Of a DNA stretch of 64,000 nucleotides, positions 1 through 64,000 are shown one piece after another. How positions within the stretch are numbered: the stretch's first letter is position 1; each line of letters begins with the position of its first letter. The stretch is from assembly GCA_964571255.1 (NCBI GenBank), contig CAZNAA010000001.1, forward strand, positions 16,167-80,166, given 5' to 3'. Origin of the DNA: an uncultured Gammaproteobacteria bacterium (lineage in GTDB: Bacteria; Patescibacteriota; Microgenomatia; Levybacterales; UBA12049). The position numbers were made by a program, and so were the translations under genes. The notes beneath the pieces are model-generated. The model made no database searches. It was not told where the DNA came from and saw nothing but the letters and a program-made list of their open reading frames with translations.

Positions 1-281
1 TTGAGACTCTTTCAGGAGGAGAGAAAACAAGACTCTTTGTAGGACTTTTGCTCCTTAAGTCCCATAACTTACTCATTCTCGATGAACCAACAACGTATTT
101 GGATGTCCTTTCTCAAAGAATCATACTAGAAACACTCAAAAAATATGAAGGAACTATGCTTGTGGTGAGTCATACTGAGGATTTTGTGAAAGAGTTAAAA
201 CCAACCAGGGCACTATTACTCCCTGAAAATAGAGTAGAGTTTTGGAGTGATGAGTTACTTGAGAGAGTAGGGGAAATCTAA
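1..281 (+). CDS. ABC transporter ATP-binding protein, C-terminal part (5' partial at window edge)
   Basis: Frame is open from nt 3. Translation gives LSGGEKTRL (ABC signature), LLILDEPT (Walker B) and VVSH (H-loop). Confidence 0.7.
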   Translation, partial: ETLSGGEKTRLFVGLLLLKSHNLLILDEPTTYLDVLSQRIILETLKKYEGTMLVVSHTEDFVKELKPTRALLLPENRVEFWSDELLERVGEI

Positions 282-283
282 TG

Positions 284-1795
284 TTATCTTTCAATTTGAG
301 GATACGTATCGTATCTGAGAACATAGGTTCTTACTTGAAGTCCAGGGGAGAATTGTTTGAGTTCTACTCGTTGATAATTTTTATCTAAATAATCAATAAT
401 TTTTTCTTCATATCCTTGATCATAGGAAAGCACGACATAGACCTTGCTATATGTTCTTTTATATCTATCAAATTGTTTCTTTAAGTTTTCCTCAGTAAAA
501 GGAGGGATTGATCCTTCCGTAAATCGATTCCAGTGAGGAATCGTATCTATTTTAGTAATTCCTTGATACGAATACTCAATAGGATAAATGGTAAAAGGAG
601 CAGAAACGGCAATGATATCTTGAGGTGTGGTGTATTCTCGAAGATAGGTTGTGACATCTTCATAATCTTCCTTCACTGGAGTTTTGAGAGAGATATTTTG
701 ATATAAAAGTAATCCAAACATAATTCCAGTAAATGAGGTAATAAGAAGAGCTGAGACTTTTTTGCTATAACTCATCATCATCCAAGCTAAAACAAAGAAA
801 AGGGATGGAGTGACAAAGATAAGGTATCGGGAAAGAAAAATTGGCCTAAAATAGGAGGCAAAAAATACCATAATAATAGGCAAGAGAGTAACAAGAAGGA
901 AATATTCTACTTTATAAATGGGAACTTTACGTCTTTTGGTAAAAATGAAAAACAACATGAGAATAGCAACAGGCCATAAAGAAACGAGTGCGGCTTGAAT
1001 TCCATTCGTTTGAAAGCCAAAGAGGAAGTTTACAAATACTTGGAATATATTGTAACTGGTAGGAGGAGGGATAAGTGGCTTGGTATTTGAAGCAGATCCA
1101 CTAGAGATGACAAAAGCAACCCAGGGAACAAAAAAGATATATGCTCCTAAAAGACTTGTTAAAAACCTTCTGAAAAATGCTAGATTTTCTTTTCTCAGTA
1201 GTTTATCTTTTTGTGGGAGTAACACTCTGGTATAAAGAATAAAGAGCCCTTGAGTAATAAGAAGAAAGTTAAAAAAGTAATGGGTATATAGCCCCAAAAT
1301 AGTGCTTATGATATAGGCGAATCGATACTTTGTGCCACCAGTTTTTTCCATTCGAATAAAAAAGAAATGATTCAAACTGGTAACAAAAGTAAAAAGAGTA
1401 TACATACGAGCCTCATTGCTATACCAAATAACAAAGGGAGATAAAGAGAAAAGCAAGATAGTAACGATTGCCACTTTCTCATTACTTGACTCTTTAGCAA
1501 AGCTAAACAACACAGGAAGAGTGAGTAAGAAGAAAATGAGAGACAGCATACGAGCAAAGAAAATATCTGTTCCAAAAATTTGTAGCCAGAAATGAAGAAG
1601 CATATGATACAAGGGCACGTGGACGTCTTGGGCAATAAATTGTAAAAGAGTAGGAACTGATTTTGTTGCGTCCCAAATGGATTGAGATTCATCAAGTCTT
1701 ATGGATTGAGAATAGAGAGTAATCAGACTTATAGCACATGCAGCTCCTGCGATTAAAAAGAAGAAAACTGAATAAAGGACTTTATTTTTAAACAT
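284..1795 (-). CDS. GT-C type glycosyltransferase, family 39 / ArnT-PMT-like (polytopic membrane protein)
   Basis: 503 aa with about 11-12 hydrophobic helices and a DE motif in the first loop (RLDESQS). C-terminal soluble domain. Sits adjacent to the GT2/GH8 genes. Confidence 0.55.
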   Translation of the reverse strand: MFKNKVLYSVFFFLIAGAACAISLITLYSQSIRLDESQSIWDATKSVPTLLQFIAQDVHVPLYHMLLHFWLQIFGTDIFFARMLSLIFFLLTLPVLFSFAKESSNEKVAIVTILLFSLSPFVIWYSNEARMYTLFTFVTSLNHFFFIRMEKTGGTKYRFAYIISTILGLYTHYFFNFLLITQGLFILYTRVLLPQKDKLLRKENLAFFRRFLTSLLGAYIFFVPWVAFVISSGSASNTKPLIPPPTSYNIFQVFVNFLFGFQTNGIQAALVSLWPVAILMLFFIFTKRRKVPIYKVEYFLLVTLLPIIMVFFASYFRPIFLSRYLIFVTPSLFFVLAWMMMSYSKKVSALLITSFTGIMFGLLLYQNISLKTPVKEDYEDVTTYLREYTTPQDIIAVSAPFTIYPIEYSYQGITKIDTIPHWNRFTEGSIPPFTEENLKKQFDRYKRTYSKVYVVLSYDQGYEEKIIDYLDKNYQRVELKQFSPGLQVRTYVLRYDTYPQIER

Positions 1796-1804
1796 AGTGG
1801 TTTT

Positions 1805-3313
1805 TTATGCTAATGCGGCTTCCTTTCGAGTAGCAGGGATCCAGTTCATTGAGGCTGTGATGAAGGGAATAAACATACTAATATTAAAAAGTGCCCAGGC
1901 AATATTGGTAATAATTGATGGGTTCATTCCTTCTCGATTAATAGCAATACTCATTCCTAAAAAGACTGCCACAATATAGAGCATATGTGGATACGCCAGG
2001 AAAATGAAGTTCCCAGTTTGTGCTTGTTTAGGAGTTACTGAGAAACTCATCTTTTGTCTAAGAATAATAGAACGAAGAGCACGTAGTTGAAGAGTGAAAC
2101 TAGCTGTTGAGAAAGACATAGCTCTAAAGGTCACATTTTGTCCCGTCACTATATAAAGAAGCAATAGATTTACAAACATGAAAGGAAGGAAGAAAAGAGC
2201 AAAACTAGTTGTCGTTGCAGCTACAGGTTGAACTCCTGTGAAGAAAAAGAGAAGTGGCATCATCATATCAATAAGAATAATAATTCCATTTAAATAATAC
2301 ATTCCAGAGGATAAGTATTCAATTTTTTGAGAAAAAGTTAAGCCCTTTTTAAAAAATGGATTGGCACTGAAGAATACTTCAAGTGATCCTCTTGCCCATC
2401 TCAACTGTTGTTTGTAATAAGACATTAAATCACTTGGTGCTAAACCTTTGGCCAAGACTTGAGGAAGATAGTGAGATTGCCAGCCTTTTTGGTGAATACT
2501 AATAGAGGTAATAAAATCCTCAGCAATACTTGTTTCATTCATTCCACCAGCTTGGAGAAGGGCAGTTCGTCTGATAGCAACGTTTGTTCCACAAATAAAA
2601 GCAGAGTTAGTAGTATCTTTTCCAACCATAATTGGTCCAAAGAAAATCTCTTGCTGCTCCCACGCTCCAGCAGTTACTTCGTTTTCTTCATAATTTTCAT
2701 AGTACTGAGGAGTTTGGACAAAACCTACGTTACTTTCTTTGAAATAAGGAATAACTTTTTGCAAAAAGGTTTTATCAGGAACCATATCTGCATCTAAGAT
2801 CATAACAATTTCTCCTTTGGTCTCAAAAAGAGCGTGGTTAATATTCCCAGCCTTAGCTCCACCTGGAGTAGTTCTGGTAATACAGGTAATATCGAACTCT
2901 CTGGCCAAATCTTCCATTTCTTCCCAATTACTTTTATTTGCAACTAATCCATCATTCAGAATATATACTTGGTGATTTTCATAGAGCATTCGCTTTGCTG
3001 CCTCTACTGTTTTTCGAACCACGTCTTTTGGTTCTCCACAAACAGTAATAAACACATCAACTGAGGGTTTAAACGTAGTAGAAAAAGTTATCTTCTTACT
3101 CAACTTTCTTTTTCGTGGCCAGACAGTATGCCAAAACATGAACGCCATGAGGACGTGATATAGTTCTCCAAAGAAAAGAAGAGAGTAAAGAACAGGATGT
3201 CCAATATGACTTGGATAGAACCACCAAGAAATATAGATAAGAGACATCACAACTGCTGCAACAATGGATGCTTTGGTAATTGTTCCTCGTGGTATTTTTG
3301 TTTCTTGCTTCAT
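1805..3313 (-). CDS. Family 2 glycosyltransferase, cellulose-synthase-like (BcsA/CESA-like, no PilZ)
   Basis: DADMVPD (DxD), QTPQ and QQLRWARG (QxxRW) motifs. Two N-terminal and about four C-terminal TM helices. Confidence 0.75.
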   Translation of the reverse strand: MKQETKIPRGTITKASIVAAVVMSLIYISWWFYPSHIGHPVLYSLLFFGELYHVLMAFMFWHTVWPRKRKLSKKITFSTTFKPSVDVFITVCGEPKDVVRKTVEAAKRMLYENHQVYILNDGLVANKSNWEEMEDLAREFDITCITRTTPGGAKAGNINHALFETKGEIVMILDADMVPDKTFLQKVIPYFKESNVGFVQTPQYYENYEENEVTAGAWEQQEIFFGPIMVGKDTTNSAFICGTNVAIRRTALLQAGGMNETSIAEDFITSISIHQKGWQSHYLPQVLAKGLAPSDLMSYYKQQLRWARGSLEVFFSANPFFKKGLTFSQKIEYLSSGMYYLNGIIILIDMMMPLLFFFTGVQPVAATTTSFALFFLPFMFVNLLLLYIVTGQNVTFRAMSFSTASFTLQLRALRSIILRQKMSFSVTPKQAQTGNFIFLAYPHMLYIVAVFLGMSIAINREGMNPSIITNIAWALFNISMFIPFITASMNWIPATRKEAALA

Positions 3314-3316
3314 ACT

Positions 3317-4492
3317 TTATATGGGTTTAATACCGTTGTTATATAATGCAGTTCCAAACCAAAGCCAGTTTTGTTCATAGTAGGGAACGTCTTCTCTAAA
3401 GGTATTGTTATCATTTGAGTACAACTTAATGATTTTATCCTCATAGATTCTTTTAGCTAAATCTGGTTTTACGATCATGAAATACCCTAGACTGGTTGCA
3501 TACATTGTGGCGTTTTCTCCACTTAATCTTTTTCCATCTCGAGAATACGATCCAGCTAGTTTTCCTTCATTGTTATATTCACTTTCCAAAAAAGAAAAAG
3601 CATTGGCTAAATACGTAAAAGCTCTTTCTTCTTGATTCCATTGATAGTCAAGAGCAATTCTCCAGGGTGTTCTGATAGCATCAAAAGAGTAGTTGGTAGT
3701 CAGTCTGTCAATATACGTAGGTTTAATTGATCCATCTGATCGGTATAAAGAAATCCAATCTGGGGGAAGTCCAACAGGAGATTGAGTATCAAGAGGAACA
3801 ACTCGTACCTCTTCAAGAAGATCATAGGCTGGGTCAATCAGGCTATTCCAATCTCTTTCTTTATCAACTTGTGCAAATATTCTCCAAGCGTAGGGGGCAA
3901 AATAAGAAGGATTAATAACTAAAATGTCTTGGCTTTTTGCCCAGTTTCCTGCTACTAAATAATTTTTATTATCCTTTGTTTCTCCTACGTTATACTTCCA
4001 CAAATCAGCAAGAATCTCTTTTGCACTGTCAATATATCTCTCATCTCCCCATCTTCTTCCCGCAAAAATAAGTGCTAGGGCAATGTCCTCATCTGCATCA
4101 CTTGCATTGTTATTCCCGCCATCCTCTAAAAAGTCATATTTTCCGTTACTTAACTTACCCCATTTCCATCCGAATAGTTTATCTTCATCTCGTCTTAAGT
4201 TATCCTGAGTCCATTTCCAGACCGTATCAAATGTATCCTTGTCATCAACCCACACAGCACGAAGGAGAGCATAGCTTTGTCCCTCAGACGTTGTGATCTC
4301 TTGCTGGGTATAATCCACGACTCGTCCTTCAGGAAGAATGAATTGCTCTTTATATTTTTCCCATGAAGAAGTTAAGATAGTATGGGAAGAAAATGGTCTA
4401 TTTACACTACTATATCTGCTGGTTCGATACACCACAGTAATACAGATCATAATACTTAAAGCAATAAGGAGGTATCCAATAATTTTACGCAT
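3317..4492 (-). CDS. Glycoside hydrolase family 8 endoglucanase (BcsZ-like), N-terminal membrane anchor
   Basis: Perfect match to the GH8 signature [19 protein letters not shown], plus [12 protein letters not shown]. Single N-terminal TM. Confidence 0.78.
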
Positions 4493-5129
4493 TTTCTCCT
4501 TCCTTTCTCTTTTTTTTCTTGAGGAAAATAAAGAGTTTTTTCAGTCCGTGATCCACACTAGTTTGGACACATAATAAGCCAACAACAAAGCTAGCTAGAG
4601 ATAATCGGAGCATTCCTTGAATTTGATCAGTAGTAATATTACTATCTTTATATAGTTGTTGCCCAAAGGAATAGACGAATCCATCAGGAGCATTAATTGA
4701 TTGCAGGTATGTTTCGTCTACACTTAATCTTGGAGTAGGAGATGTCTTTTTGGGAGCTAAATTTAAGGCTTGTAAAACGGTTTGACGAACAGATGCAGGT
4801 TGCACTTGTGGTTGAGGTGTAGGAGTAGGACGTGTTGTATTTCCACTTTGTCCAGGAGTAGGTGTTACAGGTGGAGTAGTCACTTCAGGGGTGGGAGTGG
4901 GTGTAGCCGTTGGTTCCGGTTCAGGGGTTGGAGTGGGAGTGGGTGTAGCCGTTGGTTCCGGTTCAGGGGTTGGAGTGGGAGTGGGTGTAGCCGTTGGTTC
5001 CGGTTCAGGGGTTGGAGTGGGTTCCTCTTCTTGAGCAAAAACAAAATCAATAAGAGGCACCTGTGCATGTACTGCCCGTGCTAAAAAAATGACACAAAAA
5101 AAGCCAATAAGTACTGATCGTAATTTCAT
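4485..5129 (-). CDS. Secreted Pro/Thr-rich repeat protein
   Basis: Signal-peptide-like N-terminus. Three tandem [14 protein letters not shown] repeats. Overlaps the GH8 start by 8 nt, consistent with an operon. Confidence 0.5.
4903..5028. repeat. Three copies of a 42-nt tandem repeat (encodes [14 protein letters not shown])
   Basis: The direct repeat ggttggagtgggagtgggtgtagccgttggttccggttcagg is visible three times. Confidence 0.85.
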
Positions 5130-5220
5130 ACCTGCCTGAATACTAAAACATTATACTATAAGTTGTGTATGAAAAGCAATATAGAAGTGTAAGAAACATT
5201 TATAAGATACTTTTCTTCTC

Positions 5221-7398
5221 CTACTTACAGGTGTTTGTATAGGTATTGATAAGTTTCATTTTGTTATCCCAAACACTTGTCCAATCATCTTTTAGGATTC
5301 CTCCTGTGTCAGTAGAGTTAGGATTAAAACTCCAGTAAAAGGAATTACAAATACCTTTTTTTGTAAAGTAAGAAGTAAGTGAGTCTTGCAATATTACATC
5401 TTTTTGATCACCTGATCCGTATTTTCCACCCCATTCACCAGGAACTATTGTGTACCCTTTTTCTACTGAGAAGCCGAAATGAGTATCCCAGAAAGAGGTC
5501 ATGTTTGATGGGAAGTTAGGGGCGGTAAAATAGACTTGTTGATAGACGTCAGGTCCATAGACGTGAGGAGAAAGGACCAGCTTGTCTTTAGGAAGTGAGA
5601 GAGGCGTGCACTTCAGTGGTTCAAAGTTCCCTCCCATCCAGTGACCATAATCAGTTGAACAACTTGGGTTTTCTTGAATTCCTTGAACAAATAAGAGAAG
5701 ATTAGGATTGGCGATAAGTACTGCTTTACCGGCTTTCTCAGAAGCTGTGTTCCAGTCAGTTTGTGTATTTCCTACTCCCCAGGTTGCTTTTCCATGTGGC
5801 TCATTTTTTAAATCAATCCCTAAGAAGTATTCAAGATTTGCATAACGTTTGGCAACAAGTTCCAAGTCAGAAATCCATTGAGATTCAGAATAAGATGGGG
5901 TATACCATAATTCAGAAATAGCTTTACAGTCTGGGCGGTGGTGATCAAGTAAAATATAAAATTGTTGAGTATTTAGTTCCTGGATAACTTTATCAAATAG
6001 CTGAAGACTGTTAAGTCCAACGAGATCTTTATTTCGATCATAACTAATTCCTGATACTCCTTGAGAACGGAGTGTATCTGGACAAAATGGAACTCTGACT
6101 GCATTAAATCCAAGGGATTTCATTTGAGAGATATACTCTTTCCAATTCCGTACCCATAGTCCGTGGATGCTATGCGTTTCGGTTTCAAATCCAAACCAAT
6201 TAACTCCTTTGAGAGTTATTTGACTTCCGTTTTTATATATTTTGTTATTACTCACGCTATAACCTGCTGATTGCGTGAGAGTAGGTGTAATTGTGGGACT
6301 TATAGAATTTGAACTATTGGTTGAGAAAGAGAGGGAATCAATCATAAAAACCTGTTGATTTTTCCCACCTGTTTCCTGGATGGCTAATCCTTTAATACTT
6401 CGTCCCTCTGCTTTAAATGAGGAAAGAGGAAGAGTTACTTGCTTCCAAATATTTTTTGAAATTGTTCCTAACGGGACACTTGGGGAGGTAGGGATATTTT
6501 CTTCATCGAAAAGAAGAACGCTTAATTGGGTATTGTCTTGAGTGGGGTTAATGGTAAATGAGAGAGTGTCTCCTGTTTTGGTAAGAATGGGTTGCTCTGT
6601 ATGTACATATAGTGCACCCCACCCATTTGCAGATACTTTAAGTGAGGTATTAGTATTGTATCCAGGATTAGTTGGTGAAATAGTTGCACTCCAAGACCAG
6701 TTAGAAAAATTACTGGAGAGTGATTCGTCAAAGATCATTACCCCACTGCCTGTTGGGCTAGTGCTAGGGGGAACTGCTGCCTGGGAAATAAGTGGGGTAG
6801 GAGTTGGCGTTGCTGTTGGGAGAAGGTGAGGATAGGTAAGAAAGATTTGATCTAAGTAGATGGATTGATTACTTCTTCCGGCTGTTTCTTGAAGTGCTAT
6901 TCCTGTAATAGTTGAACCTTGAGGAAGAATATCTGAGAGAGGAACAGAGTAAGACCTCCAAGTGCTCGCACTCAAAGCTTCTCCAAAAGAATCAAGTTTA
7001 GCATCTTTAAGTAACAGAGTATTGTCTTTCCCGTACAGGAGAAGGCGAATTTGTGTATCTTCCTGCCCACTTCGAGCTTGAAAGGTAAGTTTCATACTTT
7101 TCTCAACGACAATAGGAGTATCCGTATGAAGGTAAAATCCTCCCCAAGGTGCAAGTTGGGTATTTATGCTATAGGAACCATCTGGAGAAATAGAAGAAGT
7201 AAAGGATGTAGTAGTACTCCAAGACCAGTTCATAAATTGGGAAGAAAGGGCATTATCAAAGATAGGAAGACTTACCGTTTCTTCAACGGCAAGAGCTTGA
7301 AAAATGTATTGTTTTGTATTTGATCCAAAAAGAAAAAGAGCTATCAAAGAAAAGAAGAGAAAAGTAAAGAGGAAAGGTGTAAGAAAGCGTCTAACCAT
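5221..7398 (-). CDS. Glycoside hydrolase family 5 cellulase with two N-terminal CBM-like modules
   Basis: GFNAVRVPF, LLDHHRPD, LKNEPHG (acid/base NEP) and PGEWGG (nucleophile). Two internally repeated ~150-aa modules (FD.SLSS.F.NWSWS...) joined by a PTATPTPTP linker. N-terminal TM/signal. Confidence 0.75.
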   Translation of the reverse strand: MVRRFLTPFLFTFLFFSLIALFLFGSNTKQYIFQALAVEETVSLPIFDNALSSQFMNWSWSTTTSFTSSISPDGSYSINTQLAPWGGFYLHTDTPIVVEKSMKLTFQARSGQEDTQIRLLLYGKDNTLLLKDAKLDSFGEALSASTWRSYSVPLSDILPQGSTITGIALQETAGRSNQSIYLDQIFLTYPHLLPTATPTPTPLISQAAVPPSTSPTGSGVMIFDESLSSNFSNWSWSATISPTNPGYNTNTSLKVSANGWGALYVHTEQPILTKTGDTLSFTINPTQDNTQLSVLLFDEENIPTSPSVPLGTISKNIWKQVTLPLSSFKAEGRSIKGLAIQETGGKNQQVFMIDSLSFSTNSSNSISPTITPTLTQSAGYSVSNNKIYKNGSQITLKGVNWFGFETETHSIHGLWVRNWKEYISQMKSLGFNAVRVPFCPDTLRSQGVSGISYDRNKDLVGLNSLQLFDKVIQELNTQQFYILLDHHRPDCKAISELWYTPSYSESQWISDLELVAKRYANLEYFLGIDLKNEPHGKATWGVGNTQTDWNTASEKAGKAVLIANPNLLLFVQGIQENPSCSTDYGHWMGGNFEPLKCTPLSLPKDKLVLSPHVYGPDVYQQVYFTAPNFPSNMTSFWDTHFGFSVEKGYTIVPGEWGGKYGSGDQKDVILQDSLTSYFTKKGICNSFYWSFNPNSTDTGGILKDDWTSVWDNKMKLINTYTNTCK

Positions 7399-7537
7399 AG
7401 AGGAGGTTCATCCTACCATCTACATTTAGTGTTTGTCAACCTCACTTACTGCCACAGGTAGAGTGAGAAGAGCGACTTGACATATGATAATTATAGGATA
7501 TAATACTCAAAGACTATATATCTTATAGCATTATATT

Positions 7538-8695
7538 ATGAGTTTAAAAAAGTCATTTGTAATTTTCCTCTCAAGCGCGTATGTTGCGTTTCTTTTGTTC
7601 CAAATGTTCACACCTCGTGTTCCTGTTTCTTCGTTTTTTGAGGCTGGGAAAAAGATTGAATGGCCAGCTACAATTGATGGACTTGAATCTACTATTGATC
7701 TTCCTTCATGGAATATGGCGCCTGACTTTTATCCACTTAATACTCCTATTACTCCAAGGATTCAAATTGAAAATCCAGCATCCAATAGTGCAGTGACAAA
7801 AACGGTTTATTTATATGTGAGTAAGGTACTAGAGTCTCCAAAAGGAACAGACGTCACGTCTGGATATCCAGGTCAATTAGGACTAACACAGGATGAATTG
7901 AATACAAATGAGCAAAGTAAAAATGATGTACAAGAAGTACCAACGGTGTATACCGTTGGAGATATTACTCTTCAACCTGGTACTTCAACGTCAGTTTCTT
8001 ATACTTTTACGCCTCCAACTGCAGGATACTATCAGGTTGATTTTAGTACACTTCCTCCAGGACAGGGGTATATCCATGGCTATATCTTAGCTGCAGGATT
8101 TATTAGAGTTCTTCCGGTAACGACAGCAGAAGTTACTCCAACACCAAGTAACCCTCAACCAACTGCAACTCCTACTCCTGGGCAAGCTGGCCAAACTCAA
8201 GCTGCAACTACTTCTAGCAATGTGAATGTAGTTACTGGACAAGTTGCCAGTGCTGTCTTGACTCAGTCAGTTGCTCTCCCAAGAACAGGGAAAGGGGAGG
8301 AAACTTACGAAGTAGGGAATTTTATGCTTAAAAAACATAGTTATCTTCTGATTTCTGATCTGGATTTGATAAAACCACTCTATGCTGGATCACTAAAAAA
8401 TAACACCTTTGTTGTTGGTAAAGGACTTGTTAGTGATATCAACACTGATACAACCAGGGTAATGTATGGACATAATACTACAGACGTATTTGGCAATATC
8501 CACACACTCACGAAAGGGAAAACGATTAAAGTATATGAAAATGGAGAAACAACTACCTATTCTGTAACTTCTATCAAGAAAGTATCATACGAAAATGTGA
8601 AAGCTTTACAAGGCGGAAAAGACACATTGCTTCTTATTACCTGTGACCTTACAGATTCTTCAATAAGAGTAATCATTACAGCAAAGAGAATTTAA
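7538..8695 (+). CDS. Surface protein with C-terminal sortase catalytic domain preceded by an LPRTG motif
   Basis: N-terminal signal anchor and a PT-rich linker. VALPRTGKGEE is followed by a sortase-like domain with the conserved His (VMYGHN), the TLLLITCD Cys motif and a C-terminal Arg (IRVIITAKRI). Confidence 0.6.
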   Translation: MSLKKSFVIFLSSAYVAFLLFQMFTPRVPVSSFFEAGKKIEWPATIDGLESTIDLPSWNMAPDFYPLNTPITPRIQIENPASNSAVTKTVYLYVSKVLESPKGTDVTSGYPGQLGLTQDELNTNEQSKNDVQEVPTVYTVGDITLQPGTSTSVSYTFTPPTAGYYQVDFSTLPPGQGYIHGYILAAGFIRVLPVTTAEVTPTPSNPQPTATPTPGQAGQTQAATTSSNVNVVTGQVASAVLTQSVALPRTGKGEETYEVGNFMLKKHSYLLISDLDLIKPLYAGSLKNNTFVVGKGLVSDINTDTTRVMYGHNTTDVFGNIHTLTKGKTIKVYENGETTTYSVTSIKKVSYENVKALQGGKDTLLLITCDLTDSSIRVIITAKRI

Positions 8696-8737
8696 TTTCT
8701 TTGCCTTTTTAGCTTCAGTTTCAACGTGTTATACTAA

Positions 8738-9664
8738 ATGCCTATGATTACTTACTTTTATAAAAATGGAAAAGATAAAAAACTTATTGAGAAAGAATCT
8801 TTTGTTACTAATTCTTGGGTATATGTTGAAGATCCAACAAGTAAAGAACTAGAAGATCTTGCTGAACAATTTGAGTTGGATGAGAGTTTGCTTCATGATG
8901 GGGTAGACTTGCAGGAAGTTCCTCGAGTAGAGGTAGAAGATGGAGTTCTCTATATCTATACTCGATATGTCCAAGGAAGGGGAGATCAAATCGATACTGT
9001 TCCTATGCTTCTTATATTAAAAAAAGAAGCTATCATTACCATTTCTCCTGAACCATTTCCTAAGCTTTCCGATTTTTTAAATTCCAAAATGGAATTTAGT
9101 ACAGCTAAAAAAGTACAGTTTCTTATTCGGCTATTCAATCGGATTGATGGAACGTATAATGACTTTCTAAATAAATTAAGTAAAAGACTTCGAACACTTA
9201 CTGTTGGGATTGAGAGAATTACCAACAAGGATTTAATCCAATTCATTACGATTGAAAACGTACTGTATGATATCAACTCCTCACTTGTTCGCATGCACAG
9301 TATCTTCTCAACACTTCACAGTGGACGAATGCTAAAGCTGACAGAGGATGAGCGGGATTTACTTGAAGATTTATCTCTTAATACAGGACAGTTGATTCAA
9401 ATTACCAAAGAGTCACTTCAAAGTATTGTCAACATTAGAGAAGCTTACTCAACTATTATGACGAATAACTTAAATAGTGTGATTAAACTCTTTACCTCAC
9501 TTACCGTTATTCTCACTCTTCCAACTATTATTGGAACACTCTATGGGATGAATGTAAAACTTCCGTATCAAGATTCACCTTTTGCATTTACCTTTATTGT
9601 CTCTCTCACTCTTTTTCTCATTGTTACAACCGTTATTCTTTTCTGGTATAAAGATTGGTTATAA
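8738..9664 (+). CDS. corA: CorA family magnesium/cobalt transporter
   Basis: YGMNVKLPY (GMN motif) followed by two C-terminal TM helices. About 310 aa. Confidence 0.8.
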   Translation: MPMITYFYKNGKDKKLIEKESFVTNSWVYVEDPTSKELEDLAEQFELDESLLHDGVDLQEVPRVEVEDGVLYIYTRYVQGRGDQIDTVPMLLILKKEAIITISPEPFPKLSDFLNSKMEFSTAKKVQFLIRLFNRIDGTYNDFLNKLSKRLRTLTVGIERITNKDLIQFITIENVLYDINSSLVRMHSIFSTLHSGRMLKLTEDERDLLEDLSLNTGQLIQITKESLQSIVNIREAYSTIMTNNLNSVIKLFTSLTVILTLPTIIGTLYGMNVKLPYQDSPFAFTFIVSLTLFLIVTTVILFWYKDWL

Positions 9665-9667
9665 ACC

Positions 9668-10348
9668 TTACAGAAGTGTGTTATGAATAGTTCGAAGAGC
9701 AAGTACTTTATCAACCACAAGTGCAGTCATTAACCAAAAGAACCCTCCAGCAAATCCTCCAAGTACGTCAGTTGGATAGTGTACTCCCAAATAAATACGA
9801 CTTATCCCAATAGATAAAACAAGAATAGTTGCTCCCATTCCTAGTAAAAGAGAAACTCCTTTTTGTCTTCTGAAATGATAGAAGAAATAAACAATCGCAA
9901 AGTAAAAGACAAATGAATTCATAGCGTGTCCTGAAGGAAAACTTTGAGTTTGTTCAAAAACGAGTGGGTCTAGTTCTGGTCTTGGCCTATTAAAAAAGTC
10001 CTTTAGGATAAGGTTTAGAATAACTCCACTATAAAAAAGAGAAGAAAAGAAAATCATCTCATGATACTTTTTCTTTATAAGAAAGAAAAACAAAATACTT
10101 ACACTTAAAAAACCTAGAAAATAAATATTTCCAAAAAAAGTAATTCCTTTTATTATTTCAGTTAAAAGTGGGGTTCGAATTTCGTAAAACCACATAAGAA
10201 TCTCATGATCGAGAAAAAATCGTTCTGTTTCTAAAATTTCATCTGCAATTTTAAAAAAAAGATAAAGGGAAACAAAACTCCCTAATACGCCAAAAAAAAT
10301 TTCAGATACTGAAAGAAGAACAGAAGAGTGGACAGTCTTTTTCTGCAT
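9668..10348 (-). CDS. PAP2 family membrane phosphatase
   Basis: PSGHAMNS and SRIYLGVHYPTDVLGG motifs. Multiple TM helices. Confidence 0.7.
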   Translation of the reverse strand: MQKKTVHSSVLLSVSEIFFGVLGSFVSLYLFFKIADEILETERFFLDHEILMWFYEIRTPLLTEIIKGITFFGNIYFLGFLSVSILFFFLIKKKYHEMIFFSSLFYSGVILNLILKDFFNRPRPELDPLVFEQTQSFPSGHAMNSFVFYFAIVYFFYHFRRQKGVSLLLGMGATILVLSIGISRIYLGVHYPTDVLGGFAGGFFWLMTALVVDKVLALRTIHNTLL

Positions 10349-10396
10349 ACGCTTATTGTAGCAGGATTAAAATACGAAAAAAATCACTGTAGGTAC

Positions 10397-11638
10397 TTAC
10401 GCTGCTTTCTGAAGTTGTGGTTCAATTAATCCAATAACGTGTTCTCCATTAATTACGGCATCATTGTGAATACCTTGTTTATCATAGATGACTTTTATTT
10501 GTGGATTTACAGCCTTGATTGCATCAATTTGTTGAGGGTTATCATTAAAAAGGAGACTGCTATTGGTCATTTCATCTTTTCCACCAGAAAAGATAATAAT
10601 ATTTCCTCCTTCTTGTACTCGAGCGTCTTGATATCTATTACGCGAACTTCCTACTTTTTCCATCAAAGAGTTAATGATACGAGTATGAAATACCTGTTGT
10701 CCTTCTTCTTTGCCTCCCTTTTTTCCAGTAACAAATGTGAGAAAAGGTAACTTTTTAGCATGTCTTTTTAGTGCTTGTATAAAATCTTTGGCAGGACCAA
10801 CTTGTTCCATTTGCCTACGAGTAAGCTCAGCAGAGCTAGCAGGATTCATAGCAATAACATCAGTAAGCTTTTGTGAATACCTTGGATCTGCTGCAATATT
10901 AAGAGCTATTGCGCCGCCTGTTGAGTGTCCCCATAGTTGGATTTGTTTGCCATCTTGAGTAAAGTGATCAACAAGAGCTTTATAATAATCCACAAGTGGT
11001 CCAAAGTCTGTAGACTCTTCAAACTTTTGAACATATGTTTCAGTGACTGTACTCATACTTGATCCAGGCATCCCAATCAAGTGAACGTTTCTTCCACTAT
11101 TTGCAAGATCTCGAGCAAATTTATCTAGTGATTCTATATCGTTAACAAATCCTGGAATAAGAATAACATCAGGGCGAGAGTTTGCGAGATGTTGTAGCTC
11201 TGGGCTTTTTGGATGTAATTCAACGTATTGAGTTGTTTGGTTACCCAGTTCTCCAAGGGAAACTGTTACTGGTCTTTGTTCTTGAAGGATATCCTTATAT
11301 TGATTTCTTGTCCGTTCTTCGTCTGCATTAATGTTTGCTTCTTGTCGGTCAAATATATCAGGAAGATCTAATGTTTGTGAAGAAGGTTTTCTAAGTTGTT
11401 TCTTTACCCATTTAGCTAACTGAACTCTTTGCTTCTCTAGTTGTTTAATTTCTGCACGAGATCCTCTGTTGAGTGTAACTTCTCCATGAGTTTGCTCTGA
11501 TGAGATAACACCAAGTTTTTCTGATATTTGAGTAGCTTTAATTTTATCAAGATCATCTATAATGGGTTGAGTTGTGAATTCATTTTTTGCTCCAAATTTA
11601 ACTTTTGGAGCTTGATCTATAGTAGTGCTTTCTTCCAT
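10397..11638 (-). CDS. Alpha/beta hydrolase fold protein (cytoplasmic)
   Basis: GHSTGGAIAL nucleophile elbow. No signal peptide. Confidence 0.45.
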   Translation of the reverse strand: MEESTTIDQAPKVKFGAKNEFTTQPIIDDLDKIKATQISEKLGVISSEQTHGEVTLNRGSRAEIKQLEKQRVQLAKWVKKQLRKPSSQTLDLPDIFDRQEANINADEERTRNQYKDILQEQRPVTVSLGELGNQTTQYVELHPKSPELQHLANSRPDVILIPGFVNDIESLDKFARDLANSGRNVHLIGMPGSSMSTVTETYVQKFEESTDFGPLVDYYKALVDHFTQDGKQIQLWGHSTGGAIALNIAADPRYSQKLTDVIAMNPASSAELTRRQMEQVGPAKDFIQALKRHAKKLPFLTFVTGKKGGKEEGQQVFHTRIINSLMEKVGSSRNRYQDARVQEGGNIIIFSGGKDEMTNSSLLFNDNPQQIDAIKAVNPQIKVIYDKQGIHNDAVINGEHVIGLIEPQLQKAA

Positions 11639-11647
11639 TTTTCCTAT

Positions 11648-12535
11648 TTATTGTAACTGAGTATCAAAAAAAGTAAAGACTTCTTGTCGGTAAAGAGTGG
11701 GATTAGTTTTATATGTCTCAATGTGTTTTGCTCCTTCAAAAATAATTAATTTACTCTTCTTGTTTGCTCTTGAGAGAATTTCCTGGCTATCTGATACAGG
11801 AATGGTTGGATCTTTTTCTCCGTGGAGAATAAGAAGAACTCTCTCTGGTGCGAGTGAAATGTGATCTACTGAGTTAATGGCATCTAAATCCACTCCCCAG
11901 ACATATTTCACAAAGAAAAATGATAACGGGTGAAAAATTCGGGGTACTCCATTTTCAACTCCTAATACATGAGTGGCAATTGGTTTTATTCGTGCTGGGG
12001 GACTATCAACTACTACTGCACCAATCTCTTTCATATTCTCAATTTGAGTAAGCGTAGCAACCGTTCCTAGTGAATTCGCTAAAATGCCTATGTTGGAAGA
12101 TGCATAGCCTTTTTCTTTTGCAAGTTTAATTACTTCAAGTAAATCTTTTCCTTCTTTGGCTCCTTCAGTTAGAATTTTTCCCTCTGATTCTCCATGAGCA
12201 CGTGGATCATACATAAGGACGTTATATTTTCTTACCAAAAGCTCTCTGGCAATATTAATGGCATCATACTGAGGATTTATCCGAGTTTGAGTAACTCCTG
12301 CAACCATGATGATAAGACGATCACTCTCTCCTTTAAATAACCATCCTTTAATCGTTGTTCCTTCAAATCCAGTAATTGTTATCTCTTCATAATTGGTACT
12401 AATCTCAGTTGGAGAGGTCGTGATACTTTCTTTATACGGCCTAATGATGCGATAGGAGATATAAAAACAAAAAAGGATAAAGCTAAGAATGAAAAGGAAA
12501 AGAACTCCTAAAATGAATATTCTTTTTGTTATCAT
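11648..12535 (-). CDS. Membrane-anchored alpha/beta hydrolase (dienelactone hydrolase / S9-like)
   Basis: N-terminal TM. LANSLGT (GxSxG), HGEKDPTIP and a C-terminal His. Confidence 0.6.
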   Translation of the reverse strand: MITKRIFILGVLFLFILSFILFCFYISYRIIRPYKESITTSPTEISTNYEEITITGFEGTTIKGWLFKGESDRLIIMVAGVTQTRINPQYDAINIARELLVRKYNVLMYDPRAHGESEGKILTEGAKEGKDLLEVIKLAKEKGYASSNIGILANSLGTVATLTQIENMKEIGAVVVDSPPARIKPIATHVLGVENGVPRIFHPLSFFFVKYVWGVDLDAINSVDHISLAPERVLLILHGEKDPTIPVSDSQEILSRANKKSKLIIFEGAKHIETYKTNPTLYRQEVFTFFDTQLQ

Positions 12536-14214
12536 AGTAATAGCATAACACCTTCGTTTCCTCTTAAATCAATACTGTGTAAAATAACGTCTTTCCCTTT
12601 TTTATCTAAGAAGGTTGAGAGAATAAATCGTCCTGCATAGACTTTCGCTTTTGGTGTCACGACAACGTCTTTATCCGAAAAGTTAAGTAGGGTAAGATAG
12701 GTTTCTTTTTTATAGGTTCTGGTATAGGCAAAAACATCATCACAATCTGTTTTGATAGTTTGGTAATCTCCCTTAAGAAGAGAAGGTGAAGTTTGACGAA
12801 GGTGGGCAAGTTTTCGATACAGAGTCAAAATAGATTGAGGATCATGAAACTCTTCTTCCACATTTACCTTTTTATAATTTTCATTGACTGGTAACCAGGG
12901 TACTCCATTGGTAAACCCTGCATTTTTTCTCTTCGACCACTGCATTGGTGTTCGAGAAGTATCTCGGTTTAGATTACTCCCTTTTTCAAATCGGTCATTC
13001 TGAGACTCAGCAGCTAGAGTAGTATTAGTCATTCCAATCTCATCTCCTTGGTAAATAAAGGGCATTCCTTTTGAAGTGAGAAGAAAGAGAGAGAGGACAC
13101 GAGCTTTCTCTTCACTATTGGTTGCAAACCTGGAGCGATCATGATTTCCAAAAACGTAATTTGGTAAGTCAAATTTTCCAAGAGATTGGTGATACTCTTC
13201 AACAAAGGTTTTGTAAGACTCAGCCTTCCACGGAAGCTTAAAGGGATTAAAGTTAAATGGCATAAGTCTATGCGTTTTGGATGCTTGGTAATATGCCTTC
13301 ATTTGAGAGAGGGACAAATTCGCTTCTGCAATGAAAAAGATATCGCCAAATTCTGCTGCAAAATCTGCCAGATTTCCCAAAACAAGAGGTGTTTCTGGCC
13401 TATTTCTCATATAGGGATGATCGTATTTATACCAAGGTTTAGTAGTTCCCTGAACATAATTGGGGTTAAGAGGTTCATCACGGAACTCTTCGTCCTTTAG
13501 CAAATGATTAGCAGCGTCACATCGGAATCCATCCACACCCCGAGAAATCCAAAATTTAATGATGTCTCTCATTGCACTCACGACTTCTGGATTTCTCCAG
13601 TTTAGGTCGGCTTGTTCTTTGAAGTAGCTATGTAAATAATACTGTCCTCTCTCTGGTGCGTATTCCCACGCACTTCCTCCAAAAACACTAAGCCAGTTAT
13701 TTGGAGCAGATCCATCAGGTTTAGGATCTTTCCAGATATACCAATCTGATTTTGGGTTAAACTGAGAGCTTTTTGATTCCAAAAACCAAGGGTGTTCTTC
13801 TGAAGTGTGGTTTTCAACAAAATCAATAACAACTTTTATACCTCTCCAATGGCACTCAGCTACTAATCTATCAAAAGTCTTTAACTCACCAAAAAGAGGA
13901 TTAATACTGTAGTAGTCTGAAGGATCATATCCTTGATCTTTCATGGGAGAAGGGAAAATTGGGGAGAGACAAAGAGTCGTAATTCCTAAGGATTTGTCTG
14001 TGTTGTTATGAAGATAGTCCAGAGAGTCAATAATGCCCTGCAAGTCACCAATTCCGTCTCCATTTGTGTCCTTAAAGCTTTGGACATAGATGTGGTACAC
14101 AAGGGCAGTGCGAGTCCAACTTTTTTGGAGTGAGTGTTTTTTTATCCGGTGGGTAAATGGCCGGATAATCGGATGATGAAGAATCGTTTGTAACTGCACA
14201 GGCAAATAACCCAA
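12532..14214 (-). CDS. GH13 alpha-amylase family enzyme (alpha-glucosidase / oligo-1,6-glucosidase-like)
   Basis: VYHIYVQSFKDTNGDGIGDLQG, GVDGFRCDAANHL and FIAEAN: the canonical GH13 regions. Confidence 0.8.
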   Translation of the reverse strand: MGYLPVQLQTILHHPIIRPFTHRIKKHSLQKSWTRTALVYHIYVQSFKDTNGDGIGDLQGIIDSLDYLHNNTDKSLGITTLCLSPIFPSPMKDQGYDPSDYYSINPLFGELKTFDRLVAECHWRGIKVVIDFVENHTSEEHPWFLESKSSQFNPKSDWYIWKDPKPDGSAPNNWLSVFGGSAWEYAPERGQYYLHSYFKEQADLNWRNPEVVSAMRDIIKFWISRGVDGFRCDAANHLLKDEEFRDEPLNPNYVQGTTKPWYKYDHPYMRNRPETPLVLGNLADFAAEFGDIFFIAEANLSLSQMKAYYQASKTHRLMPFNFNPFKLPWKAESYKTFVEEYHQSLGKFDLPNYVFGNHDRSRFATNSEEKARVLSLFLLTSKGMPFIYQGDEIGMTNTTLAAESQNDRFEKGSNLNRDTSRTPMQWSKRKNAGFTNGVPWLPVNENYKKVNVEEEFHDPQSILTLYRKLAHLRQTSPSLLKGDYQTIKTDCDDVFAYTRTYKKETYLTLLNFSDKDVVVTPKAKVYAGRFILSTFLDKKGKDVILHSIDLRGNEGVMLLL

Positions 14215-14293
14215 CAGATTTACTAGGTTCTTCTTAGTAAAACATGATTTTTCACGGAATGCAATTGAATGATAATTTTCTTACATGAGTTTT

Positions 14294-16261
14294 TTATTCA
14301 TAATTTACTACTTGATAAAGAGTGTAGGAAGAGTTTGAAAAGATTGGGGTAGCAAGTTCTTCTATATTACTATTCTTGCCTTTAGTGAGAAGATATTTGA
14401 TTCTGTGTTTTACAAAAAAGTTCTTGATCTCTTTTTTCTTTTCCTCAAAATGAATATCACTTTCTGTAAGAAGCATATAGGTACTTATATTTCCTATTTC
14501 TTTTAATCGCTCTTCTCTTTTTGCGCTCGTGTACGTATGATTTACAAATTGAATATATCCTCTCTTATTAGCAAATGCCGTAGCAATTGGTCTTTCTCCA
14601 AAGTACCAGTTACTTACCTCCTGCTTTGTAGGAGGGGTAGAAAACGAAGGAAGTTCCAAAAGAATATCAGTAGATACTCCCTGCTTGGCTAGAAAGAATC
14701 CTGCTTCAACAAGAGGGGGATTATACGCTGCATAAGGGACTAGTGTGTAGTTATAAAGAGTGATACTTGCAGTTGGAAGAGTAAAGAGAATAAGAAGAAA
14801 AGAGAGAATTCCTTTTACGACAAGTGATTTTATTTGTTCTGAGAGTACTCCTATACCAAGTGCACTAAGAAGTGAGCAGAAGAATAAAAAGTACCATTGC
14901 AACTGAATCATTTCATAGACTTGTCCAGATTGAAGAAAGAAAAAAGGAAGAAGAAAAGATAGTGAGCTAGTAAGTAAAAGGAAAATGGTGAATTCAGTAG
15001 GATAACTTCGTTGTGTTATGGCTTTACGTAGGAGAGCAATTATTCCAACAATTCTTGTTCCTACGTTGCCTATAAGGAAAATAAATATTCCAACGATATA
15101 TGTTATCAAAAGGCCTTTAAGTACTCCTTGTTGTGAATACGTGTGTATTTTCTCTGTGTATCCATACCATGTTTGATGTTCTTGAAACATTTTCTCAATC
15201 ATCCAAAATGGATGAAATAAAAGACGGGAGGAAGAATCGGCAAAGACACCATATGTCAAAAGAGTTAGGAGAAATATCCCTCCAATACTTATAAGAAGTT
15301 CCCACTGTCTTTTATACAGGTAATAGAAGAAGAATAATCCCATGCTACTTAGTACTATCATTCCTGCATACGCTTTAAACATAAAAAGAAGTCCTCCACA
15401 AAGAGTGAGGAGTATAAGCCAGCCCTTATGCTTCTCCTTTTCAAAGGCATAAAAACAATAGAAAAGAAAAGTGACCAGAACTATGGAAAAAGCGAAGGGA
15501 GGATTGAATAGTGCCTGGATGGGTTGATCAACTCCGAAAAAAGAGGTAAAGGCAAACGGTTGTCTCAAAAGAGGAAGAAAGAAAGGAAAACTTCCTCCAA
15601 AACAAGTAAAAAAGATTCCCCAGAGTCCTACGGAAATTTTCTTTGTCATTTTAAAAAGGAGTGTATACACTCCACTTGTCCAGAGAAAGGCAGTAAGGAG
15701 AGGAAAATACTGGAAGAGTAAACGAGTGGGATTTTCAAAGTAATTAAAACGGGAAAGTAAAAAATTATAAAAAAAATGATACCCGCTTAATGGTGCTTCT
15801 GCAAATCCCGGAATATCTGGAGGAAAGTGATTAGAGAGTTCGTTAATCAGTTGCAGATGCCAAATCCCGTCTCCTGCGTTTACTCCTTTGAGATAGAGTT
15901 CTCCATGAAATAATCCACTGGTAAGCATAGGAAGAGAAAAAAGAATAGTTGCTCCAATAATAAAAAGGAGAGGGAGCAGTACATCATTTTTCCATACAGG
16001 AAAAAGAAGTTCTTCTTTCCATAAAGAAAAGGTAAAGAAGATAGAAAGAGGAAAAAGAAAAAAGGAGGGAATATGAAAGAAAGAAAGAATGTAGGAAAAA
16101 ATAGTAATAAACAATAGTCCAGTAACACAGCTAAGAAAGATATCTTCAAGAAATAGAAAGCGTTTCTTAAAAAGCAAACAGAGGAAATACTTTCCAGAAA
16201 GGTAGATAAGATAGTAAAGAATAAAAAGAAAAAAGATATCTTGCCCAATAGTATCACTCAT
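14294..16261 (-). CDS. Large polytopic membrane protein, possible GT-C glycosyltransferase; function unknown
   Basis: 655 aa with more than 12 hydrophobic helices and a C-terminal soluble domain. No diagnostic motif recognised. Confidence 0.35.
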   Translation of the reverse strand: MSDTIGQDIFFLFILYYLIYLSGKYFLCLLFKKRFLFLEDIFLSCVTGLLFITIFSYILSFFHIPSFFLFPLSIFFTFSLWKEELLFPVWKNDVLLPLLFIIGATILFSLPMLTSGLFHGELYLKGVNAGDGIWHLQLINELSNHFPPDIPGFAEAPLSGYHFFYNFLLSRFNYFENPTRLLFQYFPLLTAFLWTSGVYTLLFKMTKKISVGLWGIFFTCFGGSFPFFLPLLRQPFAFTSFFGVDQPIQALFNPPFAFSIVLVTFLFYCFYAFEKEKHKGWLILLTLCGGLLFMFKAYAGMIVLSSMGLFFFYYLYKRQWELLISIGGIFLLTLLTYGVFADSSSRLLFHPFWMIEKMFQEHQTWYGYTEKIHTYSQQGVLKGLLITYIVGIFIFLIGNVGTRIVGIIALLRKAITQRSYPTEFTIFLLLTSSLSFLLPFFFLQSGQVYEMIQLQWYFLFFCSLLSALGIGVLSEQIKSLVVKGILSFLLILFTLPTASITLYNYTLVPYAAYNPPLVEAGFFLAKQGVSTDILLELPSFSTPPTKQEVSNWYFGERPIATAFANKRGYIQFVNHTYTSAKREERLKEIGNISTYMLLTESDIHFEEKKKEIKNFFVKHRIKYLLTKGKNSNIEELATPIFSNSSYTLYQVVNYE

Positions 16262-16299
16262 TTTTCTTAGTGTAGTGAATAGACGAAGAAAAAGGAATC

Positions 16300-19200
16300 T
16301 TACTTTTTGGATGAAGAGGTTTTAGGAGCAAACCAATAATAGTAAACAACAGGAATAAAGAAAAGCATGATGGTTCCAGAGAACGTAAGTCCTGCAATGA
16401 TAGCTCCTCCTAAGCCTCTCCAGAGAGGATCTGAGACAGTTACTGGAATAAGTCCCATGATAGTTGCAACAGAGGTTAGGGCAATGGCTTCAAGTCGACT
16501 AGCAGCTGCATCGGCAATTGAGGGAATAAAGGAAAGCCCGGCTTTTTGATTTTGAATAATCTTGTCCACTACTAAAATAGCGTTTTTTACAACAATTCCA
16601 AAAAGAGCTAGAACTCCAATGAGTGCAGGGAAGGAAAGAGGAGTTCCTGTTAGAGCAAAGACAATGAATACCCCTGAGATGGAAAGTGGGATAACTAACA
16701 TCACAATGAGTGCTCGTCTAAAGGAACCAAATTGCAAAACCATCGTTATGATAATAAGCAAAAACGATAGTAGCATTGCAGCTAAAATAGAGTTGACTGA
16801 GTTTTGATTCTCTTCATTTACTCCTCCAGTTTTCCAGGAGTAGCCTGAAGGGAGTTTTAGAGAATTAGCAAAAGTTTCCAATTCAGAATTTAAGGTACTG
16901 ATAGAGAATCCAGGTCTAACCCCTGCAGTTATGGCAATACTTCGTTTCCCATCTTCTCTGGTAATAAGAGTAGGATTATTTTCAAGAACAAAGGTTCCAA
17001 GTCCTGCAAGGGGAGTATTTCCTTGTGAGGTTGGGACTTGAATTGCTCCAATTGATTCAATACTTTGTGAATCTTTTCCAACTCGAATCGTGATATCTTT
17101 TTCCTCATCGTCTAACTCAGAAAAAGTGACGGAGTCAACAGAAAATCCAGTAGCATAGGTTCTAAGCCAAAATCCTATTTGATCAAGAGTAATTGCTTTT
17201 TCTGCAATTAGAGCAAGATTTGGTACAAAGGTTACTTTACTTGTTCCTTCTTTAATGGATTTATTTACATTGATAACTCCAGACTTTGTTTCTAAGTTAG
17301 CTTGTAGTTTATCTGCATAAACTGAAAGGGTAGGAAGATCATTACCAAAGAGAGTAATTTGTAAGTCACTTCCAGCGGGTGGGCCTCCACTTACCTCCAC
17401 AACTGAAAGAGTTCCTGCAGTATACGTTTTAAACTGAGATCTAAGTATCTCACTCATTTCAATAGAACTTTCTCCATCTTTGAGGAGAAGAGAAAACAAC
17501 ACAATATTTGCTCCTTGTCCTTCTTGGGATCCTCCAGACATTTGAGAAATTCCTTGTCCGATTTCTGTTGTAACAAATTCAAATTCGTCCATCTGTTCAA
17601 TTTTTGAAACAATTTTCTCTGACTCACTAATGGCTTGATCTTGATTAGTTCCTGAAGGAAGTGATAGAGAAAGATATAGATACTTTTGATCAGATCTAGG
17701 GAAGAATTCATTTTTTACAAATCCTAAAGGAAGGAGGATGAATGAGAAAAGAGAGAAGATCAGTACCATGGCAACGGTTAATCGTCTCTTTGAAGCTGAT
17801 GATAAAATAGATTCAATAAGTGAGTGATATCTATCACTGATAATGCCAAAGTGAATTACCCCTTCATCAAGATATGCTTGGATATTTCTTGTATTCTTTC
17901 TTGGAAGTTTATCTTTAATAAATCTATCTAAATGGGCTTTTAGGAGGTCTTTGACAGTAAAAGTGATAAATACTACGAGCAAGAGAGCTAAAAGTTCTGC
18001 AAGGAAGAGATTACCTTTTGGCAAAAGACTGTATAAAATAAACCCTATCAAACTGATACCCAAAATTTTTCCAAGGATTTTGACTCGTGGAGCAACTTCT
18101 CTTTGAAGAAACATAATGACAAAAGGGAGAGTAATAAACATAGCAACGATAAACGATGCCATTAAGGTTGATGAAACAACAATGGGGATAGGTTTAATAA
18201 ATTCTCCAATAATGCCTGTTGCTAAAAGAAGAGGAAGAAAAGCCCAAACAGTTGTAACAGTTGTGGTAAAAATGGCAATTAAAAAATCTCTCCACACTAA
18301 AAGTCCTGCTTGAATAGGAGTAAATTTACTTGTTCTGTAATAGGCTGTGATGGCTGAGGCTACGACGATAGTATCGTCAACTAATAATCCTAAGGCCAAA
18401 AGAAGTGAGAAAAGAGAGATGAAACTCAGATCAATTCCCGTAAAATACATCACACTAACACTAATTAAAAAGGTCAGAGGAATAGCTAAAGAGGCAATGA
18501 TTGCTTGTCTAATTCCTAAGAAGATAAATAGTACAATAAATACAAGTCCAACGGTAATCAGAAAGTCTTTTTGCAGTTCTTTAAACTGATTTGTAATCTC
18601 CTCAGCTGAGTCAATGATGCTAAAGATTTTAAATTCACCTTGTTTTAATTGATTCTCTGTTTCAAATAGTTTTTTTACTTCTTCAACGGATTCATCAATA
18701 TTTGCAGTACTTGTTTTAAAGATATTAAAGACAACTGCAGGCGTTGTTTTTTTGTCATGGGTCAAAAGTGATGGGGTTTGACCAGGTTTGGTTCGAATGC
18801 TAATTTCGGCTAAGTCTCCAAGAGGAACAATAGTATTGTTTAAGGAAACTGGGAGAAGACGCAGTTTCTCAAGAGAAGTAACTGATGGGTCTAGTGAGAG
18901 AGAAAAGTTACTCTGAGAACTCTTTACATTTCCTGCGGGAAATGATTTAAGCGTATTTTGAATCCCTTGGGAAAGTTGAAAAATATTTACTTTGTAAGAA
19001 GACAGAGCTGTTTGGTTTAAAATGATTTGTATTTCCTCTTCCTGAAATCCTGATATCTCTACTCGATCAACTGAAGGGAGCGTTTGAATTCTTTCTTGAA
19101 GAATTTTCGTATATCGCATTAAACTGCCTGTATCGGTATCTCCACTCAACGCAAAGGTCCATACAGGAGCATTTGTAAAGTCTAGTTTAATCACATTTGG

Positions 19201-19623
19201 ATCTATCGCGTCCTCAGGTAAATCTCCTACAGCATCAACTGCTGCTTGGACATCTGATCGAGCTTTTTCAGCATCAACTCCAGATTCAAACTCAAGAGTG
19301 ATAGTTGATACAGAGTCACGAGAAGTTGAGGATATTTTTGAAATTCGAGCTAGATTATCGACAGAGTCTTCAAGGGGAATTGTAATAAGTGACTCAATGT
19401 CTTTTGGACCTGCTCCTGGAAGTATTGTATTTACGATCACAATTGGAATATTAATTTCAGGATTGAGAACACGAGGAAGATTGAGGAAACTGTATGTCCC
19501 TATGATAATTGTAAGAAGCACTGCAAGAATTGCTAATCTTGGATTAAACAAATAAGAGGCAATAGCTGAGTTCTCAAGCTTAGGGTCAAACCGAAGTTTG
19601 GAAAGAAAGGATTGTTCGCTCAT
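16300..19623 (-). CDS. RND family efflux transporter permease (AcrB-like)
   Basis: 1107 aa. 12-TM architecture with two large extracytoplasmic loops. N-terminal region typical of AcrB/HAE1 pumps. Confidence 0.8.
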   Translation of the reverse strand: MSEQSFLSKLRFDPKLENSAIASYLFNPRLAILAVLLTIIIGTYSFLNLPRVLNPEINIPIVIVNTILPGAGPKDIESLITIPLEDSVDNLARISKISSTSRDSVSTITLEFESGVDAEKARSDVQAAVDAVGDLPEDAIDPNVIKLDFTNAPVWTFALSGDTDTGSLMRYTKILQERIQTLPSVDRVEISGFQEEEIQIILNQTALSSYKVNIFQLSQGIQNTLKSFPAGNVKSSQSNFSLSLDPSVTSLEKLRLLPVSLNNTIVPLGDLAEISIRTKPGQTPSLLTHDKKTTPAVVFNIFKTSTANIDESVEEVKKLFETENQLKQGEFKIFSIIDSAEEITNQFKELQKDFLITVGLVFIVLFIFLGIRQAIIASLAIPLTFLISVSVMYFTGIDLSFISLFSLLLALGLLVDDTIVVASAITAYYRTSKFTPIQAGLLVWRDFLIAIFTTTVTTVWAFLPLLLATGIIGEFIKPIPIVVSSTLMASFIVAMFITLPFVIMFLQREVAPRVKILGKILGISLIGFILYSLLPKGNLFLAELLALLLVVFITFTVKDLLKAHLDRFIKDKLPRKNTRNIQAYLDEGVIHFGIISDRYHSLIESILSSASKRRLTVAMVLIFSLFSFILLPLGFVKNEFFPRSDQKYLYLSLSLPSGTNQDQAISESEKIVSKIEQMDEFEFVTTEIGQGISQMSGGSQEGQGANIVLFSLLLKDGESSIEMSEILRSQFKTYTAGTLSVVEVSGGPPAGSDLQITLFGNDLPTLSVYADKLQANLETKSGVINVNKSIKEGTSKVTFVPNLALIAEKAITLDQIGFWLRTYATGFSVDSVTFSELDDEEKDITIRVGKDSQSIESIGAIQVPTSQGNTPLAGLGTFVLENNPTLITREDGKRSIAITAGVRPGFSISTLNSELETFANSLKLPSGYSWKTGGVNEENQNSVNSILAAMLLSFLLIIITMVLQFGSFRRALIVMLVIPLSISGVFIVFALTGTPLSFPALIGVLALFGIVVKNAILVVDKIIQNQKAGLSFIPSIADAAASRLEAIALTSVATIMGLIPVTVSDPLWRGLGGAIIAGLTFSGTIMLFFIPVVYYYWFAPKTSSSKK

Positions 19624-19625
19624 AA

Positions 19626-21059
19626 TTATTTTGTAGAAATGTCATCTCCGTTAAAGATAGTACGGGAAAGAATAATCGTATCTCCTTTTTTAATTCCCTC
19701 AAGTACTTCAACAAATCCTCCATATACTTTTCCTAAACGTACTTTTTGAGAAAAAGCTTTACTATTTTTAGCTATATAGATATACGCTGTATCAGCTGTT
19801 TGATATACAGCATCAAGTGGAACATACATGGTAGTGACTGAGACAGACTCTAAAGGAATACTAATTGTTACTGATTCTGAATCAGTAGCTTCTTTTTGTA
19901 AAGAAGAAGGAAGGGTATAGAAAGCGGTATATAATACTCCTTCAATTGCTTCATCACTCACAAATCGTGGGAAAATTTCATGCGTTTTTCCTTTAAGAGA
20001 CAAAATACTTGGTTTTGCTTTGGAAATAGTTTTTGCAACTTCTTGAGGAAGAGAAACAGATACTGTTGTTTCTCCATTTTTTGCAACGACTGTTGCAACA
20101 GGCATCCCTGGAGTTACTGTTTGTCCTTCGGTCACATATACTTTTTGTACTACTCCTCCAACTGGACTTGCAGGAGTCATAAGAGAAGCACCAATGTAGG
20201 CAAGACTTGATTGTAAACGGGAAATATCTTTTGAAAGAGAAAGTCCTTTTTCCTGAAGATCTAATTGTTTAAGAGTAATTTCTTTTTGTAAACTACTCAA
20301 AAGAGTAGGGGGATTAGTAGTATTTGTTTGATAGTTTAGCTGACGTTGTCCTTGGAGCAGTTGACTTTGTCCTCCAAGCAGTTGGGCAATAGTACTTTTT
20401 AATCTAATAATCTCCTCAGATGTATCTGGAAGGCCACTGGATTTGAGAGTCTCTAAATTAGTATTTAATGAGGTGAGAATACTGTTATTTAAATCAATAA
20501 GAGATTGGGTATCTCCTTTAGATTGTTCAGTGATTTTTCTCAGCTCCTGTGTATTTTGAGCGGATGCTGTTGCTATATCTCGTTGTTTTGCGATAAGGTC
20601 TTTTTGCAAATCAAAAGTTTCGAGTGTATTTTTGTATTGCTTATACGCAATTGCAGATTGAACTGCTGGAGCGTTATCTCCTTGATAGTTTGAAGATAAG
20701 CGAGTGAGGACTTGTCCTTTTTTGACTGTGTCTCCCTCTGTTACTTCAACCTTTTGGACTACTCCTGCAGTTTGAGCTGAGATAGTAATTACGCCTGATT
20801 TATCCACTGTTCCTTGAAGAGTAACGGTTGGAGAATCACCAATACTAAAAGTTCTGACGTCTTTTCTCATTGCTTTTTCTTCCTCAACTTTTGCAGGAGT
20901 AGTGAGTATTTTATTTGCAACCATGAGAAGAAAGAGGAGAAAAAGTGCAATAAAAAAGTTAAGCAGAGGACGCTTTCGGACGTCTTGTCTTACTACGATG
21001 TATCCACGAATAGAGCTTTCTTTTGCAGAGTGAAATAGAGAAATGATTCGATCTTTCAT
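19626..21059 (-). CDS. Efflux pump periplasmic adaptor / membrane fusion protein (HlyD-like)
   Basis: N-terminal TM, long coiled-coil and beta-barrel/lipoyl-like segments. Lies immediately upstream of the RND gene. Confidence 0.65.
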   Translation of the reverse strand: MKDRIISLFHSAKESSIRGYIVVRQDVRKRPLLNFFIALFLLFLLMVANKILTTPAKVEEEKAMRKDVRTFSIGDSPTVTLQGTVDKSGVITISAQTAGVVQKVEVTEGDTVKKGQVLTRLSSNYQGDNAPAVQSAIAYKQYKNTLETFDLQKDLIAKQRDIATASAQNTQELRKITEQSKGDTQSLIDLNNSILTSLNTNLETLKSSGLPDTSEEIIRLKSTIAQLLGGQSQLLQGQRQLNYQTNTTNPPTLLSSLQKEITLKQLDLQEKGLSLSKDISRLQSSLAYIGASLMTPASPVGGVVQKVYVTEGQTVTPGMPVATVVAKNGETTVSVSLPQEVAKTISKAKPSILSLKGKTHEIFPRFVSDEAIEGVLYTAFYTLPSSLQKEATDSESVTISIPLESVSVTTMYVPLDAVYQTADTAYIYIAKNSKAFSQKVRLGKVYGGFVEVLEGIKKGDTIILSRTIFNGDDISTK

Positions 21060-21185
21060 AATGGAATATACAACTTCAAGAGGGAAGGATAGTGAAGTGT
21101 AATTTGTGGCAGAAAACTATGTCATAGTATACTACTTCACGCCTAAAGTCAATAGAAGCTATCTTATTAGCTTATTTATTTGTGT

Positions 21186-22409
21186 TTAGATTTTCTGCAT
21201 TCTTGCAGCAAGTCCTGGAGGGGTATAGTAACCTGTTAAAAGGACATTATTTATAGCTCTTTGATTCTCATTATAGAAAATACCTCTTTGTTGTAACTTG
21301 TCTATTTCTCGTTGAACGACAGTGGATGTATATGGAAGCTCTTCTAATAGATGAGGATGAGGAGTCCCATCTATTACATTTGAACTAAAAACATTATATT
21401 CTTCATTCTCAGCACCTCTGACTAAAGCAAACTGTGCAAGATATTCCAAAACGGTAGCTCTTTTTTGGGGATCCAAGAGTGCATCAGTATCAGCAGTAAA
21501 AGTAAGAAGACTGAGGCGTGAGAACCATATTGCATATTGCACGTTAATCCACCATGCTACCGCTTCTTGCTGATTCTTTTCTGATGTGAGAGTCTCTACT
21601 GCCTGGCTTTCAAAAAAACTCGCAATGGATTCTTGAGTAGCTCTAATAGTTGGATCTTGTCTTTGGAAAAGAGGGTGGAGAGTTCTTGTAGATGTAGTCT
21701 TAACATGCTGTCTCCAATGTGCTCCTTCATGCCCTATATGAATAGCAAGACTAGGAATATGCACATCAACTTCTCGTCCGTGTTGCCTTAAGGTTTCAAT
21801 AGTAGAAATTCCTATTGATTCTTCCTGAGAATTAAATACGCTACGTGGGTTTGATGGGTAAAAAGGAGCAGTTCTCCATGTAGCTCTATTGGTATCTGGG
21901 AAAAGTACTGGGCCTATTTCACCAGCGTAATATCGTACTCCTTTCATAAGTACATTTCTTGCTTTTTTGATTAAACGTGGATGAGTAGAAGAAAAAGGAT
22001 CCCAACAATCATTGCGATAATAGGAGACTAAATCTCTTCTTGCCGCTTGGGCTTCGGTTTTTCCATATTGAAGACAATCTGCAAAGTATTTTTTGTCATC
22101 ATCTGTGATCCCAAAGAGTTGGTAATATTCTGTTCCTCTTGGGATTTCTTCGTCTTGAAGAGAAATGTCACTTGCGTTGGCAATGAGTCTTCGACCTGCT
22201 TCACGTACCTGAGGATCGTTACTGTCTAGCATTTCTTCACCAGAATAGAGCATTTTTAAGCCTAATTCTTCAAGTTGTTCAGAGAAATCAGATATTGGGC
22301 CAGGGAATGTATCTATAAGACGTTCTAACTCGTCTTTTGTACTTATGTGGGAAAGTGCTAGTTCAATTTGTGACATGGTGGCTATTATAGCATTCATGGA
22401 AAAAGTCAT
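21186..22409 (-). CDS. Hypothetical cytoplasmic protein with HEXXH zinc-metallopeptidase-like motif
   Basis: HIGHEGAHWRQH contains HEGAH. No signal peptide. Rich in R/Q/G. Confidence 0.4.
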   Translation of the reverse strand: MTFSMNAIIATMSQIELALSHISTKDELERLIDTFPGPISDFSEQLEELGLKMLYSGEEMLDSNDPQVREAGRRLIANASDISLQDEEIPRGTEYYQLFGITDDDKKYFADCLQYGKTEAQAARRDLVSYYRNDCWDPFSSTHPRLIKKARNVLMKGVRYYAGEIGPVLFPDTNRATWRTAPFYPSNPRSVFNSQEESIGISTIETLRQHGREVDVHIPSLAIHIGHEGAHWRQHVKTTSTRTLHPLFQRQDPTIRATQESIASFFESQAVETLTSEKNQQEAVAWWINVQYAIWFSRLSLLTFTADTDALLDPQKRATVLEYLAQFALVRGAENEEYNVFSSNVIDGTPHPHLLEELPYTSTVVQREIDKLQQRGIFYNENQRAINNVLLTGYYTPPGLAARMQKI

Positions 22410-22463
22410 ATAAGAGTCTCATAGTATTTGACAATAGTCATAAAATGTCCTATAATAATGTGA

Positions 22464-23597
22464 ATGGAAGGATTTAGCTATAATCCGAATAAACTACAAC
22501 TTATAGGCAGAGATAGAAAAGTTCTCTATGCCTCTCCTCTTGTCCCCAAAAATTTTGATCGAATTTCACCCCAAATACATAAACCTCCTTCTCATGAAAA
22601 AGTTAGCAGGATTGGAGTGGAACATATAGGAGCTGAACTTCATGGAGCAGTTGGTAGTATTGCAGACGGAAGAAAACTTGCTGCACGAGAGAGACTAGAT
22701 GCACTCCATACCTCTCGATGGAGAGATAGTTATGGAGGAGGAGTGGCAACAGTTACTCGTCTTATGTTCTTAGCTGCAACTGAAATGGTGGAGAGAGTTC
22801 GAGAAGGAAGAGGAGGAATAGAACTTTTTTCTGAACAAAAAGCAATGGCTTCATCTAAAGCTAGGGAAGAAACAAGAGAGGCTTTAGTGGCTGAGGAAGG
22901 ATCGGTTGAATCTCTTATTAGAAATCCCCTTGATTTAGGAGAGAGTCCACGTGTTCCTTTGACTTATCAAGCCATACGAGAAGAAGACAGTAGTCCATTC
23001 TCTTCTGCTGAGACCATAGTATATGGAATACAAGCCATTCCTGACTTATTAGGGTTTCTTCCGAAGAGTAAAGTTGCCCAAAGTCTTATTCAACAACTTC
23101 GTCAGTTAATGTATCAAGATAATAATGGAACAAGAAGGTATTTGTTAAATCCAGAATTACTTCAAGTGAATCAAAACCTTCTTAAGAAAGTACTGGATGC
23201 TATCTTAGCCAGAGAATTAGAAGTGCTTGTATTTGAAATGAAAACCTGTCCGACATATGGTAAATCAGTAACAGAAAAGAGTGAAGACTGGCTCTATATG
23301 AAATATAATGAAGACATATCTCATACGGTATTAGCACTCCTTCAAATCTTCCAAGCAGCAAATCCAGATGCATTTGAAGATCCCAGGATACTCCTTCGTC
23401 TTCTCAGAGGAGTAACGGTTCAACTCGGCCTTATCGATTTTCCTGCAATTCAACAGTTTGGAGAACCGATTGTTCCAACTGCAGGATCTATCAAAACTCG
23501 TCTTGTTACAATTTCCAGTAGAAAGGTGAGAAAGGCCTGTGAGAGAAGATTACGGCTCAATAAAATCCATTTAACAAAAACACTCACTCACCAATAA
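22464..23597 (+). CDS. Hypothetical protein
   Basis: 377-aa ORF with no recognisable motif, divergently transcribed from the HEXXH protein. Confidence 0.35.
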   Translation: MEGFSYNPNKLQLIGRDRKVLYASPLVPKNFDRISPQIHKPPSHEKVSRIGVEHIGAELHGAVGSIADGRKLAARERLDALHTSRWRDSYGGGVATVTRLMFLAATEMVERVREGRGGIELFSEQKAMASSKAREETREALVAEEGSVESLIRNPLDLGESPRVPLTYQAIREEDSSPFSSAETIVYGIQAIPDLLGFLPKSKVAQSLIQQLRQLMYQDNNGTRRYLLNPELLQVNQNLLKKVLDAILARELEVLVFEMKTCPTYGKSVTEKSEDWLYMKYNEDISHTVLALLQIFQAANPDAFEDPRILLRLLRGVTVQLGLIDFPAIQQFGEPIVPTAGSIKTRLVTISSRKVRKACERRLRLNKIHLTKTLTHQ

Positions 23598-23652
23598 AAT
23601 AGTTTTTTGATTAGTTTCTACCTTAACTATTCGTAGTATATTTAAAAATTGT

Positions 23653-24324
23653 TTATTTCAAGATAATATGAATTCTTGATTGAACTAAATTTGCAATATC
23701 TCTGAGTTGAGTTTTCATTTGTACTTGATACACTTTTTCTCCTTTATCATAAACTAATGAGGAGGAAGAAAGATAAGAAGTAGAGTTCTCCTTCATTGTC
23801 ACTTCAGAACTCCAAACAGGATGTTGATCTGTATTATTATATAGCCTTGCAGAGACAATTTGGTTTCCTGTAGGAACATAAATAGATGCTTCGAAACGAA
23901 TTTCTTTGATTGTTTGATATTTTCCAAAATCAATTGCTGCTTGAACACCTGGAATGTCTGTCCATTCAGGATTTTGACTACTCCCAGATCCAAGGGGAAT
24001 AAAGTAATCTTTTACCAAAGGACTTTGAGAAGAAGAGGTTTGTATTTTAGAAGGAGTTGGAGTAGGAGTAAGTGAAACTAAAGGTGATGGTACTGCCGTT
24101 GGACTAATAAAAGGTGAAGGAGATTGTTTTTGTGTAGTAGTTTCAATAGAATTCTGTTTCTGGTGAAGAAGGATATTTAAGTAAACAACGTTTCCTAGAA
24201 GGAAAAGAATAATAATTCCTTGAGCGAAAAAGATCTTTTTCGCTCTATTCTCATCGTTTTGAAGAGTTGTTTGTAGAAAACGGAGTCGTAAATCATTTAA
24301 CATTGACTCTAGCGTATAAAACAA
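23653..24324 (-). CDS. Hypothetical membrane-anchored secreted protein
   Basis: N-terminal TM followed by a S/T/P-rich linker. Confidence 0.35.
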   Translation of the reverse strand: MFYTLESMLNDLRLRFLQTTLQNDENRAKKIFFAQGIIILFLLGNVVYLNILLHQKQNSIETTTQKQSPSPFISPTAVPSPLVSLTPTPTPSKIQTSSSQSPLVKDYFIPLGSGSSQNPEWTDIPGVQAAIDFGKYQTIKEIRFEASIYVPTGNQIVSARLYNNTDQHPVWSSEVTMKENSTSYLSSSSLVYDKGEKVYQVQMKTQLRDIANLVQSRIHIILK

Positions 24325-24479
24325 AGGAAGAAAAGTAAAGGTTTTATACGTACGTTTAATAAGTCATTTGATACAGTAATTTTGATTATGTGGTTAAAAG
24401 AGTTTTTATTGTTCATGGCATAAAGTCGAGAATTATTTCGTAGTTGAAATATAACAATTTTTACAACTTGAAAGTAGCG

Positions 24480-25175
24480 TTAATCGATGAATTGGAGAGT
24501 ATTAACTATTTTTTCAATATCAGTTATTTCGCTTTCCCAGGAGCTTATTTCTATAAGGGTACCATTTTTATCTATAATTGTTCCTTTTGTATAACTTTTT
24601 TCAGTTTGGTTACCAGAGACATCATATGTAAAATCCACAGCCTTAAAATCGCCAATCACTCTATTTCTCACCTTTGTAAATATCGCATCTAATGAATGTT
24701 GCTCTTCGGGTATTACAGAATTGTTAGAAGTGGAATATATTTTTTCAAAGTTTTTATTGCTTTGATTAACAGAAATTCTGACTTTTATGTTTGATGAAGT
24801 AATATCTTTCTGTTCTATATTCTGGTCAATTAAATCTGCAGCAAAATCACCATTTGAAGATACTTTTAAAGCAGAAGGATAATTTAATCTAAATTTATAC
24901 ATCTTATTAGTATATGTTTTCCAATCAGAATTAGTGGATGGTGATGGTTCAGAAGTTATGATGGGAGTAGGATTGGATTGTTGAGCATATTGATTTATTC
25001 GGGTAGAATTATTTTTTTGTGTATCCATATAATAAGCTCCTCCACCCACAACGAGGAGTAGTACAATTACTCCTAAAATATTTAGAGAATTACCTCTTGG
25101 ATTATGAACAGGATGTTGGACGGTTTGGTTAGGAGTTTCGGCAGGATTTACTGATTGATTTGGACTATGCTCCAT
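24480..25175 (-). CDS. Hypothetical membrane-anchored protein
   Basis: N-terminal TM (ILGVIVLLLVVGGGAYY) followed by an extracytoplasmic domain. Confidence 0.35.
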   Translation of the reverse strand: MEHSPNQSVNPAETPNQTVQHPVHNPRGNSLNILGVIVLLLVVGGGAYYMDTQKNNSTRINQYAQQSNPTPIITSEPSPSTNSDWKTYTNKMYKFRLNYPSALKVSSNGDFAADLIDQNIEQKDITSSNIKVRISVNQSNKNFEKIYSTSNNSVIPEEQHSLDAIFTKVRNRVIGDFKAVDFTYDVSGNQTEKSYTKGTIIDKNGTLIEISSWESEITDIEKIVNTLQFID

Positions 25176-25217
25176 AAAATTAATATTTCAGAACGATGAT
25201 TGTTCATTGAAGATATG

Positions 25218-25289
25218 CAGGGGTAGAGGGATTCGAACCCCCAGGCTCCGCTTTGGAGGCGGATCGTTTAGCCATTAACGGATACCCCT
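25218..25289 (-). tRNA. tRNA-Trp (anticodon CCA)
   Basis: Manual fold: acceptor AGGGGTA/TACCCCT, D stem CGTT/AACG, anticodon stem TCCGC/GCGGA with loop CTCCAAA, T arm GGGGG-TTCGAAT-CCCTC, discriminator G. Confidence 0.8.
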
Positions 25290-25940
25290 GTACGGGACGT
25301 AAAAGCATTATATATAGCTTCCAGTTCTTTTGCAATTTTATGATCATAATAACAAATTGCCACACATCCTTGATAGTTCTTTTTAGTTCGTTTCATGGTA
25401 TGTGACTTATGATAACTGTTATGAAACTGAGACAAGGGGATATTTGTGACTTTGGACCAAAATTCTTTTTGTATTTTGTCATTATGGTAGTCATGTATAT
25501 GGACTAGCGCTCGAAATTTAGATTCATCAATTTTAAAACTTTTTCTTAAAAGAAAAAGAAAGTTGTGAACTAAGGTTGAATCAGAATTTGTAAAACGAAT
25601 ATATGTAGTTATTTTATTTCCCTCGCACCACCATATAAGTGCACAAGATAATTTAGTTAAATTCCTAGAAAGAGTAATCTCTTTAATTAGCTTAGTTGCT
25701 AACGTTTTACTAATCTCTTTTTCTTGATTTTTCTTAGTTAACTTAAGCTGAACAGTTTTCTTGTCCTGATCTTTCTCTATCTTGTAATCGTTGGAGTGCT
25801 TTACTGTTAAGCTTTATTCCTGAAAGCCATACTGAAGCAGTACTTTTTGCAATGAGTAGTATCTTTGCTATTTCCTCAAGTGAATAACCCTTTTCTCGAA
25901 GTGATATAGCTTGGGTTTTCTTATTTTCACTGTAAGACAT
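25268..25940 (-). pseudogene. Decayed HTH + LAGLIDADG-like endonuclease gene (two frames), 3' end running into tRNA-Trp
   Basis: A 65-aa HTH ORF (SLREKGYSLEEIAKIL...VWLSGIKLN) is followed, after a frame break, by about 155 aa (LSCALIWWCEGNKITTYIRFTNSDSTLVHNFLFLLRKSF...). The second part is homologous to the intact gene at 27069-27722. Confidence 0.45.
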
Positions 25941-26027
25941 TATATAATCTACTATTAGCGTACGATTATTTCTGCATAAAGTCTATAATAAAAAATAGTT
26001 TAAGTTTGAAGTCTAAAGAAAGAGTTA

Positions 26028-26342
26028 TTAGTGGAGGAAGTCTTTAGAAGGCCTTGGAAGTCGTACAGGACATTCGTCTACTTGGATCCATTTTTTGGGA
26101 ACTTCACAGGAAGAAGAGAATGATTGGCATTTTCCATTTTTTGGATTTTTTGCATAAGTAATTTCTGCAAGACATACAGGAATTGGTGTAGGGGTGGGAG
26201 TGTTCTTAATAGGTCTAATTTTATACACAGGTTTTTCAATAATAGTGAGTCCTGCATGTTCTACTGCAAATACATGGGAAGAAACAATAAAAGATAGGGA
26301 AAAGAGGAGGGACAGAGTAACTACTGACTTAATAATACTCAT
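26028..26342 (-). CDS. Small secreted protein (signal peptide), unknown function
   Basis: Likely start at the internal Met (MSIIKSVVTLSLLFSL...VFA). Its ATG overlaps the L33 stop as ATGA. Confidence 0.4.
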   Translation of the reverse strand: MSIIKSVVTLSLLFSLSFIVSSHVFAVEHAGLTIIEKPVYKIRPIKNTPTPTPIPVCLAEITYAKNPKNGKCQSFSSSCEVPKKWIQVDECPVRLPRPSKDFLH

Positions 26343-26518
26343 TATTTTAACTTTTCTGTCTCTTTGTGTTCGGTAATCTTTCTGCACTTATTGCAGTACT
26401 TTTTCAAAAGAAGTTTTTCAGGAGTTTCCATTTTGTTTTTTTGAGTAACATAATTTCTATGTTTACACACAGAACAGGTTAACCCAATAGTAATACGGTG
26501 ATCGCCCTTTTTTGCCAT
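26342..26518 (-). CDS. rpmG: 50S ribosomal protein L33
   Basis: 58 aa, below the ORF-track cutoff. Manual translation gives MAKKGDHRITIGLTCSVCKHRNYVTQKNKMETPEKLLLKKYCNKCRKITEHKETEKLK, the typical L33 Cys4 motif. Confidence 0.8.
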   Translation of the reverse strand: MAKKGDHRITIGLTCSVCKHRNYVTQKNKMETPEKLLLKKYCNKCRKITEHKETEKLK

Positions 26519-26688
26519 AGGGGTATTATACCTAAATCTATGGGTTCTATCAACTCTCTTTTTATTTGACAGAAAAAGGAGGGTGAGTAAAGATAAAAGA
26601 GATGAATAAATGAAGGATTGGACTAACTCTTTTATATCTTGCCTTTCTCCTAGCTGCTATTGGAGGAGTAGGGCAACTTCTAACGAAT

Positions 26689-27003
26689 TTGCCTGCCATT
26701 AGAGAACATTTTAGCTATGAAGTAGAGCAGTATTGGTTTAATAGACTCACGGCAAGTCTTATTTTAGGAAGTACCGGATTATTTTTTGGTGTACTGATAA
26801 AAGGAATAGGGATATATTTTCTTCGGGAAAAAGAATTATTTACTGCTGGGAAGATTATTCTTTTGGCAAGTATCTTGCCTCACATAGTAAGTTTTATTAC
26901 ACTTCCCATTCTTACTCCAACTGATTGGTCTCATATGATCACTCACGGAGTAATTATTCTTTTTATTCCTCTGGGGGTCTATTTAGTTCAAAAAAAAGGA
27001 TGA
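26689..27003 (+). CDS. Small membrane protein (3 predicted TM), hypothetical
   Basis: Three hydrophobic helices. Stop codon overlaps the 3' end of the opposite-strand tRNA-Thr. Confidence 0.35.
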   Translation: MPAIREHFSYEVEQYWFNRLTASLILGSTGLFFGVLIKGIGIYFLREKELFTAGKIILLASILPHIVSFITLPILTPTDWSHMITHGVIILFIPLGVYLVQKKG

Positions 27004-27074
27004 GCCTAGAGCGAGAATCGGACTCGCGACTTCTTCCTTACCATGGAAGCGTTCTGCCACTGAACTACCTAGGC
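27003..27074 (-). tRNA. tRNA-Thr (anticodon GGT)
   Basis: Manual fold: acceptor GCCTAGG/TCTAGGC, D stem GTTC/GAAC, anticodon stem CTTCC/GGAAG with loop ATGGTAA, T arm GCGAG-TCCGATT-CTCGC. Confidence 0.8.
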
Positions 27075-27722
27075 AACAGAAATATTTTCTATTTCTTTCA
27101 TAATCCAACTCTTTAGTTTCATATTACTTGCTGTAATTGTGCACACACCAAATTCTGATTTTCTTTTATATGTTCCTTTTCCTTGAGTTGGAATCTGGAC
27201 TATTTTACCAAATTTCTCAGGGAAAACCGATAGCTGATTTGACCAATAGGTTTTTACCTTATTAATATTACTATCGTTGAAACATATAATGCTATAACTA
27301 ATCTTTCTTTCTTCAAGCTGACAAATATCCCGAAGGAACTTTCTGAATGTTTTTATTAACTTAGAGTCTGTATTAGCTACTCTAACATAGTGTTTAGATA
27401 CCTTTTCACCTTCTCCCCAATAAATACCAAGTCCAATACCAAATAATTTGCTTTCCTCTAAAGAAAGGGTAGTTTTGATTTTGAATGGGTCTCCGGTTGG
27501 ATTTGCTTGTATATACGCTGCATCTGACCTCGAACGTCGGGCAATTTGGTATTTTTGCATCCAGTAGGTAATTTTATGCTCGGAGCAATTAAGTTTTTGA
27601 GATAAACTTCTCATGGATAACCCAGATAGATATAATTGTTCAAGTTCTGTCTTTGAAGGAGAGTTAGATGGAATTATAGGCATACCTATTTCTATGATAG
27701 GTATAGTTCCATTTGTTGTCAA
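27069..27722 (-). CDS. Free-standing HTH + LAGLIDADG-like homing endonuclease inserted in the tRNA operon
   Basis: N-terminal HTH (LEQLYLSGLSMRSLSQKLNCSEHKITYWMQKY) and a motif GIGLGIYWGEGEK resembling LAGLIDADG. The 3' end overlaps the tRNA-Thr 5' end by about 6 nt. Confidence 0.55.
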   Translation of the reverse strand: MTTNGTIPIIEIGMPIIPSNSPSKTELEQLYLSGLSMRSLSQKLNCSEHKITYWMQKYQIARRSRSDAAYIQANPTGDPFKIKTTLSLEESKLFGIGLGIYWGEGEKVSKHYVRVANTDSKLIKTFRKFLRDICQLEERKISYSIICFNDSNINKVKTYWSNQLSVFPEKFGKIVQIPTQGKGTYKRKSEFGVCTITASNMKLKSWIMKEIENISVA

Positions 27723-27731
27723 AAGGGTTGT

Positions 27732-27816
27732 GCTGGATGAAGGATTTGCACCTCCGTAGTCCTTTCGGACGCTTGATCTACAGTCAAGTGCGATTGACTA
27801 CTCCGCCAATCCAGCA
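27732..27816 (-). tRNA. tRNA-Tyr (anticodon GTA), long variable arm
   Basis: Manual fold: acceptor GCTGGAT/ATCCAGC, anticodon stem CTTGA/TCAAG with loop CTGTAGA, 16-nt variable arm, T arm GGAGG-TGCAAAT-CCTTC. Confidence 0.75.
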
Positions 27817-27837
27817 AGGTTAAACGATATGTAAGGG

Positions 27838-27909
27838 AGCCGACTGTCGGGATTGAACCGACGACCTGATGTTTACAAAACAACTGCTCTACCGCTGAGC
27901 TAAGTCGGC
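27838..27909 (-). tRNA. tRNA-Thr (anticodon TGT)
   Basis: Manual fold: acceptor GCCGACT/AGTCGGC, D stem GCTC/GAGC, anticodon loop TTTGTAA (stem has one U-U mismatch), T arm GTCGG-TTCAATC-CCGAC. Confidence 0.65.
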
Positions 27910-28212
27910 ACTGTATGAGATATTATACTCAAATACCCATAAAAAAACCATACAGAATTGTATGGTTTGATAAATAATACTCCTTGATATCGATTCCGCT
28001 GAACTTTTCCCTAAGGTTGTGTAAACAGGAAGGCTCGATCTTTTACCTCGGTAAAAGAAAATGCACCTCGTGATCAAGCTTTGCTTGATTACCTCAGAAA
28101 AATAGACGTAGAGAAAAATAAATCAGCGTCCTCGGTTATCAAAGAGCAGCTAAAGTATACGACTGGGAAGGTAGGGAGTCAAGTGATATAGTAGTCTCTC
28201 GGGAAAATGACG

Positions 28213-28863
28213 TTAAAATCCTAAAAAGCCTAAAGCGTAGCGATTAAGAGTCATAAATGTTCCACTAAAAGAGGGAGAAAGAAGAAAGAAAATAAGAATA
28301 ATTGATCCAAAAGCTCCAATGGATAGATAGATTCGAGAATAAGGCTCAGGGAGGATAAGAGAGAACACTTTTGATCCGTCCAGTGGAGGAATAGGCAAAA
28401 GATTAAAAATCGCAAGGAGAATATTCAACTTCACAACCGTTTCTAAAAAGAAAAGAGTAATGACTCCAAATAGTCCCACTCCGACTCCTGTTAACGAGAG
28501 TAAATGATAGAGTCCTGCAGCGATAATAGACAGTGCTACGTTAGTTAGAGGTCCACTGAGGGCAACGAGTGCCATGTCTTTTTTTCCGTCCCGAAGATTC
28601 ATCTCATCAACTGGAACTGGTTTTGCTCCACCAAAAATAATGGGAGAACCAGTGACGATGAGAAGCAAAGGAAGAATAATACTCATAATTGGATCAATAT
28701 GAGGAATAGGATTTAGGGTAAGTCTTCCCAAGAGTCTTGCAGTGGGATCACCTAACTTCTCTGCCACAAATCCATGAGCTACTTCATGCAAAATAGCTGA
28801 GAAAAGAAGAACGAAAAGGGAGATACCGATACCTAAAATGGAAAAAAGTGCTAGATCTTGCAT
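28213..28863 (-). CDS. Site-2 protease family (peptidase M50) zinc metalloprotease
   Basis: LHEVAHGFVA (HExxH) inside a TM helix. Multiple TM segments and an LDG-like motif (PPLDGSK). Confidence 0.7.
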   Translation of the reverse strand: MQDLALFSILGIGISLFVLLFSAILHEVAHGFVAEKLGDPTARLLGRLTLNPIPHIDPIMSIILPLLLIVTGSPIIFGGAKPVPVDEMNLRDGKKDMALVALSGPLTNVALSIIAAGLYHLLSLTGVGVGLFGVITLFFLETVVKLNILLAIFNLLPIPPLDGSKVFSLILPEPYSRIYLSIGAFGSIILIFFLLSPSFSGTFMTLNRYALGFLGF

Positions 28864-28920
28864 AAACTATTTGTATTTATGGATAGTTTTTAGTATACTT
28901 TACAAACTGAGGTTTTGTCT

Positions 28921-29160
28921 ATGGCAATGCGATGTGATTTTTGTTTAAAAGGAGTTATGTATGGACACAATGTCTCTCATTCAAAGAGACGTACTAATCG
29001 TGTCTTCAAACCAAACTTGCACCCTTCCAGGGTTGTGGTTGGTTCAACCATGAAAAAAGTTAAACTTTGTACCAAGTGTCTTCGTTCTTACAAGAAAATG
29101 CAGCAAGTAGCAAAAGAGCTGCAAATTGCGACAGAAACAGTTGCTCAAGTAACTGCTTAA
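28921..29160 (+). CDS. rpmB: 50S ribosomal protein L28
   Basis: CDFCLKGVMYGHNVSHSKRRTNRVFKPNLHPSRV matches the L28 core. The ATG at 28921 is preferred over the TTG start used by the ORF track. Confidence 0.65.
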   Translation: MAMRCDFCLKGVMYGHNVSHSKRRTNRVFKPNLHPSRVVVGSTMKKVKLCTKCLRSYKKMQQVAKELQIATETVAQVTA

Positions 29161-30014
29161 ATCTCTACATACTTTTCTATCTCTTCACGTAATTTTGGAT
29201 ACCCATTTAAGAATTCTTTAATCGATACGACACTTTTTCCCTCAACTTGAATCTTTTTTTCAGGAAGAAACTTTACCCGGTACTCTTTTCCATCAGGAAA
29301 CAGTAATGTTGTCCAAGCAACAGGCCAAGGATAATATGCTCGAATCATTCGGTCTATATGTTCTTTCTCAGGAAGATGGAGTGGATTAATAAAAGCATCT
29401 TCTTTGGTCACTAGTTTGCAATACGTTGCCCTTTCATGTAATTGCTCAGTTCCTTTCCTTTTCCCACTAGCATATCCTCTGATGACTTCAGGTAACATAC
29501 CAGCTGCTTTTTGGAAAAGAGACGAGTGAAGGGAATCTAATGTGTCTGTAGGGAATAGTTGGACAGTAACTTGTTCAAGGATTGGCCCATGATCCATTTT
29601 TTCATCCATCTCAATAAGTGTTACTCCTGTCTCTTTCTCTCCTGCAAGAAGAACTGCTTGAATAGGGGATGGGCCTCTAAATTTTGGAAGAAGAGAGGGA
29701 TGAATATTTATTGATCCAAAGCGGGGAATATCCAAAACAGATTGGGGAATAATTTTCCCGTAGGCTGCAACGATAAAGAGATCAGGCTTAAATGCTTTTA
29801 ATGTTTCAATGGTTTGCTCATCTAGTTTCTTAGGTTGCAAAACAGGAATTCCCATTTGGTCTCCAAGTATTTTGACAGGAGGGGGAGTAAGTGTTTTTTT
29901 TCTGCCAGATTCAACATCAGGAGTAGTAACGAGTGCTACGAGTGAAAAATTCTCAACAAGAGTGGAAATCACTGGAGAAACAAATTCAGGAGTTCCAAAG
30001 AAAATAATATTCAT
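29157..30014 (-). CDS. fmt: Methionyl-tRNA formyltransferase
   Basis: MNIIFFGTPEF N-terminus and HPSLLPKFRGPSPIQ motif. Adjacent to def. Confidence 0.85.
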   Translation of the reverse strand: MNIIFFGTPEFVSPVISTLVENFSLVALVTTPDVESGRKKTLTPPPVKILGDQMGIPVLQPKKLDEQTIETLKAFKPDLFIVAAYGKIIPQSVLDIPRFGSINIHPSLLPKFRGPSPIQAVLLAGEKETGVTLIEMDEKMDHGPILEQVTVQLFPTDTLDSLHSSLFQKAAGMLPEVIRGYASGKRKGTEQLHERATYCKLVTKEDAFINPLHLPEKEHIDRMIRAYYPWPVAWTTLLFPDGKEYRVKFLPEKKIQVEGKSVVSIKEFLNGYPKLREEIEKYVEI

Positions 30015-30016
30015 TG

Positions 30017-30574
30017 TTATAATTTTATCTCATCAAAAATCATTTCACCTTTTTTGTCTTTTCTGGATTTATACAGTTTTCCTTCCTGCTCCAACACTCG
30101 TTTTGGGAAAAGGATTCCTTGAATATGATCATATTCATGCTGAATAATGGTAGCAAAAAATCCTGAGAAGGTTTTGTCATGAGATTTTCCCTTCTCGTCT
30201 TGATAGGTAAGGTGTACTTTTTCGTATCGTGTCACAATTCCCCAAATGTCTTTAAGAGAAAGACAACCTTCCAGTTTTACATCATCTGTTGACTCGTCTG
30301 ATACCTCTTTATTTATTTTTGGTAATTCTCCAATAGTCATGAGTACGGGGTTAATAAAGGCGTGTACTTTTGATTTAGGACTTTCTTTAATGATAAACAG
30401 TTGTAGAGATCTTCCAACTTGTGGCGCTGCAAGTCCAATACCTTCTGGATCCTTTGCTTTCTCAAGCGTTTTTACCATGTCATCAATAAGCTCTTGAAGT
30501 TTGGTATCAAATTTTTCAACCCTTTTTGCCTTAGCTGAGAGGACATCTTGTGGTGCTTGAACAATTTGCATCAT
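30017..30574 (-). CDS. def: Peptide deformylase
   Basis: GIGLAAPQVG, EGCLS and HEYDHIQG: the three PDF motifs. Confidence 0.88.
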   Translation of the reverse strand: MMQIVQAPQDVLSAKAKRVEKFDTKLQELIDDMVKTLEKAKDPEGIGLAAPQVGRSLQLFIIKESPKSKVHAFINPVLMTIGELPKINKEVSDESTDDVKLEGCLSLKDIWGIVTRYEKVHLTYQDEKGKSHDKTFSGFFATIIQHEYDHIQGILFPKRVLEQEGKLYKSRKDKKGEMIFDEIKL

Positions 30575-30599
30575 AAATCAATTGAAAGAGTATATCACA

Positions 30600-32864
30600 T
30601 TACTGTTCCTGATTAGGCATAGATTCGCCCCACAGTGTTAAGAGTTGTTGTGCTTGAATATCATCCGCTGAAAGATTAGTGAGAATAAAGGAAATGTTTT
30701 CTACCGCTTTTTTTTGAAATTCAGGATAGATAACTTTTTCTGTATTGTTTGTTGCTTTTTGTCTATAAAAGAGTCCCAGTGCATAATATACATCCCTGTA
30801 GGTTGGGCGGTATGTTTTAGCTTCCTCAAGGAGTGCAATTCCTTCGTCCACTCTTTCGGTTTGTCCATAGAGAACTCCTAAATTGTACATGATTTTTGTA
30901 TCTGTTGGAGCAAGGGTATAAGCAGTTTGAATAGCAGTAATAGCTTGAGGCAAGTATTGTTGGTCTATTTGGGAAAGCGTATAGAGAATTCTTACTCTAT
31001 TCTTCCAAAACACCACGTTGGCAGGATGTTCATTCGTTACTTGTTCAGAAAGAGAGATGGCTTGATCCTTAAATTGGGCTGCATCGGTTGCATTATTTTG
31101 AGAGTAAAGTGCTGTAGCAATAGTTGCACTTTGTTGAGCTAGTTCATCAACAATGGTTGGTTCACTTGGCCAAAGAGTATATGCTTCTTGAAGAAGAGGA
31201 TAACTTTGTTGCATATATTCTACCTGTCCTGTTTGAGCAAGATTATGAGCATAGGCATATTTTTTGTCTGCTGACCAGAATCTCAGAAGAGAAATAAGGA
31301 GCCAGATCACTAGAATTCCTAACACCGTTATGCTCACCCATCTGGTGCTATTTGGTTTTGTAACGTGTGCAGGATAAGAAAAGCTAGGAAGAGGATATTC
31401 TGAAGAAAGGAGAAGAAGCATGGCTGGGATTAAGAAGAAAAGAAGGTTAATAATAACAACAGAAAACCCAAAAAAGTTAGTAATTAAAATAGTGATATAT
31501 GCACTGAGAAGTCCAGTTACTAATAATACATTGGTATGGGTTTCTTTTTTCATAAAGAGTTTTTTTGCGGCTACTATTAATACTGTTGTAATGAGTGCAA
31601 GATAGGTTCCTAATCCAACAATTCCTGTCGTTGCTAAATAGTTAAGATATTCGTTGTGTGCTTTGTTGTAGAGAAAATCCCATTCACTCGTTTTATTGTG
31701 ATCAATAGGTTTGTGTTTGTAATAGGCAAAAGCAAAGGTTTCAACTCCAGTTCCAAAAAGGGGATTGGCCTTCCAAATATCAATTGCTCCTTTCCAGACA
31801 TATAACCGAATCACTGATGAATCAGTTCCTCCAACAGGTTCCGAAGTAGTTAGTTGAGCTGATTGAGATGCTTGAGGGGTAGCTATTTGAGGAGTGGGAG
31901 TTGCTGTGAATTTGGCTTGAAGTCCTGGAAGAGTCAGAAAATTAATCTGTCCAATAGGAGTTCCTATAAGAAAAGTGAAAAGAATTATTGCTATGTGAAA
32001 TCCAATACACGTTTTCCAGATAATTGGGTCTTTGAGTACCTTTTTCAAAAAGAGTACTCCCCAAAAAACAATATTTCCTGCAACAAATGCCAAAAATCCA
32101 GCTCTAGTACTGGTAAAAAGAAGGGCAATATAGGAGAAAATAGCAATTGCTGCGTATCCATAGACCCACTGATTCATTTTCTTTCGATCAAGGGAGAAAA
32201 GAGTGAATGAGAGGGAGAGAAAAATAAAAATATTTACATAGGCTGCCATCCACGCAGGTTGTCCAAGTGTTGAAAAGATTCTAATGGTTGGTTTAAATGA
32301 TTCAGTCCAACAGGAGACATCAAATGTCCCCCTGAAAATATAACAGGTTGGATCCTTTCCGAAGTGTGACGGAATACCCCATATAAGAACCAAAGCACAT
32401 GCAATAAGTCCAATCTGGAGAAAGCGAATGACTTGCTCTCGGGTAAAGTGAGTAACAAAGGCATAATACAACACAATATAAGCAAAAATTGAGAATAATC
32501 CTCCATTAAATCGGGAGTAATATCCCCATAAAGAGGTTCTTGGGTCAATGGAGATAAGAGTTGAGATGACTTGGGAAAGAAGAAACAGAAGAATAGGAAG
32601 GTCAAAAACAGTTCGGGTTACTTTAAATTGTTTTTGCAAAATCATCCCACTACCCCAGGCAAGAGTAATAATGAGGGTAAGTCCCCAGACAATCCACATT
32701 TTATTTAGTTCAAAAAGTTCTGAGGTACTGTTAGTAAAAAAAAGTGGGGTGGCAATAATGAGGATATAAAAGCTATATCGAATGGTTTTTTCTAAAAAAG
32801 TAAGCACGTTCATGAATAATAAGTGACCTTTTTTGATCGTATCATATTGGAATTGAGGCTTCAA
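30600..32864 (-). CDS. O-antigen ligase (Wzy_C) family membrane protein with C-terminal TPR repeats
   Basis: About 12 TM helices with a large loop, followed by a roughly 250-aa TPR-like C-terminal domain. Confidence 0.55.
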   Translation of the reverse strand: MKPQFQYDTIKKGHLLFMNVLTFLEKTIRYSFYILIIATPLFFTNSTSELFELNKMWIVWGLTLIITLAWGSGMILQKQFKVTRTVFDLPILLFLLSQVISTLISIDPRTSLWGYYSRFNGGLFSIFAYIVLYYAFVTHFTREQVIRFLQIGLIACALVLIWGIPSHFGKDPTCYIFRGTFDVSCWTESFKPTIRIFSTLGQPAWMAAYVNIFIFLSLSFTLFSLDRKKMNQWVYGYAAIAIFSYIALLFTSTRAGFLAFVAGNIVFWGVLFLKKVLKDPIIWKTCIGFHIAIILFTFLIGTPIGQINFLTLPGLQAKFTATPTPQIATPQASQSAQLTTSEPVGGTDSSVIRLYVWKGAIDIWKANPLFGTGVETFAFAYYKHKPIDHNKTSEWDFLYNKAHNEYLNYLATTGIVGLGTYLALITTVLIVAAKKLFMKKETHTNVLLVTGLLSAYITILITNFFGFSVVIINLLFFLIPAMLLLLSSEYPLPSFSYPAHVTKPNSTRWVSITVLGILVIWLLISLLRFWSADKKYAYAHNLAQTGQVEYMQQSYPLLQEAYTLWPSEPTIVDELAQQSATIATALYSQNNATDAAQFKDQAISLSEQVTNEHPANVVFWKNRVRILYTLSQIDQQYLPQAITAIQTAYTLAPTDTKIMYNLGVLYGQTERVDEGIALLEEAKTYRPTYRDVYYALGLFYRQKATNNTEKVIYPEFQKKAVENISFILTNLSADDIQAQQLLTLWGESMPNQEQ

Positions 32865-32873
32865 GCTGATAGA

Positions 32874-34004
32874 ATGAAGAAGTATTCAGCCTATATGTTT
32901 AATTCATTTCTCTCACTTTTCTCCTATGATATTGGTATTGATCTCGGAACTGCCAACACGTTAGTGTTTGTTAAAGGAAAAGGAATTGTTTCTCGTGAAC
33001 CATCTGTAGTTGCTCGGCATAAAAAAACCAAACACATTATTGCTATTGGAGACGAGGCCAAAAGAATGCTGGGCAAGACTCCAGAATCAATTGTAACAAT
33101 CAGGCCACTTAAAGGGGGAGTTATTGCTGATTTTGACGCAACTGAGGCCATGCTTGCGTACTATATCCGTCAAGTACATGAAAGACGTTCTCCGATACTT
33201 CGAATTTTTGCTAAACCAAAAGTTGTGGTGGGAATTCCCTCAAGTGTTACAGAGGTTGAAAGACGAGCAGTATGGGAAGCAGCTCTTTCAGCAGGAGCAA
33301 GAGAAGCGTACTTAATTGAGGAACCAATGGCTAGTGCTATTGGAGAGGGAATATCTGTTTTTCAGTCAAATGGAGTGATGGTTGTTGATATTGGAGGAGG
33401 AACAACAGAAATTGCCATTATTTCACTTGGAGGAATTGTGGTGAGTAGATCACTAAAAGTTGCAGGGGATGATTTTGACCAGGCAATTATTCACTATATG
33501 CGAGTCAGACACGGACTCGTGATTGGTGAAAAAACGGCTGAGAATATTAAAATTCAAATTGGAAGTGCTTATGAAAAACGAGTTCGGCAAAAGTTTATCA
33601 AAGTGAAAGAAGAGGAGAAAGAAGAAGGAGAAAAGGAAGGAAAAGAAAAAGTAACCATTGTTCGGGGGAGAAACTTAGAAACAGGACTTCCTCGCAGTAT
33701 TCGAGTAGGAGAGGCAGAAATTCGAGAGTCTTTATCTTCTTCTTTGTCCCACATTATCGAAGCCATTGCAGATGTTTTGGAAGAATCACCTCCGGAACTT
33801 TTATCAGATATTTTAGAAAAGGGAATTCTCCTAACAGGAGGAGGAGCTCTTCTTTCAGGGCTTGATCAGTTAATTGTGGATAGAGTGAAAATGCCCGTTG
33901 TTGTATCTGATGATCCTTTAACCAGTGTGGTACGAGGAACTGGAAAAGTGCTTGAAGATCCAGCTCTTTTGGAGCAAGTAAAAGTAGTTGGAGGACTGAG
34001 TTAG
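32874..34004 (+). CDS. mreB: Rod shape-determining protein MreB (with KE-rich insertion)
   Basis: DIGIDLGTANTLV and VVDIGGGTTEIA actin-fold motifs. Start taken at the internal ATG at 32874. Confidence 0.85.
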   Translation: MKKYSAYMFNSFLSLFSYDIGIDLGTANTLVFVKGKGIVSREPSVVARHKKTKHIIAIGDEAKRMLGKTPESIVTIRPLKGGVIADFDATEAMLAYYIRQVHERRSPILRIFAKPKVVVGIPSSVTEVERRAVWEAALSAGAREAYLIEEPMASAIGEGISVFQSNGVMVVDIGGGTTEIAIISLGGIVVSRSLKVAGDDFDQAIIHYMRVRHGLVIGEKTAENIKIQIGSAYEKRVRQKFIKVKEEEKEEGEKEGKEKVTIVRGRNLETGLPRSIRVGEAEIRESLSSSLSHIIEAIADVLEESPPELLSDILEKGILLTGGGALLSGLDQLIVDRVKMPVVVSDDPLTSVVRGTGKVLEDPALLEQVKVVGGLS

Positions 34005-34048
34005 TTTTCTGTTGCATCAAGCTCATGCACGTACTACAATGAAGTACG

Positions 34049-34798
34049 ATGAAAAAACAAACCCTGTATCTTGGTTCATTTATTGTTTTTCTCATTGGTT
34101 GTTTTCTTCTCCTTCTTCTTTTCCGTTTGCCTTTTTTTACTCCTGTGAGAAACGTTTTAGAAGAAATGACTCTTCCTCTTCGGAGCGGCATGTATGGAGC
34201 GGTGGTTTCTCAAACGGAGATTGATGGGTTGAAGGAAGAAAATGCCAGGCTTTTGTCTCAACTAGCTAAGCAAAAAGAGGTAGAGAAGGAGATTCAGGCG
34301 CTTCGTGACCAATTTCAATTCTCACAAGAAAGATCTCGAACTCTTCTTCCTGTTCGAATTGTGGGAAGGAGAGATGTTGATACCTATATTTTAGATAAAG
34401 GAGAAACAGATGGTATCAAGAAAGGCGCAGTAGTGATCATAAAAGATGTGCTACTCGGAGTGATCAGCTCCACAACACCTCATCTATCTGTACTCTCAGC
34501 TACCACAAAAGAGGGAAGTAACTACTCAACTCAAACTACGGGAAGTGGTGCATTGGGTATTACTAAAGGAAGTGGAGATGGACATATGGTACTGGATCAT
34601 GTTGTGTTATCCGATACTCTTCATAAAGGAGATGTCATTAAAACAAAAGGAAACGAAGAGAAAAACATTCCCCCTGATCTCCTTATTGGGAAAATTATCT
34701 CAGTAGATAAAAAGGTGAGTGACGTCTTTCAAACTGCTAAAGTTGATCCGTTAATTACGCTTTCTCGAGTAACGTATGCCTTTGTTTTCTTGCCATGA
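34049..34798 (+). CDS. mreC: Rod shape-determining protein MreC
   Basis: N-terminal TM, coiled coil, then a beta-rich domain (GDVIKTKG...IGKI). Position follows mreB. Confidence 0.65.
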   Translation: MKKQTLYLGSFIVFLIGCFLLLLLFRLPFFTPVRNVLEEMTLPLRSGMYGAVVSQTEIDGLKEENARLLSQLAKQKEVEKEIQALRDQFQFSQERSRTLLPVRIVGRRDVDTYILDKGETDGIKKGAVVIIKDVLLGVISSTTPHLSVLSATTKEGSNYSTQTTGSGALGITKGSGDGHMVLDHVVLSDTLHKGDVIKTKGNEEKNIPPDLLIGKIISVDKKVSDVFQTAKVDPLITLSRVTYAFVFLP

Positions 34799-35217
34799 CA
34801 AATAGTATTCTTGTTTTAGTATTTCTCATTTTAGGTGCTTTGGAGGCAACTGTTTTTCCTCTTCCCTTGTCTCTCCCACTTTTTATTGCTCTTGTTGTTC
34901 ACAATAAAGGAGAGATGATGTATCCTGTAGCCGTTGCTTTGGGGGTATATTTAGATATTATGCTTCTTCGACCAATTGGAGTAACAAGTGTTTTTTTCCT
35001 CGGAGTAACATTTCTGTGCTTTTTATATCAGAGAAAATATGAAGTAGTAACTCTTCCCTTTGTCCTCCTTAGTAGTTTTTTCTTCTCCCTCTGTTACTTA
35101 TTTCTTTTTCACTTGAGTCATATGTTTCTAAAAAGTATTGTTTGTATTGGGTTTTCTGTGGTGAGTTTTTATCTGGTACAGCAAATACAAAAAAGAAAGG
35201 AGGAAAAAAGGAAGTGA
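34795..35217 (+). CDS. mreD: MreD-like membrane protein
   Basis: 140 aa, about 4 TM. The start overlaps the mreC stop, and the gene lies between mreC and PBP2. Confidence 0.45.
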   Translation: MTNSILVLVFLILGALEATVFPLPLSLPLFIALVVHNKGEMMYPVAVALGVYLDIMLLRPIGVTSVFFLGVTFLCFLYQRKYEVVTLPFVLLSSFFFSLCYLFLFHLSHMFLKSIVCIGFSVVSFYLVQQIQKRKEEKRK

Positions 35218-35297
35218 CACAGGGCATAGCATTTGGAGACCATATCAAAACGGGAAAAATCAAACGATATAAACATGGATCAGAGGAAGATTTAAAG

Positions 35298-36992
35298 ATG
35301 CGGACTCCATTTCTTTTCATTCTGCTCCTGTTAGTAGTTGGGGTTTTATCTCTCAGACTTCTTGTCCTTCAAGTTGCTTCTGCATCCTATTACAGACACT
35401 TATCTGATGGAAATAGGACGAGGACTCTTATTATCCATGCTCCTCGAGGAGTGATACTTGATAGATATGACAGACCTCTTGTCTATAACGTGCCGGGATT
35501 TAGAAAGGTAAGTGAGGATAAGGTCGAATTGATTCAAAGAGAAGAAGCTCTAGCTCGAATTGCTAAGGGAGAGAAGGGGATTGAAATTGATACGCTTCGA
35601 AATTATCCGTATAAAGAAGCCTTTTCTCACGTATTAGGGTATGTAGGCCAAATCGATGCTGAGAGTTTGAAAGAGATGCAGTATAAAGACTACTTAGTCA
35701 ATGATGTGATTGGCAAATCCGGTCTTGAGGAAATGTATGAAACACAACTTAAAGGACAAGATGGGAAAGAACTGATTGAAGTAGACGCACTTGGGAAAAA
35801 AATAAAAACTTTGGGAATGTCTGATCCACTCTCTGGAAAAGAAGTACAAACGACACTTGATCGAGATTTGCAACTTGTGGTGTATGACGCACTTAAAGAT
35901 GTTGAGAAGGGAGCAGTTATTGTTTCCACTCCAAAAGGAGAGATTCTTTCCCTTGTTTCAAAACCATCATTTGATTCAAATCTTTTTACCATGGGCAATT
36001 CCTATAAAGTGGCAGGAGATAGTCCGTATCAAGAGGTTTCTCAAATATTACTTGATGGCAACACTCAACCTCTTTTAAATAGAGCTATCTCTGGAGTGTA
36101 TCCTCCAGCTTCCACTTTTAAGCTAATCGCAGCAGCAGCAGGACTAGAGAGTAAAGTAATTGATGAAAATTACGGAATTGAAGATACAGGAATTGTCCGA
36201 ATTGGAGAGTTTTCTTTTGGAAATTGGTATTTTCTCCAATACGGAAGAAAAGAAGAAGGGAAAGTCGATGTAATACGTGCTATCGCTCGTTCAAATGATA
36301 TTTTTTTCTATAAGTTAGCTGAGCTCTTGCACATTGATGGGATTTCAGAAGTTGCTCAAAAATTTGGAGTAGGAGTAAAACTAGGGATTGATTTGCCAGG
36401 TGAGGTAAGTGGAACTCTTCCGACCAGAGAGTGGAAGCAAAGAGTAATGAAGGAACAATGGTATACAGGGGATACGTATCATTATGGAATTGGTCAAGGA
36501 TACTTATTAACAACTCCTCTTCAAGTAAATGCCTGGACTCAAGCTGTTGCCAATAAAGGAATGTTATATCGTCCTCATTTGCTATCAGATGAGAGACAGC
36601 AGAAAGTTTTGTCTAAAGATTTGATGACTGATAAAACCTATTCGTTAATCAAACAAGGAATGATTGCAGCGTGTGAAGAGGGAGGAACAGCCTATCCTTT
36701 GTTTGACTTTTCAGTAAAGAATTCTAATCTAAAAATAGATAATGTAGATATTTTCCCTTCGAAAAAAGCATCAAATAGTGCTGAGATGAAGCATATTCAA
36801 GTAGCTTGTAAAACTGGAACAGGACAACATGGAGGAGATGAGACTCTTCCTCATGCTTGGATTACTCTTTTTGCTCCAGTGGCAAATCCAGAAGTGGTGA
36901 TAACAGTTTTATCTGAAGCCAGTGGAGAAGGTTCAACTGTTGCTGCACCAGTTGCTAAAAAAATTCTTGAAGCCTGGTTTGGAAATAAATAG
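35298..36992 (+). CDS. mrdA: Penicillin-binding protein 2 (transpeptidase)
   Basis: STFK (ASTFKLIAAAAG), SND-like and KTGT (ACKTGTGQ) motifs. N-terminal TM. Start taken at the internal ATG at 35298. Confidence 0.8.
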   Translation: MRTPFLFILLLLVVGVLSLRLLVLQVASASYYRHLSDGNRTRTLIIHAPRGVILDRYDRPLVYNVPGFRKVSEDKVELIQREEALARIAKGEKGIEIDTLRNYPYKEAFSHVLGYVGQIDAESLKEMQYKDYLVNDVIGKSGLEEMYETQLKGQDGKELIEVDALGKKIKTLGMSDPLSGKEVQTTLDRDLQLVVYDALKDVEKGAVIVSTPKGEILSLVSKPSFDSNLFTMGNSYKVAGDSPYQEVSQILLDGNTQPLLNRAISGVYPPASTFKLIAAAAGLESKVIDENYGIEDTGIVRIGEFSFGNWYFLQYGRKEEGKVDVIRAIARSNDIFFYKLAELLHIDGISEVAQKFGVGVKLGIDLPGEVSGTLPTREWKQRVMKEQWYTGDTYHYGIGQGYLLTTPLQVNAWTQAVANKGMLYRPHLLSDERQQKVLSKDLMTDKTYSLIKQGMIAACEEGGTAYPLFDFSVKNSNLKIDNVDIFPSKKASNSAEMKHIQVACKTGTGQHGGDETLPHAWITLFAPVANPEVVITVLSEASGEGSTVAAPVAKKILEAWFGNK

Positions 36993-36994
36993 AG

Positions 36995-37213
36995 TTATTG
37001 TTTCTTACTCAAGAGCTCTCGGTATAAAAGGTTATAGTTTAGTTGATTTACTTTCCCGTCGTCGTTTAAATCGGCTAATCTCAATGAGTTTTGTGTACAG
37101 GGTGTTTTTTTCTTGTTGATGTCTTGATGACAACGAAGCTGAGTATAAATGAGTCTGTCAACAACTTTCAGAAAGAATTCAGATACGTTTGTTATCTGTT
37201 CTATACAATGCAT
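36995..37213 (-). pseudogene. Relic fragment of a dockerin-domain gene
   Basis: Translation ends LADLNDDGKVNQLNYNLLYRELLSKKQ, matching the C-terminus of the 1018-aa dockerin protein (LSDLNDDGKVNQLDYNLFVRELPAKKGQ). About 75 percent nucleotide identity to 59140-59230. Confidence 0.4.
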
Positions 37214-37284
37214 ATATCAAACGTATATAGTATAAAGGAGAAAATACTCACCCTTGACAACACAGCGGGTAAATAGCCTATAAT

Positions 37285-39462
37285 TTGAAGATTGCGTTTA
37301 TGAAGTACCTAGTAATTGTTGAATCACCTACTAAAGCCAAGACTATTTCTCGCTTTTTAGGCAAAGACTATGAGATTACATCCTCTATGGGGCATGTCAT
37401 GGATTTGCCAAAAAGTAAGTTAAGTGTGGATATTGAGCATGATTTTACTCCTCAGTATGAGATTATGGCAGATAAGAAATCGATGATCTCAAGTCTTTCT
37501 AAGTCTGCTAAAGATGCTACAACTGTCTTTCTTGCAACCGATCCAGATCGTGAAGGAGAGGCAATTGCTGCCAATATCCAGGAACTGATTAAAGGCAAAA
37601 AAGATGCTGTGGATAAGTTTAAGCGAATTGTTTTTCACGAAATTACAGAGGAAGCTATTCTCCATGCCTTAGAAGAACCAAGGCATGTTGATACTCACCT
37701 TGTTGATGCACAAACGGCTAGAAGAGTCCTGGATAGATTGGTAGGATATCAACTTTCTCCTCTTCTATGGAGAAAAGTAAGACGGGGATTATCAGCTGGA
37801 CGAGTCCAAAGTGTAGCGCTTCGGTTATTAGTAGAGAGGGAGCGGGAAATTGAAAAATTTGCTAAAGAGCCTTTCTTTACTATTTCAGTTCTCCTTCTGC
37901 CTCAATCTCAAAAACAATCCATTCTGGCAGAACTTACTCAGATTAACGGAGACAAAATTGAAGTAAGTACAACCTATCCCCTTTATGATGGGAACTATAC
38001 CAGTACGAAAACAAAAATAGATAGTGAAGCACGGGCCAAAGAAATTGCCATGGATCTTAAAGAGAAAGACTTTATTGTCTCAGATGTTTCTCAGAAAGAA
38101 ACGAAAAGATCTCCACTTCCTCCGTTCACTACCTCAACTCTTCAGCAAGAAGCCTCTCGCCGATTTGGCTATCCAGGAAAACGAACGATGAGTTTAGCCC
38201 AAAAACTCTATGAAGAAGGTTTTATTACGTATCATAGAACCGACTCTGTGATTCTTTCTCATTCCGCCGTAGCCCAGATGAAAACCTATATCCAAAAAGA
38301 ATATGGGGATAGGTACTATCCAGAAAAACCACGATTTTTCGCTGCCAAACAAAAATCTGCTCAAGAAGCTCACGAAGCAATCCGTCCAACTAAGTTTCAG
38401 TCTATTGAAGGAATGAAGCAACAAGTGGCTCAAGCTCTTGGTGCAGACTATGTAAAGTTGTATGAGTTAGTTTGGAAAAGGGCTGTTGCTTCTCAAATGA
38501 GTGATGCGCTTTTGGAATCAACCAGTATCACGATTACGGCAACTGGTAAATCAAAAAGTGAGTATACCCTTAAGGCTAATGGGTCAGTGCTTCTTTTTGA
38601 TGGATTCTTACGTCTCACTCCTCTTGCTCTTACTGATAATAGACTTCCCAGTGTCCAAGCAGGAGAAAAACTTGCACTTGAGGAAATTAAAGAAGAACCA
38701 CATGAGACAACTCCTCCTCCAAGATACAATGACGCTTCACTTATCGGAGCCCTTGAGGAAAAAGGCATTGGTCGTCCCTCAACGTATGCCTCAATTATTG
38801 GAACGATTGTTGATCGGGCATACGTTGAACGAGTTGAAAAACGATTTCAACCAACAAGTGTGGGAATTGCAGTAAACGACTTTTTAGTAACCAATTTTGC
38901 ACAAGTGGATGACATTCCTTTTACTGCACAAATGGAGGATGACTTGGATCAAGTAGCACAGGGTGAGAAAAACTGGGTCAAGATGATGAAGGAGTTTTAT
39001 ACTCCATTCTCAAAACAGCTAAAAGATGTAGATGGAGCAGCACGAGTAAAAATTGAAGTAGAACAGGTTGATGAGAAATGCCCACAATGTAGTAATAATT
39101 TAGTCATTCGTTATGGTCGGTTTGGAAAATTCCTTTCTTGTAGTACCTTTCCAGAATGTAAATTCACAAAGCCACTTGTTAAAGAAGTAGATCTCACTTG
39201 CCCAAAAGATAAAGGACAAGTGATTCAAAGGAAAACTCGAAAAGGACGAATCTTTTATGGGTGTGCCAACTATCCAAACTGTGATTTTGCTGCATGGAAG
39301 TTAGAAGACATCCCAGGATATAAAAAAGGAAAAACAGAAGACGGAGACGAATCTGGAGAAAAAGTACTTGTTAAAAAAACAGTGAGAAAAAGTAGTATCA
39401 AAGCAGTTAAGAAAAGAAATCTTGTTTCAAAAGTAGTGAAGCGAAAAAGACCAAGTAAGTAG
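37285..39462 (+). CDS. topA: DNA topoisomerase I
   Basis: IVESPTKAKTI Toprim start, active-site region and C-terminal Cys4 zinc ribbons (CPQC...CSTFPEC; CPKD...CANYPNC). Lys-rich tail. Confidence 0.9.
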   Translation: MKIAFMKYLVIVESPTKAKTISRFLGKDYEITSSMGHVMDLPKSKLSVDIEHDFTPQYEIMADKKSMISSLSKSAKDATTVFLATDPDREGEAIAANIQELIKGKKDAVDKFKRIVFHEITEEAILHALEEPRHVDTHLVDAQTARRVLDRLVGYQLSPLLWRKVRRGLSAGRVQSVALRLLVEREREIEKFAKEPFFTISVLLLPQSQKQSILAELTQINGDKIEVSTTYPLYDGNYTSTKTKIDSEARAKEIAMDLKEKDFIVSDVSQKETKRSPLPPFTTSTLQQEASRRFGYPGKRTMSLAQKLYEEGFITYHRTDSVILSHSAVAQMKTYIQKEYGDRYYPEKPRFFAAKQKSAQEAHEAIRPTKFQSIEGMKQQVAQALGADYVKLYELVWKRAVASQMSDALLESTSITITATGKSKSEYTLKANGSVLLFDGFLRLTPLALTDNRLPSVQAGEKLALEEIKEEPHETTPPPRYNDASLIGALEEKGIGRPSTYASIIGTIVDRAYVERVEKRFQPTSVGIAVNDFLVTNFAQVDDIPFTAQMEDDLDQVAQGEKNWVKMMKEFYTPFSKQLKDVDGAARVKIEVEQVDEKCPQCSNNLVIRYGRFGKFLSCSTFPECKFTKPLVKEVDLTCPKDKGQVIQRKTRKGRIFYGCANYPNCDFAAWKLEDIPGYKKGKTEDGDESGEKVLVKKTVRKSSIKAVKKRNLVSKVVKRKRPSK

Positions 39463-39491
39463 ATCTCCATGTGCTATAATCGCGGCATTAT

Positions 39492-40382
39492 ATGCCTGAG
39501 CGTTTAGTAACTTCCCATTTTGCAGAAATTCCACCGGGAGTTCTATATAGACTTCCCGATCCTCTTATATCTTCTGAAGAAGGTCAGACTGTACTAATTG
39601 AAAGAGAAAGCGGAACGTTAGCTATCTCGCGTTTTTCTTTACATGGTGAAAAACAAATTGCTTCAAATGGAAATGATAAAATTGTTATTTGTTTCTCAGG
39701 TGAAGGGGGGGCATCTCGTCGATTTACCGATGAAGAGTTTTCTATTGAAGGACATGGAGCATTTTATCTTCCTCGAGCTGATGCCCTCACATTAAATGGA
39801 GAAGGAGAAGGATGGATTATTCGACTTCAACAACCTAATCTTACTGACCTAGAAGATTTGCTCCCTACAGTTCCTTCTTTTCAAGCTGCTCCTGTTGATC
39901 AATGGGTAGCAACTAGAGAAGAAATAGCAAAAGGAAGAGGTGCAAATGGAGGGTACTATGCAAAATGGGGTTTTGGACAATGGAATTCTCATAGTCCTTT
40001 AAATGTAGCGTATGCTGAAGGAGGATTGGGAAGCACTCCTGATGACGCTCATCGTGAACCAGATGGAAGTGAGATAACTCTTACTAATGGAGGAAGGATT
40101 ATCTTTACTGAATTAAGAGAGGGAGAGAGTCAGCCATATCAATATGCTCTTACCAGAGGTTCTGTCTCTATTGTTGCTCCCGATGCTTGGGCTCAGCGGA
40201 CTCGACTTAGTGGGTATAATGGATGGGTAGTCAAAATGGCTGAGAGAAGAGGAGATTTGATTAATCCAAAAGCAAAACAATATTTAAGAGATACGAACGA
40301 AGATGCTTTACCTGAGTTTTCACGAGTAGGCCAAGGAATAAGAGAAAAAAGATTTCTTATTCAAGAACTTCTTGGACTCTAA
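39492..40382 (+). CDS. Hypothetical cytoplasmic protein (G/E/R-rich)
   Basis: 296-aa ORF with no recognised motif. Confidence 0.35.
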   Translation: MPERLVTSHFAEIPPGVLYRLPDPLISSEEGQTVLIERESGTLAISRFSLHGEKQIASNGNDKIVICFSGEGGASRRFTDEEFSIEGHGAFYLPRADALTLNGEGEGWIIRLQQPNLTDLEDLLPTVPSFQAAPVDQWVATREEIAKGRGANGGYYAKWGFGQWNSHSPLNVAYAEGGLGSTPDDAHREPDGSEITLTNGGRIIFTELREGESQPYQYALTRGSVSIVAPDAWAQRTRLSGYNGWVVKMAERRGDLINPKAKQYLRDTNEDALPEFSRVGQGIREKRFLIQELLGL

Positions 40383-40394
40383 AACGAAAACGAG

Positions 40395-40847
40395 CTAGTA
40401 AGTAAGTTTTGCAACAATGAGAAGAGTAAGAAGAATACTTGCTTGAATTATTATTCCCCACGGTTTATCTAATCTATTATCCACTGGAACTTGAATATTA
40501 TATGCCCAGGAAAAGGGAGGAAACTTCATATTGAAAAAAAAGTAGGGGGCTGTTGCCCAGTCAAAAAACTGAGCGAGAAAAATCATGATATAAAGATACA
40601 TAAAGTTTGTTTGGGGAAAAAGCCAGATAGTGAGAAAGAAAGGAATAACAATACTTAAGCACACGTCTATAAATGACTGAATAAAGGTAGTTTTCCACTG
40701 TTTCTTCTTCCAGTTTGTTCCGGTATCCCAGTGAGGAGTTGCATCAGCTGCTAAGTGAGATAAAAGAGCCAGAGGAATGGCAATAAAAGGATCTGGGATA
40801 CGAGCTGCAATAACAGTTCCAATAATGGCATGTCCAGTTGCTGTCAT
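40395..40847 (-). CDS. Membrane-bound metal-dependent hydrolase-like protein (YdjM/DUF457-like)
   Basis: N-terminal HAIIG...LSHLAADATPHWD His-rich motifs plus TM helices. Confidence 0.35.
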   Translation of the reverse strand: MTATGHAIIGTVIAARIPDPFIAIPLALLSHLAADATPHWDTGTNWKKKQWKTTFIQSFIDVCLSIVIPFFLTIWLFPQTNFMYLYIMIFLAQFFDWATAPYFFFNMKFPPFSWAYNIQVPVDNRLDKPWGIIIQASILLTLLIVAKLTY

Positions 40848-40968
40848 AGAAATATCTTAGCATAAAAAAAGAGTGATAATATATCAGAAAGCATAGCTAG
40901 AATAATAAATATTATTGACATTTCTAATAAATCCTGATACATTTTGTATGTACCAGATATGTACAAAA

Positions 40969-41274
40969 ATGAAGCAAAAGAAAGCAAAATATGTGTGGGA
41001 TAAGTTTAATACAGTTAAAAACTGGATGAAACACCAAGTAAGACCGTATGAAGTAGAGGAAGTATTTACCAGTAATAGTGCAATTACTCTATCTGACCTG
41101 CTCCATTCAATTTTGGAGGAAAGATACATTTTACTTGGTAGAACGAGAAAAAATAGAGTTCTCTATATAGTTTTTGTGATAAGAAACAAAAGGATCAGAC
41201 CTATTTCTTTTCGAGATGCAAATAAAAAGGAGGTGAAAATATATGAAGAAAAAATTAAAAATCCCAACATTTAA
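40969..41274 (+). CDS. brnT: BrnT-family toxin (DUF497 ribonuclease toxin)
   Basis: KYVWDKFNTVKNWMKHQVRPYEVEEVF...RVLYIVFVIRNKRIRPISFRDANKKEVKIYEE fits the BrnT pattern. ATG at 40969 is preferred over the track's TTG start. Confidence 0.6.
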   Translation: MKQKKAKYVWDKFNTVKNWMKHQVRPYEVEEVFTSNSAITLSDLLHSILEERYILLGRTRKNRVLYIVFVIRNKRIRPISFRDANKKEVKIYEEKIKNPNI

Positions 41275-41518
41275 AAATGATGACGATGAGTTTAATTTCT
41301 GGTCAACCCTGGATCTCTCAGACTATTTTGAACCTCAAGACTTCAATCAGATTGATATTGACGAGTTCTTAGTAGAGAATCAAAAAACTAGAACACGCAG
41401 TATCACTATGCGCTTACCAGAGAAATTAATTGAAAAGGTCAAACAGCAAGCTTCTTCTCTAGATGTACCATATCAAAGCCTGATGAAAATATATATTCAA
41501 AAAGGTGCTGAAATATAA
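41243..41518 (+). CDS. brnA: BrnA-family antitoxin
   Basis: FWSTLDLSDYFEP...ITMRLPEKLIEKVKQQASSLDVPYQSLMKIYI fits the BrnA pattern. Overlaps the brnT 3' end. Confidence 0.6.
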   Translation: MKKKLKIPTFKNDDDEFNFWSTLDLSDYFEPQDFNQIDIDEFLVENQKTRTRSITMRLPEKLIEKVKQQASSLDVPYQSLMKIYIQKGAEI

Positions 41519-41593
41519 TACCTGTTAGTATGGAAAGTGTTTTAGTGAGAGCATTTGACAAAAAGACTACATATCTGTCATACCTAAATAAGA

Positions 41594-42550
41594 ATGAAAA
41601 AACTGCTTTTTTCCTTGTTCCTGATTCTTGCTGTTGTTGTTTCTCCCTCATCATCTTTTGCAGAATATCGACTATATCCCCACGATAATATACTCGGAGC
41701 CAAAAATGTAAGTGAGGCTGCAATGTCTCCGACCGTTGAAGGGCCAGGATTTCTTCTCCCAGATAATCCTTTGTATTTTCTGGATACGCTCAAGCAAAAA
41801 ATTCGCTTAACTCTGGCGTTTTCTCCTGAGAAAAAAGCAAAACTGCATAGCTCTATTGCTGGAGAGAGGTTTGCTGAACTTCGTTTTATGATCTCAAAAC
41901 AAGATACCAAAGGTATTGGAGAAACACTACTTGGGATAAAAGAACATACCCAAGCAGCAGCTACGGAATTGGAAAAAGCACAACTTCATGGAACAAAAGT
42001 AGTTGAGCTTGCACGAACTCTTAACGAACAGATCAAAAGACGTGATAGCTCACTTGCAGAACTTGAGGAGAACACATCAGGGGATGTAAATGCAGATATC
42101 AAACGAGCACGAGTTGGCATTGATGAAGCAAAATTAACAGTTGAGGAGAATTTACCAGAGGATGAGTTGGAGCAAGAATTAAAATGGAGACTTGAGGAAA
42201 GACTTGAGGAAGCATTTTCAAAAACGAGTGAGGCTTCAGAGATGATCAAGCAAGATATTGCAGAGCTTCAAAAGCAAGCAAGCTCTGCAGCTGAGAATTA
42301 TTTAACCAAAAGGCAAGAAGTGTTGATCAAAACCATTGATGGGAAAAAACTAGATTTACAGAAACTGTCAAAAGAAAGCTTAGAAGACAAGGAGAAAGCT
42401 CAAAAAGTAATTGATAACTTAGGAGAAGATGAAAAAGAGATTGCTGAGAAGATGATGGAAATGGCAAAAGAAGCAGAAGTTAAATATCGAGAAATGAAAA
42501 AAGTACAAGATTCACTGCAAAGCTTTGTCTCAAGCTTTGCCAAAGAGTAA
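41594..42550 (+). CDS. Secreted coiled-coil protein, unknown function
   Basis: Signal peptide MKKLLFSLFLILAVVVSPSSSFA followed by long E/K-rich heptad-like sequence. Confidence 0.4.
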   Translation: MKKLLFSLFLILAVVVSPSSSFAEYRLYPHDNILGAKNVSEAAMSPTVEGPGFLLPDNPLYFLDTLKQKIRLTLAFSPEKKAKLHSSIAGERFAELRFMISKQDTKGIGETLLGIKEHTQAAATELEKAQLHGTKVVELARTLNEQIKRRDSSLAELEENTSGDVNADIKRARVGIDEAKLTVEENLPEDELEQELKWRLEERLEEAFSKTSEASEMIKQDIAELQKQASSAAENYLTKRQEVLIKTIDGKKLDLQKLSKESLEDKEKAQKVIDNLGEDEKEIAEKMMEMAKEAEVKYREMKKVQDSLQSFVSSFAKE

Positions 42551-43127
42551 CCTCTTTACTCCAGTTACTTATTATCCTATAATACTCTCAATGAAGCTTG
42601 ATGCAAAATCCCTTCGTCTCTCCTCATCAACTGATGAACAAAAAAAACAAATGAAGAGAAACCCAATTTATATTGTGGTGGATAACGTGTTGGATACGTA
42701 CAATATTGGAGCCATCTTTCGCCTAGCCGATGCGATTGCAGCAGAAAAAGTACTTCTTTGTGAAGGAGCAGAAACTCCTCCAAATCATCGGATAAAAAAG
42801 TCCTCCATTAATACAACAGAATGGGTTTCTTGGGAGTATTTTAATACGGGAATAGAAGCAGTAAATCATTTACGAGAAACAGTTCCTGGTATTCAAATTG
42901 TCTCAGTAGAGCTAACTGATTCCAGTGTTCCGTATGACACATTTCCTTATGCTTTTCCTATTGCAATTGTTGTTGGTCATGAGACAGATGGGGTCTCTAA
43001 AGAAGTACTTCAGGCATCAGATGGAGTAGTTGAGCTCCCTATGTTTGGAGTTAATATTAGTCTGAATGTTATGGTATCTTTAGGAATTGCTCTTTATGAA
43101 GTAGTTAGACATCTTCCGAAACGTTAA
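42525..43127 (+). CDS. SpoU/TrmH family RNA 2'-O-methyltransferase
   Basis: VVDNVLDTYNIGAIFRLADA and VVGHETDGVSKEVL...LNVMVSLGIALYE SPOUT motifs. Confidence 0.75.
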   Translation: MSQALPKSNLFTPVTYYPIILSMKLDAKSLRLSSSTDEQKKQMKRNPIYIVVDNVLDTYNIGAIFRLADAIAAEKVLLCEGAETPPNHRIKKSSINTTEWVSWEYFNTGIEAVNHLRETVPGIQIVSVELTDSSVPYDTFPYAFPIAIVVGHETDGVSKEVLQASDGVVELPMFGVNISLNVMVSLGIALYEVVRHLPKR

Positions 43128-43148
43128 ATTTTGTTACAATAATTTCTA

Positions 43149-43715
43149 ATGACTGCTAATTCTAAGCAAAAACTTCTGGATACTATTACGAAAGAAATTA
43201 ACGAATGTCTCATATGTCCCGTTGCTAAAAGCGGATTACCTGTAGTCGGTGAAGGGAATCCAGATGCGAAGGTTATCTTTATCGGCGAAGCTCCAGGGAA
43301 GCAAGAAGCACTTAGTGGTCGTCCATTCATTGGTAGGTCAGGAAAACTACTTCGCTCCCAAATTATCTCCATTGGGCTTTTGGAAGAAGATGTCTATATC
43401 ACAAGCCCTGTAAAGTATCTTCCAGATAGAGGAACTCCTACCAAAGAAGATATTGCCCATGGAAGAATTCATTTAATGAAGCAATTAGAAGTAATTGATC
43501 CATCAATCATTGTGCTTTTGGGAAAAACAGCTGCCATGGGAGTATTGGAAATGGATATACCCGTTGCAAAAAAACATGGAGAGACAATTGAGAAGGATGG
43601 GAAAACCTACTTTCTTATGTATCATCCAGCAGCAGCTATCAGGTTTCAAAAATTTAAATCAGTATTTGTTGAAGACTTTCAAAAATTAAAATTACTTCTT
43701 AAAAGAATAGTATAA
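43149..43715 (+). CDS. Uracil-DNA glycosylase, family 4
   Basis: ECLICPVA...GEGNPDAKVIFIGEAPGKQEA...GRPFIGRSGKLL, the family-4 UDG signature. Confidence 0.8.
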   Translation: MTANSKQKLLDTITKEINECLICPVAKSGLPVVGEGNPDAKVIFIGEAPGKQEALSGRPFIGRSGKLLRSQIISIGLLEEDVYITSPVKYLPDRGTPTKEDIAHGRIHLMKQLEVIDPSIIVLLGKTAAMGVLEMDIPVAKKHGETIEKDGKTYFLMYHPAAAIRFQKFKSVFVEDFQKLKLLLKRIV

Positions 43716-43732
43716 GAGTGCTTTCTGTAGGC

Positions 43733-43762
43733 TTGACACTCTATGGCTTGATCTTCTATAAT
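43733..43762 (+). promoter_or_regulatory. Sigma-70 consensus-like promoter (TTGACA-N18-TATAAT)
   Basis: TTGACA at 43733-43738 and TATAAT at 43757-43762, about 200 nt upstream of the 16S gene. Confidence 0.35.
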
Positions 43763-43803
43763 ACCCTTACTATGTAAAAGTAGCTCCAGAGACGATTGAA
43801 TGA

Positions 43804-43827
43804 ACTCGCATCTGGCGAGTTTTTTTG
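43804..43827 (+). terminator. Hairpin plus T7 run (intrinsic-terminator-like), possibly udg terminator or rRNA leader element
   Basis: ACTCGC-ATCTG-GCGAGT stem-loop followed by TTTTTTT. Confidence 0.4.
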
Positions 43828-44811
43828 TCTTTAGGTTTATAAGCTCTTTAACAATCGAAAAGTGGTAGGGAATTTAAGAATTTGGACTTCCCTTATCAGT
43901 TACGCACTGATATTTTTTGTCCTTATTCATTGATAGAGAATAAAAACTCTGTCATATTTTTTTGAGAATTTGATCCTGGTTCAGGATGAACGCTGGCGGC
44001 GTGCCTTAGGCATGCAAGTCGAACGAAAAAGTCGCAAGATAATTTAGTGGCAGACGGGTGAGTAACGCGTAGGAATCTACCCCTGGGAATCGCATAGCCC
44101 TCCGAAAGGAGGGGTAATACGATATGGTCTCGCAAGAGTAAAGGACTTAACGGTCCGCCGAGGGAGGAGCCTGCGTCCTATCAGCTTGTTGGTGAGGTAA
44201 TGGCTTACCAAGGCGATGACGGGTAGCTGGACTGAGAGGTTGATCAGCCACAACTGCACTGAGACACGGGCAGTACACCTACGGGTGGCAGCAACTGGGA
44301 ATATTCGGCAATGGACGAAAGTCTGACCGAGCGACGCCGCGTGGAGGAAGACGGCCTTCGGGTTGTAAACTCCTTTTGCCAAGCCCTTCACGGCTTGGAG
44401 AATAAGCCTCTACTAACTACGTGCCAGAAGTCTCGGTAATACGTAGGAGGCAAGCGTTATCCGGATTTATTGGGCGTAAAGTGTGCGTAGGCGTTCTTTC
44501 AAGTCATGGCTTAAAGACCGGGGCTTACCCTCGGATTTGGTTGTGATACTGGGAGAATTGAGGATTGACAGGGGTGCTGGAACAGTTAATGTAGCAGTGA
44601 AATGCGTTGATATTAACTGGAACACCGATGGCGAAGGCAGGCACCTGGGTTATTCCTGACGCTGAGGCACGAAAGCTAGGGGAGCGAAACAGATTAGATA
44701 CCTGTGTAGTCCTAGCTGTAAACGATGTCCGCTAGCTATCACTCACCAAGGATACAAGGGAGTACTTTGTATTTTTAGTGAGTGGTGGTGTAAGCTAACG
44801 CGTTAAGCGGA

Positions 44812-44871
<60 letters not shown>

Positions 44872-44989
44872 CCGGTGGAGCGTGTGGTTCAATTCGAGAC
44901 AAAGCGAAAAACCTTACCAAGGTTTGACATCTTACCGTTTTATACCTATGGAAACACTGGTAGATCCGAAAGGATGGTAAGACAGGTGT

Positions 44990-45024
<35 letters not shown>

Positions 45025-45321
45025 CCCTTAAGTGGGGAAACGAGCGCAACCCCCGCTGAATGTTAAATATTCATTCGGGACAGCCCCAATTATTTGGGGA
45101 GGAAGGAGGGGAAGACGTCAAGTCAGCACGGCCCTTATACCTTGGGATACACACACCCTACAATGGCGAATAACAACGTGTTGCTAGCAGGTAACTGCAT
45201 GCTAATCACTTAAATTTCGCCTCAGTTCAGATTGAGGTCTGCAACTCGACCTCATGAAGTCGGAATCGGTAGTAATCGCGGATCAGAAGGCCGCGGTGAA
45301 TACGTTCTCGGGTCTTGTACA

Positions 45322-46102
45322 AATTAAATGCGCCTGGCAGTTTAAAAGACAAGATGGTGAAAATCCATCCTAGTAGTTGAAGAACAGGACCTCTCTTGTA
45401 AAAGAAGGTCTGAAGGGTTCGATGTAACGAAGAGCAGCCTAGATATAAAAAAGTGTTTCGACTCTTAGGTGTACTAAGAGGAAGAAAACAAGAAAAGCTT
45501 TTTAGGATGTTTGAAATTGTTTTTTAAATGACCCAGGGAGATCCTATACTGACAGAACACATAATTGAGTATAGGAAGTCAGCTGATTCCATAGTATTTA
45601 AATAGGTGTATACTTATTTAGAGAAGGGATGAACTCTAAACTAAATCCATATTATCTTGTTGGTTTGGTAGATGGAGAAGGATGTTTCTGCGTTTCTTTT
45701 AACAATCATAAATCTCATCGATTAATTGAAGTAAGACTTCTTTTTGAAATTGAACTTCGAGAAGACGATAAAGAGATTTTAGAACGAGTAAAAGAGACTC
45801 TTGGTTGCGGTAATATTTATTATCTTAACTATAAGCGATATCAAAAATGGAGACCTCACTATAAGTATAAGGTTTCTAACTTAAAAGATATCACTGAGAA
45901 AATTATTCCTTTTTTTACTACCTATCCTTTACAAGCTAAGAAAAAGGAGAGTTTTAATAAATTCTCTGAGGTTGCAAAGCTTATGCTTCGTAAATCTCAT
46001 CTTAGTGAAGAAGGTATTCAACATATAAAAGATTGGCAAGAGACTCGCTGGATGCGGGAAATCCGCACGTCCAGTGGGGAGGAACAGGTTTCTGATTCCA
46101 AT
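45322..46102 (+). mobile_element. Putative self-splicing intron in 16S rRNA (inserted between CTTGTACA and CACCGCCCGTC, E. coli ~1391-1393)
   Basis: The conserved string TTGTACACACCGCCCGTC is split at this point. The insert carries a homing endonuclease ORF. Boundaries are approximate, within about 2 nt. Confidence 0.6.
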
Positions 46103-46150
46103 CACCGCCCGTCAAGGCAGCAAAGTCGGGGGTGGCTGAAGCGCCCTTAG
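45629..46150 (+). CDS. Intron-encoded single-motif LAGLIDADG homing endonuclease
   Basis: YLVGLVDGEGCFCVSF motif. About 170 aa. The reading frame extends about 16 codons into the downstream exon. Confidence 0.8.
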   Translation: MNSKLNPYYLVGLVDGEGCFCVSFNNHKSHRLIEVRLLFEIELREDDKEILERVKETLGCGNIYYLNYKRYQKWRPHYKYKVSNLKDITEKIIPFFTTYPLQAKKKESFNKFSEVAKLMLRKSHLSEEGIQHIKDWQETRWMREIRTSSGEEQVSDSNHRPSRQQSRGWLKRP

Positions 46151-46426
46151 GGGTTCTAGGCCAAATTCGGCGATGAGGCTTAAGTCGTAACAAGGTATCC
46201 CTAGCCGAAGCTGGGGATGGATCACCTCCTTTCTAAATTACACTAGCTGTAAGACTGAAAGGGGAAGGCATCTAACTTTGATTAATAATCTGCAAAGATT
46301 AGGTAATTGAGGAACATGTAATGGCAACAGGTCGAGTGAATAGTACCTGGTATTTCTCGTTATACTGAGAGAAAAACAAAAACTATTCTCGCTTTCCTAC
46401 CACTTTTGGATTGTTAAAACACTAAA

Positions 46427-46448
46427 CCACCGTATTGGTGGTTTTTTT
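46427..46448 (+). terminator. Rho-independent terminator downstream of 16S
   Basis: CCACC-GTATT-GGTGG hairpin followed by TTTTTTT. No 23S follows. Confidence 0.55.
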
Positions 46449-46461
46449 GTACTATATACAT

Positions 46462-46869
46462 ATGGAATTGCCACGATTTAGATCAAATTTAGATGGGTTT
46501 TCTTCAGAGTATGGAGAAACAGCTGATAAAATAGCTCGAAACGGAGTTGACTATCGTAATTGGCAAGAAGATCAGCAAATAAAAAAAGTGTCTGTTTTAC
46601 TCAGAGATCTTCCAGAGGAGGAGGTAGTTAAAAGTGTTCGTACACTGAAGGAAAATGTTATGTTGAGTGTTCAGATACTTCTTCTTATCACTATTTTAGG
46701 ATTTCTTTATAGTGAAAACAGTAAGGTAACAACTGAAAAACTCCAAGAAGTTTTTCAGTATAGACCTAACATATCCCGAGCTCAATTGGATAGTCTAGGA
46801 AGAAAAAAGGATTATGTCTTACAATGTGCTTTTGCATCTCTTAACATAGATTGTACAGCTAATCCTTAA
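46462..46869 (+). CDS. Hypothetical membrane protein
   Basis: ORF with one TM (VQILLLITILGFLY). Start moved to the ATG at 46462 because the track start lies inside the terminator T-run. Confidence 0.35.
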   Translation: MELPRFRSNLDGFSSEYGETADKIARNGVDYRNWQEDQQIKKVSVLLRDLPEEEVVKSVRTLKENVMLSVQILLLITILGFLYSENSKVTTEKLQEVFQYRPNISRAQLDSLGRKKDYVLQCAFASLNIDCTANP

Positions 46870-46887
46870 TTTGCTTTTACCGTTTGC

Positions 46888-47205
46888 GTGTCCTATAATG
46901 TCAGGATTATGGAAAACGAATTTAAGATGTTCAAAAGAGTTATTAGAGAAAGACCCATTGAATCAACAGTTGTACTTGGTGGGTATTTTTTATTACTTAC
47001 TTGGGGAGTTTTAGTGGCTATGAAAGGAATTTCAATTGAGGATTACAATGGAAATCCTCAAAAAGACCCTACTCGAACCAATACTCCTACAATCACTCAA
47101 GAAAAGTTTCCTCCATCAATTCATGAGTATTATGCAACGTTGGAAGCAAAAGGAACTATCCCAGTAGTTCCCTTACGCAGAGAAACACCAACCGTTAGAA
47201 AGTAA
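46888..47205 (+). CDS. Hypothetical small membrane protein
   Basis: One TM (VVLGGYFLLLTWGVLVAM). No motif recognised. Confidence 0.3.
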   Translation: MSYNVRIMENEFKMFKRVIRERPIESTVVLGGYFLLLTWGVLVAMKGISIEDYNGNPQKDPTRTNTPTITQEKFPPSIHEYYATLEAKGTIPVVPLRRETPTVRK

Positions 47206-47251
47206 TTTCGTTTTTTATAGCTAATTTGCTACAATGCGTACATATCCTCAA

Positions 47252-47323
47252 GGCGCGGTGGCGAAGCGGTAACGCAGGGGTCTGCAAAACCTCCATGCAC
47301 GGGTTCGATCCCCGTTCGCGCCT
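47252..47323 (+). tRNA. tRNA-Cys (anticodon GCA)
   Basis: Manual fold: acceptor GGCGCGG/TCGCGCC, anticodon stem GGGGT/ACCTC with loop CTGCAAA, T arm ACGGG-TTCGATC-CCCGT, discriminator U. Confidence 0.8.
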
Positions 47324-47352
47324 CACTGTTTTTATCTTTCTAAACTATATCT

Positions 47353-47553
47353 ATGAAAGAACAACTAAAACGAGTTGTAAGACCAATAATTGAAACAGGC
47401 GGACCTTTAGCAAAAGGTATTGATGTGATTGGTATGGTTTATGGAGTAATAGCTCCTCATTTATTACTTGCAGCTTGGTCGGTTATTACGTGGGGATTAA
47501 CCGATAAAATAGAAAAGTGGGCAAAATCTCCAGCTCGGTCTAAAATGGCATAG
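47353..47553 (+). CDS. Hypothetical small membrane protein
   Basis: 66-aa ORF with one hydrophobic helix. Confidence 0.3.
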   Translation: MKEQLKRVVRPIIETGGPLAKGIDVIGMVYGVIAPHLLLAAWSVITWGLTDKIEKWAKSPARSKMA

Positions 47554-47557
47554 TATT

Positions 47558-47941
47558 ATGGAAAAAGAACAGAAAGAACACACACAATCGAAAGAAAAAG
47601 AGTATGGAGAAGATGGGCATAGTGAGAAACAGCTTGATTTAGACGCAGAAATAGCTGCAGGGGAGTGGACACATCTCAAAAATTTTAAAACCTATCAACA
47701 AAGGTCCCGCCAAGGCAAAATTATTGCTATGCATAAGGCTGTTTCTAATAGACTTCAACAACTGGAGAAACTCTATTATCCCTTGGTTGGAAAGTATCCT
47801 CAGAAGGCACTAAAGCTTCTCCAAGAGTTAAAACAACTTCGAACCATGCAAGAGTACCTTTTACAATGTTTAGTCTGGGAAGAAAAAAACGAATTAACCT
47901 CCGATTTAGTACCCTCTGAGCTATGGGAGCTTATTTCCTAG
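47558..47941 (+). CDS. Hypothetical protein
   Basis: 127-aa ORF, charged and coiled-coil-like. Confidence 0.3.
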   Translation: MEKEQKEHTQSKEKEYGEDGHSEKQLDLDAEIAAGEWTHLKNFKTYQQRSRQGKIIAMHKAVSNRLQQLEKLYYPLVGKYPQKALKLLQELKQLRTMQEYLLQCLVWEEKNELTSDLVPSELWELIS

Positions 47942-47977
47942 ACGAAAAGGCAAGTTTTTAGTATAATAGGGAAACTT

Positions 47978-48049
47978 GGGTGCATAGTTCAGCGGTAGAA
48001 CGCTTTCCTGATAAGAAAGAGGTGCATGGTCCGACTCCATGTGCACCCA
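47978..48049 (+). tRNA. tRNA-Ile (anticodon GAT), free-standing
   Basis: Manual fold: acceptor GGGTGCA/TGCACCC, D stem GTTC/GAAC, anticodon stem CTTTC/GAAAG with loop CTGATAA, T arm CATGG-TCCGACT-CCATG. Preceded by a TATAAT-like box. Confidence 0.8.
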
Positions 48050-48120
48050 CAGATTTGGATCGTTGGGAATGGTGCTTGCCACTCCCGCGATCGCTGGAAA
48101 ACTAAACAATTCAAAATTCA

Positions 48121-48696
48121 ATGCACAAAAAAAACCATAATCAGTATCAGCAGAAAAAACAGAATCCCTTTTTAGTGATTGTGCTTATTGGTATTGTTTT
48201 TCTTTTAGTTGCTTTCACTGCCTATCTTGCCTATCAAAATATACAATTGAAAAAACAATTTATGTCGTTGCGATCAGCATCATCTTTGACATCAGAGACC
48301 AAAACAGGTTTAACAGTAAACTGGAAAACGTATACCAATACGAACTATGACTTCAGTATCAGATATCCAAGCGATTGGGTGGTTGTAGAAAACCCACTTA
48401 ATGATCCCAAAGCAGCTGAAAACAGTATCAGATTGTCAAACAGCGTAAGTTCAGTTTATATCTCCATCTTCGAAGAATATGGTGGAGCTTGTCTTTCAGA
48501 AATTCAAAAAATTATGATTGATAATCAGTCCCATGATGTTTGTGTTTCTGAAACAGAAGCAGGTGAAATTGCTTGGGAACAAATCACGTTCCCAAAATCC
48601 AAAAACATTATTGAGCTTCGTGCCTATTCAAAAAAATCTACTTCTGAGGAGTTACTTATTCCTCAAATTCTCTCCACATTTACTTTTGCTAACTGA
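48121..48696 (+). CDS. Hypothetical membrane-anchored secreted protein
   Basis: N-terminal TM (FLVIVLIGIVFLLVAFTAYLAY) followed by an extracytoplasmic domain. Confidence 0.35.
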   Translation: MHKKNHNQYQQKKQNPFLVIVLIGIVFLLVAFTAYLAYQNIQLKKQFMSLRSASSLTSETKTGLTVNWKTYTNTNYDFSIRYPSDWVVVENPLNDPKAAENSIRLSNSVSSVYISIFEEYGGACLSEIQKIMIDNQSHDVCVSETEAGEIAWEQITFPKSKNIIELRAYSKKSTSEELLIPQILSTFTFAN

Positions 48697-48882
48697 CCAA
48701 TTAATTCATAAGTGTTACTGACTCTTTGGAAAACAATATGTTATATATGATCGCAGATGAGAATAGTGGTGGGTATTATTCTTGCGATATTTACTTATCT
48801 TCGCTATAAACGGAGGCAACAATAAAAATAATGAAGTTACTTTTGAAAATTAGTCATATTTGTTCATAAAGAGTCCACCACG

Positions 48883-49863
48883 TTAGTCTTTCTTTCCTCG
48901 TAGTAGTATTTGTCCTTTGTGAATCCCCAATTGAATTAAAATACTTATCCCAGTAACAGTGAGGAAAAAGGTGTACCAGCTAAAGTAGTGTTTGTATGAG
49001 GCAAGAAAAATAAGAACACAGTAATGGATAAAATAGAGTTGGTAGGAATTGACGCTTAGGTATGTTATTCCTTTTTCAATACTAGAGGGAAGAGATACGT
49101 ACTTGTATAGGAGAGTAAGTCCAATAATCCAAAGGATGCCGTAGAAAAGAAAGTAGGTATCTGGTGGATACTTGTGAGTGATAAGAAGCGTGGGAGATAA
49201 TCCCCAGTGAAGAATACTCCAAGGAATAAGAAGGAGAGTGAAGTATTTTAATTGCATTTTATTGTCATCTCTAAATTTCAAAATAGCTTTCGCAACAAAA
49301 AAGAAAAAAGACCAGCCAATCCACATGACCCATTTATAGGATACTGCTATATCCTGGTAAAAGGTGAAGAGAATAAAAAAGAGAAGAAAGATAGGAAGAA
49401 GAAAAGACTTCTCTTTGTAATTTTGGTGCAAGAATTGATACAAAGGAAAAAGAAGTGTCAGTTGCACAAAGAGAAGTACTAACCAGTTAATATCAATTCC
49501 TCCAACAAGTAAGAGGCTTTGAAGAATATAAGAGATAGTTAGTTTTCCTGGTTCTACAAAAAAAAGAACTAGGAAAAAGAAAGGAATGAAAGTGTAGTAG
49601 GGAATAAGAAGGCGTAAAAGACGTTTAGGAATATATTTCTTATAGAATTGGATAAGATCTTTCCAGGAAGTATTTGTAAAATCTTCTTTCTGAACGAAGA
49701 GAAATGCAGAACAGAAAACAAAGATAGGAACGGCAAATTGAGCGTAATTCCAAAGGAATGAAGCGGTTCTATCTCCAATAAAATAATACGAGGTGTGGAT
49801 GAGGATCATGGCCAGCATGGCAAATCCACGGAGAAAGTCAATCAAGAAATTTCGTTGAACCAT
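48883..49863 (-). CDS. Acyltransferase family 3 (membrane O-acyltransferase, OafA-like)
   Basis: FLIDFLRGFAMLAMILIHT N-terminal motif and about 10 TM helices. Confidence 0.7.
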   Translation of the reverse strand: MVQRNFLIDFLRGFAMLAMILIHTSYYFIGDRTASFLWNYAQFAVPIFVFCSAFLFVQKEDFTNTSWKDLIQFYKKYIPKRLLRLLIPYYTFIPFFFLVLFFVEPGKLTISYILQSLLLVGGIDINWLVLLFVQLTLLFPLYQFLHQNYKEKSFLLPIFLLFFILFTFYQDIAVSYKWVMWIGWSFFFFVAKAILKFRDDNKMQLKYFTLLLIPWSILHWGLSPTLLITHKYPPDTYFLFYGILWIIGLTLLYKYVSLPSSIEKGITYLSVNSYQLYFIHYCVLIFLASYKHYFSWYTFFLTVTGISILIQLGIHKGQILLRGKKD

Positions 49864-49900
49864 AGAATAGTTTCATTATAAAGAAAAAGGAGAAAAATAC

Positions 49901-51112
49901 TTAAGCAGCTTTTATAATTGGACCAACTTCCCAGCCTCTTACCTCATTATTTACGATTTTAAATCGTACAGGTGCAACTTGTGTTAAAACTCCTGCGTGA
50001 TTTTCAGCTACTAAAACTTGATTCTCCTCATTTGAAAGCCATGCTGGCATAAAGTCTCTCTTAGCTAGATCAGTTGCTACTCCAGTTCCTCTACTCAAAT
50101 CTGAAACAGCAATAAGAAGAGTATCTGTGTTTGAAAAAGGTTTTTCTGGGTTACCTCTATTAACTGTAGCGTGATAGATAGGATACTCAAGTTGGTCACC
50201 TAAATGTTCAATATCGTTGGGTGAGAAAGTAGTTGCCTTTTGTCCATCTTGACCTCTCTCTCTGGTCCGACGGACTGTCATTCTAAATGTAGCTCCAGGG
50301 AAGGCAAAGTCTGGGATCCATACTTCAGCAGATCTTAAGTTGTCTCCAATTTTTATTAATGGAGGTCTTTGAACTTGTAAACCATCTAGTAAATGGGGAT
50401 GTCTTGCTAACTCCTCTTTTTTTCGTTTCTCGCGTAGCTGCATATAGGTTTGAAGTTCTACAGGAAGTTCTTCATAAGAGAGTGCTTCAAAGCTACGATC
50501 ATGAGGAATCGAAGCAGGAGTGGGTCTCCCAAGGATATCTAATAAAGGAATATGAGATTCACGTCCTCCGTCGGTCCTATTGTAAACTGCAAAGAAGTGT
50601 AATTCTCCGGTGAGGTGGTTTTGATATGCAGCTGCAACTTGTTTTGGTGTTTTTCCTGCGAGCTCAGCAGCTTTTCTCACGCTTTGGAGGTTCGTATGAT
50701 CTTCAACTGCTTTATCTATATACCCAGTTATACCTCGTCGAGATGGTTGATGGCCATTTTTTACATGAAGTTGTCTAGCGAGTCTTCCTCCACAGTCTGG
50801 TCCATGAGACATTACTATTCCAAATTTAACCCCAGAACTATTGATGGCGTTTCTTAAGCTTTCCGCTGAACCACCGTTTGCAATAGTGTGAAAATAAACT
50901 GATCCTGGATCTAGTCTCCATACTCTTGCATCATCGCATAACCAAATAAGCCCTTGAGTGCCATTACTTCTCCGATTATCAAATTCTTGACGTCTATCAA
51001 CTGCTAATCTGGAGTGGTTACTCTCAAGAAGTGCTTCGGGAGTTATTCGTTTTGAAAGATGCTCAGGTCTTTCCTGTTGATTTAAATAATATTGTATTTC
51101 TCTTCCAGCCAT
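49901..51112 (-). CDS. Hypothetical cytoplasmic protein with beta-carbonic-anhydrase-like Cys/His motif set
   Basis: LCDDARV (CxDxR) ... FHTIANGG ... VMSHGPDCGG (HxxxC). Paralogous to the protein at 51210-52853. Confidence 0.4.
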   Translation of the reverse strand: MAGREIQYYLNQQERPEHLSKRITPEALLESNHSRLAVDRRQEFDNRRSNGTQGLIWLCDDARVWRLDPGSVYFHTIANGGSAESLRNAINSSGVKFGIVMSHGPDCGGRLARQLHVKNGHQPSRRGITGYIDKAVEDHTNLQSVRKAAELAGKTPKQVAAAYQNHLTGELHFFAVYNRTDGGRESHIPLLDILGRPTPASIPHDRSFEALSYEELPVELQTYMQLREKRKKEELARHPHLLDGLQVQRPPLIKIGDNLRSAEVWIPDFAFPGATFRMTVRRTRERGQDGQKATTFSPNDIEHLGDQLEYPIYHATVNRGNPEKPFSNTDTLLIAVSDLSRGTGVATDLAKRDFMPAWLSNEENQVLVAENHAGVLTQVAPVRFKIVNNEVRGWEVGPIIKAA

Positions 51113-51209
51113 AAATTAGATGTTACAAAAAAACATTTTACTTCTTATGGGTTGTAAATTCAAGGGGTATGTATTGAAAATTGGGTAAAATTATGGTAAA
51201 ACTCAAACT

Positions 51210-52853
51210 ATGGGAAAAAACAATTTTGATCTGTCAAAAAATCTTCAACTCCAAGTAGACCAATTTATTCAATCACTTGAGGAATATAATAATAAGAGAC
51301 CGGCTGAGCGAAAAAGACAACAAAGAGACTACGAATTTCTTAAGGATTTGTTTATTCGCTTTCTCTCAGACAGAAATAATAGGGCTATTGAAGTCCAATC
51401 TCCTGAATACGAAAAAGTGAAAACTCTGGCTAATGAACAATTCCCAACTCCTACTCTTTGGAACCTGTGTATGGATGGACGCGTTAAAAGTGTCGTAATT
51501 AATGGGATGACGGCAGGAGTGGGAGCAACTATTCGTGTACCTGGGGGAATTTTACGAGAATTTGTTCGTGACACAAAAGGAAATTTTACTCTTCTTCGAA
51601 ATTCTAACTTTGCTCAGCTGCTTATCAACGCACTTTCTTGGGATCACAATAAGATAGTTACTGAAGTTTTTGATAGCCACGTAGGGTGTGCAGCAAGAAA
51701 TGCTGAAGAACATGCCAGAGGACGTGATTTAAAAGACATGGGACTTCTTAGTGACGTATTACATAAGAAAGAGATGCTTGAAGCCTTACATAAGTTTACG
51801 AAGTCTTTATACGGAGATACAAAACGGGTTATTAGTATCCAAACGAGTTTTGATCCTCATTGTGGATATTTATACATGGGACTTGAAACTGATGAAGCAT
51901 TACGTGTTGCAAAAGACTATGCAAAAACATTGGGGGAGACTGAAGGAAAGACTCATCGATGGGAATACACAACAGGTGTATTAAAATACTTAGTAGAAAA
52001 AGGAAAAGTTATCTTTACTGAAGAGATGGTAGAAATCCCTCAAATTAAACAAGCATTTGACTCTTCTGTTATTACGCTCAATTGGGAAACAGGATATGTC
52101 CAGACAGCCAAGCAATTCTGGAATAATATCGCGAGAATGAAAGAAAAACTTCTTCCTCTTTTTAGAGAGAAACTTATAACTGTATATCCATACTTAAAAG
52201 AAGAAACAAAGGAGAACCAAATTGAACTTGAGGAGCGAGCAATGATTTTATTAACCAATGCCTATAGTGGCTATTTAAATAATCATAACCAGGAATATCC
52301 CTATGGAGTTCACAGGGAAGAATGTATAAAAGTTTCAAAAGGAGGGTTTCCTCCTTATGAAATCTCTGCTTTTGTGGTGCTGTCAACTGATGAATCAAAT
52401 CTTTCATCCAATATTGAACTTGCAGCTTCTTTAGTACGACAGAATAGAATGCAATCTCGAGTCAGTGATCGCTCAGGAAGCTATTTAGAACCAGACGAAT
52501 TTGCTCAAGCACCAGTCCCTTTGATTATTCAAGAAATTCTTGATGAAGAACTAAACGCATCTGACTGGGAAAATTTATGTAGTATTGGCTGGGAAGATAT
52601 GCCAGAAGATTGGGATGTTATTTCTGATCGAGAATTCTTGAGTTATTTAGAGACAAAAGGAGATATTCATTTACGAGTGGCGATCGGCATGAATGATCTG
52701 AGGCACAAAATGGCAATTCTTTTTGATTCAAATCAAATTATTTCAGGGAGATTAATTTCTCATCATAAAGTAGCACTTCCTGTAATGGTTGATAAAAACA
52801 GAATAAACTATCTTATTATCCCTTTTATTAAGCATGGATTTTTAGCTAACTAA
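51210..52853 (+). CDS. Hypothetical cytoplasmic protein, paralogous domain to 49901-51112
   Basis: LCMDGRV ... IRVPGG ... FDSHVGCAA, with the same motif order and spacing as its neighbour. Confidence 0.4.
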   Translation: MGKNNFDLSKNLQLQVDQFIQSLEEYNNKRPAERKRQQRDYEFLKDLFIRFLSDRNNRAIEVQSPEYEKVKTLANEQFPTPTLWNLCMDGRVKSVVINGMTAGVGATIRVPGGILREFVRDTKGNFTLLRNSNFAQLLINALSWDHNKIVTEVFDSHVGCAARNAEEHARGRDLKDMGLLSDVLHKKEMLEALHKFTKSLYGDTKRVISIQTSFDPHCGYLYMGLETDEALRVAKDYAKTLGETEGKTHRWEYTTGVLKYLVEKGKVIFTEEMVEIPQIKQAFDSSVITLNWETGYVQTAKQFWNNIARMKEKLLPLFREKLITVYPYLKEETKENQIELEERAMILLTNAYSGYLNNHNQEYPYGVHREECIKVSKGGFPPYEISAFVVLSTDESNLSSNIELAASLVRQNRMQSRVSDRSGSYLEPDEFAQAPVPLIIQEILDEELNASDWENLCSIGWEDMPEDWDVISDREFLSYLETKGDIHLRVAIGMNDLRHKMAILFDSNQIISGRLISHHKVALPVMVDKNRINYLIIPFIKHGFLAN

Positions 52854-52871
52854 GCGCTTCATTGCATACTA

Positions 52872-53615
52872 ATGATTATTACCTCTATTAAAACGCATAA
52901 AATCCACTCTGAGGAGCAAACAATCTTTGCTCTTTTGGATCAATACCTTCCTTCTTTTTCAGAAAGTTCTGTTCTTGCTGTAACATCAAAAATTGTAGCT
53001 CTTTGTGAAGGAAGAGTTGCAGCATCTACCATTAATAAAGACGAACTTATTAAGAAAGAAGCTCATTTTTATTTACCTCGGGAATTAAACAAATATCATG
53101 TAATGTTAACGATTAAAAACTCTATGATGGCAGCTGCAGCAGGGATTGATGAATCAAATGTAGAAGAAGGCTATGTGTTATGGCCCGAAGATCCCCAGAA
53201 AAGTGCGAATGAGATTAGAAAATATTTAGTAAAACGGTTTAACGTAAAAAAGTGTGGAGTAATTCTGACAGATAGTAAGACAACTCCTTTGCGGTGGGGA
53301 GTGACAGGAATGGGAATCTCCTATAGTGGATTTGAAGTACTCAATAACTATATTGGAAAAAAAGATATCTTTGGACGAGAGATGAAGCTAACAAAAGTAA
53401 ATGTGATGGATAGTCTAGCAGCCAGTGCAGTCTACGTTATGGGAGAAGGAAAAGAGCAAACCCCTCTTGCTGTTCTTTCTGACATTCCTCATCTTGTGTT
53501 TCAAGATAGAAATCCAACTAAAGAAGAGGTAGAAGCCTTGTATATCGATATGGATGATGATTTATATGGACGGATTCTCTCACTGGCTCCATGGAAAAAA
53601 GGAGAAGGAAAATAA
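52872..53615 (+). CDS. CofE-like gamma-glutamyl ligase family protein (F420-0:gamma-glutamyl ligase fold)
   Basis: VLAVTSKIVALCEGR motif and a ~245-aa length typical of the CofE/FbiB N-domain family. Confidence 0.55.
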   Translation: MIITSIKTHKIHSEEQTIFALLDQYLPSFSESSVLAVTSKIVALCEGRVAASTINKDELIKKEAHFYLPRELNKYHVMLTIKNSMMAAAAGIDESNVEEGYVLWPEDPQKSANEIRKYLVKRFNVKKCGVILTDSKTTPLRWGVTGMGISYSGFEVLNNYIGKKDIFGREMKLTKVNVMDSLAASAVYVMGEGKEQTPLAVLSDIPHLVFQDRNPTKEEVEALYIDMDDDLYGRILSLAPWKKGEGK

Positions 53616-53616
53616 C

Positions 53617-54303
53617 TTACGGAGTAACTATTTTAGCTTGAGGTGTAGCGTCTTGAGTTTGCACTCCTTGTACTGCAGTTTTTAGCATAATCGTTGCATT
53701 ACTTGGAGTTTTTAGGACACTTTCCTTCACTCCTGTGGCTGACACAAGGGAGGTTGGAAGAATTTTGATACTTGTTTGGGAAGGAGAACCATTACTTGGT
53801 GATTTTACGCTAAAGCCAAGTTTTGCTGCAACTCCTTGCCCTGATTTAGGATCTTGGGAGGGAGTTTTTGCAAACATAATGGTTGCAGTTCCGAGTGTAT
53901 TATCAATTTTAGCAGGAACAAGAACGAGAGGGTTTGGAAGGAATGTCCCAGGAGTGAGAGACGTTATAGAAACTACTTTTGGATCAAAGCTTATTTCTAG
54001 TTGAAAGCCAGAGACAGGATCTCCTTGAGAATCAACCATGATATCCAACGTTTGTGTAGCTTTTGTTGCCGTATCAACAGTTAATGATGAAGGAGAAAAA
54101 GACAACAAAGTGTGAGCTGGAGGAGTAGGGGTAGGAGCCATAACTTTTTTGTCTTCTGGAAGCCCCATTTTTGTTCCTGAGCGCATACGAACTGCTACAA
54201 AGATAAGAAGTACAGTTAAAGCAAATAATCCAAGAATAAGAAGAATTGTTTTTACAGAAATCGTTGAGCTAGTTGGTTGTTGGGAAGGTGTGTTATTTTC
54301 CAT
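53617..54303 (-). CDS. Membrane-anchored cohesin-domain protein (anchoring scaffoldin-like)
   Basis: N-terminal TM and a PTPTPP linker. Cohesin-like module: DIMVDSQGDPVSGFQLEISFDPKVVSITSLTPGTF...DNTLGTATIMFAKTP...GVAAKLGFSVKS. Confidence 0.55.
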   Translation of the reverse strand: MENNTPSQQPTSSTISVKTILLILGLFALTVLLIFVAVRMRSGTKMGLPEDKKVMAPTPTPPAHTLLSFSPSSLTVDTATKATQTLDIMVDSQGDPVSGFQLEISFDPKVVSITSLTPGTFLPNPLVLVPAKIDNTLGTATIMFAKTPSQDPKSGQGVAAKLGFSVKSPSNGSPSQTSIKILPTSLVSATGVKESVLKTPSNATIMLKTAVQGVQTQDATPQAKIVTP

Positions 54304-54354
54304 AATTCTCTCTTCTTATTAAAATATGTCAGGTCGTCTATTGCAAGAGGCAAT

Positions 54355-56130
54355 TTACTGACCAAACTGGACAGATAACTCTCTGATGAATAAGTTGTAG
54401 TCAAAATGGTTATTCTTCCCATCATCTGTCAGATCAGTCATTACTTTTTTACTCGGATCACTGCAAGCTTTGGCAGGAAGGGCATCACTATAACAATCCA
54501 TAATCTCATTGTAGTCAAGAATGTCTAACTTGTTATCATTATTTACATCTCCTGATACTAACTGGATAGAATCAAGTGCAATAGTTGAATCAACAGATAT
54601 AACTCCTGGATAGACTTTTTGAAGATACTTATTAGTTTTTACTTTAATCGTGTATTCTCCTTCTAAAACGTCTGGGATAGTGACTATTCCATCATAATAG
54701 CCGCTCAGTACTGCTGGTTGGATATCGCCTGGGGGAGGAACAGGAACATAACTCATCATCCCTGTTGCTTCTTTGATCAACTGAGTATTGTTTAGTTTGC
54801 TGTAGAGTCCAACGGTTACTTCTTTTGTCACTGTTTGTGGAGTTTTATTACTTAAAGAACTATCGGTATTTTTATTGTCTCCACTATTACCAATTCCATG
54901 AAGGAAAACAGCTAAGTTGATACTCACATCAATCATACTTGTTGTTGCAGGAACTGAAACTTCATTCGAGGTTTTACACAGTACCGTCGTAGTACAGGCT
55001 GTTACTTTAAAAGTATAGGCAGTATTGTTGGCTACATCAATCGTAGCACTTAGTCCACCAACTGCCACAGGAGAAGTAGCGTATGTTCCTGTACCTGTTT
55101 TCATATAGACACTATACGTTGCGTCTCCTACGTTGTTCCAGGATAGTTTAACGTCTCGTCTATTGTTTGATTTAGGAATAATAGTATCAAGAGAAAGGGT
55201 AAGATTCGGAATAGGGGTAATGACTGTGGTAGGAGTAGGAGTTGCTGTTGGCGTAAGGTCGTTAGTTACGATTTCTCTATCTAATTCCACACTTCCTGAG
55301 TAAAGAATAACTGGAATGGATGTCGGGACAGATAGGACATTGTTATAGGAACCAGAAGCATTCACGGGAATTTTTGTCCCTGTTTCTCCAAATTTCAAAG
55401 AAACATTAGGAGCAGATTGTGTCTCCCATACTACGTTGACATTACAAGAGGGAAAGGCTGGGCAGTTTCCAATACTGGTACTTGTAATTCGTCCTGTTGG
55501 ACTAGGAGTTGGAGTAGCTGTCGGAGGAACCACAGTAGTTGGGGTAGGAGGAATATCAAAGGATATCGTTGCGGGAACAGCACTTTCCAAAACATTTTCT
55601 GAAGCTAAGTCTTCTGAGCTAATCGAGAACACTTGAGTTTGATCACTTCCGGTTAATAATCTAATTTGTTTTGTTCCAGTGAGAAGAGACGTATTTGAAC
55701 TTGTTTTAAAGGAAAAGCTTGCAACTCTTGTTGGTTGTGAGGCAGCTCCTGTTGGGTTGTTGCCAATCGTAACTACTCCTATTGCTTGTCCAGTTGAATA
55801 GATAGGACCTTCAATCACTTGTCTGAAAACGTCTAGATTTGGATTAAATTTCTCAGGTACGGGAGTAAAGACTGCTGGATCAAATGTAAATACATATCGA
55901 ACCGTTGAGACTAAGTTATTTCCAGGATTTACATAAAGATCTAAAACAAATTCCTCACCTGGCTGTACTACTTTGGTAGTACCAGGAGTAGCTGTATCAA
56001 AATAGAGTGTCGTAGATTTTGCTGCACTTGAGCGATTTTCTTGGTTTCTTTGCAAAACAAAAATGGTTAAAGGAACTGAGAGAAAGAGCAGAATAATTAG
56101 TCCCAACAAAAAAATATTCTTTGAGTGCAT
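54355..56130 (-). CDS. Adaptor protein with N-terminal cohesin-like module, Ig/FN3-like repeats and C-terminal X-dockerin
   Basis: Cohesin-like: VQPGEEFVLDLYVN...VRYVFTFDPAVF...RVASFSFKT. C-terminus: GDVNNDNKLDILDYNEIMDCY...DLTDDGKNNHFDYNLFIREL (two dockerin Ca-binding repeats). Confidence 0.55.
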   Translation of the reverse strand: MHSKNIFLLGLIILLFLSVPLTIFVLQRNQENRSSAAKSTTLYFDTATPGTTKVVQPGEEFVLDLYVNPGNNLVSTVRYVFTFDPAVFTPVPEKFNPNLDVFRQVIEGPIYSTGQAIGVVTIGNNPTGAASQPTRVASFSFKTSSNTSLLTGTKQIRLLTGSDQTQVFSISSEDLASENVLESAVPATISFDIPPTPTTVVPPTATPTPSPTGRITSTSIGNCPAFPSCNVNVVWETQSAPNVSLKFGETGTKIPVNASGSYNNVLSVPTSIPVILYSGSVELDREIVTNDLTPTATPTPTTVITPIPNLTLSLDTIIPKSNNRRDVKLSWNNVGDATYSVYMKTGTGTYATSPVAVGGLSATIDVANNTAYTFKVTACTTTVLCKTSNEVSVPATTSMIDVSINLAVFLHGIGNSGDNKNTDSSLSNKTPQTVTKEVTVGLYSKLNNTQLIKEATGMMSYVPVPPPGDIQPAVLSGYYDGIVTIPDVLEGEYTIKVKTNKYLQKVYPGVISVDSTIALDSIQLVSGDVNNDNKLDILDYNEIMDCYSDALPAKACSDPSKKVMTDLTDDGKNNHFDYNLFIRELSVQFGQ

Positions 56131-56184
56131 ATACCTATATAGCGTATGGAATTTGTAACAAGACTGTCAATAGGAAGAACACTG

Positions 56185-58635
56185 TTATTCTCCAAACTGA
56201 ACTGAAAGTTCTCGGATAAGTAGGTTGTAATCTGTTTGGTTGACTAATCCTTCGTCAGTAAGATCAGTGATTTTTTGCTTTTCAGGAGTACAAGCTTTTG
56301 CAGGGGAAATATCTTGATAACAATCCATGAGCATATTGTAGTCAAGAATATCGAGTTTACTATCAGCTGTTACGTCTCCAGTAACTAGAGTAAGTTCAGG
56401 AACTTCAACAAGCGTCCCATCAGTTACTTGGACAACCCCTAGTCCTCTTCTTGGTAAGTATTGAGGAACAGACAGTCTAACTTGATAATCTCCAGGTTCT
56501 AGCAAGTCAAAATTCACAATTCCTTTAAAAGTTCCAGAACTTGAGGAATTAGGTTCGGAAAAATATTTGATACTCGAGAAGGATTTAGTAACGAATGTGT
56601 TATTTTTTGTAAAGAGCTCAAGTGTGACTAATCGTTGTTGGTTTACTGGATTTTTATTTCCTCCGAGAGGATTTTTATTGTCTCCACTATTACCAATTCC
56701 ATGAAGCTTTACGGTAAGAGAGAAAGGTGTTCCATTTTGAGTCATAGTAGGAGTTGGAAATGGTGTACTGGTTGGAACAACTGTAGGAGTAGGAGATGGT
56801 GTTGGGGTAGGGTGGCGAGTAGGAGTTGGTGTGGGGGATGGAGTACTCGTGGGAGTAGGAGTTGCTGTTGGGATTCTTATAGGGGTAGGAGTAACTGGAG
56901 AAATAGCACATTGAGGAGTTACTTGGGATACGTTACTGCATTTTGCACCGATTTGGGTAAAATCTGGTTGTTGGTCAAGTTCTGTTGCTTGAAGAGCGTT
57001 TTTTACTTGAGTACAGGTAGGAGAGTCATATAAATCATCACAGGCACGAAGAAGAAGCGTATAGACAGCTTTGTAGTTAGTATTTGGACTAAAGTAAGTA
57101 GTGAGAGCTCGATACATAATCGCATGACTTTTCTCACTCCCAATTCCTTCAACAGTACATCCATTAAAATTTCCTCCATTTGTCATAAGGTAAAATGCTT
57201 TATTCATGACTCCATTATTCCTGTGAACTCCACAATAGTCGTTAGTTTGATCACAAGTACTTCCATTTGCAGGACAATAATAGTTGGTTGAGAATAATCG
57301 ATCAGGCTGAGATCCTTCAGGGCTTCTCGTAGGATCATCCATATATCTAATTATGCCTATGCTGGAATCTTCACCAATAGTCCAGTCAGGGTCGAGTGCA
57401 TTGGCAAAAATATCAGCAAGGGATTCATCCAGTGCACCTGATTGAGCTTGATAGATGAGTTGAGCAGTAGCACTGGTAACTGCGTGGGTAACTTCGTGAG
57501 TAATAATATCTTTTGTTACTAACCCGTCACAAACAGCAATCATATTAATCTCACCAATCCAAGCAGCATTTGGACAAGGAAATACGTCTCTATCTGCCAT
57601 GTGAACAAAAGCTTCAAGAGGTGATCCTGAACCATCATAACTATCTCGGGAGTATGTATTGTTGTAGTAGTTGTAAATATCTCCAAAATAGGCATAGATG
57701 TTGTCTACGTCGGGATCACCCACAGGACCTTCTCCTTCTTCTCGTGTTACTGGACAAAGACCAGTGATTGGATTACATTGTCTCTCATCAAATATGTAGC
57801 GTTCTAACCCAGTATGAAAAAGAGCATCCGTATAGATAATATTGCCTGTTTCTAAATCAATAAAATATTGGTGAGGAAAGCTGATTCGAGAAGCATTTTG
57901 TCCAATAGTTACTGCCAGAGTTAGATAATTTTTACTATCCTCAGAAATTCCTAAAAGCTTTTTATTAAAAATATATTTCCCTTTTTCTGTATGTTTTATT
58001 TCTTTATTTGTTTTAGTATCAAGGATGTATTGCTCTTTGGCTTTTTGTATTGCTGTGTCTTCTGAAATTTTTTCTCCTTTAAGTGTCTCGTTTTTTACTA
58101 AACTTCCATCAAGTGCATAGATTTTATTTTCTTCTTTCATATGTACTCCTAAAATACCTCCATATACAGGGATACCCTGAATAGTTTGGTTGTAGAAGTA
58201 ATGAGAGGTATCAAGAGTGAGGCCTCTCTCTTTATAGAATTGATCATCAGTGGTATCAAAAGAGCGAACTAAAGTAGAATTTTTGGCAAATTGAGAGGGA
58301 AGGAGTGGACCTGTTGTTACTCCTTGAACAGGATTTTCACTTTGTGTTTCTTGTACTTCATAGGTAGGGTTTGTCGTAATAAATTCCTGAGCCCCTGTTT
58401 CTCCATCTAATCGAGTTTCATATAAACTTCCATTTGTTTCATAAAGAGAAAAATGAATTACGTTTCCTTCCTCAACCACTCCTTCACCTGAAACAAGAGG
58501 GTTTTGTTCACCTGTTGCTCTACTATCTAGCCGTGATTGTTTAGTTCTAACATAGAGTGAGAAAAGGATAATTCCTATACATAAAAAGAGGGAAAGAGAA
58601 ATAAATAGAAGTTTTTTTGAAAAAGAAAATTTCAT
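56185..58635 (-). CDS. Thermolysin-like (M4) zinc metalloprotease with C-terminal X-dockerin module
   Basis: ITHEVTHAVT (HExxH) ... LDESLADIF (ExxxD). PT-rich linker, then LHGIGNSGDNKN module and dockerin repeats (DVTADSKLDILDYNMLMDCY / DLTDEGLVNQTDYNLLIREL). Confidence 0.7.
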   Translation of the reverse strand: MKFSFSKKLLFISLSLFLCIGIILFSLYVRTKQSRLDSRATGEQNPLVSGEGVVEEGNVIHFSLYETNGSLYETRLDGETGAQEFITTNPTYEVQETQSENPVQGVTTGPLLPSQFAKNSTLVRSFDTTDDQFYKERGLTLDTSHYFYNQTIQGIPVYGGILGVHMKEENKIYALDGSLVKNETLKGEKISEDTAIQKAKEQYILDTKTNKEIKHTEKGKYIFNKKLLGISEDSKNYLTLAVTIGQNASRISFPHQYFIDLETGNIIYTDALFHTGLERYIFDERQCNPITGLCPVTREEGEGPVGDPDVDNIYAYFGDIYNYYNNTYSRDSYDGSGSPLEAFVHMADRDVFPCPNAAWIGEINMIAVCDGLVTKDIITHEVTHAVTSATAQLIYQAQSGALDESLADIFANALDPDWTIGEDSSIGIIRYMDDPTRSPEGSQPDRLFSTNYYCPANGSTCDQTNDYCGVHRNNGVMNKAFYLMTNGGNFNGCTVEGIGSEKSHAIMYRALTTYFSPNTNYKAVYTLLLRACDDLYDSPTCTQVKNALQATELDQQPDFTQIGAKCSNVSQVTPQCAISPVTPTPIRIPTATPTPTSTPSPTPTPTRHPTPTPSPTPTVVPTSTPFPTPTMTQNGTPFSLTVKLHGIGNSGDNKNPLGGNKNPVNQQRLVTLELFTKNNTFVTKSFSSIKYFSEPNSSSSGTFKGIVNFDLLEPGDYQVRLSVPQYLPRRGLGVVQVTDGTLVEVPELTLVTGDVTADSKLDILDYNMLMDCYQDISPAKACTPEKQKITDLTDEGLVNQTDYNLLIRELSVQFGE

Positions 58636-58637
58636 AA

Positions 58638-59069
58638 TTATTGTTTTTTATATTGAATAAGTATTTGCGTTGGTGTTACTTCGTAGAGGTCAAAAATATA
58701 TCCAAAGGCTACTTGGCTTTTTGGGATACTTCCCATGATTCCTCCACTCTTGAACTCAATTATTTGTTTCTTTGTGTCATTTATTACTTCTAGACTAACC
58801 TGAGTAATACAATCTCGACAGTTTTCTTTAGGAATACTCGCACTTGTTAGCATAAGAGTTATTTGAGAAGTTGGAAGAGATACAGGGTAGTCTTTTATCA
58901 CTGCTATTACGTCTTCAGGAAGAGTAGTTGGAGAAGGAGAGGATGGAGTAGGAGAGAGAAAAGGGTTTTGTTTCATGTAGGTGAAGTTTGTTAAAGAAAG
59001 AATACGTGAAAGTGCGACAATAATTAAAATACTTATACAAAAGATGACAAAAATATTTAAATGCTTCAC
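58638..59069 (-). CDS. Small membrane-anchored protein, unknown
   Basis: N-terminal TM. 143 aa. Lies between the dockerin genes. Confidence 0.3.
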   Translation of the reverse strand: MKHLNIFVIFCISILIIVALSRILSLTNFTYMKQNPFLSPTPSSPSPTTLPEDVIAVIKDYPVSLPTSQITLMLTSASIPKENCRDCITQVSLEVINDTKKQIIEFKSGGIMGSIPKSQVAFGYIFDLYEVTPTQILIQYKKQ

Positions 59070-59132
59070 AAGAAAGTATGATCTTACACTACCTCATTAT
59101 TGGTGGAGTAAAGAGGAAGTGTCAAGGGGAAA

Positions 59133-62100
59133 CTATTGTCCTTTTTTTGCAGGAAGTTCTCGAACAAAGAGATTGTAGTCTAATTGGTTTACTTTTCCAT
59201 CATCATTCAAATCCGATAGTCGAGCAAGTTCATCGTCACATGAGCGAGCACTTGATTTAATATCTTTATAACAGCCATCAATAATATTGTAGTCAAGAAG
59301 GTTCAACTCGTTATTCCCATCGGTATCTCCAGTCACTAGAGTAAGAGGAGGATGAACATTGACTTCGCCAAGCTTCACGCTAAAGAAAGTAAGTGGTTTG
59401 ACTAAGTATTGGTCCATTTTCACTTTTGTATAGTATTTGCCTTCAGCGATATCAATTCCAAGTGGGATAATTCCTTTGAAGACTCCTAACTCTTTGTTAT
59501 AAGAAACAGTTCCTATTTTGGTATAAACAAGTGCATTTTGCTCATTAAAGAACTGAACTGCTAGAGATCTGTTTTTGTGTTGAGGATCTTTATTGCTCTT
59601 GTCACTGACTGTCCTATTCGTATAGTCTCCAGCTTCTCCAATTCCATCAAGAAGGAGAGTTAGATCAAAGGCAGTTCCGTCTCCAAAGGAGAAGTTTCTA
59701 TGCCAAATATCCCAATCTGAACTCCAAACGGCTGAGAGTTTAGAGTCATATGAAATTGGAGAAATATCAACTCCCGTAGCTCCTTGTTGTCCAAATGTTG
59801 TAGCTTGTGTCCATGTTCCGTCCATATATTTACTATATTTCATTCGTTGCTCACCAGAGTTATAGGCGATAAGAATTCCACCTGTATCTGTCACTCCAAT
59901 AGAAGGGTTAGTTCCATTTTCTTCTTGAATTACCCGATTATTGCTTGAAGTGCAGTCTGAATTAATAGTTTTCTTACAGTAATGGATGTCAAAATCTTCA
60001 CTCCAGACAAGATGGACATTGCCACTAGTATCAGCAGTTATTTGTTGTCCGTTTCCAGAACTAATCACTTTGTCAGCGAAGGTACTTTCTCCTGGTTTTA
60101 ATGTCAGGTAATGAACACCATTTTTTCCAGCGACGATATGAACAGTATCTTCAGAATCAATAGCAATATCTGGCTTGGAATTTGCCGTATCAATTTCTTT
60201 GTAGGTACTACAGGTATTATCCTCTGTATTAAAAATGCAGTATTTTGTTTTAAAATCACCATCTGCAACAATGTGAAATCTTCCTTGACTATCGACTGCA
60301 ACATTTGGAGAAAGTCCTACACCTATTTGGGAAATAGGGACTACCGACTGGGGTTTAAAGTCTGATTTAGAATATTTAGCAACCATGAGGTTAGAGGGAC
60401 CAGCCCAGGTGATAATAATATGAGTATCGTTTACAGCTATTGCTGGTGCACATCCTTGGGAAGCACATGTATTTCCTACGGTGCCTTGTATTGGAAATGT
60501 ATATTTATTTCCGTTCCAGACCCCTTTTGCATAGTTTATTCCTTTTGCATTTTCAGGTTCTGTTACTTCCCATGCTATATAAATATTCCCACTTTTATCT
60601 TTATATACTTTTGGTCTAATATCTTTTGCATCACCAACTGATATTTGGTCGTCTTCTCCATCAGGAGGTAGTGAGACAGAGGGAGTGATAGATGTTGAAG
60701 GAGTTGGTGGTGTATCCCATGTAGTTGAGCAATTATTCATTCTCTCTTGTTCTTTGATAAAGTTCCAAGGTTTACCAAAAATGGCAGTAGATGCAGCATT
60801 TAAGGCATTATTTCGTACTTCTTCTGCTGGTTTAGTGGCAGAAGAGTGTTCCCACGGATAAGCAATTTTTCCGTTCTTTAATTCTTTCATGAAATTATTC
60901 CAGGTAACTCTTCTCCCTAGAACATCGCCATACTTTGCAATATTAGCAGCTAGCTGCCCTCCATCTCCTTCTGTCCCTTTTGTAGTGGTTATAGCATAAA
61001 TTCTATTGGTGTAATACAAAAGAACAGGGTTAGTTTCTGTTTGACTCCAGCCTCGGCAAGCGTATGTAGCGTTTTGTTTATTTCCATTACACCATTGTGT
61101 TACCCAGTACTCCCCACAAACATCAAGTTCATTTCTATTGGTTCCAGGATCTCTATTTGCAACATGAGCTGGGCAGATATTTGGGGTAAAGGAAGGGAAG
61201 TCTTTTCTGAAATTAACTGGAGGAATCATTAACTGCTCGTCACAACTTACAGGAGTAGATGAAGTTGGTTTAGGCGTAGGGATAACGGTACAACTGGCTG
61301 TCTCTGCAATCATTCTGTCTTTCTCTTCTTGCATGTTCCAGCCTCCACTTGGCAGAATACTGAATTTTTTCTTGCGTAAATCAAAATTTGTAATATCAAA
61401 ACCAATTACGTCAGAAAGCATTTGAAGAGTTACCTTCTGTCCTACAAGAATATATCTTTCGTCACTATTTGGATCGTTTGTTTTATATGGTTTTACTGTA
61501 GGGTTGTTAACAGTTAAAGTTCCTGCATAAAAATCTTCTATCTGTTTGTTAATTTGAGTTGCGCTATACGCTGGTCCATCCGTACTTCCGCCTTTTTCAT
61601 CAATTAAATTTCCTATAGCGCCAACTGCAACACCCATAATTGCATACTTTTGTACAACACCTAAACTAATTGTTCTATTTGCGGTTTCACTAGAGTATCT
61701 CCCGTAATACATTGAATTTACTTGTCCAATAAAAGTTGACCAGGCTGAAGTTGCGTAACTTCTCCCTGAAAACTCACCACGTACAATATCTTTCCTTGGG
61801 TCATATCGGACGGGGAGTGGTCCCCCATGAGTTACTTTGTACTCGAGTGATCCATCGTTATTGTATCTATAGGTAGACGTCTCTTGTCCAGCTTCGATTA
61901 CAGGGCCTGGTACTATTGAATCTCTTTTTTCTTCGTCAAAGTAGTCAGGAGGAAATCTTTTTTTTTCTGATCCCAAACTATTATTTCCTAGAAGCCAATC
62001 AGGAACTGGTTTCCATTCTTCAAATGAACAGAATAGTTCTGATGTGTCTGCTGCTCTTTGTCTATTATCTTGATTTTGACTATTCAGATAAATAGTGAGG

Positions 62101-62189
62101 GGAAGTGCTATAAGGAGAAAAGCCAAAATTATTCCTCTGGTAAATAGGGATTTATGTAACTCAATAAAAGCAGTAAGCTTTTTCATCAC
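59133..62189 (-). CDS. Large secreted protein with beta-propeller-like repeats and C-terminal X-dockerin
   Basis: N-terminal TM. Repeated HIVA/VHLVW blade-like segments. C-terminus: GDTDGNNELNLLDYNIIDGCY...DLNDDGKVNQLDYNLFVREL. Confidence 0.55.
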   Translation of the reverse strand: MMKKLTAFIELHKSLFTRGIILAFLLIALPLTIYLNSQNQDNRQRAADTSELFCSFEEWKPVPDWLLGNNSLGSEKKRFPPDYFDEEKRDSIVPGPVIEAGQETSTYRYNNDGSLEYKVTHGGPLPVRYDPRKDIVRGEFSGRSYATSAWSTFIGQVNSMYYGRYSSETANRTISLGVVQKYAIMGVAVGAIGNLIDEKGGSTDGPAYSATQINKQIEDFYAGTLTVNNPTVKPYKTNDPNSDERYILVGQKVTLQMLSDVIGFDITNFDLRKKKFSILPSGGWNMQEEKDRMIAETASCTVIPTPKPTSSTPVSCDEQLMIPPVNFRKDFPSFTPNICPAHVANRDPGTNRNELDVCGEYWVTQWCNGNKQNATYACRGWSQTETNPVLLYYTNRIYAITTTKGTEGDGGQLAANIAKYGDVLGRRVTWNNFMKELKNGKIAYPWEHSSATKPAEEVRNNALNAASTAIFGKPWNFIKEQERMNNCSTTWDTPPTPSTSITPSVSLPPDGEDDQISVGDAKDIRPKVYKDKSGNIYIAWEVTEPENAKGINYAKGVWNGNKYTFPIQGTVGNTCASQGCAPAIAVNDTHIIITWAGPSNLMVAKYSKSDFKPQSVVPISQIGVGLSPNVAVDSQGRFHIVADGDFKTKYCIFNTEDNTCSTYKEIDTANSKPDIAIDSEDTVHIVAGKNGVHYLTLKPGESTFADKVISSGNGQQITADTSGNVHLVWSEDFDIHYCKKTINSDCTSSNNRVIQEENGTNPSIGVTDTGGILIAYNSGEQRMKYSKYMDGTWTQATTFGQQGATGVDISPISYDSKLSAVWSSDWDIWHRNFSFGDGTAFDLTLLLDGIGEAGDYTNRTVSDKSNKDPQHKNRSLAVQFFNEQNALVYTKIGTVSYNKELGVFKGIIPLGIDIAEGKYYTKVKMDQYLVKPLTFFSVKLGEVNVHPPLTLVTGDTDGNNELNLLDYNIIDGCYKDIKSSARSCDDELARLSDLNDDGKVNQLDYNLFVRELPAKKGQ

Positions 62190-62236
62190 TTATTAGAGTA
62201 AAGGAGAGTACCTCATGCTGTCAACAATAAGTCTCT

Positions 62237-64000
62237 TTATGGGGCAACTTCTCGATAGATATATGTATTGGTTTTCAAAAGCTCAGGAGCGTTTAAAACA
62301 AAATCCAGTCGTTCCTTTACTGAAAGAGAAGGATAGGTAATGTTGAAAGCACAAAGATCACGTCTATTAATAAAGCTTCCTCCACTAAGTCCGGCGTTGA
62401 CTACTAAGGCTCCATCAACATTGAGTTGTAAATCATCTCCGTTTCCATTGCTACAGTTAGCTCCTGCTCCAGTTGGATCCTTAGCGTCAATAATAATAGA
62501 TTCATCAGCACTAAAAAAACCTTGCATTTGTCCACTTGTTGAAGGAGCAGGGCAAGAAAAAGCGCTGGTTCCCACATCTTTAGTAACGGTTATATCTCCT
62601 TTTACAGAAAAAGTACTGGTAGAGGAGACAGGAGTAGTAATTTGTCCATTAATTGTTAGGTCTCCATTGATAAGGAAAATATGATCCTTATTTGCCCCCA
62701 GCGTACTGTTTCCTGTAAGTGTGACGTTACCATTTGCCCTATAAATTCCATTGGCTGGATTATTGAGGGTGCAGTTAGAAAGGTCAGAACACACTGTTGT
62801 TAAATCAGTTGGAGTAATGTTTGAGGTCTCTGCTGCTCCGAGTAAGTAGTCATAGGATGTTTGGAGTCCTGCAGTGACGGTATTTTGGTTTCCGCTAAAG
62901 AAAGTAAAATATTCAGGGAAGGGAGTGCCTAGTACCCAATTTGTACTGGAGGCTGCCCCCACGCCTCCAAAGGCACTGGAGGGGGTAGAGGTACCAATAA
63001 GTAAGACTCCAGGATTACTATTATTGCCAGGAACAAGAGTATATCCTCCGTTACAGGCACTTGCATTAGAAACGGTATTGTTCAGTCCACCATCAAATCT
63101 TCCATCAGATCCAACCATTTGGATCCAGGGAATTGAATCTGAAATAGCAAAATCAAGATCTTGAATATCACACACTGTGGTATCAATATATGATGCCCCT
63201 GTCGTTGTATCTAAAGGACCACTGGTACAAATTGGCCCTACCTGTACTGAATAAGCAGGTGGGGTGGTTCCACGGGGCCAGATAACTCTGTATCCAGCAG
63301 GAAGTGGGGAAGTGAGAGAAATTGTTCTTACTCCAGATGGAATATTAGAGAGCGTATAGCTTCCGTTAATACTATTTGTTGTGACTGTTCCGCTCGTTGT
63401 TGTTCCACTGATCTCAAGACTTCCACTAGTATATATGCTGTCTCCTCCATCAAATATTTTATTCTTATTTCTGTCGTTAAATATTCTACCCGATACCGTA
63501 TGAAGAGGAGAAATTCCAAAGTTAACTGTTGTTGGCTGAGTAAGAGAAATAGAACGTAAAGAAGGAGTGGTTAGTTGATACCCGGCAGGAGCAGTATATG
63601 AGACATCGTAAGATGAAGGAGCAAGGTTTGTTCGAGCATAGTGTCCATTACTATCAAGAGGAGTAGCTGAACCATTTACTAACACATTTCCTCCACCAGT
63701 ATACGTAACTTCTCCAGTATCTATGAATCCATTTTCGTTAAGATCAATAAAGACATCGCCACTGATATAGGGATTTCCTCGAACGGTAACTGTTCCTAAG
63801 AGAGCCTCTGGGAAGGAATAACTACTTCCATAGAGTTCAAATACAGAAGGATTTTCATTAATCCAAGGAGCGACTGATGATCCTGAAGTATTAGAAGATG
63901 CAGGAGAAAAGTCTGTACTATCAATTTCAACTCTGATCGTATCAGCATCTGAGGTGTTCCAGGAAATAGTACTTGAACAAGTGAAGTCTCCGTCTTGGAT
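62237..64000 (-). CDS. Secreted parallel beta-helix-like repeat protein (N-terminus beyond window end)
   Basis: The frame is open to the window edge and the track start is only the first in-frame GTG. Repetitive G/N/T-rich beta-strand repeats (GNVTLTGNSTLGANKDHIFLINGDLTINGQITT). Confidence 0.45.
   Translation of the reverse strand: MQDGDFTCSSTISWNTSDADTIRVEIDSTDFSPASSNTSGSSVAPWINENPSVFELYGSSYSFPEALLGTVTVRGNPYISGDVFIDLNENGFIDTGEVTYTGGGNVLVNGSATPLDSNGHYARTNLAPSSYDVSYTAPAGYQLTTPSLRSISLTQPTTVNFGISPLHTVSGRIFNDRNKNKIFDGGDSIYTSGSLEISGTTTSGTVTTNSINGSYTLSNIPSGVRTISLTSPLPAGYRVIWPRGTTPPAYSVQVGPICTSGPLDTTTGASYIDTTVCDIQDLDFAISDSIPWIQMVGSDGRFDGGLNNTVSNASACNGGYTLVPGNNSNPGVLLIGTSTPSSAFGGVGAASSTNWVLGTPFPEYFTFFSGNQNTVTAGLQTSYDYLLGAAETSNITPTDLTTVCSDLSNCTLNNPANGIYRANGNVTLTGNSTLGANKDHIFLINGDLTINGQITTPVSSTSTFSVKGDITVTKDVGTSAFSCPAPSTSGQMQGFFSADESIIIDAKDPTGAGANCSNGNGDDLQLNVDGALVVNAGLSGGSFINRRDLCAFNITYPSLSVKERLDFVLNAPELLKTNTYIYREVAP

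What the first reader, a model, noticed from the sequence alone, without database searches (positions are those of the whole stretch)
7538..8695. Sortase catalytic domain fused downstream of its own LPRTG motif
The protein has a signal anchor, a ~230-aa domain, a PT-rich linker, and then VALPRTGKGEE. This is followed immediately by a complete sortase fold with His (VMYGHN), the TLLLITCD cysteine motif and a C-terminal Arg.

The LPXTG is not followed by a hydrophobic segment plus charged tail, so it is not a conventional sorting signal. Two readings are possible.
- The motif acts in cis as a substrate or lid: self-cleavage would release the N-terminal domain or self-attach it to the cell wall.
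- Alternatively it is a pseudo-substrate regulating the enzyme.
Basis: partly seen in the sequence, partly recalled or inferred. Interest (0 to 1): 0.55.

Follow-up and report, generated by a model that had tools for sequence, protein, structure and literature searches.

The report
Sortase carrying its own sorting motif
A secreted bacterial surface-protein domain is fused, through an LPRTG "cut-and-attach" signal, directly to the enzyme (sortase) that normally reads such signals, and the layout recurs in a family of about 44 proteins, so each cargo may carry its own attachment enzyme.

Summary
ORF 7538-8695 (+, 385 aa) has five parts:
- a signal peptide
- a ~165-aa beta-sandwich domain
- a PT-rich linker
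- LPRTG at aa 247-251
- a complete sortase domain with His312, Cys369 and Arg377, with no hydrophobic segment between it and the motif

It is not a one-off or an assembly artefact.
- **Same gene elsewhere:** it occurs at 93% identity, with LPKTG, in two other assemblies. dN/dS is 0.075.
- **A wider family:** an exhaustive search found about 44 proteins built as signal peptide, variable cargo, conserved block, L-[P/A]-x-T-[G/A/S], then sortase.
- **Conservation:** these proteins are only ~25-30% identical, yet Thr is kept in 43 of 44, a small residue follows in 43 of 44, and His/Cys/Arg are invariant.
- **Taxonomy:** the nine genome loci recovered, all from one subgroup, are mostly Shapirobacteria/Microgenomates (CPR).

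In four more distant relatives the same N-domain protein ends in a conventional signal (LAxTG, membrane segment, basic tail). There it is followed by a separate membrane-anchored sortase gene in the same cellulase neighbourhood. The window gene therefore does with one polypeptide what its relatives do with two.

My best reading (about 0.45) is a self-processing cargo-LPxTG-sortase cassette. A lid or pseudo-substrate role is the main rival. I found no published description.

The parts
7477..7504 (+). sigma-70-like promoter TTGACA-16-TATAAT (12 of 12 matches), 34 nt upstream of the start codon
   Evidence: This is a consensus match only.
7538..8695 (+). complete ORF of 385 aa: the cargo-LPRTG-sortase fusion protein
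   Evidence: The same gene is present at 93% identity in L001 and L002. dN/dS is 0.075.
7538..7633 (+). N-terminal signal peptide (aa 1-32). The hydrophobic core is aa 3-21 and the putative cleavage site is VSS|FFEAG.
   Evidence: Hydrophobicity scan. Alignment to signal peptides of conventional-substrate homologs, for example P0002 VMA|QNSASAFFEAG. Cleavage is inferred, not predicted by a dedicated tool.
7634..8116 (+). cargo: beta-sandwich N-domain (aa 33-193) of unknown function
   Evidence: AlphaFold2 mean pLDDT 90.2. PDB fold matches are weak (TM about 0.4). About 35 homologs exist, many ending in xAxTG plus membrane segment plus basic tail.
8117..8218 (+). Pro/Thr-rich low-complexity linker (aa 194-227)
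   Evidence: Sequence. pLDDT is below 50 for the part that was modelled.
8219..8275 (+). pre-motif block (aa 228-246, NVNVVTGQVASAVLTQSVA). This is a degenerate copy of the family block N-x-N-P-L-[IV]-x-G-I-[KR]-x-S-[YF]-G-G-x-V-L-G-x-x-T.
   Evidence: Alignments A1 and A2. pLDDT is about 52-78 and a short helix is predicted at aa 238-243.
8276..8290 (+). LPRTG sorting-type pentapeptide (aa 247-251). The putative scissile bond is T250-G251.
   Evidence: Family column counts are L 35, P 27 plus A 9, T 43, G 20 / A 19 / S 4 of 44. The strict motif is at this place in 31 of 44 proteins against 1 other match in 17,237 residues.
8291..8323 (+). spacer (aa 252-262, KGEETYEVGNF). It corresponds to the family's acidic stretch plus KLPSGN and has no hydrophobic segment.
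8324..8692 (+). sortase catalytic domain (aa 263-385). The beta-barrel starts at beta1, aa 263-272.
   Evidence: Pfam PF04203 E=2.3e-14. TIGR01076. AlphaFold2 pLDDT above 90. Foldseek probability 1.0 to class C, A and E sortases.
8471..8473 (+). catalytic His312 (YGHN)
   Evidence: Invariant in 44 of 44 sequences.
8642..8644 (+). catalytic Cys369 (LLITCD)
   Evidence: Invariant in 44 of 44 sequences.
8666..8668 (+). catalytic Arg377 (IRVII)
   Evidence: Invariant in 44 of 44 sequences.
8681..8704 (+). terminator-like hairpin spanning the stop codon
   Evidence: This is a consensus match only.
284..7398 (-). conserved neighbourhood, transcribed divergently from the fusion gene: PMT_2, cellulose-synthase-like GT2, GH8, a PT-repeat protein and a GH5 cellulase
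   Evidence: The same gene families flank the homologous two-gene cassettes: the full set in L003 (L019 is the same organism), GH5 cellulase in L014 and L020, and GH8 plus cellulose synthase in L016.

Best explanation
The gene encodes a self-contained sorting cassette.

**Proposed steps.**
1. The protein is exported by Sec and its signal peptide is removed (inferred).
2. This leaves a soluble extracytoplasmic polypeptide: beta-sandwich cargo, PT linker, LPRTG, sortase.
3. The C-terminal sortase domain uses Cys369, His312 and Arg377 to attack the T250-G251 bond of the LPRTG 12 residues upstream of its own first strand. The attack could be in cis or between two copies.
4. This forms a cargo-LPRT thioacyl enzyme.
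5. An amine acceptor on the cell surface resolves the thioester. A peptidoglycan stem or cross-bridge amine is most likely. Water or a partner protein are alternatives.
6. The cargo becomes covalently fixed and the sortase domain leaves as the leaving group. Each enzyme would then turn over once, on its own cargo.

**What is shown.**
- The architecture.
- An intact catalytic triad.
- Family-wide conservation of the motif, including the scissile Thr and a small residue after it.
- Functional replacement of a two-gene substrate-plus-sortase cassette.
- Purifying selection on both halves.

**What is inferred.** Signal-peptide cleavage, self-cleavage, cis versus trans action, the identity of the acceptor and single turnover.
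For: 1. **Intact enzyme.** The domain is a full sortase by Pfam and NCBIfam. AlphaFold2 gives pLDDT above 90 and Foldseek probability 1.0. His, Cys and Arg are invariant in 44 of 44 sequences.
2. **Motif conserved like a substrate.** L is kept in 35 of 44, P or A in 36, x is free, T in 43, and G, A or S in 43. Spacing from Thr to Cys is tight, median 121 and range 103-130. The motif is about 30-fold localised: 31 matches in place against 1 elsewhere in 17,237 residues. A pseudo-substrate that must not be cut would be expected to lose the scissile Thr and small residue.
3. **Shared upstream context.** The VLGxxT context is the same as in conventional substrates of related organisms, for example GQVLGASTLAATG followed by a membrane segment and basic tail.
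4. **Replacement of a two-gene cassette.** In four distinct relatives (L003=L019, L014, L016, L020) the same N-domain protein carries LANTG, LAATG, YAATG or LADTG plus a membrane segment and basic tail. It is followed at once by a separate N-terminally anchored sortase gene. GH5/GH8/cellulose-synthase genes are nearby, as in the window. In the window lineage one fused gene stands there. The 64-kb window holds no other sortase and no conventional substrate.
5. **Selection and reproducibility.** dN/dS against L001 is 0.041 for the cargo and 0.125 for the sortase, at dS about 0.45. Three independent assemblies carry the gene.
6. **No membrane retention.** No hydrophobic segment lies next to the catalytic domain in any fused member, so it is not a normal membrane-tethered multi-turnover sortase.
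7. **Chemical feasibility.** Engineered sortase fusions containing LPXTG self-cleave at the correct site (PMC2901362). The STEPL layout of protein, LPXTG, linker and SrtA is the same order of parts. I recall that layout from Warden-Rothman 2013, which is cited in PMC9075798 but which I could not read.
Against: - There is no direct evidence of cleavage.
- Docking of LPRTG into the active site could not be measured because no coordinates were returned.
- A minimal family member, P0055 (216 aa), has a signal peptide, block, LPQTA and sortase but no cargo domain. This is hard to explain by cargo anchoring and fits a regulatory role better.
- A single-turnover enzyme is costly for a small genome.
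- Once the signal peptide is cleaved nothing retains the protein near lipid II, so the acceptor is unknown.
- Most other family loci have a conserved DcrB-like membrane protein just downstream. The window lacks it, so part of the system may be missing from this picture.
- Only one ortholog, at 93% identity, shares this exact cargo.
Confidence: 0.45

Rival explanations
1. **Lid or pseudo-substrate.** The conserved block plus LPxT[G/A] is an N-terminal appendage. It occupies the sortase's substrate groove and keeps the enzyme closed until the right partner arrives, as the DP[W/F/Y] lid does in class C sortases. It is not, or only rarely, cleaved. The enzyme acts in trans on other proteins, and the N-terminal domains serve as a stalk or targeting module.
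For: - The motif lies 62 residues upstream of the catalytic His and 119 upstream of Cys. In class C sortases the lid anchor lies 71-79 upstream of His and 133-141 upstream of Cys (CdSrtA Asp81/Trp83, His160, Cys222; SpSrtC1 Asp58/Trp60, His131, Cys193; PMC11231552). The positions are therefore roughly equivalent.
- The best structural matches are lid-bearing class C sortases, with alignments covering 171-176 of 178 residues.
- The block NxNPL[IV]xGI[KR]xS[YF]GG is specific to fused sortases and absent from conventional substrates. It therefore looks like part of the enzyme.
- The cargo-less member P0055 keeps the block and motif.
- The motif region is predicted ordered, with pLDDT 73-86.
Against: - The scissile Thr and small residue are kept almost perfectly (43 of 44 each), and position 3 is free, as in true substrates.
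- No DP[W/F/Y] motif is present.
- With an intact Cys, His and Arg, a bound authentic motif should be cleaved.
- The window gene replaces both substrate and sortase of a two-gene cassette, and no other substrate is nearby.
- No membrane anchor lies next to the catalytic domain.
Confidence: 0.25
2. **Substrate of another sortase.** LPRTG is read by a different, membrane-anchored housekeeping sortase encoded elsewhere in the genome. That enzyme anchors the N-domain to the wall and releases, and perhaps thereby activates, the free sortase domain as a secreted enzyme.
For: - The motif and its VLGxxT context match conventional substrates of related organisms.
- A sortase family is reported as near-ubiquitous in Microgenomates (PMC6744442), so another sortase may exist outside the 64-kb window.
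Against: - Conventional sorting needs the hydrophobic segment and charged tail to hold the precursor at the membrane. They are absent in all 44 members.
- The dedicated neighbouring sortase gene seen in relatives is missing here.
- The motif switches from LAxTG in conventional homologs to LPxTG in step with the attached sortase type.
Confidence: 0.15
3. **No special role.** The pentapeptide is a relic of a gene fusion or a chance match. The protein is simply a sortase with a long N-terminal stalk, or the fusion is an assembly or frameshift artefact.
For: - The window's pre-motif block is degenerate compared with the family consensus.
- Only one ortholog with the same cargo was found.
Against: - The chance expectation is 0.02 per protein.
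- The position is conserved across 44 proteins at 25-30% identity.
- Three independent assemblies carry the gene.
- dN/dS is 0.075.
- The ortholog differs in the motif only at the free position 3 (R to K).
Confidence: 0.05

Closest known systems
Conventional two-gene cassette: LPXTG/LAXTG surface protein plus a dedicated membrane-anchored sortase, as found in the relatives' loci L003/L019, L014, L016 and L020
   Same: - The cargo domain is the same, at about 50% identity.
- A sorting pentapeptide is preceded by a similar context: VLGxxT in the relatives, the degenerate VLTQSV in the window.
- The gene neighbourhood is the same (GH5, GH8, cellulose synthase).
- The enzyme superfamily and catalytic triad are the same.
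   Different: - Here both membrane segments are absent: the substrate's C-terminal anchor and tail, and the sortase's N-terminal anchor.
- The two proteins form one chain.
- The sortase module is not the neighbour type (TCTGFLDSxR) but the fused-family type (TCD...IRV). It is 29% identical over 77 aa to the L003 sortase, against 33-40% over about 175 aa to fused-family members.
- The motif is LPxTG rather than LAxTG.
Class C (pilin-polymerising) sortases with an N-terminal lid (DP[W/F/Y]), e.g. C. diphtheriae SrtA 5K9A/6BWE, A. oris SrtC 2XWG/8T28, S. pneumoniae SrtC 2W1J/2W1K
   Same: - These are the best structural and sequence matches in the PDB.
- An ordered N-terminal extension lies just upstream of beta1, at a comparable distance from His and Cys.
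   Different: - There is no DP[W/F/Y]. The element is an authentic-looking sorting motif.
- The class C NCBIfam score is 35.5 against a cut-off of 160.
- No membrane anchor flanks the catalytic domain.
- The cargo is not a CnaA/CnaB pilin fold.
Engineered self-cleaving sortase fusions: Mao 2004 and BISOP (SrtA-LPXTG-target, PMC2901362) and STEPL (target-LPXTG-linker-SrtA, Warden-Rothman 2013)
   Same: - Enzyme and its recognition motif are in one polypeptide.
- STEPL has the identical order of cargo, LPXTG, short linker and sortase.
- Self-cleavage at the motif has been shown experimentally for such constructs.
   Different: - Those are laboratory constructs based on S. aureus SrtA with Ca2+ control.
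- This is a natural, exported protein family with an extra conserved block upstream of the motif.
- No processing has been demonstrated here.
B. anthracis SrtA N-terminal appendage (2KW8/2RUI)
   Same: - It is the top profile match in the PDB (E=1.7e-15).
- From my own knowledge, its N-terminal appendage contacts the active site and modulates substrate access.
   Different: - The appendage is not a sorting motif.
- That enzyme is membrane-anchored and multi-turnover.
Autoprocessing C-terminal domains that transfer the N-terminal part and are discarded (Hedgehog HhC/Hint domains). This is a functional analogy only, from my own knowledge.
   Same: A C-terminal catalytic domain forms a (thio)ester at the cargo's C-terminus and hands the cargo to a nucleophile once.
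   Different: The fold and chemistry are unrelated. The analogy has not been tested here.

Membership tests
Sortase superfamily (Pfam PF04203 / MEROPS C60) | Profile match above the curated threshold | tested here: met
   PF04203 scores 53.6 bits against 26.6. TIGR01076 scores 47.0 against 39.35.
Sortase superfamily (Pfam PF04203 / MEROPS C60) | Catalytic His, Cys (TLxTC-like) and Arg in the correct order | tested here: met
   His312 (YGHN), Cys369 (LLITC) and Arg377 are present. All three are invariant in 44 of 44 aligned family members.
Sortase superfamily (Pfam PF04203 / MEROPS C60) | Eight-stranded beta-barrel sortase fold | tested here: met
   AlphaFold2 pLDDT is above 90 over aa 263-385. 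Foldseek gives probability 1.0 and query TM 0.5-0.6 to many sortase structures.
Sortase superfamily (Pfam PF04203 / MEROPS C60) | Membrane anchor adjacent to the catalytic domain (typical, not universal) | tested here: not met
   The only hydrophobic segment is aa 3-21, about 240 residues upstream and separated by a folded domain and linker.
Sortase superfamily (Pfam PF04203 / MEROPS C60) | Transpeptidase activity on LPXTG-type motifs | not testable with these tools
   This needs biochemistry.
Recognised sortase classes A-F and GN (NCBIfam class models) | Score at or above the class-specific cut-off | tested here: not met
   Class C scores 35.5 against 160, class D 18.1 against 165, and class F 15.9 against 166. 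Classes A, B, E and GN were not reported.
Class C sortase | Lid with a DP[W/F/Y] anchor upstream of beta1 | tested here: not met
   No DP[W/F/Y] lies between aa 200 and 263. LPRTG occupies the roughly equivalent position.
LPXTG cell-wall-anchored surface protein (TIGR01167-type sorting signal) | N-terminal signal peptide | tested here: met
   The hydrophobic core is aa 3-21. It is homologous to signal peptides of conventional substrates. Cleavage itself was not tested.
LPXTG cell-wall-anchored surface protein (TIGR01167-type sorting signal) | LPXTG pentapeptide | tested here: met
   LPRTG is at aa 247-251.
LPXTG cell-wall-anchored surface protein (TIGR01167-type sorting signal) | Hydrophobic membrane-spanning segment after the motif | tested here: not met
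   No hydrophobic window lies after aa 21. The motif is followed by KGEETYEVGNF and then the sortase domain.
LPXTG cell-wall-anchored surface protein (TIGR01167-type sorting signal) | Positively charged C-terminal tail | tested here: not met
   The C-terminus is the sortase domain, ending ...IITAKRI. No TIGR01167 hit was reported for the window protein. The homolog P0002 gives a near-threshold hit of 15.5 against 15.9.
Fused cargo-motif-sortase family (defined here, alignments A1/A2) | Signal peptide, variable cargo, block N-x-N-P-L-[IV]-x-G-I-[KR]..VLGxxT, L[P/A]xT[G/A/S], about 10-20 aa, then a sortase with no membrane segment between | tested here: met
   An HMM built from A2 scores the window ORF 150.9 bits, E=1.4e-45, over profile positions 2-165. 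A2 includes the window's own segment and its 93%-identical ortholog, so this score is partly circular. The pre-block is degenerate in the window (NVNVVTGQVASAVLTQSVA) but aligned.
Fused cargo-motif-sortase family (defined here, alignments A1/A2) | Conserved DcrB-like membrane protein gene immediately downstream | tested here: not met
   It is present in L004-L006, L008-L013, L015 and L017/L018. The window has no homolog in 64 kb at E<=1. The downstream gene there is CorA.

The most novel reading that the evidence does not exclude
These proteins are natural autocatalytic self-sorting cassettes. Each exported cargo carries a single-use sortase that cuts the cargo's own LPxT|G and covalently transfers it to an extracellular amine, then is discarded. 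This would be a membrane-independent route of covalent surface attachment in CPR bacteria and a bacterial counterpart of Hedgehog-type autoprocessing.

A more extreme version is not excluded. Because the enzyme is not tied to the producer's membrane, the acceptor could be the peptidoglycan of a host cell, giving an episymbiont a covalent grappling hook.
Probability: 0.4. Interest if true: 0.85.

Novelty: new variant of a known kind. Interest (0 to 1): 0.68.

Why it matters
Sortases are textbook membrane-tethered enzymes that act in trans on substrates retained by a C-terminal membrane segment.

- **New biology.** A conserved natural family joins cargo, sorting motif and sortase in one secreted chain, with no membrane retention on either side. 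If it self-processes, it breaks that paradigm.
- **CPR surfaces.** It would show how cell-surface display can work in ultrasmall CPR bacteria. Their envelopes and host attachment are poorly understood, and sortases are unusually prevalent in them (PMC6744442).
- **Biotechnology.** It would supply naturally evolved, compact (about 120-aa) self-ligating sortase modules. They come with LPxTG and LxxTA specificities and a docking block, and are direct analogues of the engineered STEPL and self-cleaving tags.
- **Alternative outcome.** If the motif is instead a lid, it would be the first sortase regulated by an authentic substrate mimic.
- **Testability.** Either outcome can be tested with one recombinant protein.

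Tried and rejected
**Readings considered and rejected**
1. *Assembly or frameshift artefact.* Rejected. The same 385-aa ORF appears in two ENA assemblies and on an NCBI 772-kb contig, and dN/dS is 0.075.
2. *Chance motif.* Rejected.
3. *Simple fusion of the N-domain gene with its neighbouring sortase.* Rejected. The window's sortase module is nearer to the fused family than to the neighbour-type TCTG..DSxR sortases. Module replacement or domain shuffling is more likely.
4. *Cargo is a pilin, implying self-polymerising pili.* Not supported. The N-domain model gives only weak generic beta-sandwich matches and no CnaA/CnaB match.
5. *Covariation between motif position 5 (G or A) and the residue after Cys (D or S).* Checked by eye. 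The correlation is not strict: LAKTG and LAQTG occur with TCS, and LPxTA occurs with TCD. It is therefore not usable as evidence.
6. *Signal peptide versus signal anchor from hydrophobic-core length.* Fused and conventional sortases overlap at 16-21 residues, so this was uninformative.

- Profile searches with the word-indexed database returned only 3 and 8 hits. The cause was not established; the first query (A1) included PT-rich low-complexity sequence, which may have dominated the word index, but the trimmed A2 query did little better. The family was defined from the exhaustive search instead.
- The search for related loci failed on the 44-sequence alignment. A 12-sequence subgroup worked, but that limits taxonomy to that subgroup.
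- Model coordinates are not exposed, so the docking test could not be done.
- The look-up of encoding contigs did not find the window protein itself, so the organism name of the window was not obtained.
- Seven full-text literature searches found no description of a natural sortase carrying its own sorting motif. Absence from this library is not proof.
- The STEPL paper (PMC3843242) is not held.
Full report
**1. Observation**

ORF 7538..8695 (+) encodes 385 aa.
- an N-terminal hydrophobic segment, aa 3-21
- a PT-rich linker, aa 194-227
- VALPRTGKGEE, with LPRTG at aa 247-251 (nt 8276-8290)
- VMYGHN (His312), TLLLITCD (Cys369) and a C-terminal Arg377

No hydrophobic segment follows LPRTG. LP.TG is expected 0.02 times in such a protein. 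A perfect sigma-70 consensus promoter (7477-7504) precedes the gene, and a hairpin spans its stop codon.

**2. Domains**

The C-terminal third is a genuine sortase domain.
- Pfam PF04203 scores 53.6 bits against a cut-off of 26.6.
- TIGR01076 scores 47.0 against 39.35. No class-specific NCBIfam model is reached; class C scores 35.5 against 160.
- PDB sequence matches are to class C and class A sortases.
- AlphaFold2 on aa 208-385 with a 44-sequence alignment gives mean pLDDT 84 and above 90 over the barrel.
- Foldseek finds class C, A and E sortases at probability 1.0.

The N-terminal domain (aa 33 to about 193) is a confident beta-sandwich with pLDDT 90. It has only weak generic structural neighbours at TM about 0.4. 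It is about 165 aa, not about 230.

**3. The same cargo is elsewhere a conventional sortase substrate**

The only close ortholog is P0001 (93% identity, from two ENA assemblies). It has the same architecture and LPKTG. The window protein itself is on an NCBI 772-kb contig. Against L001 the substitution rates are:

| Region | dN/dS |
|---|---|
| Whole gene | 0.075 |
| Cargo | 0.041 |
| Sortase | 0.125 |

dS is about 0.45, so both halves are under purifying selection.

An exhaustive phmmer search of 1.84 billion representatives gave 123 hits. About 35 match only the N-domain. Many of these end in ..VLGAST-[LMFY]AxTG followed by a hydrophobic segment and a basic tail, which is a classical sorting signal.

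In four distinct relatives (L003=L019, L014, L016, L020) this protein is followed immediately by a separate sortase gene.
- The two genes overlap or lie 27 nt apart.
- The sortase has an N-terminal basic region and a membrane anchor.
- In L003/L019, L014 and L020 a divergently transcribed GH5 cellulase lies next to the pair; GH8 and cellulose-synthase genes lie nearby in L003 and L016. The window has all of these.

The window's 64 kb holds no other sortase and no conventional sorting-signal protein. The window gene therefore occupies the place of a substrate-plus-sortase pair.

**4. The fused layout is a family**

The sortase-matching hits fall into two groups.
- Short proteins (130-250 aa) that are ordinary membrane-anchored sortases.
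- Longer secreted proteins, most of 350-626 aa plus several shorter calls or fragments and one 216-aa cargo-less member. Their only hydrophobic segment is N-terminal and their sortase domain is C-terminal.

In the second group the catalytic domain is preceded by a conserved module: N-x-N-P-L-[IV]-x-G-I-[KR]-x-S-[YF]-G-G-x-[VI]-L-G-x-x-T, then L-[P/A]-x-T-[G/A/S], then about 10 residues, then [KN]-L-P-[ST]-[GN]-N, then beta1.

Over 44 sequences that are 22-33% identical to the window:
- The motif columns read L 35, P 27 plus A 9, x free, T 43, and G 20, A 19 or S 4. His, Cys and Arg are invariant.
- The strict pattern [LM][PA].T[GAS] is at the expected place in 31 of 44 proteins, with one other match in 17,237 residues.
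- The Thr-to-Cys spacing has a median of 121 and a range of 103-130.

Cargo regions vary. They include fn3, Cys-rich DUF4215, PT linkers and unassigned domains. One complete member, P0055 (216 aa), has no cargo at all.

A subgroup with E-L-x-x-T-A-E lies in GTDB genomes. Seven of the nine loci are labelled Candidatus Shapirobacteria or Microgenomates group, and two are labelled uncultured Gammaproteobacteria, which I suspect are mislabels but did not check. Database names are just "sortase".

The window's sortase module is closer to this family than to the neighbour-type sortases. It is 33-40% identical over about 175 aa to family members (E down to 8e-16). It is 29% identical over 77 aa to the L003 sortase. 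The event was therefore module replacement or shuffling, not a simple read-through fusion. The motif also changes from LAxTG in conventional homologs to LPxTG, in step with the attached sortase type.

**5. Structure test**

I could not run it because the prediction tool returns only confidence and secondary structure, not coordinates. The indirect signs are:
- The PT linker has pLDDT below 50, but aa 238-262, including LPRTG, has 73-86. That region shows a short helix and isolated beta-bridges at A246 and Y257, so it is predicted to pack on the domain.
- Foldseek alignments to lid-bearing class C sortases span up to 176 of 178 residues.
- The motif lies 62 residues before His and 119 before Cys. 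Class C lid anchors lie 71-79 and 133-141 residues before them (numbers from PMC11231552).
- Twelve residues separate G251 from beta1. In my judgement this is geometrically sufficient to reach the active site.

**6. Mechanism**

I favour self-processing (0.45). The reasons are:
- The motif keeps exactly what a substrate needs, including the scissile Thr and a small residue.
- It shares the VLGxxT context of true substrates.
- The enzyme is intact.
- The fused gene replaces both partners of a cassette.
- No membrane retention exists on either side.
- Engineered sortase-LPXTG fusions do self-cleave (PMC2901362). STEPL has the same order of parts, from my own knowledge of Warden-Rothman 2013, cited.

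The acceptor is unknown. It could be a peptidoglycan amine, water, or a partner such as the DcrB-like protein.

The main rival (0.25) is a lid or pseudo-substrate. It is supported by the enzyme-specific conserved block, the lid-like position and the cargo-less member. Processing by a separate housekeeping sortase (0.15) and no function (0.05) are less likely.

**7. Known versus new**

The protein is a member of the sortase superfamily but of none of the curated classes. It fails two of four defining features of an LPXTG-anchored protein, and it lacks the class C lid motif. Seven full-text searches found no description of a natural sortase with its own sorting motif. [quoted passage not shown] I rate it a new variant of a known kind.

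**8. Caveats**
- No experimental evidence of cleavage exists.
- Signal-peptide cleavage is inferred.
- Only one ortholog shares this cargo.
- Taxonomy of the window itself is inferred from relatives.
- The family was collected from the 123 hits of one search, so its true size and range are unknown.

Noticed in passing
L006 6507-7025; L008 6498-7013; L004 10630-11127; L015 916-1485; L017 4223-4783; also L005 and L009-L013: Fused-sortase genes in other lineages are followed immediately, often with overlap, by a conserved protein of about 165-190 aa. It is N-terminally membrane-anchored and has a weak Pfam DcrB hit. It is conserved across at least three motif subgroups. No homolog exists in the 64-kb window, where CorA follows instead. 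It is a possible partner or acceptor.
   Followed up: partly
Proteins P0006, P0014, P0016, P0022, P0025, P0027, P0034 (N-domain homologs): These homologs of the cargo domain do not end in an LAxTG signal. They end in a hydrophobic C-terminus with conserved cysteines, for example ..C.....W.CRYF... This may be a different, undescribed C-terminal anchoring signal.
   Followed up: no
window 4485-5129 (-), tandem repeat 4891-5021: A 214-aa ORF lies between the GH8 and GH5 genes. It has a signal peptide, a perfect 42-bp x 3.1 tandem repeat encoding [14 protein letters not shown], and a C-terminal hydrophobic segment plus a [11 protein letters not shown] tail. A 222-aa gene, not aligned here, occupies the same position in L001 and L002.
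   Followed up: partly
window 284-7398 (-): A gene cluster comprises a cellulose-synthase-like GT2, GH8, GH5 cellulase and PMT_2. It is repeatedly linked to the N-domain plus sortase cassette in relatives (the full set in L003; GH5 in L014 and L020; GH8 plus cellulose synthase in L016). The cargo may therefore have a cellulose-related surface function.
   Followed up: partly
window 43958-45369 (+): The 16S rRNA gene is only 1,412 nt long yet covers the full Rfam model. No 23S rRNA gene was detected anywhere in the 64-kb window. I suspect a CPR genome, but I did not classify the 16S.
   Followed up: no
L006 9487-10092 (-): A 201-aa sortase-like ORF (weak HMM match, E=1e-4) lacks the catalytic His and Cys (..LIFASPNFSLFG..). 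It may be a sortase pseudoenzyme, in a Shapirobacteria genome about 3 kb from the fused sortase.
   Followed up: no
PDB 8T28 (A. oris SrtC2), residues about 42-80: The family profile aligns its VLGASTELPKTGEED segment to AVLEANNHVPTGAGSS in the N-terminal extension of a class C sortase. This could hint that the pre-motif block and class C N-terminal regions are homologous, or it could be spurious.
   Followed up: no
L004 9461-10627: The called protein P0048 (208 aa) starts inside an fn3 domain. The stop-to-stop frame is 388 aa, so the gene call is probably N-terminally truncated. Short family members in databases may be similar miscalls.
   Followed up: partly

Follow-up and report, generated by a model that had tools for sequence, protein, structure and literature searches.

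Homing endonucleases are known to persist in conserved genes when a self-splicing intron or an intein shelters them, or, in phages, as free-standing genes. In collaborative homing, known from T4-like and cyanophage systems, a free-standing homing endonuclease gene lies beside an intron-containing gene. LAGLIDADG proteins can serve as group I intron maturases, and WhiA (DUF199), widely conserved in Gram-positive bacteria, is a domesticated LAGLIDADG plus helix-turn-helix (HTH) transcription factor, with two degenerate LAGLIDADG domains that lack catalytic acids and with its HTH at the C-terminus. T4 SegB is a free-standing GIY-YIG homing endonuclease encoded in the T4 tRNA gene cluster (PMC13096335, PMC2988022). 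In CPR bacteria, LAGLIDADG endonucleases occur in rRNA introns and insertions (PMC11270868), and group I introns occur in the tRNAs of Patescibacteria (PMC13011429). The accessible portion of the latter paper discusses only intron-encoded endonuclease genes and mentions no ORF upstream of a tRNA.

The window analysed here, a stretch of 64,000 nucleotides, carries two predicted endonuclease genes, one of family 1 and one of family 2, that each end inside a tRNA gene. As with SegB, these would be free-standing endonuclease genes among tRNA genes, exploiting a conserved region for preferential inheritance. A search for families 1 and 2 in viral contigs found neither, apart from one distant relative, which directly follows an array of 9 tRNAs on an IMG/VR contig of 230 kb; this outcome counts against the homing reading put forward below. 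SegB differs in its fold, GIY-YIG rather than LAGLIDADG, in belonging to a phage instead of a bacterial chromosome, and in showing neither a strict pairing of one family with one tRNA nor an ORF that runs into the tRNA. The CPR rRNA and tRNA intron systems share with the present genes their phylum, nuclease superfamily and targeting of conserved RNA genes, but their endonucleases lie inside the intervening sequence, whereas the present genes lie outside, at the 5' flank of the RNA gene. Elements that enter tRNA genes by means of an integrase insert at the tRNA 3' end with att repeats; here the insertion is at the 5' end, and domain searches of the protein found no integrase or recombinase domain.

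Two genes that run into tRNA genes

ARAGORN, Rfam and the ORF calls agree on the minus-strand order given in the initial annotation: tRNA-Thr(TGT), tRNA-Tyr, a family 1 gene, tRNA-Thr(GGT), rpmG, a once-frameshifted paralog of family 2, and tRNA-Trp. The intactness of the four tRNAs, all on the minus strand, had been marked for checking, and ARAGORN and Rfam (at gathering score, 54-67 bits) find every one of them. The features are as follows.

27836..27909, minus strand: tRNA-Thr(TGT), first gene of the cluster (ARAGORN; Rfam tRNA 67.1 bits)
27730..27815, minus strand: tRNA-Tyr(GTA), upstream neighbour of the family 1 gene (ARAGORN; Rfam 53.9 bits)
27694..27722, minus strand: promoter-like site TTGACA-17-TATCAT (promoter scan, 11/12 positions)
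27069..27683, minus strand: family 1 gene, intact, almost certainly 204 aa (HTH and predicted single LAGLIDADG-fold domain)
27002..27074, minus strand: tRNA-Thr(GGT), partner of family 1 (ARAGORN; Rfam 60.4 bits)
26342..26518, minus strand: rpmG (ribosomal protein L33), conserved backbone between both tRNA sites (ORF; Pfam Ribosomal_L33 on the identical gene in locus L167)
25268..25940, minus strand: family 2 gene with a single frameshift (homologue alignment after repair)
25307..25335, minus strand: promoter-like site TTGCAA-17-TATAAT in the last family 2 codons (scan of the window)
25217..25289, minus strand: tRNA-Trp(CCA), partner of family 2 (ARAGORN; Rfam 54.8 bits)

The family 1 ORF at 27069-27722 (minus strand) is confirmed, with 27069-27683 as its likely coding part. 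Its translation had been given as 217 aa, a length that needs correction: the real start is almost certainly the ATG at 27683 (M14), for a protein of 204 aa, the same length as the Logan gene call of the identical protein and within the 200-205 aa of its homologues. The TTG at 27722 was rejected as a start codon; it falls in the -35 hexamer of TTGACA-17-TATCAT (27722..27694), one of the two best promoter matches in 25000-28200. The -10 hexamer of this site ends 10 nt before the ATG, so the leader would be very short. At the other end of the gene, the reported overlap of about 6 nt with tRNA-Thr is exact: the last 6 nt of the ORF are the first 6 nt of tRNA-Thr(GGT), and the stop codon TAG occupies tRNA nucleotides 4-6. 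The ORF and the tRNA probably form one transcript.

The family 2 copy contains exactly one frameshift, near 25758-25768, in keeping with the original description of one intact and one decayed gene. Its N-terminal HTH part spans 25743-25940, and the open frame of its LAGLIDADG part runs from about 25813 to the stop codon (25268-25270), which lies 22 nt inside tRNA-Trp (about 20 nt had been claimed). Once repaired, the translation aligns end to end with intact homologues of 221 aa (97-100% coverage, 50-60% identity) and retains all invariant residues. The same frameshift is found in a separate Logan assembly of SRR8893623, a run that may also underlie the deposited genome. Alignment of the two copies, a check proposed at the outset, shows them to be homologous but distant, with 22% identity overall and 33% over 61 aa (tblastn E = 6e-6). 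The final codons of this ORF, which encode the peptide IAKELEAIYN, contain TTGCAA-17-TATAAT in family 2, with its -10 hexamer ending 17 nt before tRNA-Trp +1. This is probably the promoter of tRNA-Trp, and it is intact although the ORF is broken.

Predicted fold and conserved motif

The family 1 protein has an N-terminal HTH at about residues 11-44 and, at about residues 75-203, a single domain predicted with confidence to have the core order alpha-beta-beta-alpha-beta-beta-alpha, as in LAGLIDADG homing endonucleases. Within the motif GLGIYWGEGEK, the GEG corresponds to residues 90-92, and E91 and G92 are invariant in alignment A1; E91, the glutamate at the catalytic position, closes the first domain helix (75-91 in the model) on its C-terminal side. 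The pattern W-x-E-G-x-K is invariant across all three families described below, which share only 15-22% identity (alignment A4), so that the acidic residue sought in the LAGLIDADG-like motif is constant across members and families alike. As regards fold and glutamate, the LAGLIDADG-like character first proposed for the ORF is supported; curated sequence models do not recognise it. None of 33 members matches a Pfam LAGLIDADG model at E <= 1, profile searches of NCBIfam and PDB for a LAGLIDADG match were negative, hhalign against I-CreI gave no significant alignment, and Foldseek gave no significant match. The N-terminal HTH matches phage HNH-endonuclease PHROGs (E = 1.5e-5 and 6.7e-8). Both families are described here as predicted endonucleases.

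Single-motif LAGLIDADG enzymes (the I-CreI, I-CeuI and I-MsoI type) and I-DmoI/I-Tsp061I share with these proteins one helix ending in an invariant acidic residue plus Gly, a size compatible with a homodimer, and a sporadic distribution with decayed copies. The present proteins, as putative nucleases, differ in their extra HTH, in the free-standing position of their genes at a tRNA 5' end, outside any intron or intein, and in matching no Pfam LAGLIDADG model.

The combination of LAGLIDADG fold and HTH also recalls WhiA, and the proteins might be domesticated DNA-binding accessory factors of that sort, mostly vertically inherited, which bind their own tRNA gene or promoter region, might regulate the tRNA or autoregulate the ORF-tRNA unit, and are no longer, or never were, moved by homing in these lineages. 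We regard this reading as plausible but less likely than a homing role. The window proteins have one LAGLIDADG domain and an N-terminal HTH where WhiA has two domains and a C-terminal HTH, their acidic motif residue is invariant in three families, and their HTH is of a type found on phage homing endonucleases. Evidence on inheritance and site occupancy, which bears on the same question from both sides, is taken up below.

One family, one tRNA gene

Family 1 adjoins tRNA-Thr(GGT) in 79 of 80 GTDB loci, the exception (L050) being a frameshifted copy. Of 62 loci with an intact tRNA, 61 have it in the gene's own orientation at -93 to +41 nt relative to the stop codon, which falls inside the tRNA in 42 of those 61. 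At the other 18 loci the gene adjoins an intron-interrupted tRNA-Thr(GGT), the 5' half of which starts anywhere from 10 nt ahead of the stop codon to 116 nt beyond it (259 nt in L075). Family 2 ends at or inside tRNA-Trp in 79 of 80 metagenome loci, an adjacency seen also in L022, L053 and L054. In a third family, all proteins (7/7, from 9/9 loci) end at or inside tRNA-Tyr, and they do so in gene contexts that are unrelated. Thus family 1 is at home on tRNA-Thr(GGU), family 2 on tRNA-Trp(CCA) and family 3 on tRNA-Tyr(GUA). Recurrence of the geometry in 79/80, 79/80 and 9/9 independent loci excludes chance, and the association with tRNA 5' boundaries, which the initial annotation proposed from two copies, is real and far more general: three subfamilies, each with its own tRNA, across Patescibacteria.

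The two window genes are members of a large superfamily specific to Patescibacteria, whose proteins of about 200-225 aa combine an HTH with one LAGLIDADG-fold domain. In all, 3,023 clusters (50% identity) match at E <= 1e-10, many of them carrying C-terminal tails that are translated tRNA. This superfamily of tRNA-docked endonuclease-like proteins is apparently undescribed so far. That the ORFs might be spurious, or their tRNA overlaps an annotation or assembly error, is suggested by an NCBI record that shortens the first ORF to 163 aa, by the broken frame of the second, and by homologues that mostly appear as 'hypothetical protein' or without a name. The comparative data already refute this, and we give it next to no credence: homologues number in the hundreds at 50-66% identity, intact copies have dN/dS of 0.06-0.22, structure predictions are confident, the geometry is identical in about 170 independent loci from three families, and a separate assembly contains the frameshift too.

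Each gene is preceded by a predicted promoter of its own. A promoter-like site scoring >= 9 precedes 40% of the genes in family 1 and 51% of those in family 2; among control windows, 6-9% contain one. The element embedded in family 2 scores >= 9 in 47 of 64 distinct occupied loci, its -10 hexamer ending 15-18 nt before tRNA-Trp, and synonymous codon choice is biased toward the hexamers (Asn as AAT in 41/41 against a background of 71%; Tyr as TAT in 39/42 against 72%). Family 2 thus appears to write a near-consensus tRNA promoter into its last 10 codons.

The look at gene-minus alleles called for by the initial annotation revealed that the genes are present or absent at one precise site and that some copies have decayed, both of which would be expected of homing-endonuclease genes. 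Among 26 loci gathered through family 2, the family 1 site is empty in 23 and occupied in 3; among 38 gathered through family 1, the family 2 site is empty in 35 and occupied in 3. At 15 of the 23 empty family 1 sites, tRNA-Tyr ends 5-94 nt before tRNA-Thr(GGT). Because no tRNA-Gly lies between them, the proposal that the ORF fills the slot of a tRNA-Gly (glyT) fails. Decayed copies include the window's family 2 gene, frameshifted family 1 genes in L050 and L119, and a 52-aa family 2 remnant in L053. A duplication of the tRNA 5' end occurs in L155, an empty-site locus; the other flanks that were read showed none.

Pairwise identities within family 1 correlate with those of L33, encoded next to it (Spearman 0.73), and the mean identities are comparable (50% against 55% for L33), so inheritance appears largely vertical, which leaves room for a domesticated tRNA-associated factor. 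Discordant pairs exist, such as L059/L073, 40% identical in family 1 and 82% in L33. The closest pair of occupied and empty sites has a flank identity of only about 84%, and therefore no recent gain or loss has been caught. The tRNA alleles of occupied and empty sites show no diagnostic difference, so that escape from self-cleavage would seem to require a target that extends across the insertion junction. The lack of an immunity-giving difference also counts in favour of domestication, as do strong purifying selection, a tRNA linkage that survives local rearrangements and differing neighbourhoods, and the tRNA promoter embedded in family 2 coding sequence. Against it, the gene is missing from the exact site in most relatives and frameshifted or eroded in several, which makes a needed regulator of an essential tRNA unlikely; WhiA, by comparison, is widely conserved. 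The presence of three paralogous families on different tRNAs suggests, moreover, that a mobile nuclease has diversified its targets.

In 18 of the 80 loci of family 1, and in L119, the adjacent tRNA-Thr(GGT) is interrupted at position 36/37 by an intron of about 200-220 nt. These loci resemble collaborative homing in that a free-standing gene adjoins a gene with an ORF-less intron; they differ from the other 62 family 1 loci, where the tRNA is intron-less, and from every family 2 and family 3 partner examined, all intact and intron-less by ARAGORN. An intron found in a minority of partners cannot be a general immunity device. It is also too short for a gene of about 200 codons and lies downstream of it. 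The family 1 ORF was rejected as intron- or intein-encoded, being placed between tRNA genes with a predicted promoter of its own, and an Rfam scan found no intron family in the window and no Rfam family around the ORF. Could the protein act on RNA instead, as a maturase-like or tRNA-processing factor that splices the tRNA-Thr(GGU) intron or aids 5' maturation of the mRNA-embedded tRNA? The maturase capability of LAGLIDADG proteins, the introns just described and the probable co-transcription of family 1 with its tRNA speak for such a role. We consider it improbable, given the predominance of intron-less partners, an intron without the gene in L133, the classical DNA-binding character of the N-terminal HTH, and the fact that in most relatives the same tRNAs mature in the absence of the protein. 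The tRNA-Thr(GGU) intron matches the 'divergent group I introns' described in the accessible portion of PMC13011429.

A possible route of homing at tRNA 5' ends

Our preferred explanation, held with guarded confidence, is that these are free-standing homing-endonuclease genes, or very recent derivatives of them, specialised on the 5' flank of one tRNA gene. The protein would work as a homodimer and cut the DNA of gene-less alleles at or near the junction of the upstream flank with the tRNA 5' end, after which repair from the occupied allele would copy the gene in. The highly conserved tRNA would supply both recognition sequence and homology arm. Insertion is proposed to be harmless because the element re-supplies tRNA transcription, which family 2 may do through its embedded promoter and family 1 through read-through from its own. 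Where the stop codon falls within the tRNA, cleavage by RNase P would produce an mRNA that lacks a stop, which may hold the endonuclease at a low level. After fixation, inheritance would be mostly vertical, and the gene could decay yet keep the 3' end that bears the promoter; the frameshifted family 2 copy of the window, with its promoter intact, fits this course.

More tentatively, and on balance with some doubt, the superfamily might constitute a phylum-wide guild: thousands of clusters of tRNA-specific free-standing LAGLIDADG elements on the 5' flanks of at least tRNA-Thr(GGU), tRNA-Trp(CCA) and tRNA-Tyr(GUA), made harmless by an embedded promoter or co-transcription, with a stop in the tRNA so that 5' processing governs expression. 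Some members may have been co-opted as regulators of tRNA genes.

The superfamily would account for between several hundred and several thousand of the 'hypothetical proteins' in reduced Patescibacteria genomes. It also flags a systematic annotation problem: because these ORFs overlap tRNAs, gene callers truncate them, as in the NCBI record here, or read through the tRNA. If active, the proteins would be ready-made compact meganucleases, naturally diversified in their tRNA-gene specificities. The arrangement opens to testing both selection on dual-coding promoter/protein segments and the throttling of a potentially toxic nuclease by RNase P processing of an mRNA-tRNA co-transcript. If the preferred explanation is true, docking on the 5' edge of a tRNA and re-supplying its promoter would be a distinct survival strategy for a chromosomal family, and a third 'safe harbour' for homing endonucleases beside introns and inteins.

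Two tRNA-docked genes in the window

Four tRNA genes mark the locus. The initial annotation had asked whether they are intact; all four are called by ARAGORN and exceed the Rfam gathering score, at 54-67 bits.

Features of the window locus
27836-27909, minus strand: tRNA-Thr(tgt), by ARAGORN and Rfam
27730-27815, minus strand: tRNA-Tyr(gta), by ARAGORN and Rfam
27002-27074, minus strand: tRNA-Thr(ggt), by ARAGORN and Rfam
26525-26553, minus strand: promoter-like site TTGATA-17-TATAAT, 11/12, just upstream of rpmG
26342-26518, minus strand: rpmG, as an ORF
25217-25289, minus strand: tRNA-Trp(cca), by ARAGORN and Rfam

A reading frame is open from 27722 to 27069 (minus strand) between tRNA-Tyr and tRNA-Thr(ggt), and was first read as a protein of 217 aa. 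Homologs of this gene type, here called family 1, are 200-205 aa long and cover about 89% of that reading, and an identical protein in a Logan gene call has 204 aa. Among promoter-like sites in 25000-28200, one of the two top-scoring is TTGACA-17-TATCAT (27722..27694, minus strand, 11/12 matches); its -35 hexamer at 27722 includes the supposed TTG start, and its -10 hexamer ends 10 nt before an ATG at 27683. The gene is therefore almost certainly 27683-27069, encoding 204 aa, with its own predicted promoter and almost no leader. Its stop codon does lie inside tRNA-Thr, as first proposed, the TAG being tRNA nucleotides 4-6. A promoter-like site scoring at least 9 precedes 40% of the genes in family 1 and 51% of those in family 2, the type of the window's second copy; in control windows the figure is 6-9%.

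The family 2 copy, 25940-25268 (minus strand), reads MSYSENKK...SGQ in one frame and then ...KKTVQLK...GVSVNG* in another. The initial annotation was right to call it frame-broken, and exactly one frameshift, near 25758-25768, accounts for the break. The reported overlap with tRNA-Trp also stands, at 22 nt, with the last seven codons and the stop inside the tRNA. A separate Logan assembly, from run SRR8893623, agrees at each of the 801 aligned bases and contains the frameshift, which excludes an artefact of the assembler though not an error in the reads. Programmed frameshifting was considered and rejected; the shift site, read by eye, has no canonical slippery heptamer, and the copy is treated as a putative pseudogene. 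Searches by tblastn with both proteins found no third copy within the window. The 653 nt that separate tRNA-Cys from tRNA-Ile (47325-47977), considered as a site for one, hold two unrelated small ORFs.

Several other features of the window may be recorded here. Its G+C content is 37.6%, and it is most closely related to Patescibacteria of the Microgenomates group, among them Levy-, Gottesman-, Woese- and Roizmanbacteria. The space from tRNA-Thr(GGT) to tRNA-Trp is filled by the family 2 pseudogene and two ORFs; in many relatives it spans about 170-400 nt, little more than rpmG. One ORF, 26689-27003 (plus strand, opposite tRNA-Thr(GGT)), encodes a predicted membrane protein of 104 aa and, stop codon included, overlaps the tRNA 3' end by 2 nt. 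The other, a secreted-looking ORF at 26028-26387 (minus strand) directly after rpmG, is 104 aa as called in locus L167 and 119 aa if read from an upstream GTG. The 16S rRNA gene, 43958-45369 (plus strand), is 1,412 nt long, though its match covers the full 1,533-position model. tRNA-Cys (47252-47324, plus strand) and tRNA-Ile(GAT) (47978-48050, plus strand) lie 1.9 kb and 2.6 kb downstream of it, with small ORFs separating the three genes from one another, and the Rfam scan of the whole window has no 23S rRNA match; the rRNA operon thus appears to be unlinked.

One family for each tRNA

The initial annotation proposed searching related genomes for the same ORF beside other tRNAs. Three families were found, family 1 with tRNA-Thr, family 2 with tRNA-Trp, and a third with tRNA-Tyr. 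For family 1, one genome per GTDB species was scanned, giving 137 relatives, from which 80 loci were kept; identities are 52-63% in Microgenomates and 37-49% in Saccharibacteria, Paceibacterota/Parcubacteria and Peribacteria. ARAGORN places tRNA-Thr(ggt) downstream on the same strand in 62 of the 80 loci, and from -93 to +41 nt of the stop codon in 61 of these; the sole exception, L050, is a frameshifted copy. The stop falls inside the tRNA in 42 loci, most commonly as the TAG of U8-A9-G10. Family 2 has more than 215 homologs of about 221 aa. Of its 80 metagenome loci, 79 have the gene ending at or within tRNA-Trp(cca) and the one left runs off its contig; C-terminal peptides such as RGVR*, RGVG* and GAFVNG* are translated tRNA. 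Family 3, seven proteins sharing the motif IRYSDKKLL, ends at or inside tRNA-Tyr(gta) in 9/9 loci amid unrelated neighbors (tyrosyl-tRNA synthetase, type IV pilins, ClpB, EF-Ts); in L161, L162 and L164 the TAA stop consists of anticodon positions 35-36 plus A37. A superfamily profile run over 1.84 billion cluster representatives gave 8,121 matches at E <= 1e-3, of which 3,023 reach E <= 1e-10; many of the matches have tRNA-derived tails.

At three family 3 loci the family 3 gene and tRNA-Tyr directly follow a tyrosyl-tRNA synthetase gene (L162 1704-2960, L164 1661-2920, L165 780-2039). Two more synthetase genes, another of class I (PF00579, possibly TrpRS) and one of class II, lie downstream in L164 and L165.

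The remaining 18 of the 80 family 1 loci seemed to have no tRNA. A tRNA-Thr(GGT) HMM finds a split gene in 18/18, missed by both ARAGORN and Rfam. The 5' half (positions 1-35/36) starts anywhere from 10 nt ahead of the ORF stop to 116 nt past it, or 259 nt past it in L075; the 3' half follows the 5' half at about 200-220 nt, the insertion lying after the anticodon at position 36/37.

Loci with a split tRNA-Thr(GGT)
First nine: L035, L036, L039, L049, L053, L054, L056, L058, L061
Other nine: L062, L063, L065, L066, L070, L071, L074, L075, L078
Example, L039: 4598-4633 and 4845-4882
Two further loci: L119 2436-2702; L133 2448-2717

A family 1 gene stands directly upstream in 19/20 cases, L133 having the intron without the gene. 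Such an insertion is an intron, and it matches the "divergent group I introns" that the retrieved passages of PMC13011429 place at 36/37 of tRNA-Thr(GGU) in Patescibacteria. The same passages state that RF00028 misses Patescibacteria tRNA introns, in agreement with the absence of any Rfam match to the insertion at E <= 1, and do not mention the upstream gene. A role for the proteins as maturases or in tRNA processing is unlikely, given that introns are absent from most partner tRNAs and the gene from most relatives.

Family 2 has a further distinctive feature. Within the codons I-A-K-E-L-E-A-I-Y-N of the window copy lies TTGCAA-17-TATAAT (25335..25307, minus strand), whose -10 hexamer at 25307 ends 17 nt before tRNA-Trp +1. 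An embedded element with its -10 ending 15-18 nt before the tRNA scores at least 9/12 in 47 of 64 distinct occupied family 2 loci and at least 10 in 35 of them. Synonymous sites within the hexamers are biased toward the consensus: Asn is AAT in 41/41 cases versus 71% elsewhere in the same genes, Tyr is TAT in 39/42 versus 72%, and the first codon ends in TT in 42/42. The p-values for this bias, 3e-6 and 0.003, are only indicative, the sequences being related to one another. The family 2 element thus appears to bring the predicted promoter of the tRNA along with it, and a promoter within the 3' coding end would explain why the broken window copy has kept that end intact. Families 1 and 3, unlike family 2, show no consistent embedded element, so their tRNAs are probably co-transcribed from the promoter of the ORF. 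RNase P cleavage of such a joint transcript would remove a stop codon lying inside the tRNA and leave a non-stop mRNA.

Protein architecture

Sequence libraries recognize only the N-terminal helix-turn-helix (HTH), which matches the HTH of phage HNH endonucleases in PHROGs (window protein, E = 1.5e-5; one family 3 member, E = 6.7e-8). The first domain helix closes with GLGIYWGEGEK in the intact window copy and CALIWWCEGNK in the broken one, and W-x-E-G-x-K is invariant in the three families, whose mutual identity is only 15-22%. By sequence position, the conserved acid corresponds to the catalytic acid of LAGLIDADG enzymes. According to the literature, WhiA has lost this acid, whereas the tRNA-linked families have kept it. 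A LAGLIDADG domain was not detected by sequence in Pfam, NCBIfam or a PDB profile search, nor by hhalign against an approximate I-CreI sequence; Foldseek against PDB returned only weak, unrelated alpha/beta folds. The C-terminal domain has no model in Pfam, NCBIfam, PHROGs or PADLOC. Membership in a defense system was considered, and PADLOC gave only a weak HTH match.

Some members (P0120, P0241, P0248, P0250, P0251, P0256, P0266) are 270-280 aa long, with an extra 75-85 aa or so before the HTH that carries motifs such as YDNPxYKKKQS and Cys pairs. Proteins of 520-820 aa (P0283, P0288, P0325, P0340, P0370 and others) also match the profile's HTH part, 7-14 times in tandem. Several of these end in an HNH-like motif, CxxCHxxWEG, so the HTH module is common to another class of putative nucleases. 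The "CAP repeat" of PDB 8vd6 matches the same HTH.

Distribution, inheritance and interpretation

Site occupancy was scored only in loci collected through the other family, as a guard against ascertainment bias. Family 1 fills the site ahead of tRNA-Thr(ggt) in 3 loci and is missing from it in 23; family 2 fills the site ahead of tRNA-Trp in 3, one of these holding a 52-aa remnant, and is missing from it in 35. At 15 of the 23 empty family 1 sites, 5-94 nt separate the end of tRNA-Tyr from tRNA-Thr, with no tRNA-Gly between them. The initial annotation held that the ORF occupies the slot of a tRNA-Gly, to be recovered in alleles lacking the gene. ARAGORN finds no tRNA-Gly in the 64-kb window and the empty sites of relatives carry none, so the slot idea is not supported. 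Decay is seen beyond the window too: L050 and L119 carry frameshifted family 1 genes, and L053 a remnant of family 2. Intact copies are under purifying selection, with dN/dS of 0.06-0.22 between family 1 pairs and 0.07-0.18 between family 2 pairs.

Pairwise identities of family 1 and the adjacent L33 correlate across 32 loci (Spearman 0.73), with means of 50% and 55%; L33, at 58 aa, is a host marker of low resolution, and NusG was present in only 5 loci. Outlier pairs differ strongly, at 40% for family 1 versus 82% for L33 in L059/L073 and 50% versus 82% in L016/L021. The correlation and its outliers suggest inheritance that is mostly vertical, or transfer limited to close relatives, with hints of replacement. 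Immunity through a change in the tRNA was considered. Aligned tRNA-Thr and tRNA-Trp sequences have no position that distinguishes occupied from empty sites; the differences are confined to paired stem positions and probably follow taxonomy. Flanks of the closest occupied/empty pair are only about 84% identical, too divergent to resolve the breakpoints of insertion.

Two loci carry possible local rearrangements. In L155, at a site without a family 1 gene, a truncated tRNA-Thr 5' half (GCCGATGTAGCTCAGTGGTAGAGCA, 2548-2574) lies 11 nt upstream of an intact tRNA-Thr(GGT) (2586-2659) and may be the footprint of a past insertion or deletion. In L008 (2228-2430), the tRNA-Tyr 3' end AGTCCCTCACCCAGCAC is repeated about 95 nt downstream, the repeats bracketing a hairpin-rich segment that comes shortly before the family 1 promoter; the arrangement resembles a small insertion that duplicated its target at the 3' end of tRNA-Tyr.

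A phage origin was rejected on the evidence of IMG/VR, where family 1 has no relative and family 2 only one, distant. The latter (L166 3001-3654; 33% identity to family 2; motif LCVGLYWGEGNK) lies on a 230-kb high-GC contig classed as viral, directly after an array of nine tRNAs (Ser, three Gly, three Ala, Trp, Cys), and no tRNA was found downstream of it.

Taken together, the predicted properties of these genes fit free-standing homing-endonuclease genes specialized on the 5' flanks of individual tRNA genes. To this reading belong the predicted LAGLIDADG fold with its retained acidic residue, the HTH of homing-endonuclease type, three paralogous families, each with its own highly conserved RNA gene as partner, exact presence or absence at that site, and selected copies beside decayed ones. 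Some points sit less well with homing: no mobility event was caught, divergence largely follows the host, and occupied alleles have no visible immunity unless the target spans the insertion junction. These same points make a domesticated WhiA-like factor that binds tRNA genes a serious rival, one we consider possible rather than probable. For a homing endonuclease, the promoter arrangement would be a way for insertion at a tRNA flank to be neutral.

A full-text literature search found no description of these tRNA-docked genes. The nearest work concerns intron-encoded endonucleases in CPR rRNA genes (PMC11270868) and, in the passages retrieved, group I introns in Patescibacteria tRNAs (PMC13011429). 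As an element type, the LAGLIDADG homing-endonuclease gene is already known. What is new, as far as we can tell, is its niche: the tRNA 5' flank, with an ORF reaching into the tRNA, an embedded promoter for that tRNA, and a separate family for each tRNA.

Follow-up and report, generated by a model that had tools for sequence, protein, structure and literature searches.

The closest described structural counterpart of the larger of the two carbonic anhydrase (CA)-like proteins studied here is CsoSCA (CsoS3; structures 2fgy, 8thm and 9g4t), which comprises a helical N-terminal part, a catalytic beta-CA domain and a second domain without zinc ligands. Its active site is composed of Cys-Asp-Arg, His and Cys, and its second motif has the form H-x10-C. 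Canonical beta-CAs, such as Can and CynT of E. coli, are described by the Pfam model PF00484 and carry an 'RNxxN' loop, and the small proteins described by PF20393 (Pro_CA_2, 'putative carbonic anhydrase') carry the motifs GCMDGRV and HGHQEC. Pulsford et al. 2024 (PMC11086599) have already described shorter, non-carboxysomal homologs of CsoSCA, which are uncharacterised and possess a single zinc site per pseudo-dimer. Among the ligases, FolC2 of Chlamydia trachomatis (CT611; COG1478, TIGR04132) complements an E. coli folC mutant (PMC1971073). Here, we compare with these systems a locus in a window of 64,000 nucleotides, the window being the whole stretch of DNA that was analysed.

The locus contains two divergently oriented genes, encoding proteins of 403 and 547 aa, and a third gene that encodes a CofE-like protein of 247 aa and starts 18 nt behind the stop of the 547-aa gene (Table 1). 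An earlier, sequence-only reading of this DNA had described the same three open reading frames (ORFs), the same 97-nt divergent spacer and the same 18-nt gap, and our coordinates agree with it. The same holds true for the motifs, which were found by translation to be CDDAR, FHTIANGG and HGPDC in the 403-aa protein, and CMDGR, IRVPGG and DSHVGCAAR in the 547-aa protein. Since the gap between the 547-aa gene and the CofE-like gene is so short and no terminator was predicted between them, these two genes are probably co-transcribed. The spacer contains one sigma-70-like site for the minus-strand 403-aa gene (51163..51135), identified by consensus matching only. Promoter-like sites of the spacer are not enriched, their count being below the expectation from shuffled sequences.

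Table 1. Features of the divergent CA-like gene pair and the adjacent CofE-like gene (positions in the window).
Feature	Position	Strand	Remarks
403-aa protein gene ('A3 family')	49901..51112	-	ORF
H103-G-P-D-C107 codons	50792..50806	-	putative second and third zinc ligands; aligned to Can H98, C101
C59-D-D61-A-R63 codons	50924..50938	-	putative first zinc ligand and Asp/Arg dyad; aligned to Can C42, D44, R46
Divergent intergenic region, 97 nt	51113..51209	.	between 403-aa and 547-aa genes
547-aa protein gene ('A1 family')	51210..52853	+	ORF
C87-M-D89-G-R91 codons	51468..51482	+	translation; invariant in 62 sequences
I-R109-V-P111-G-G113 codons	51531..51548	+	counterpart of beta-CA 'VRNxGN' loop
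D155-S-H157-V-G-C160-A-A-R163 codons	51672..51698	+	D155, H157, C160 invariant
CofE-like gene, 247 aa	52872..53615	+	ORF; PF01996 match

The 547-aa protein has no Pfam or NCBIfam match. PF00484 (Pro_CA) does not match it at E ≤ 1, the Pfam CsoSCA models PF08936 and PF20686 match neither the protein nor its family, and none of the 62 family members matches a CA sequence model at E ≤ 0.1. The AlphaFold2 model of the protein (pLDDT 95.4) was then compared with the PDB using Foldseek. The best six matches were CsoSCA (8thm, 9g4t and 2fgy) and the tandem beta-CA 1ddz, with E-values from 1e-7 to 3e-6 over ~500 columns and CsoSCA as the best match, and the other 44 matches listed were all beta-CAs. 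As predicted, the protein would share with CsoSCA the three parts named above, and the Cys-Asp-Arg, His, Cys active site is alike in both. It differs from CsoSCA in that it has no Pfam CsoSCA match, an identity of 8-10% and TM-scores of 0.42-0.50 (rmsd ~8 Å; Foldseek values for the CsoSCA structures), and in that its second motif is HxxC rather than H-x10-C. As read from the secondary structure of the model, residues ~1-77 would form a helical N-terminal part, ~78-360 the catalytic beta-CA domain and ~361-547 a beta-CA-like C-terminal domain that lacks the zinc ligands. In this secondary structure, residues 372-536 make up a second alpha/beta domain, and H368-x-E370 stands at the CxDxR position of the second domain. 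An alignment of 62 homologs with identities down to 28% revealed that C87, D89, G90, R91, D155, H157 and C160 are invariant, and that R109, P111 and G113 are at least 90% conserved. Profile alignments to 6jqc and Can, which are weak, place the zinc ligands and the Asp/Arg dyad in register and, in the case of the beta-CA 6jqc, align IRVPGG with IRNAGG. The predicted structure supports the view that the 547-aa protein is a very distant relative within the beta-CA superfamily whose putative zinc site is intact.

The 403-aa protein belongs to a family of 203 cluster representatives that is separate from the 547 family. When a profile of 121 sequences of this family was aligned with E. coli Can/CynT using hhalign, the probability was 94.5% with an E-value of 7.6e-8 over 130 columns, and the Cys, Asp, Arg, His and Cys residues were in register. 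With hmmsearch, 14 of the 18 PDB matches of the family profile were beta-CAs, including 1ddz at E 0.001. Pfam Pro_CA was matched by 7 of the 121 family members (best E 1.4e-4), and a Pfam search of the window protein itself gave no match, PF00484 included. All 121 sequences share C59, H103 and C107, and conservation reaches at least 90% at D61, R63, G108 and G109. In terms of layout, a beta-CA-like N-terminal domain (~48-195) is followed by a C-terminal domain of ~200 residues. Judged from these profile comparisons, the identification of the N-terminal domain as a beta-CA homolog is supported. The structural model of the 403-aa protein was built from a two-sequence alignment and has a pLDDT of 36, and its Foldseek matches were uninformative.

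Compared to canonical beta-CAs, both window proteins are 2-3 times as long, miss PF00484 and have IANGG or RVPGG in place of the 'RNxxN' loop, but both have retained the zinc-ligand and dyad residues. Most members of the 403 family further differ from canonical beta-CAs by an insert of 12-13 residues between His and Cys; the clade of the 403-aa protein has HxxxC. The beta-CA likeness that had been proposed from the motifs is thus upheld, by the fold for the 547-aa protein and by profile comparison for the 403-aa protein. Motif conservation and remote homology to beta-CAs had been set beforehand as refutation tests for this proposal, and both were found.

The two proteins had also been described as paralogs that share their motifs with the same spacing. 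Here our results differ, as the distance from Cys to His is 44 residues in the 403-aa protein versus 70 in the 547-aa protein, and the second motif is HxxxC in the former versus HxxC in the latter. Moreover, a direct comparison of the two proteins gave a best BLASTP E-value of 3.0, and hhalign gave the two family profiles a probability of 0.2-0.3%. By these comparisons, the proteins are not close paralogs; they are relatives at the level of the superfamily. The combination of C.D.R and a subsequent H.{2,3}C occurs in 2 of the 124 ORFs of the window, namely those of the 403-aa and 547-aa proteins, and when the two sequences were shuffled, it arose in 25 and 100 of 200,000 cases. Because the motif pair is rare in ORFs and shuffles, and because its residues vary little or not at all among the homologs, it is not attributable to chance. 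Just two cysteines are present in the 403-aa protein, both of them inside the motifs. Of the R/G/Q-rich composition that had been ascribed to the pair, the Arg content of the 403-aa protein stood (8.7%, z +2.8), whereas its Gly and Gln contents are ordinary and the composition of the 547-aa protein is unremarkable. His is also high in the 403-aa protein (4.0%, z +3.1).

The description of the third protein as a CofE homolog was borne out by a match to PF01996 (F420_ligase, 124.6 bits) and by matches to the PDB CofE structures 2g9i, 2phn and 7uld (E 5e-23). The best model for this protein is TIGR04132 (folate gamma-glutamate ligase), which matches over the full length (1-243 of 241) with 279.9 bits versus a curated cutoff of 350, and the CofE model TIGR01916 scores 134.3 versus 180.65 bits. 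The protein therefore belongs to the CofE fold family, yet it stays under both curated cutoffs. Its likeness to FolC2 extends to its place among folate genes in a host that is not expected to make F420. In the loci L007, L008, L010, L021 and L066, the slot beside the CA-like gene holds FolC instead of a CofE-like protein. The four FolC copies that were scored (L007, L021, L050 and L057) reached 292-337 bits with TIGR01499 (cutoff 163), and homologs of these FolC proteins are encoded in the same slot in L008, L010, L058 and L066. Among the loci compared, none contained FolC and a CofE-like gene together. Since TIGR04132 is the best model, FolC replaces the CofE-like protein in the slot and there is the precedent from Chlamydia, the 247-aa protein is most likely a FolC2-type folylpolyglutamate synthase and not an F420 enzyme. 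Folate is indicated as its substrate by the surrounding genes for ThyA, DHFR and dCTP deaminase (DCD).

FolC, a CofE-like protein, DCD, ThyA or DHFR is encoded within ~10 kb in 30 of the 60 loci with a 547-type gene, these loci being kin to each other so that the linkage counts are not independent. The 547-type gene forms co-directional runs with folate/dTMP genes in some loci (L021, L022, L042, L044 and L049) and divergent arrangements in others (L028, L030, L038 and L051). A 547-type gene and a CofE-like gene are adjacent in seven distinct loci, namely the window, L002/L003, L009, L011, L013, L014 and L015. Some 547-type homologs are instead located beside the ATP synthase operon or rplJ/rplL. 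In many loci the 547-type gene is adjoined by a second CA-like gene, which lends support to the idea of an enzyme pair put forward in the sequence-only reading. The partner in L029 passes Pfam CsoSCA_cat (30.8 bits versus a threshold of 21.5), whereas the window protein does not; one partner of the ~250-aa type in L027 weakly matches the zeta-CA repeat PF18484; and some partner genes ('G6short') are entirely without the motif half. In L066-L068 the partner is Pro_CA_2 (108.9 bits in L066), encoded divergently to a 403-type gene and upstream of the FolC or CofE-like gene, which is the position of the 547-aa gene in the window. The likeness of Pro_CA_2 to the 547 family consists of the common CMDGRV motif only, over 17 aligned columns, and neither window protein is matched by the Pro_CA_2 or PF18484 models. 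Independently, the 403-type family adjoins FolC-DCD-Tmk-ThyA in L066 and CofE-like-DCD in L068. The CofE-like gene of L068 is located between DCD and the Pro_CA_2 gene.

Taken across the candidate phyla radiation (CPR), to which all hosts belong, CA-like genes, often two of them adjacent, recur with the genes for FolC or FolC2, dCTP deaminase, thymidylate synthase, DHFR and sometimes thymidylate kinase. This context of folate and thymidylate genes, which the sequence-only reading could not show, is unlike that of CsoSCA, and a search of the flanks of the window and of 59 related loci revealed neither carboxysome (cso) nor Rubisco genes. In the literature searched, we found no report of a link between CA-like genes and folate-thymidylate clusters.

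We favour the reading that the window genes encode CsoSCA-like zinc hydratases, probably acting on CO2/bicarbonate, which are expressed with a folate/dTMP module, and we consider it about as probable to be right as to be wrong. In each protein, a predicted zinc ion would be held by Cys, His and Cys, and the Asp/Arg dyad would position the zinc-bound hydroxide. The 547-aa protein would be a pseudo-dimer of the CsoSCA type, with one active and one degenerate domain per chain behind a helical N-terminal part, and in the 403-aa protein the N-terminal domain would resemble a canonical beta-CA. Both proteins would function as cytoplasmic zinc-hydroxide hydratases with CO2/bicarbonate as the default substrate, and they may form a hetero-oligomer. 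However, to our knowledge no enzyme of the folate/dTMP module uses or releases CO2/bicarbonate stoichiometrically, and a generic CA activity therefore does not explain the linkage. The favoured reading is also weakened by the lack of CA sequence-model matches in the 547 family, by the low TM-scores to CsoSCA and by those homologs that adjoin the ATP synthase operon or rplJ/rplL.

A tentative alternative, which we regard as possible but less probable, is that these are neofunctionalised enzymes with a beta-CA fold in which not CO2 but a folate, one-carbon or nucleotide substrate would be the target of the zinc-hydroxide, the two CA-like proteins forming one enzyme of the module. Possible reactions would be hydration of the amidine carbon of 5,10-methenyl-THF and hydrolysis of 5- or 10-formyl-THF; alternatively, hydrated formaldehyde might be dehydrated so as to supply methylene-THF. 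This would fit the finding that four barely related types, namely the 547-type, the 403-type, the ~250-aa 'G6' type and Pro_CA_2, are all found beside FolC/FolC2, DCD and ThyA, and that the 547 family is outside every CA sequence model. The 547 family also has further invariant charged residues (R58, D155, D176, D182, K186, R343, Y363, H368 and E370), which may indicate that the ligand is larger or charged, as a plain CO2 hydratase has no obvious need for them. By analogy, GTP cyclohydrolase I, in which a hydroxide on Zn(Cys,His,Cys) attacks an amidine carbon, could serve as a precedent. On the other hand, the known activities of the beta-CA fold all concern CO2-like molecules (CO2, COS and CS2), the catalytic set of CAs is fully preserved, Asp/Arg dyad included, and some homologs are encoded away from folate genes.

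It is unlikely that the proteins are regulators or sensors with little catalytic role, in which the beta-CA-like site or the degenerate C-terminal domain would bind CO2/bicarbonate or a phosphorylated metabolite and thereby tune deoxynucleotide and folate metabolism. The conserved Arg/Lys residues in the C-terminal part of the 547 family (R343, R410, R413, R417, K483, R498, R531 and K541) and the loss of the motif half in the 'G6short' partners would be in line with such a role, but the (near-)invariance of zinc ligands and dyad in both families is typical of active enzymes, and a search of the window proteins for DNA-binding or signalling domains was negative. Least probable of all is the original proposal of a paralogous metal-enzyme pair with the CofE-like protein as an amide or peptide ligase acting on the product of the pair to make or modify a non-folate compound, because, despite the recurrent adjacency, the 18-nt gap and the gene order in L068, bona fide FolC occupies the same slot, the folate-type model is the closest, the neighbours are ThyA, DHFR and DCD, and Chlamydia provides a folate precedent (PMC1971073).

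If the two CA-like proteins are indeed CsoSCA-like zinc hydratases, the folate/dTMP module may have a need for such chemistry. In our reading, the FolC2-type downstream gene and both CA-like genes are parts of one folate/dTMP gene module that is widespread in the CPR.

The three ORFs described by the sequence-only reading were recovered as such, with the genes for the 403-aa and 547-aa proteins diverging from a 97-nt intergenic region and the gene for a CofE-like ligase of 247 aa starting 18 nt after the 547-aa stop codon, and no terminator-like site was predicted in the three-gene region. Likewise, translation of the two divergent genes gave exactly the β-carbonic anhydrase (CA)-like motifs that had been quoted. 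A chance match of these motifs was rejected on two grounds: among the 124 stop-to-stop ORFs of the window, the 403-aa and 547-aa proteins are the only two in which C.D.R is followed by H.{2,3}C within 20-110 residues, and this pattern was reproduced by 25 and 100 of 200,000 shuffles of the respective sequences. The 403-aa protein has two cysteines, both inside motifs. The spacing is not the same, as had been stated, the distance from Cys to His being 44 residues in the 403-aa protein versus 70 in the 547-aa protein, and the second motif being HxxxC versus HxxC. Similarly, of the R/G/Q-rich composition ascribed to both proteins there remains an enrichment of Arg, accompanied by His, in the 403-aa protein only.

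Positions of the features discussed, within the window or the related locus or contig named
Locus	Position	Strand	Feature
Window	25218-27909	minus	four tRNA genes within ~2.7 kb
Window	43958-45369	plus	16S rRNA gene
Window	45629-46150	plus	LAGLIDADG homing-endonuclease ORF (173 aa)
Window	47252-47323	plus	tRNA gene
Window	47558-47941		small ORF
Window	47978-48049	plus	tRNA gene
Window	48883-49863		Acyl_transf_3 membrane protein
Window	49901-51112	minus	403-aa protein (ORF call)
Window	51210-52853	plus	547-aa protein (ORF call)
Window	52872-53615	plus	247-aa CofE-like ligase (ORF call)
Window	54355-56130	minus	591-aa protein
Window	56185-58635	minus	816-aa protein
L001	3007-4362		MurF-like Mur ligase
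L007	1782-3218		MurF-like Mur ligase
L006	8001-10151		547-type gene abutting F1Fo ATP synthase operon
L031/L059	~506-521 kb of JBAZVQ010000001.1		two 547-type paralogs
L038	1512-2063		~180-aa protein
L042	11637-12173		~180-aa protein
L044	11702-12241		~180-aa protein
L049	11658-12233		~180-aa protein
L066	402-1502, 1506-2000, 5421-6044		a 367-aa and a 208-aa protein, neither with a family match, and a DUF5680 protein

Pfam (2025 copy) and NCBIfam (2026) hold no family for the 547-aa protein or for the relatives of the 403-aa protein, and PDB searches with single sequences gave noise only. We found 95 homologs of the 547-aa protein, none with a Pfam domain; the few that are named are all labelled hypothetical protein, several of them from Levybacteria. 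An alignment of 62 homologs with identities down to 28% shows no variation at C87, D89, G90, R91, D155, H157 and C160 and at least 90% conservation at three positions of the IRVPGG loop (R109, P111 and G113); many further charged residues beyond the CA catalytic set are invariant as well. The AlphaFold2 model built from this alignment had a mean pLDDT of 95.4. Comparison of the model with β-CA structures, as the sequence-only reading had proposed, supported the suspected relationship. The top Foldseek matches in the PDB were the carboxysomal β-CAs (CsoSCA) of Cyanobium (8thm) and Halothiobacillus (9g4t, 2fgy) and the tandem β-CA of Porphyridium (1ddz), with E-values of 1e-7 to 3e-6 over ~500 aligned columns and TM-scores of 0.42-0.50, and the other 44 listed matches were all canonical β-CAs. 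The predicted secondary structure comprises a helical N-terminal part, the motif-bearing α/β domain and a second α/β domain (strands within 372-536), which has an invariant H368-x-E370 where CxDxR would be. As modelled, the chain would have a CsoSCA-like architecture of one active and one degenerate β-CA domain, a layout that defines CsoSCA and an uncharacterised 'non-cso' orphan cluster (Pulsford et al., PMC11086599). By sequence, the 547 family lies outside all CA models: none of the 62 members matched a CA Pfam model at E ≤ 0.1, and the family profile aligned weakly to β-CAs, with the catalytic residues in register.

A word-indexed homolog search returned one relative of the 403-aa protein and, with the family profile, 7 matches, while an exhaustive profile search yielded 203 cluster representatives, 146 of them below an E-value of 1e-10 and nearly all of 340-450 aa; a metagenome scan with the alignment A2 found no relatives. 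All 121 aligned members share C59, H103 and C107, and D61, R63, G108 and G109 are at least 90% conserved. In most members an insert of 12-13 residues lengthens the stretch from the His to the second Cys; the clade of the window has the short form. β-CAs made up 14 of the 18 PDB matches of the family profile (best 1ddz, E 0.001), and 7 members reached Pfam Pro_CA at E ≤ 0.1. Furthermore, hhalign aligned the profile with the canonical β-CAs Can and CynT, taken from the annotated E. coli K-12 record, over 130 columns (94.5% probability, E 7.6e-8), bringing the zinc ligands and the Asp/Arg pair into register (C59/D61/R63/H103/C107 with Can C42/D44/R46/H98/C101). We therefore consider the N-terminal half of the 403-aa protein to be a β-CA domain. 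Its structure model, based on two sequences, had a pLDDT of 36 and meaningless Foldseek matches. Both window proteins are members of the β-CA superfamily that retain the full catalytic residue set. The direct paralogy that had been proposed for them was not borne out, as neither BLASTP nor profile-profile comparison (2-sequence and 121-sequence profiles) revealed any similarity, and a domain-by-domain comparison of the two families found no relation, barring one weak match (probability 10.6%) between the C-terminal half of the 403 family and the start of a β-CA domain, a faint indication that the C-terminal ~200 residues may be a second, degenerate β-CA repeat. At the sequence level, no kinship between the two families is detectable.

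A scan of species-representative genomes identified 53 loci encoding a relative of the 547-aa protein. Where the label as deposited names a lineage, it is almost always one of the candidate phyla radiation (CPR; Levyibacteriota, Roizmanbacteria, Peribacteria, Uhrbacteria, Magasanikbacteria, Paceibacterota, Woesebacteria and Microgenomates), one label being Candidatus Udaeobacter (not CPR); many automated assemblies are labelled 'uncultured Gammaproteobacteria'. The neighbouring ORFs were clustered, and the clusters were named by Pfam and NCBIfam. Recurrent neighbours of the 547-type gene encode dCTP deaminase-like proteins (DCD), thymidylate synthase (ThyA), dihydrofolate reductase (DHFR), FolC (TIGR01499 at 292-337 bits, cutoff 163), the CofE-like ligase, a GT1 glycosyltransferase and TatD. 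At least one folate/dTMP gene lies in the fetched flanks of 30 of 60 loci (window and metagenomic loci included), a fraction to be read in the light of related, non-independent genomes and many short contigs. Co-directional arrangements are 547-type-FolC-DCD-DCD-ThyA-DHFR (L021), 547-type-DCD-DCD-ThyA-DHFR (L022) and 547-type-G6-DCD-ThyA-DHFR (L042, L044, L049), G6 being a CA-like partner family. In L028, L030, L038 and L051 the arrangement is divergent, with 547-type-GT1 encoded on the strand opposite to DHFR-ThyA-(FolC)-DCD. On one 802-kb CPR contig (L031, L059), a DHFR-ThyA-FolC-DCD cluster is flanked by two 547-type paralogs whose identities to the 547-aa protein of the window are 31% and 24%. 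A minority of the homologs are located elsewhere, at rplJ/rplL or at the F1Fo ATP synthase operon; in the latter case (L006, L024, L025, L026 and L036, all from non-Levybacteria CPR) the 547-type gene directly abuts this operon and not folate genes. A carboxysome-like context was rejected, such genes being absent from the window flanks and from 59 related loci. The Mur ligase encoded beside the 403-type gene in L001, L007 and L008 was likewise rejected as a folate enzyme, as the L001 copy is MurF-like (TIGR01143 at 174 bits, below cutoff) and the others group with it. In Levybacteria loci (L009, L012 and L015 as well), this ligase is the conserved neighbour on the outer side of the partner gene, whether 403-type or other; in the window, the Acyl_transf_3 membrane protein holds that position.

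Several other features of the window were recorded. The 16S rRNA gene is bacterial and complete (1243 bits; 1412 nt against a model of 1533 positions), and the LAGLIDADG ORF lies 260 nt downstream of it. This stretch is the GC peak of the window (0.449), and 23S rRNA had no match anywhere in the window. Two of the six tRNA genes flank a small ORF. The adjacent 591-aa and 816-aa proteins share an almost identical module at the C-terminus (GDVxxDxKLDILDYN...DLTDDG...NxxDYNLFIRELSVQFG), and both contain Pro/Thr-rich linkers and, at the N-terminus, hydrophobic segments; the 816-aa protein has an additional HEVTHAV metalloprotease-like motif. In many Levybacteria loci, relatives of both occur in synteny downstream of the 547-type gene.

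The 547-type gene often has a second CA-like gene as its partner. In the window, L001, L007 and L008 this partner is the 403-type gene, as the divergent neighbour. In other loci the neighbouring position is taken by different proteins: in L009 by another 547-type paralog of full length (CIDGR, HxxC), in L015 by a distinct ~510-aa protein (KCIDGRL, AHTEC), in L029 by a ~340-aa protein that passes Pfam CsoSCA_cat and has H-x10-C, and in L011, L013, L014, L053 and L054 by the ~250-aa G6 family (CVDxR, PGAD, HtDsH...GCGH). One G6 member matched the ζ-CA repeat, and the G6 profile aligned in register with the 547 family at 45% probability (E 2e-4). A truncated form of ~180 aa, encoded between the 547-type gene and DCD in L038, L042, L044 and L049, is homologous to the C-terminal half of G6 only. 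Both the CxDxR and the His/Cys motifs are missing from this form, which may serve as a partner subunit without catalytic function.

When a distant subfamily of the 403 family was used to seed a metagenome scan, three loci were obtained, in which the divergent partner of the 403-type gene is a small protein of Pfam PF20393 (Pro_CA_2, 'putative carbonic anhydrase'; 108.9 bits in L066) carrying GCMDGRV and HGHQEC. L067 contains this divergent pair. In L068, the 403-type gene lies on the strand opposite to DCD-CofE-like-Pro_CA_2, and the same opposition is seen on the 776-kb CPR contig of L066, where the Pro_CA_2 strand reads ThyA ... DCD-thymidylate kinase ... DCD-FolC-Pro_CA_2. Three further L066 proteins inside the FolC-DCD-Tmk-ThyA cluster may be additional members of the folate/dTMP module. 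The gene for another distant 403-family member is flanked by those for tRNA-guanine transglycosylase and for Fmt, a folate-dependent formyltransferase. Because the 403-seeded loci show the folate/dTMP cluster too, the 547 and 403 families occur at this cluster independently, each as one member of a divergent CA-like pair in some of the loci, and the alternation of FolC with the CofE-like ligase recurs in 403-type loci. Altogether, CA-like genes are repeatedly linked to the FolC/FolC2-DCD-ThyA-DHFR module in CPR bacteria, often as adjacent pairs.

The 247-aa protein belongs to the CofE fold family (PF01996 at 124.6 bits; PDB CofE structures at E 5e-23). It matched TIGR04132 ('putative folate metabolism gamma-glutamate ligase') over its full length at 279.9 bits and the CofE equivalog at 134.3 bits, both scores being below the curated cutoffs. 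Next downstream of the 547-type gene is a CofE-like ligase gene in the window, L002/L003, L009, L011, L013, L014 and L015, and a FolC gene in L007, L008, L010 and L021; no locus was seen to contain both. By position, the ligase behaves as a FolC substitute. A precedent for such a folate ligase is Chlamydia CT611 (FolC2), a CofE homolog that is clustered with folate genes and complements an E. coli folC mutant (PMC1971073). A role in F420 biosynthesis was rejected in view of the score below the CofE cutoff and the presence of FolC in the same slot. This replacement by FolC also makes it unlikely that the ligase acts on a product of the CA-like pair, as had been suggested. 'F420 ligase' genes in organisms not expected to make F420 are most likely FolC2-type folate ligases, which would explain their presence there and correct the annotation in many CPR genomes.

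With their catalytic residues retained, both CA-like proteins would bind zinc and use zinc-bound hydroxide. By analogy with the default for the β-CA fold, we see about an even chance that the substrate is CO2/bicarbonate. Two observations speak against plain CAs, namely the many additional invariant charged residues of the 547 family and the fact that none of the enzymes in the linked module is known to have CO2 as a stoichiometric substrate or product. For these reasons we keep open the possible, though rather unlikely, alternative that the CA-like proteins are a new zinc hydratase or hydrolase of folate, one-carbon or nucleotide metabolism built on the β-CA scaffold, for example a methenyl-THF cyclohydrolase, a formyl-THF hydrolase or a formaldehyde-handling enzyme, in which two different CA-like chains would form the active enzyme. 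A regulatory role, conceivable by analogy with the RuBP-regulated CsoSCA, seems improbable.

Non-carboxysomal CsoSCA homologs are already known in principle; what appears to be new is the linkage to folate/dTMP genes in CPR bacteria. Our literature search found no report of CA with CPR, of CsoSCA with Patescibacteria, of CA with thyA/folA clusters, or of PF20393. Several unannotated and mutually very distant β-CA-fold families recur in the FolC/FolC2-dCTP deaminase-ThyA-DHFR cluster, and we know of no pathway chemistry that explains this linkage. If the proteins are true CAs, they would suggest that deoxynucleotide or folate metabolism requires CO2/bicarbonate in a way not recognised so far, and the CsoSCA lineage would extend far outside carboxysomes, which bears on the origin of CsoSCA. 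If their substrate is not CO2, they would be the first β-CA-fold enzymes acting beyond CO2-like molecules, and a folate or one-carbon enzyme would fill a gap in the supply of the CPR thymidylate cycle. Since CPR bacteria have a minimal metabolism, genes that are kept across this radiation mark something indispensable.
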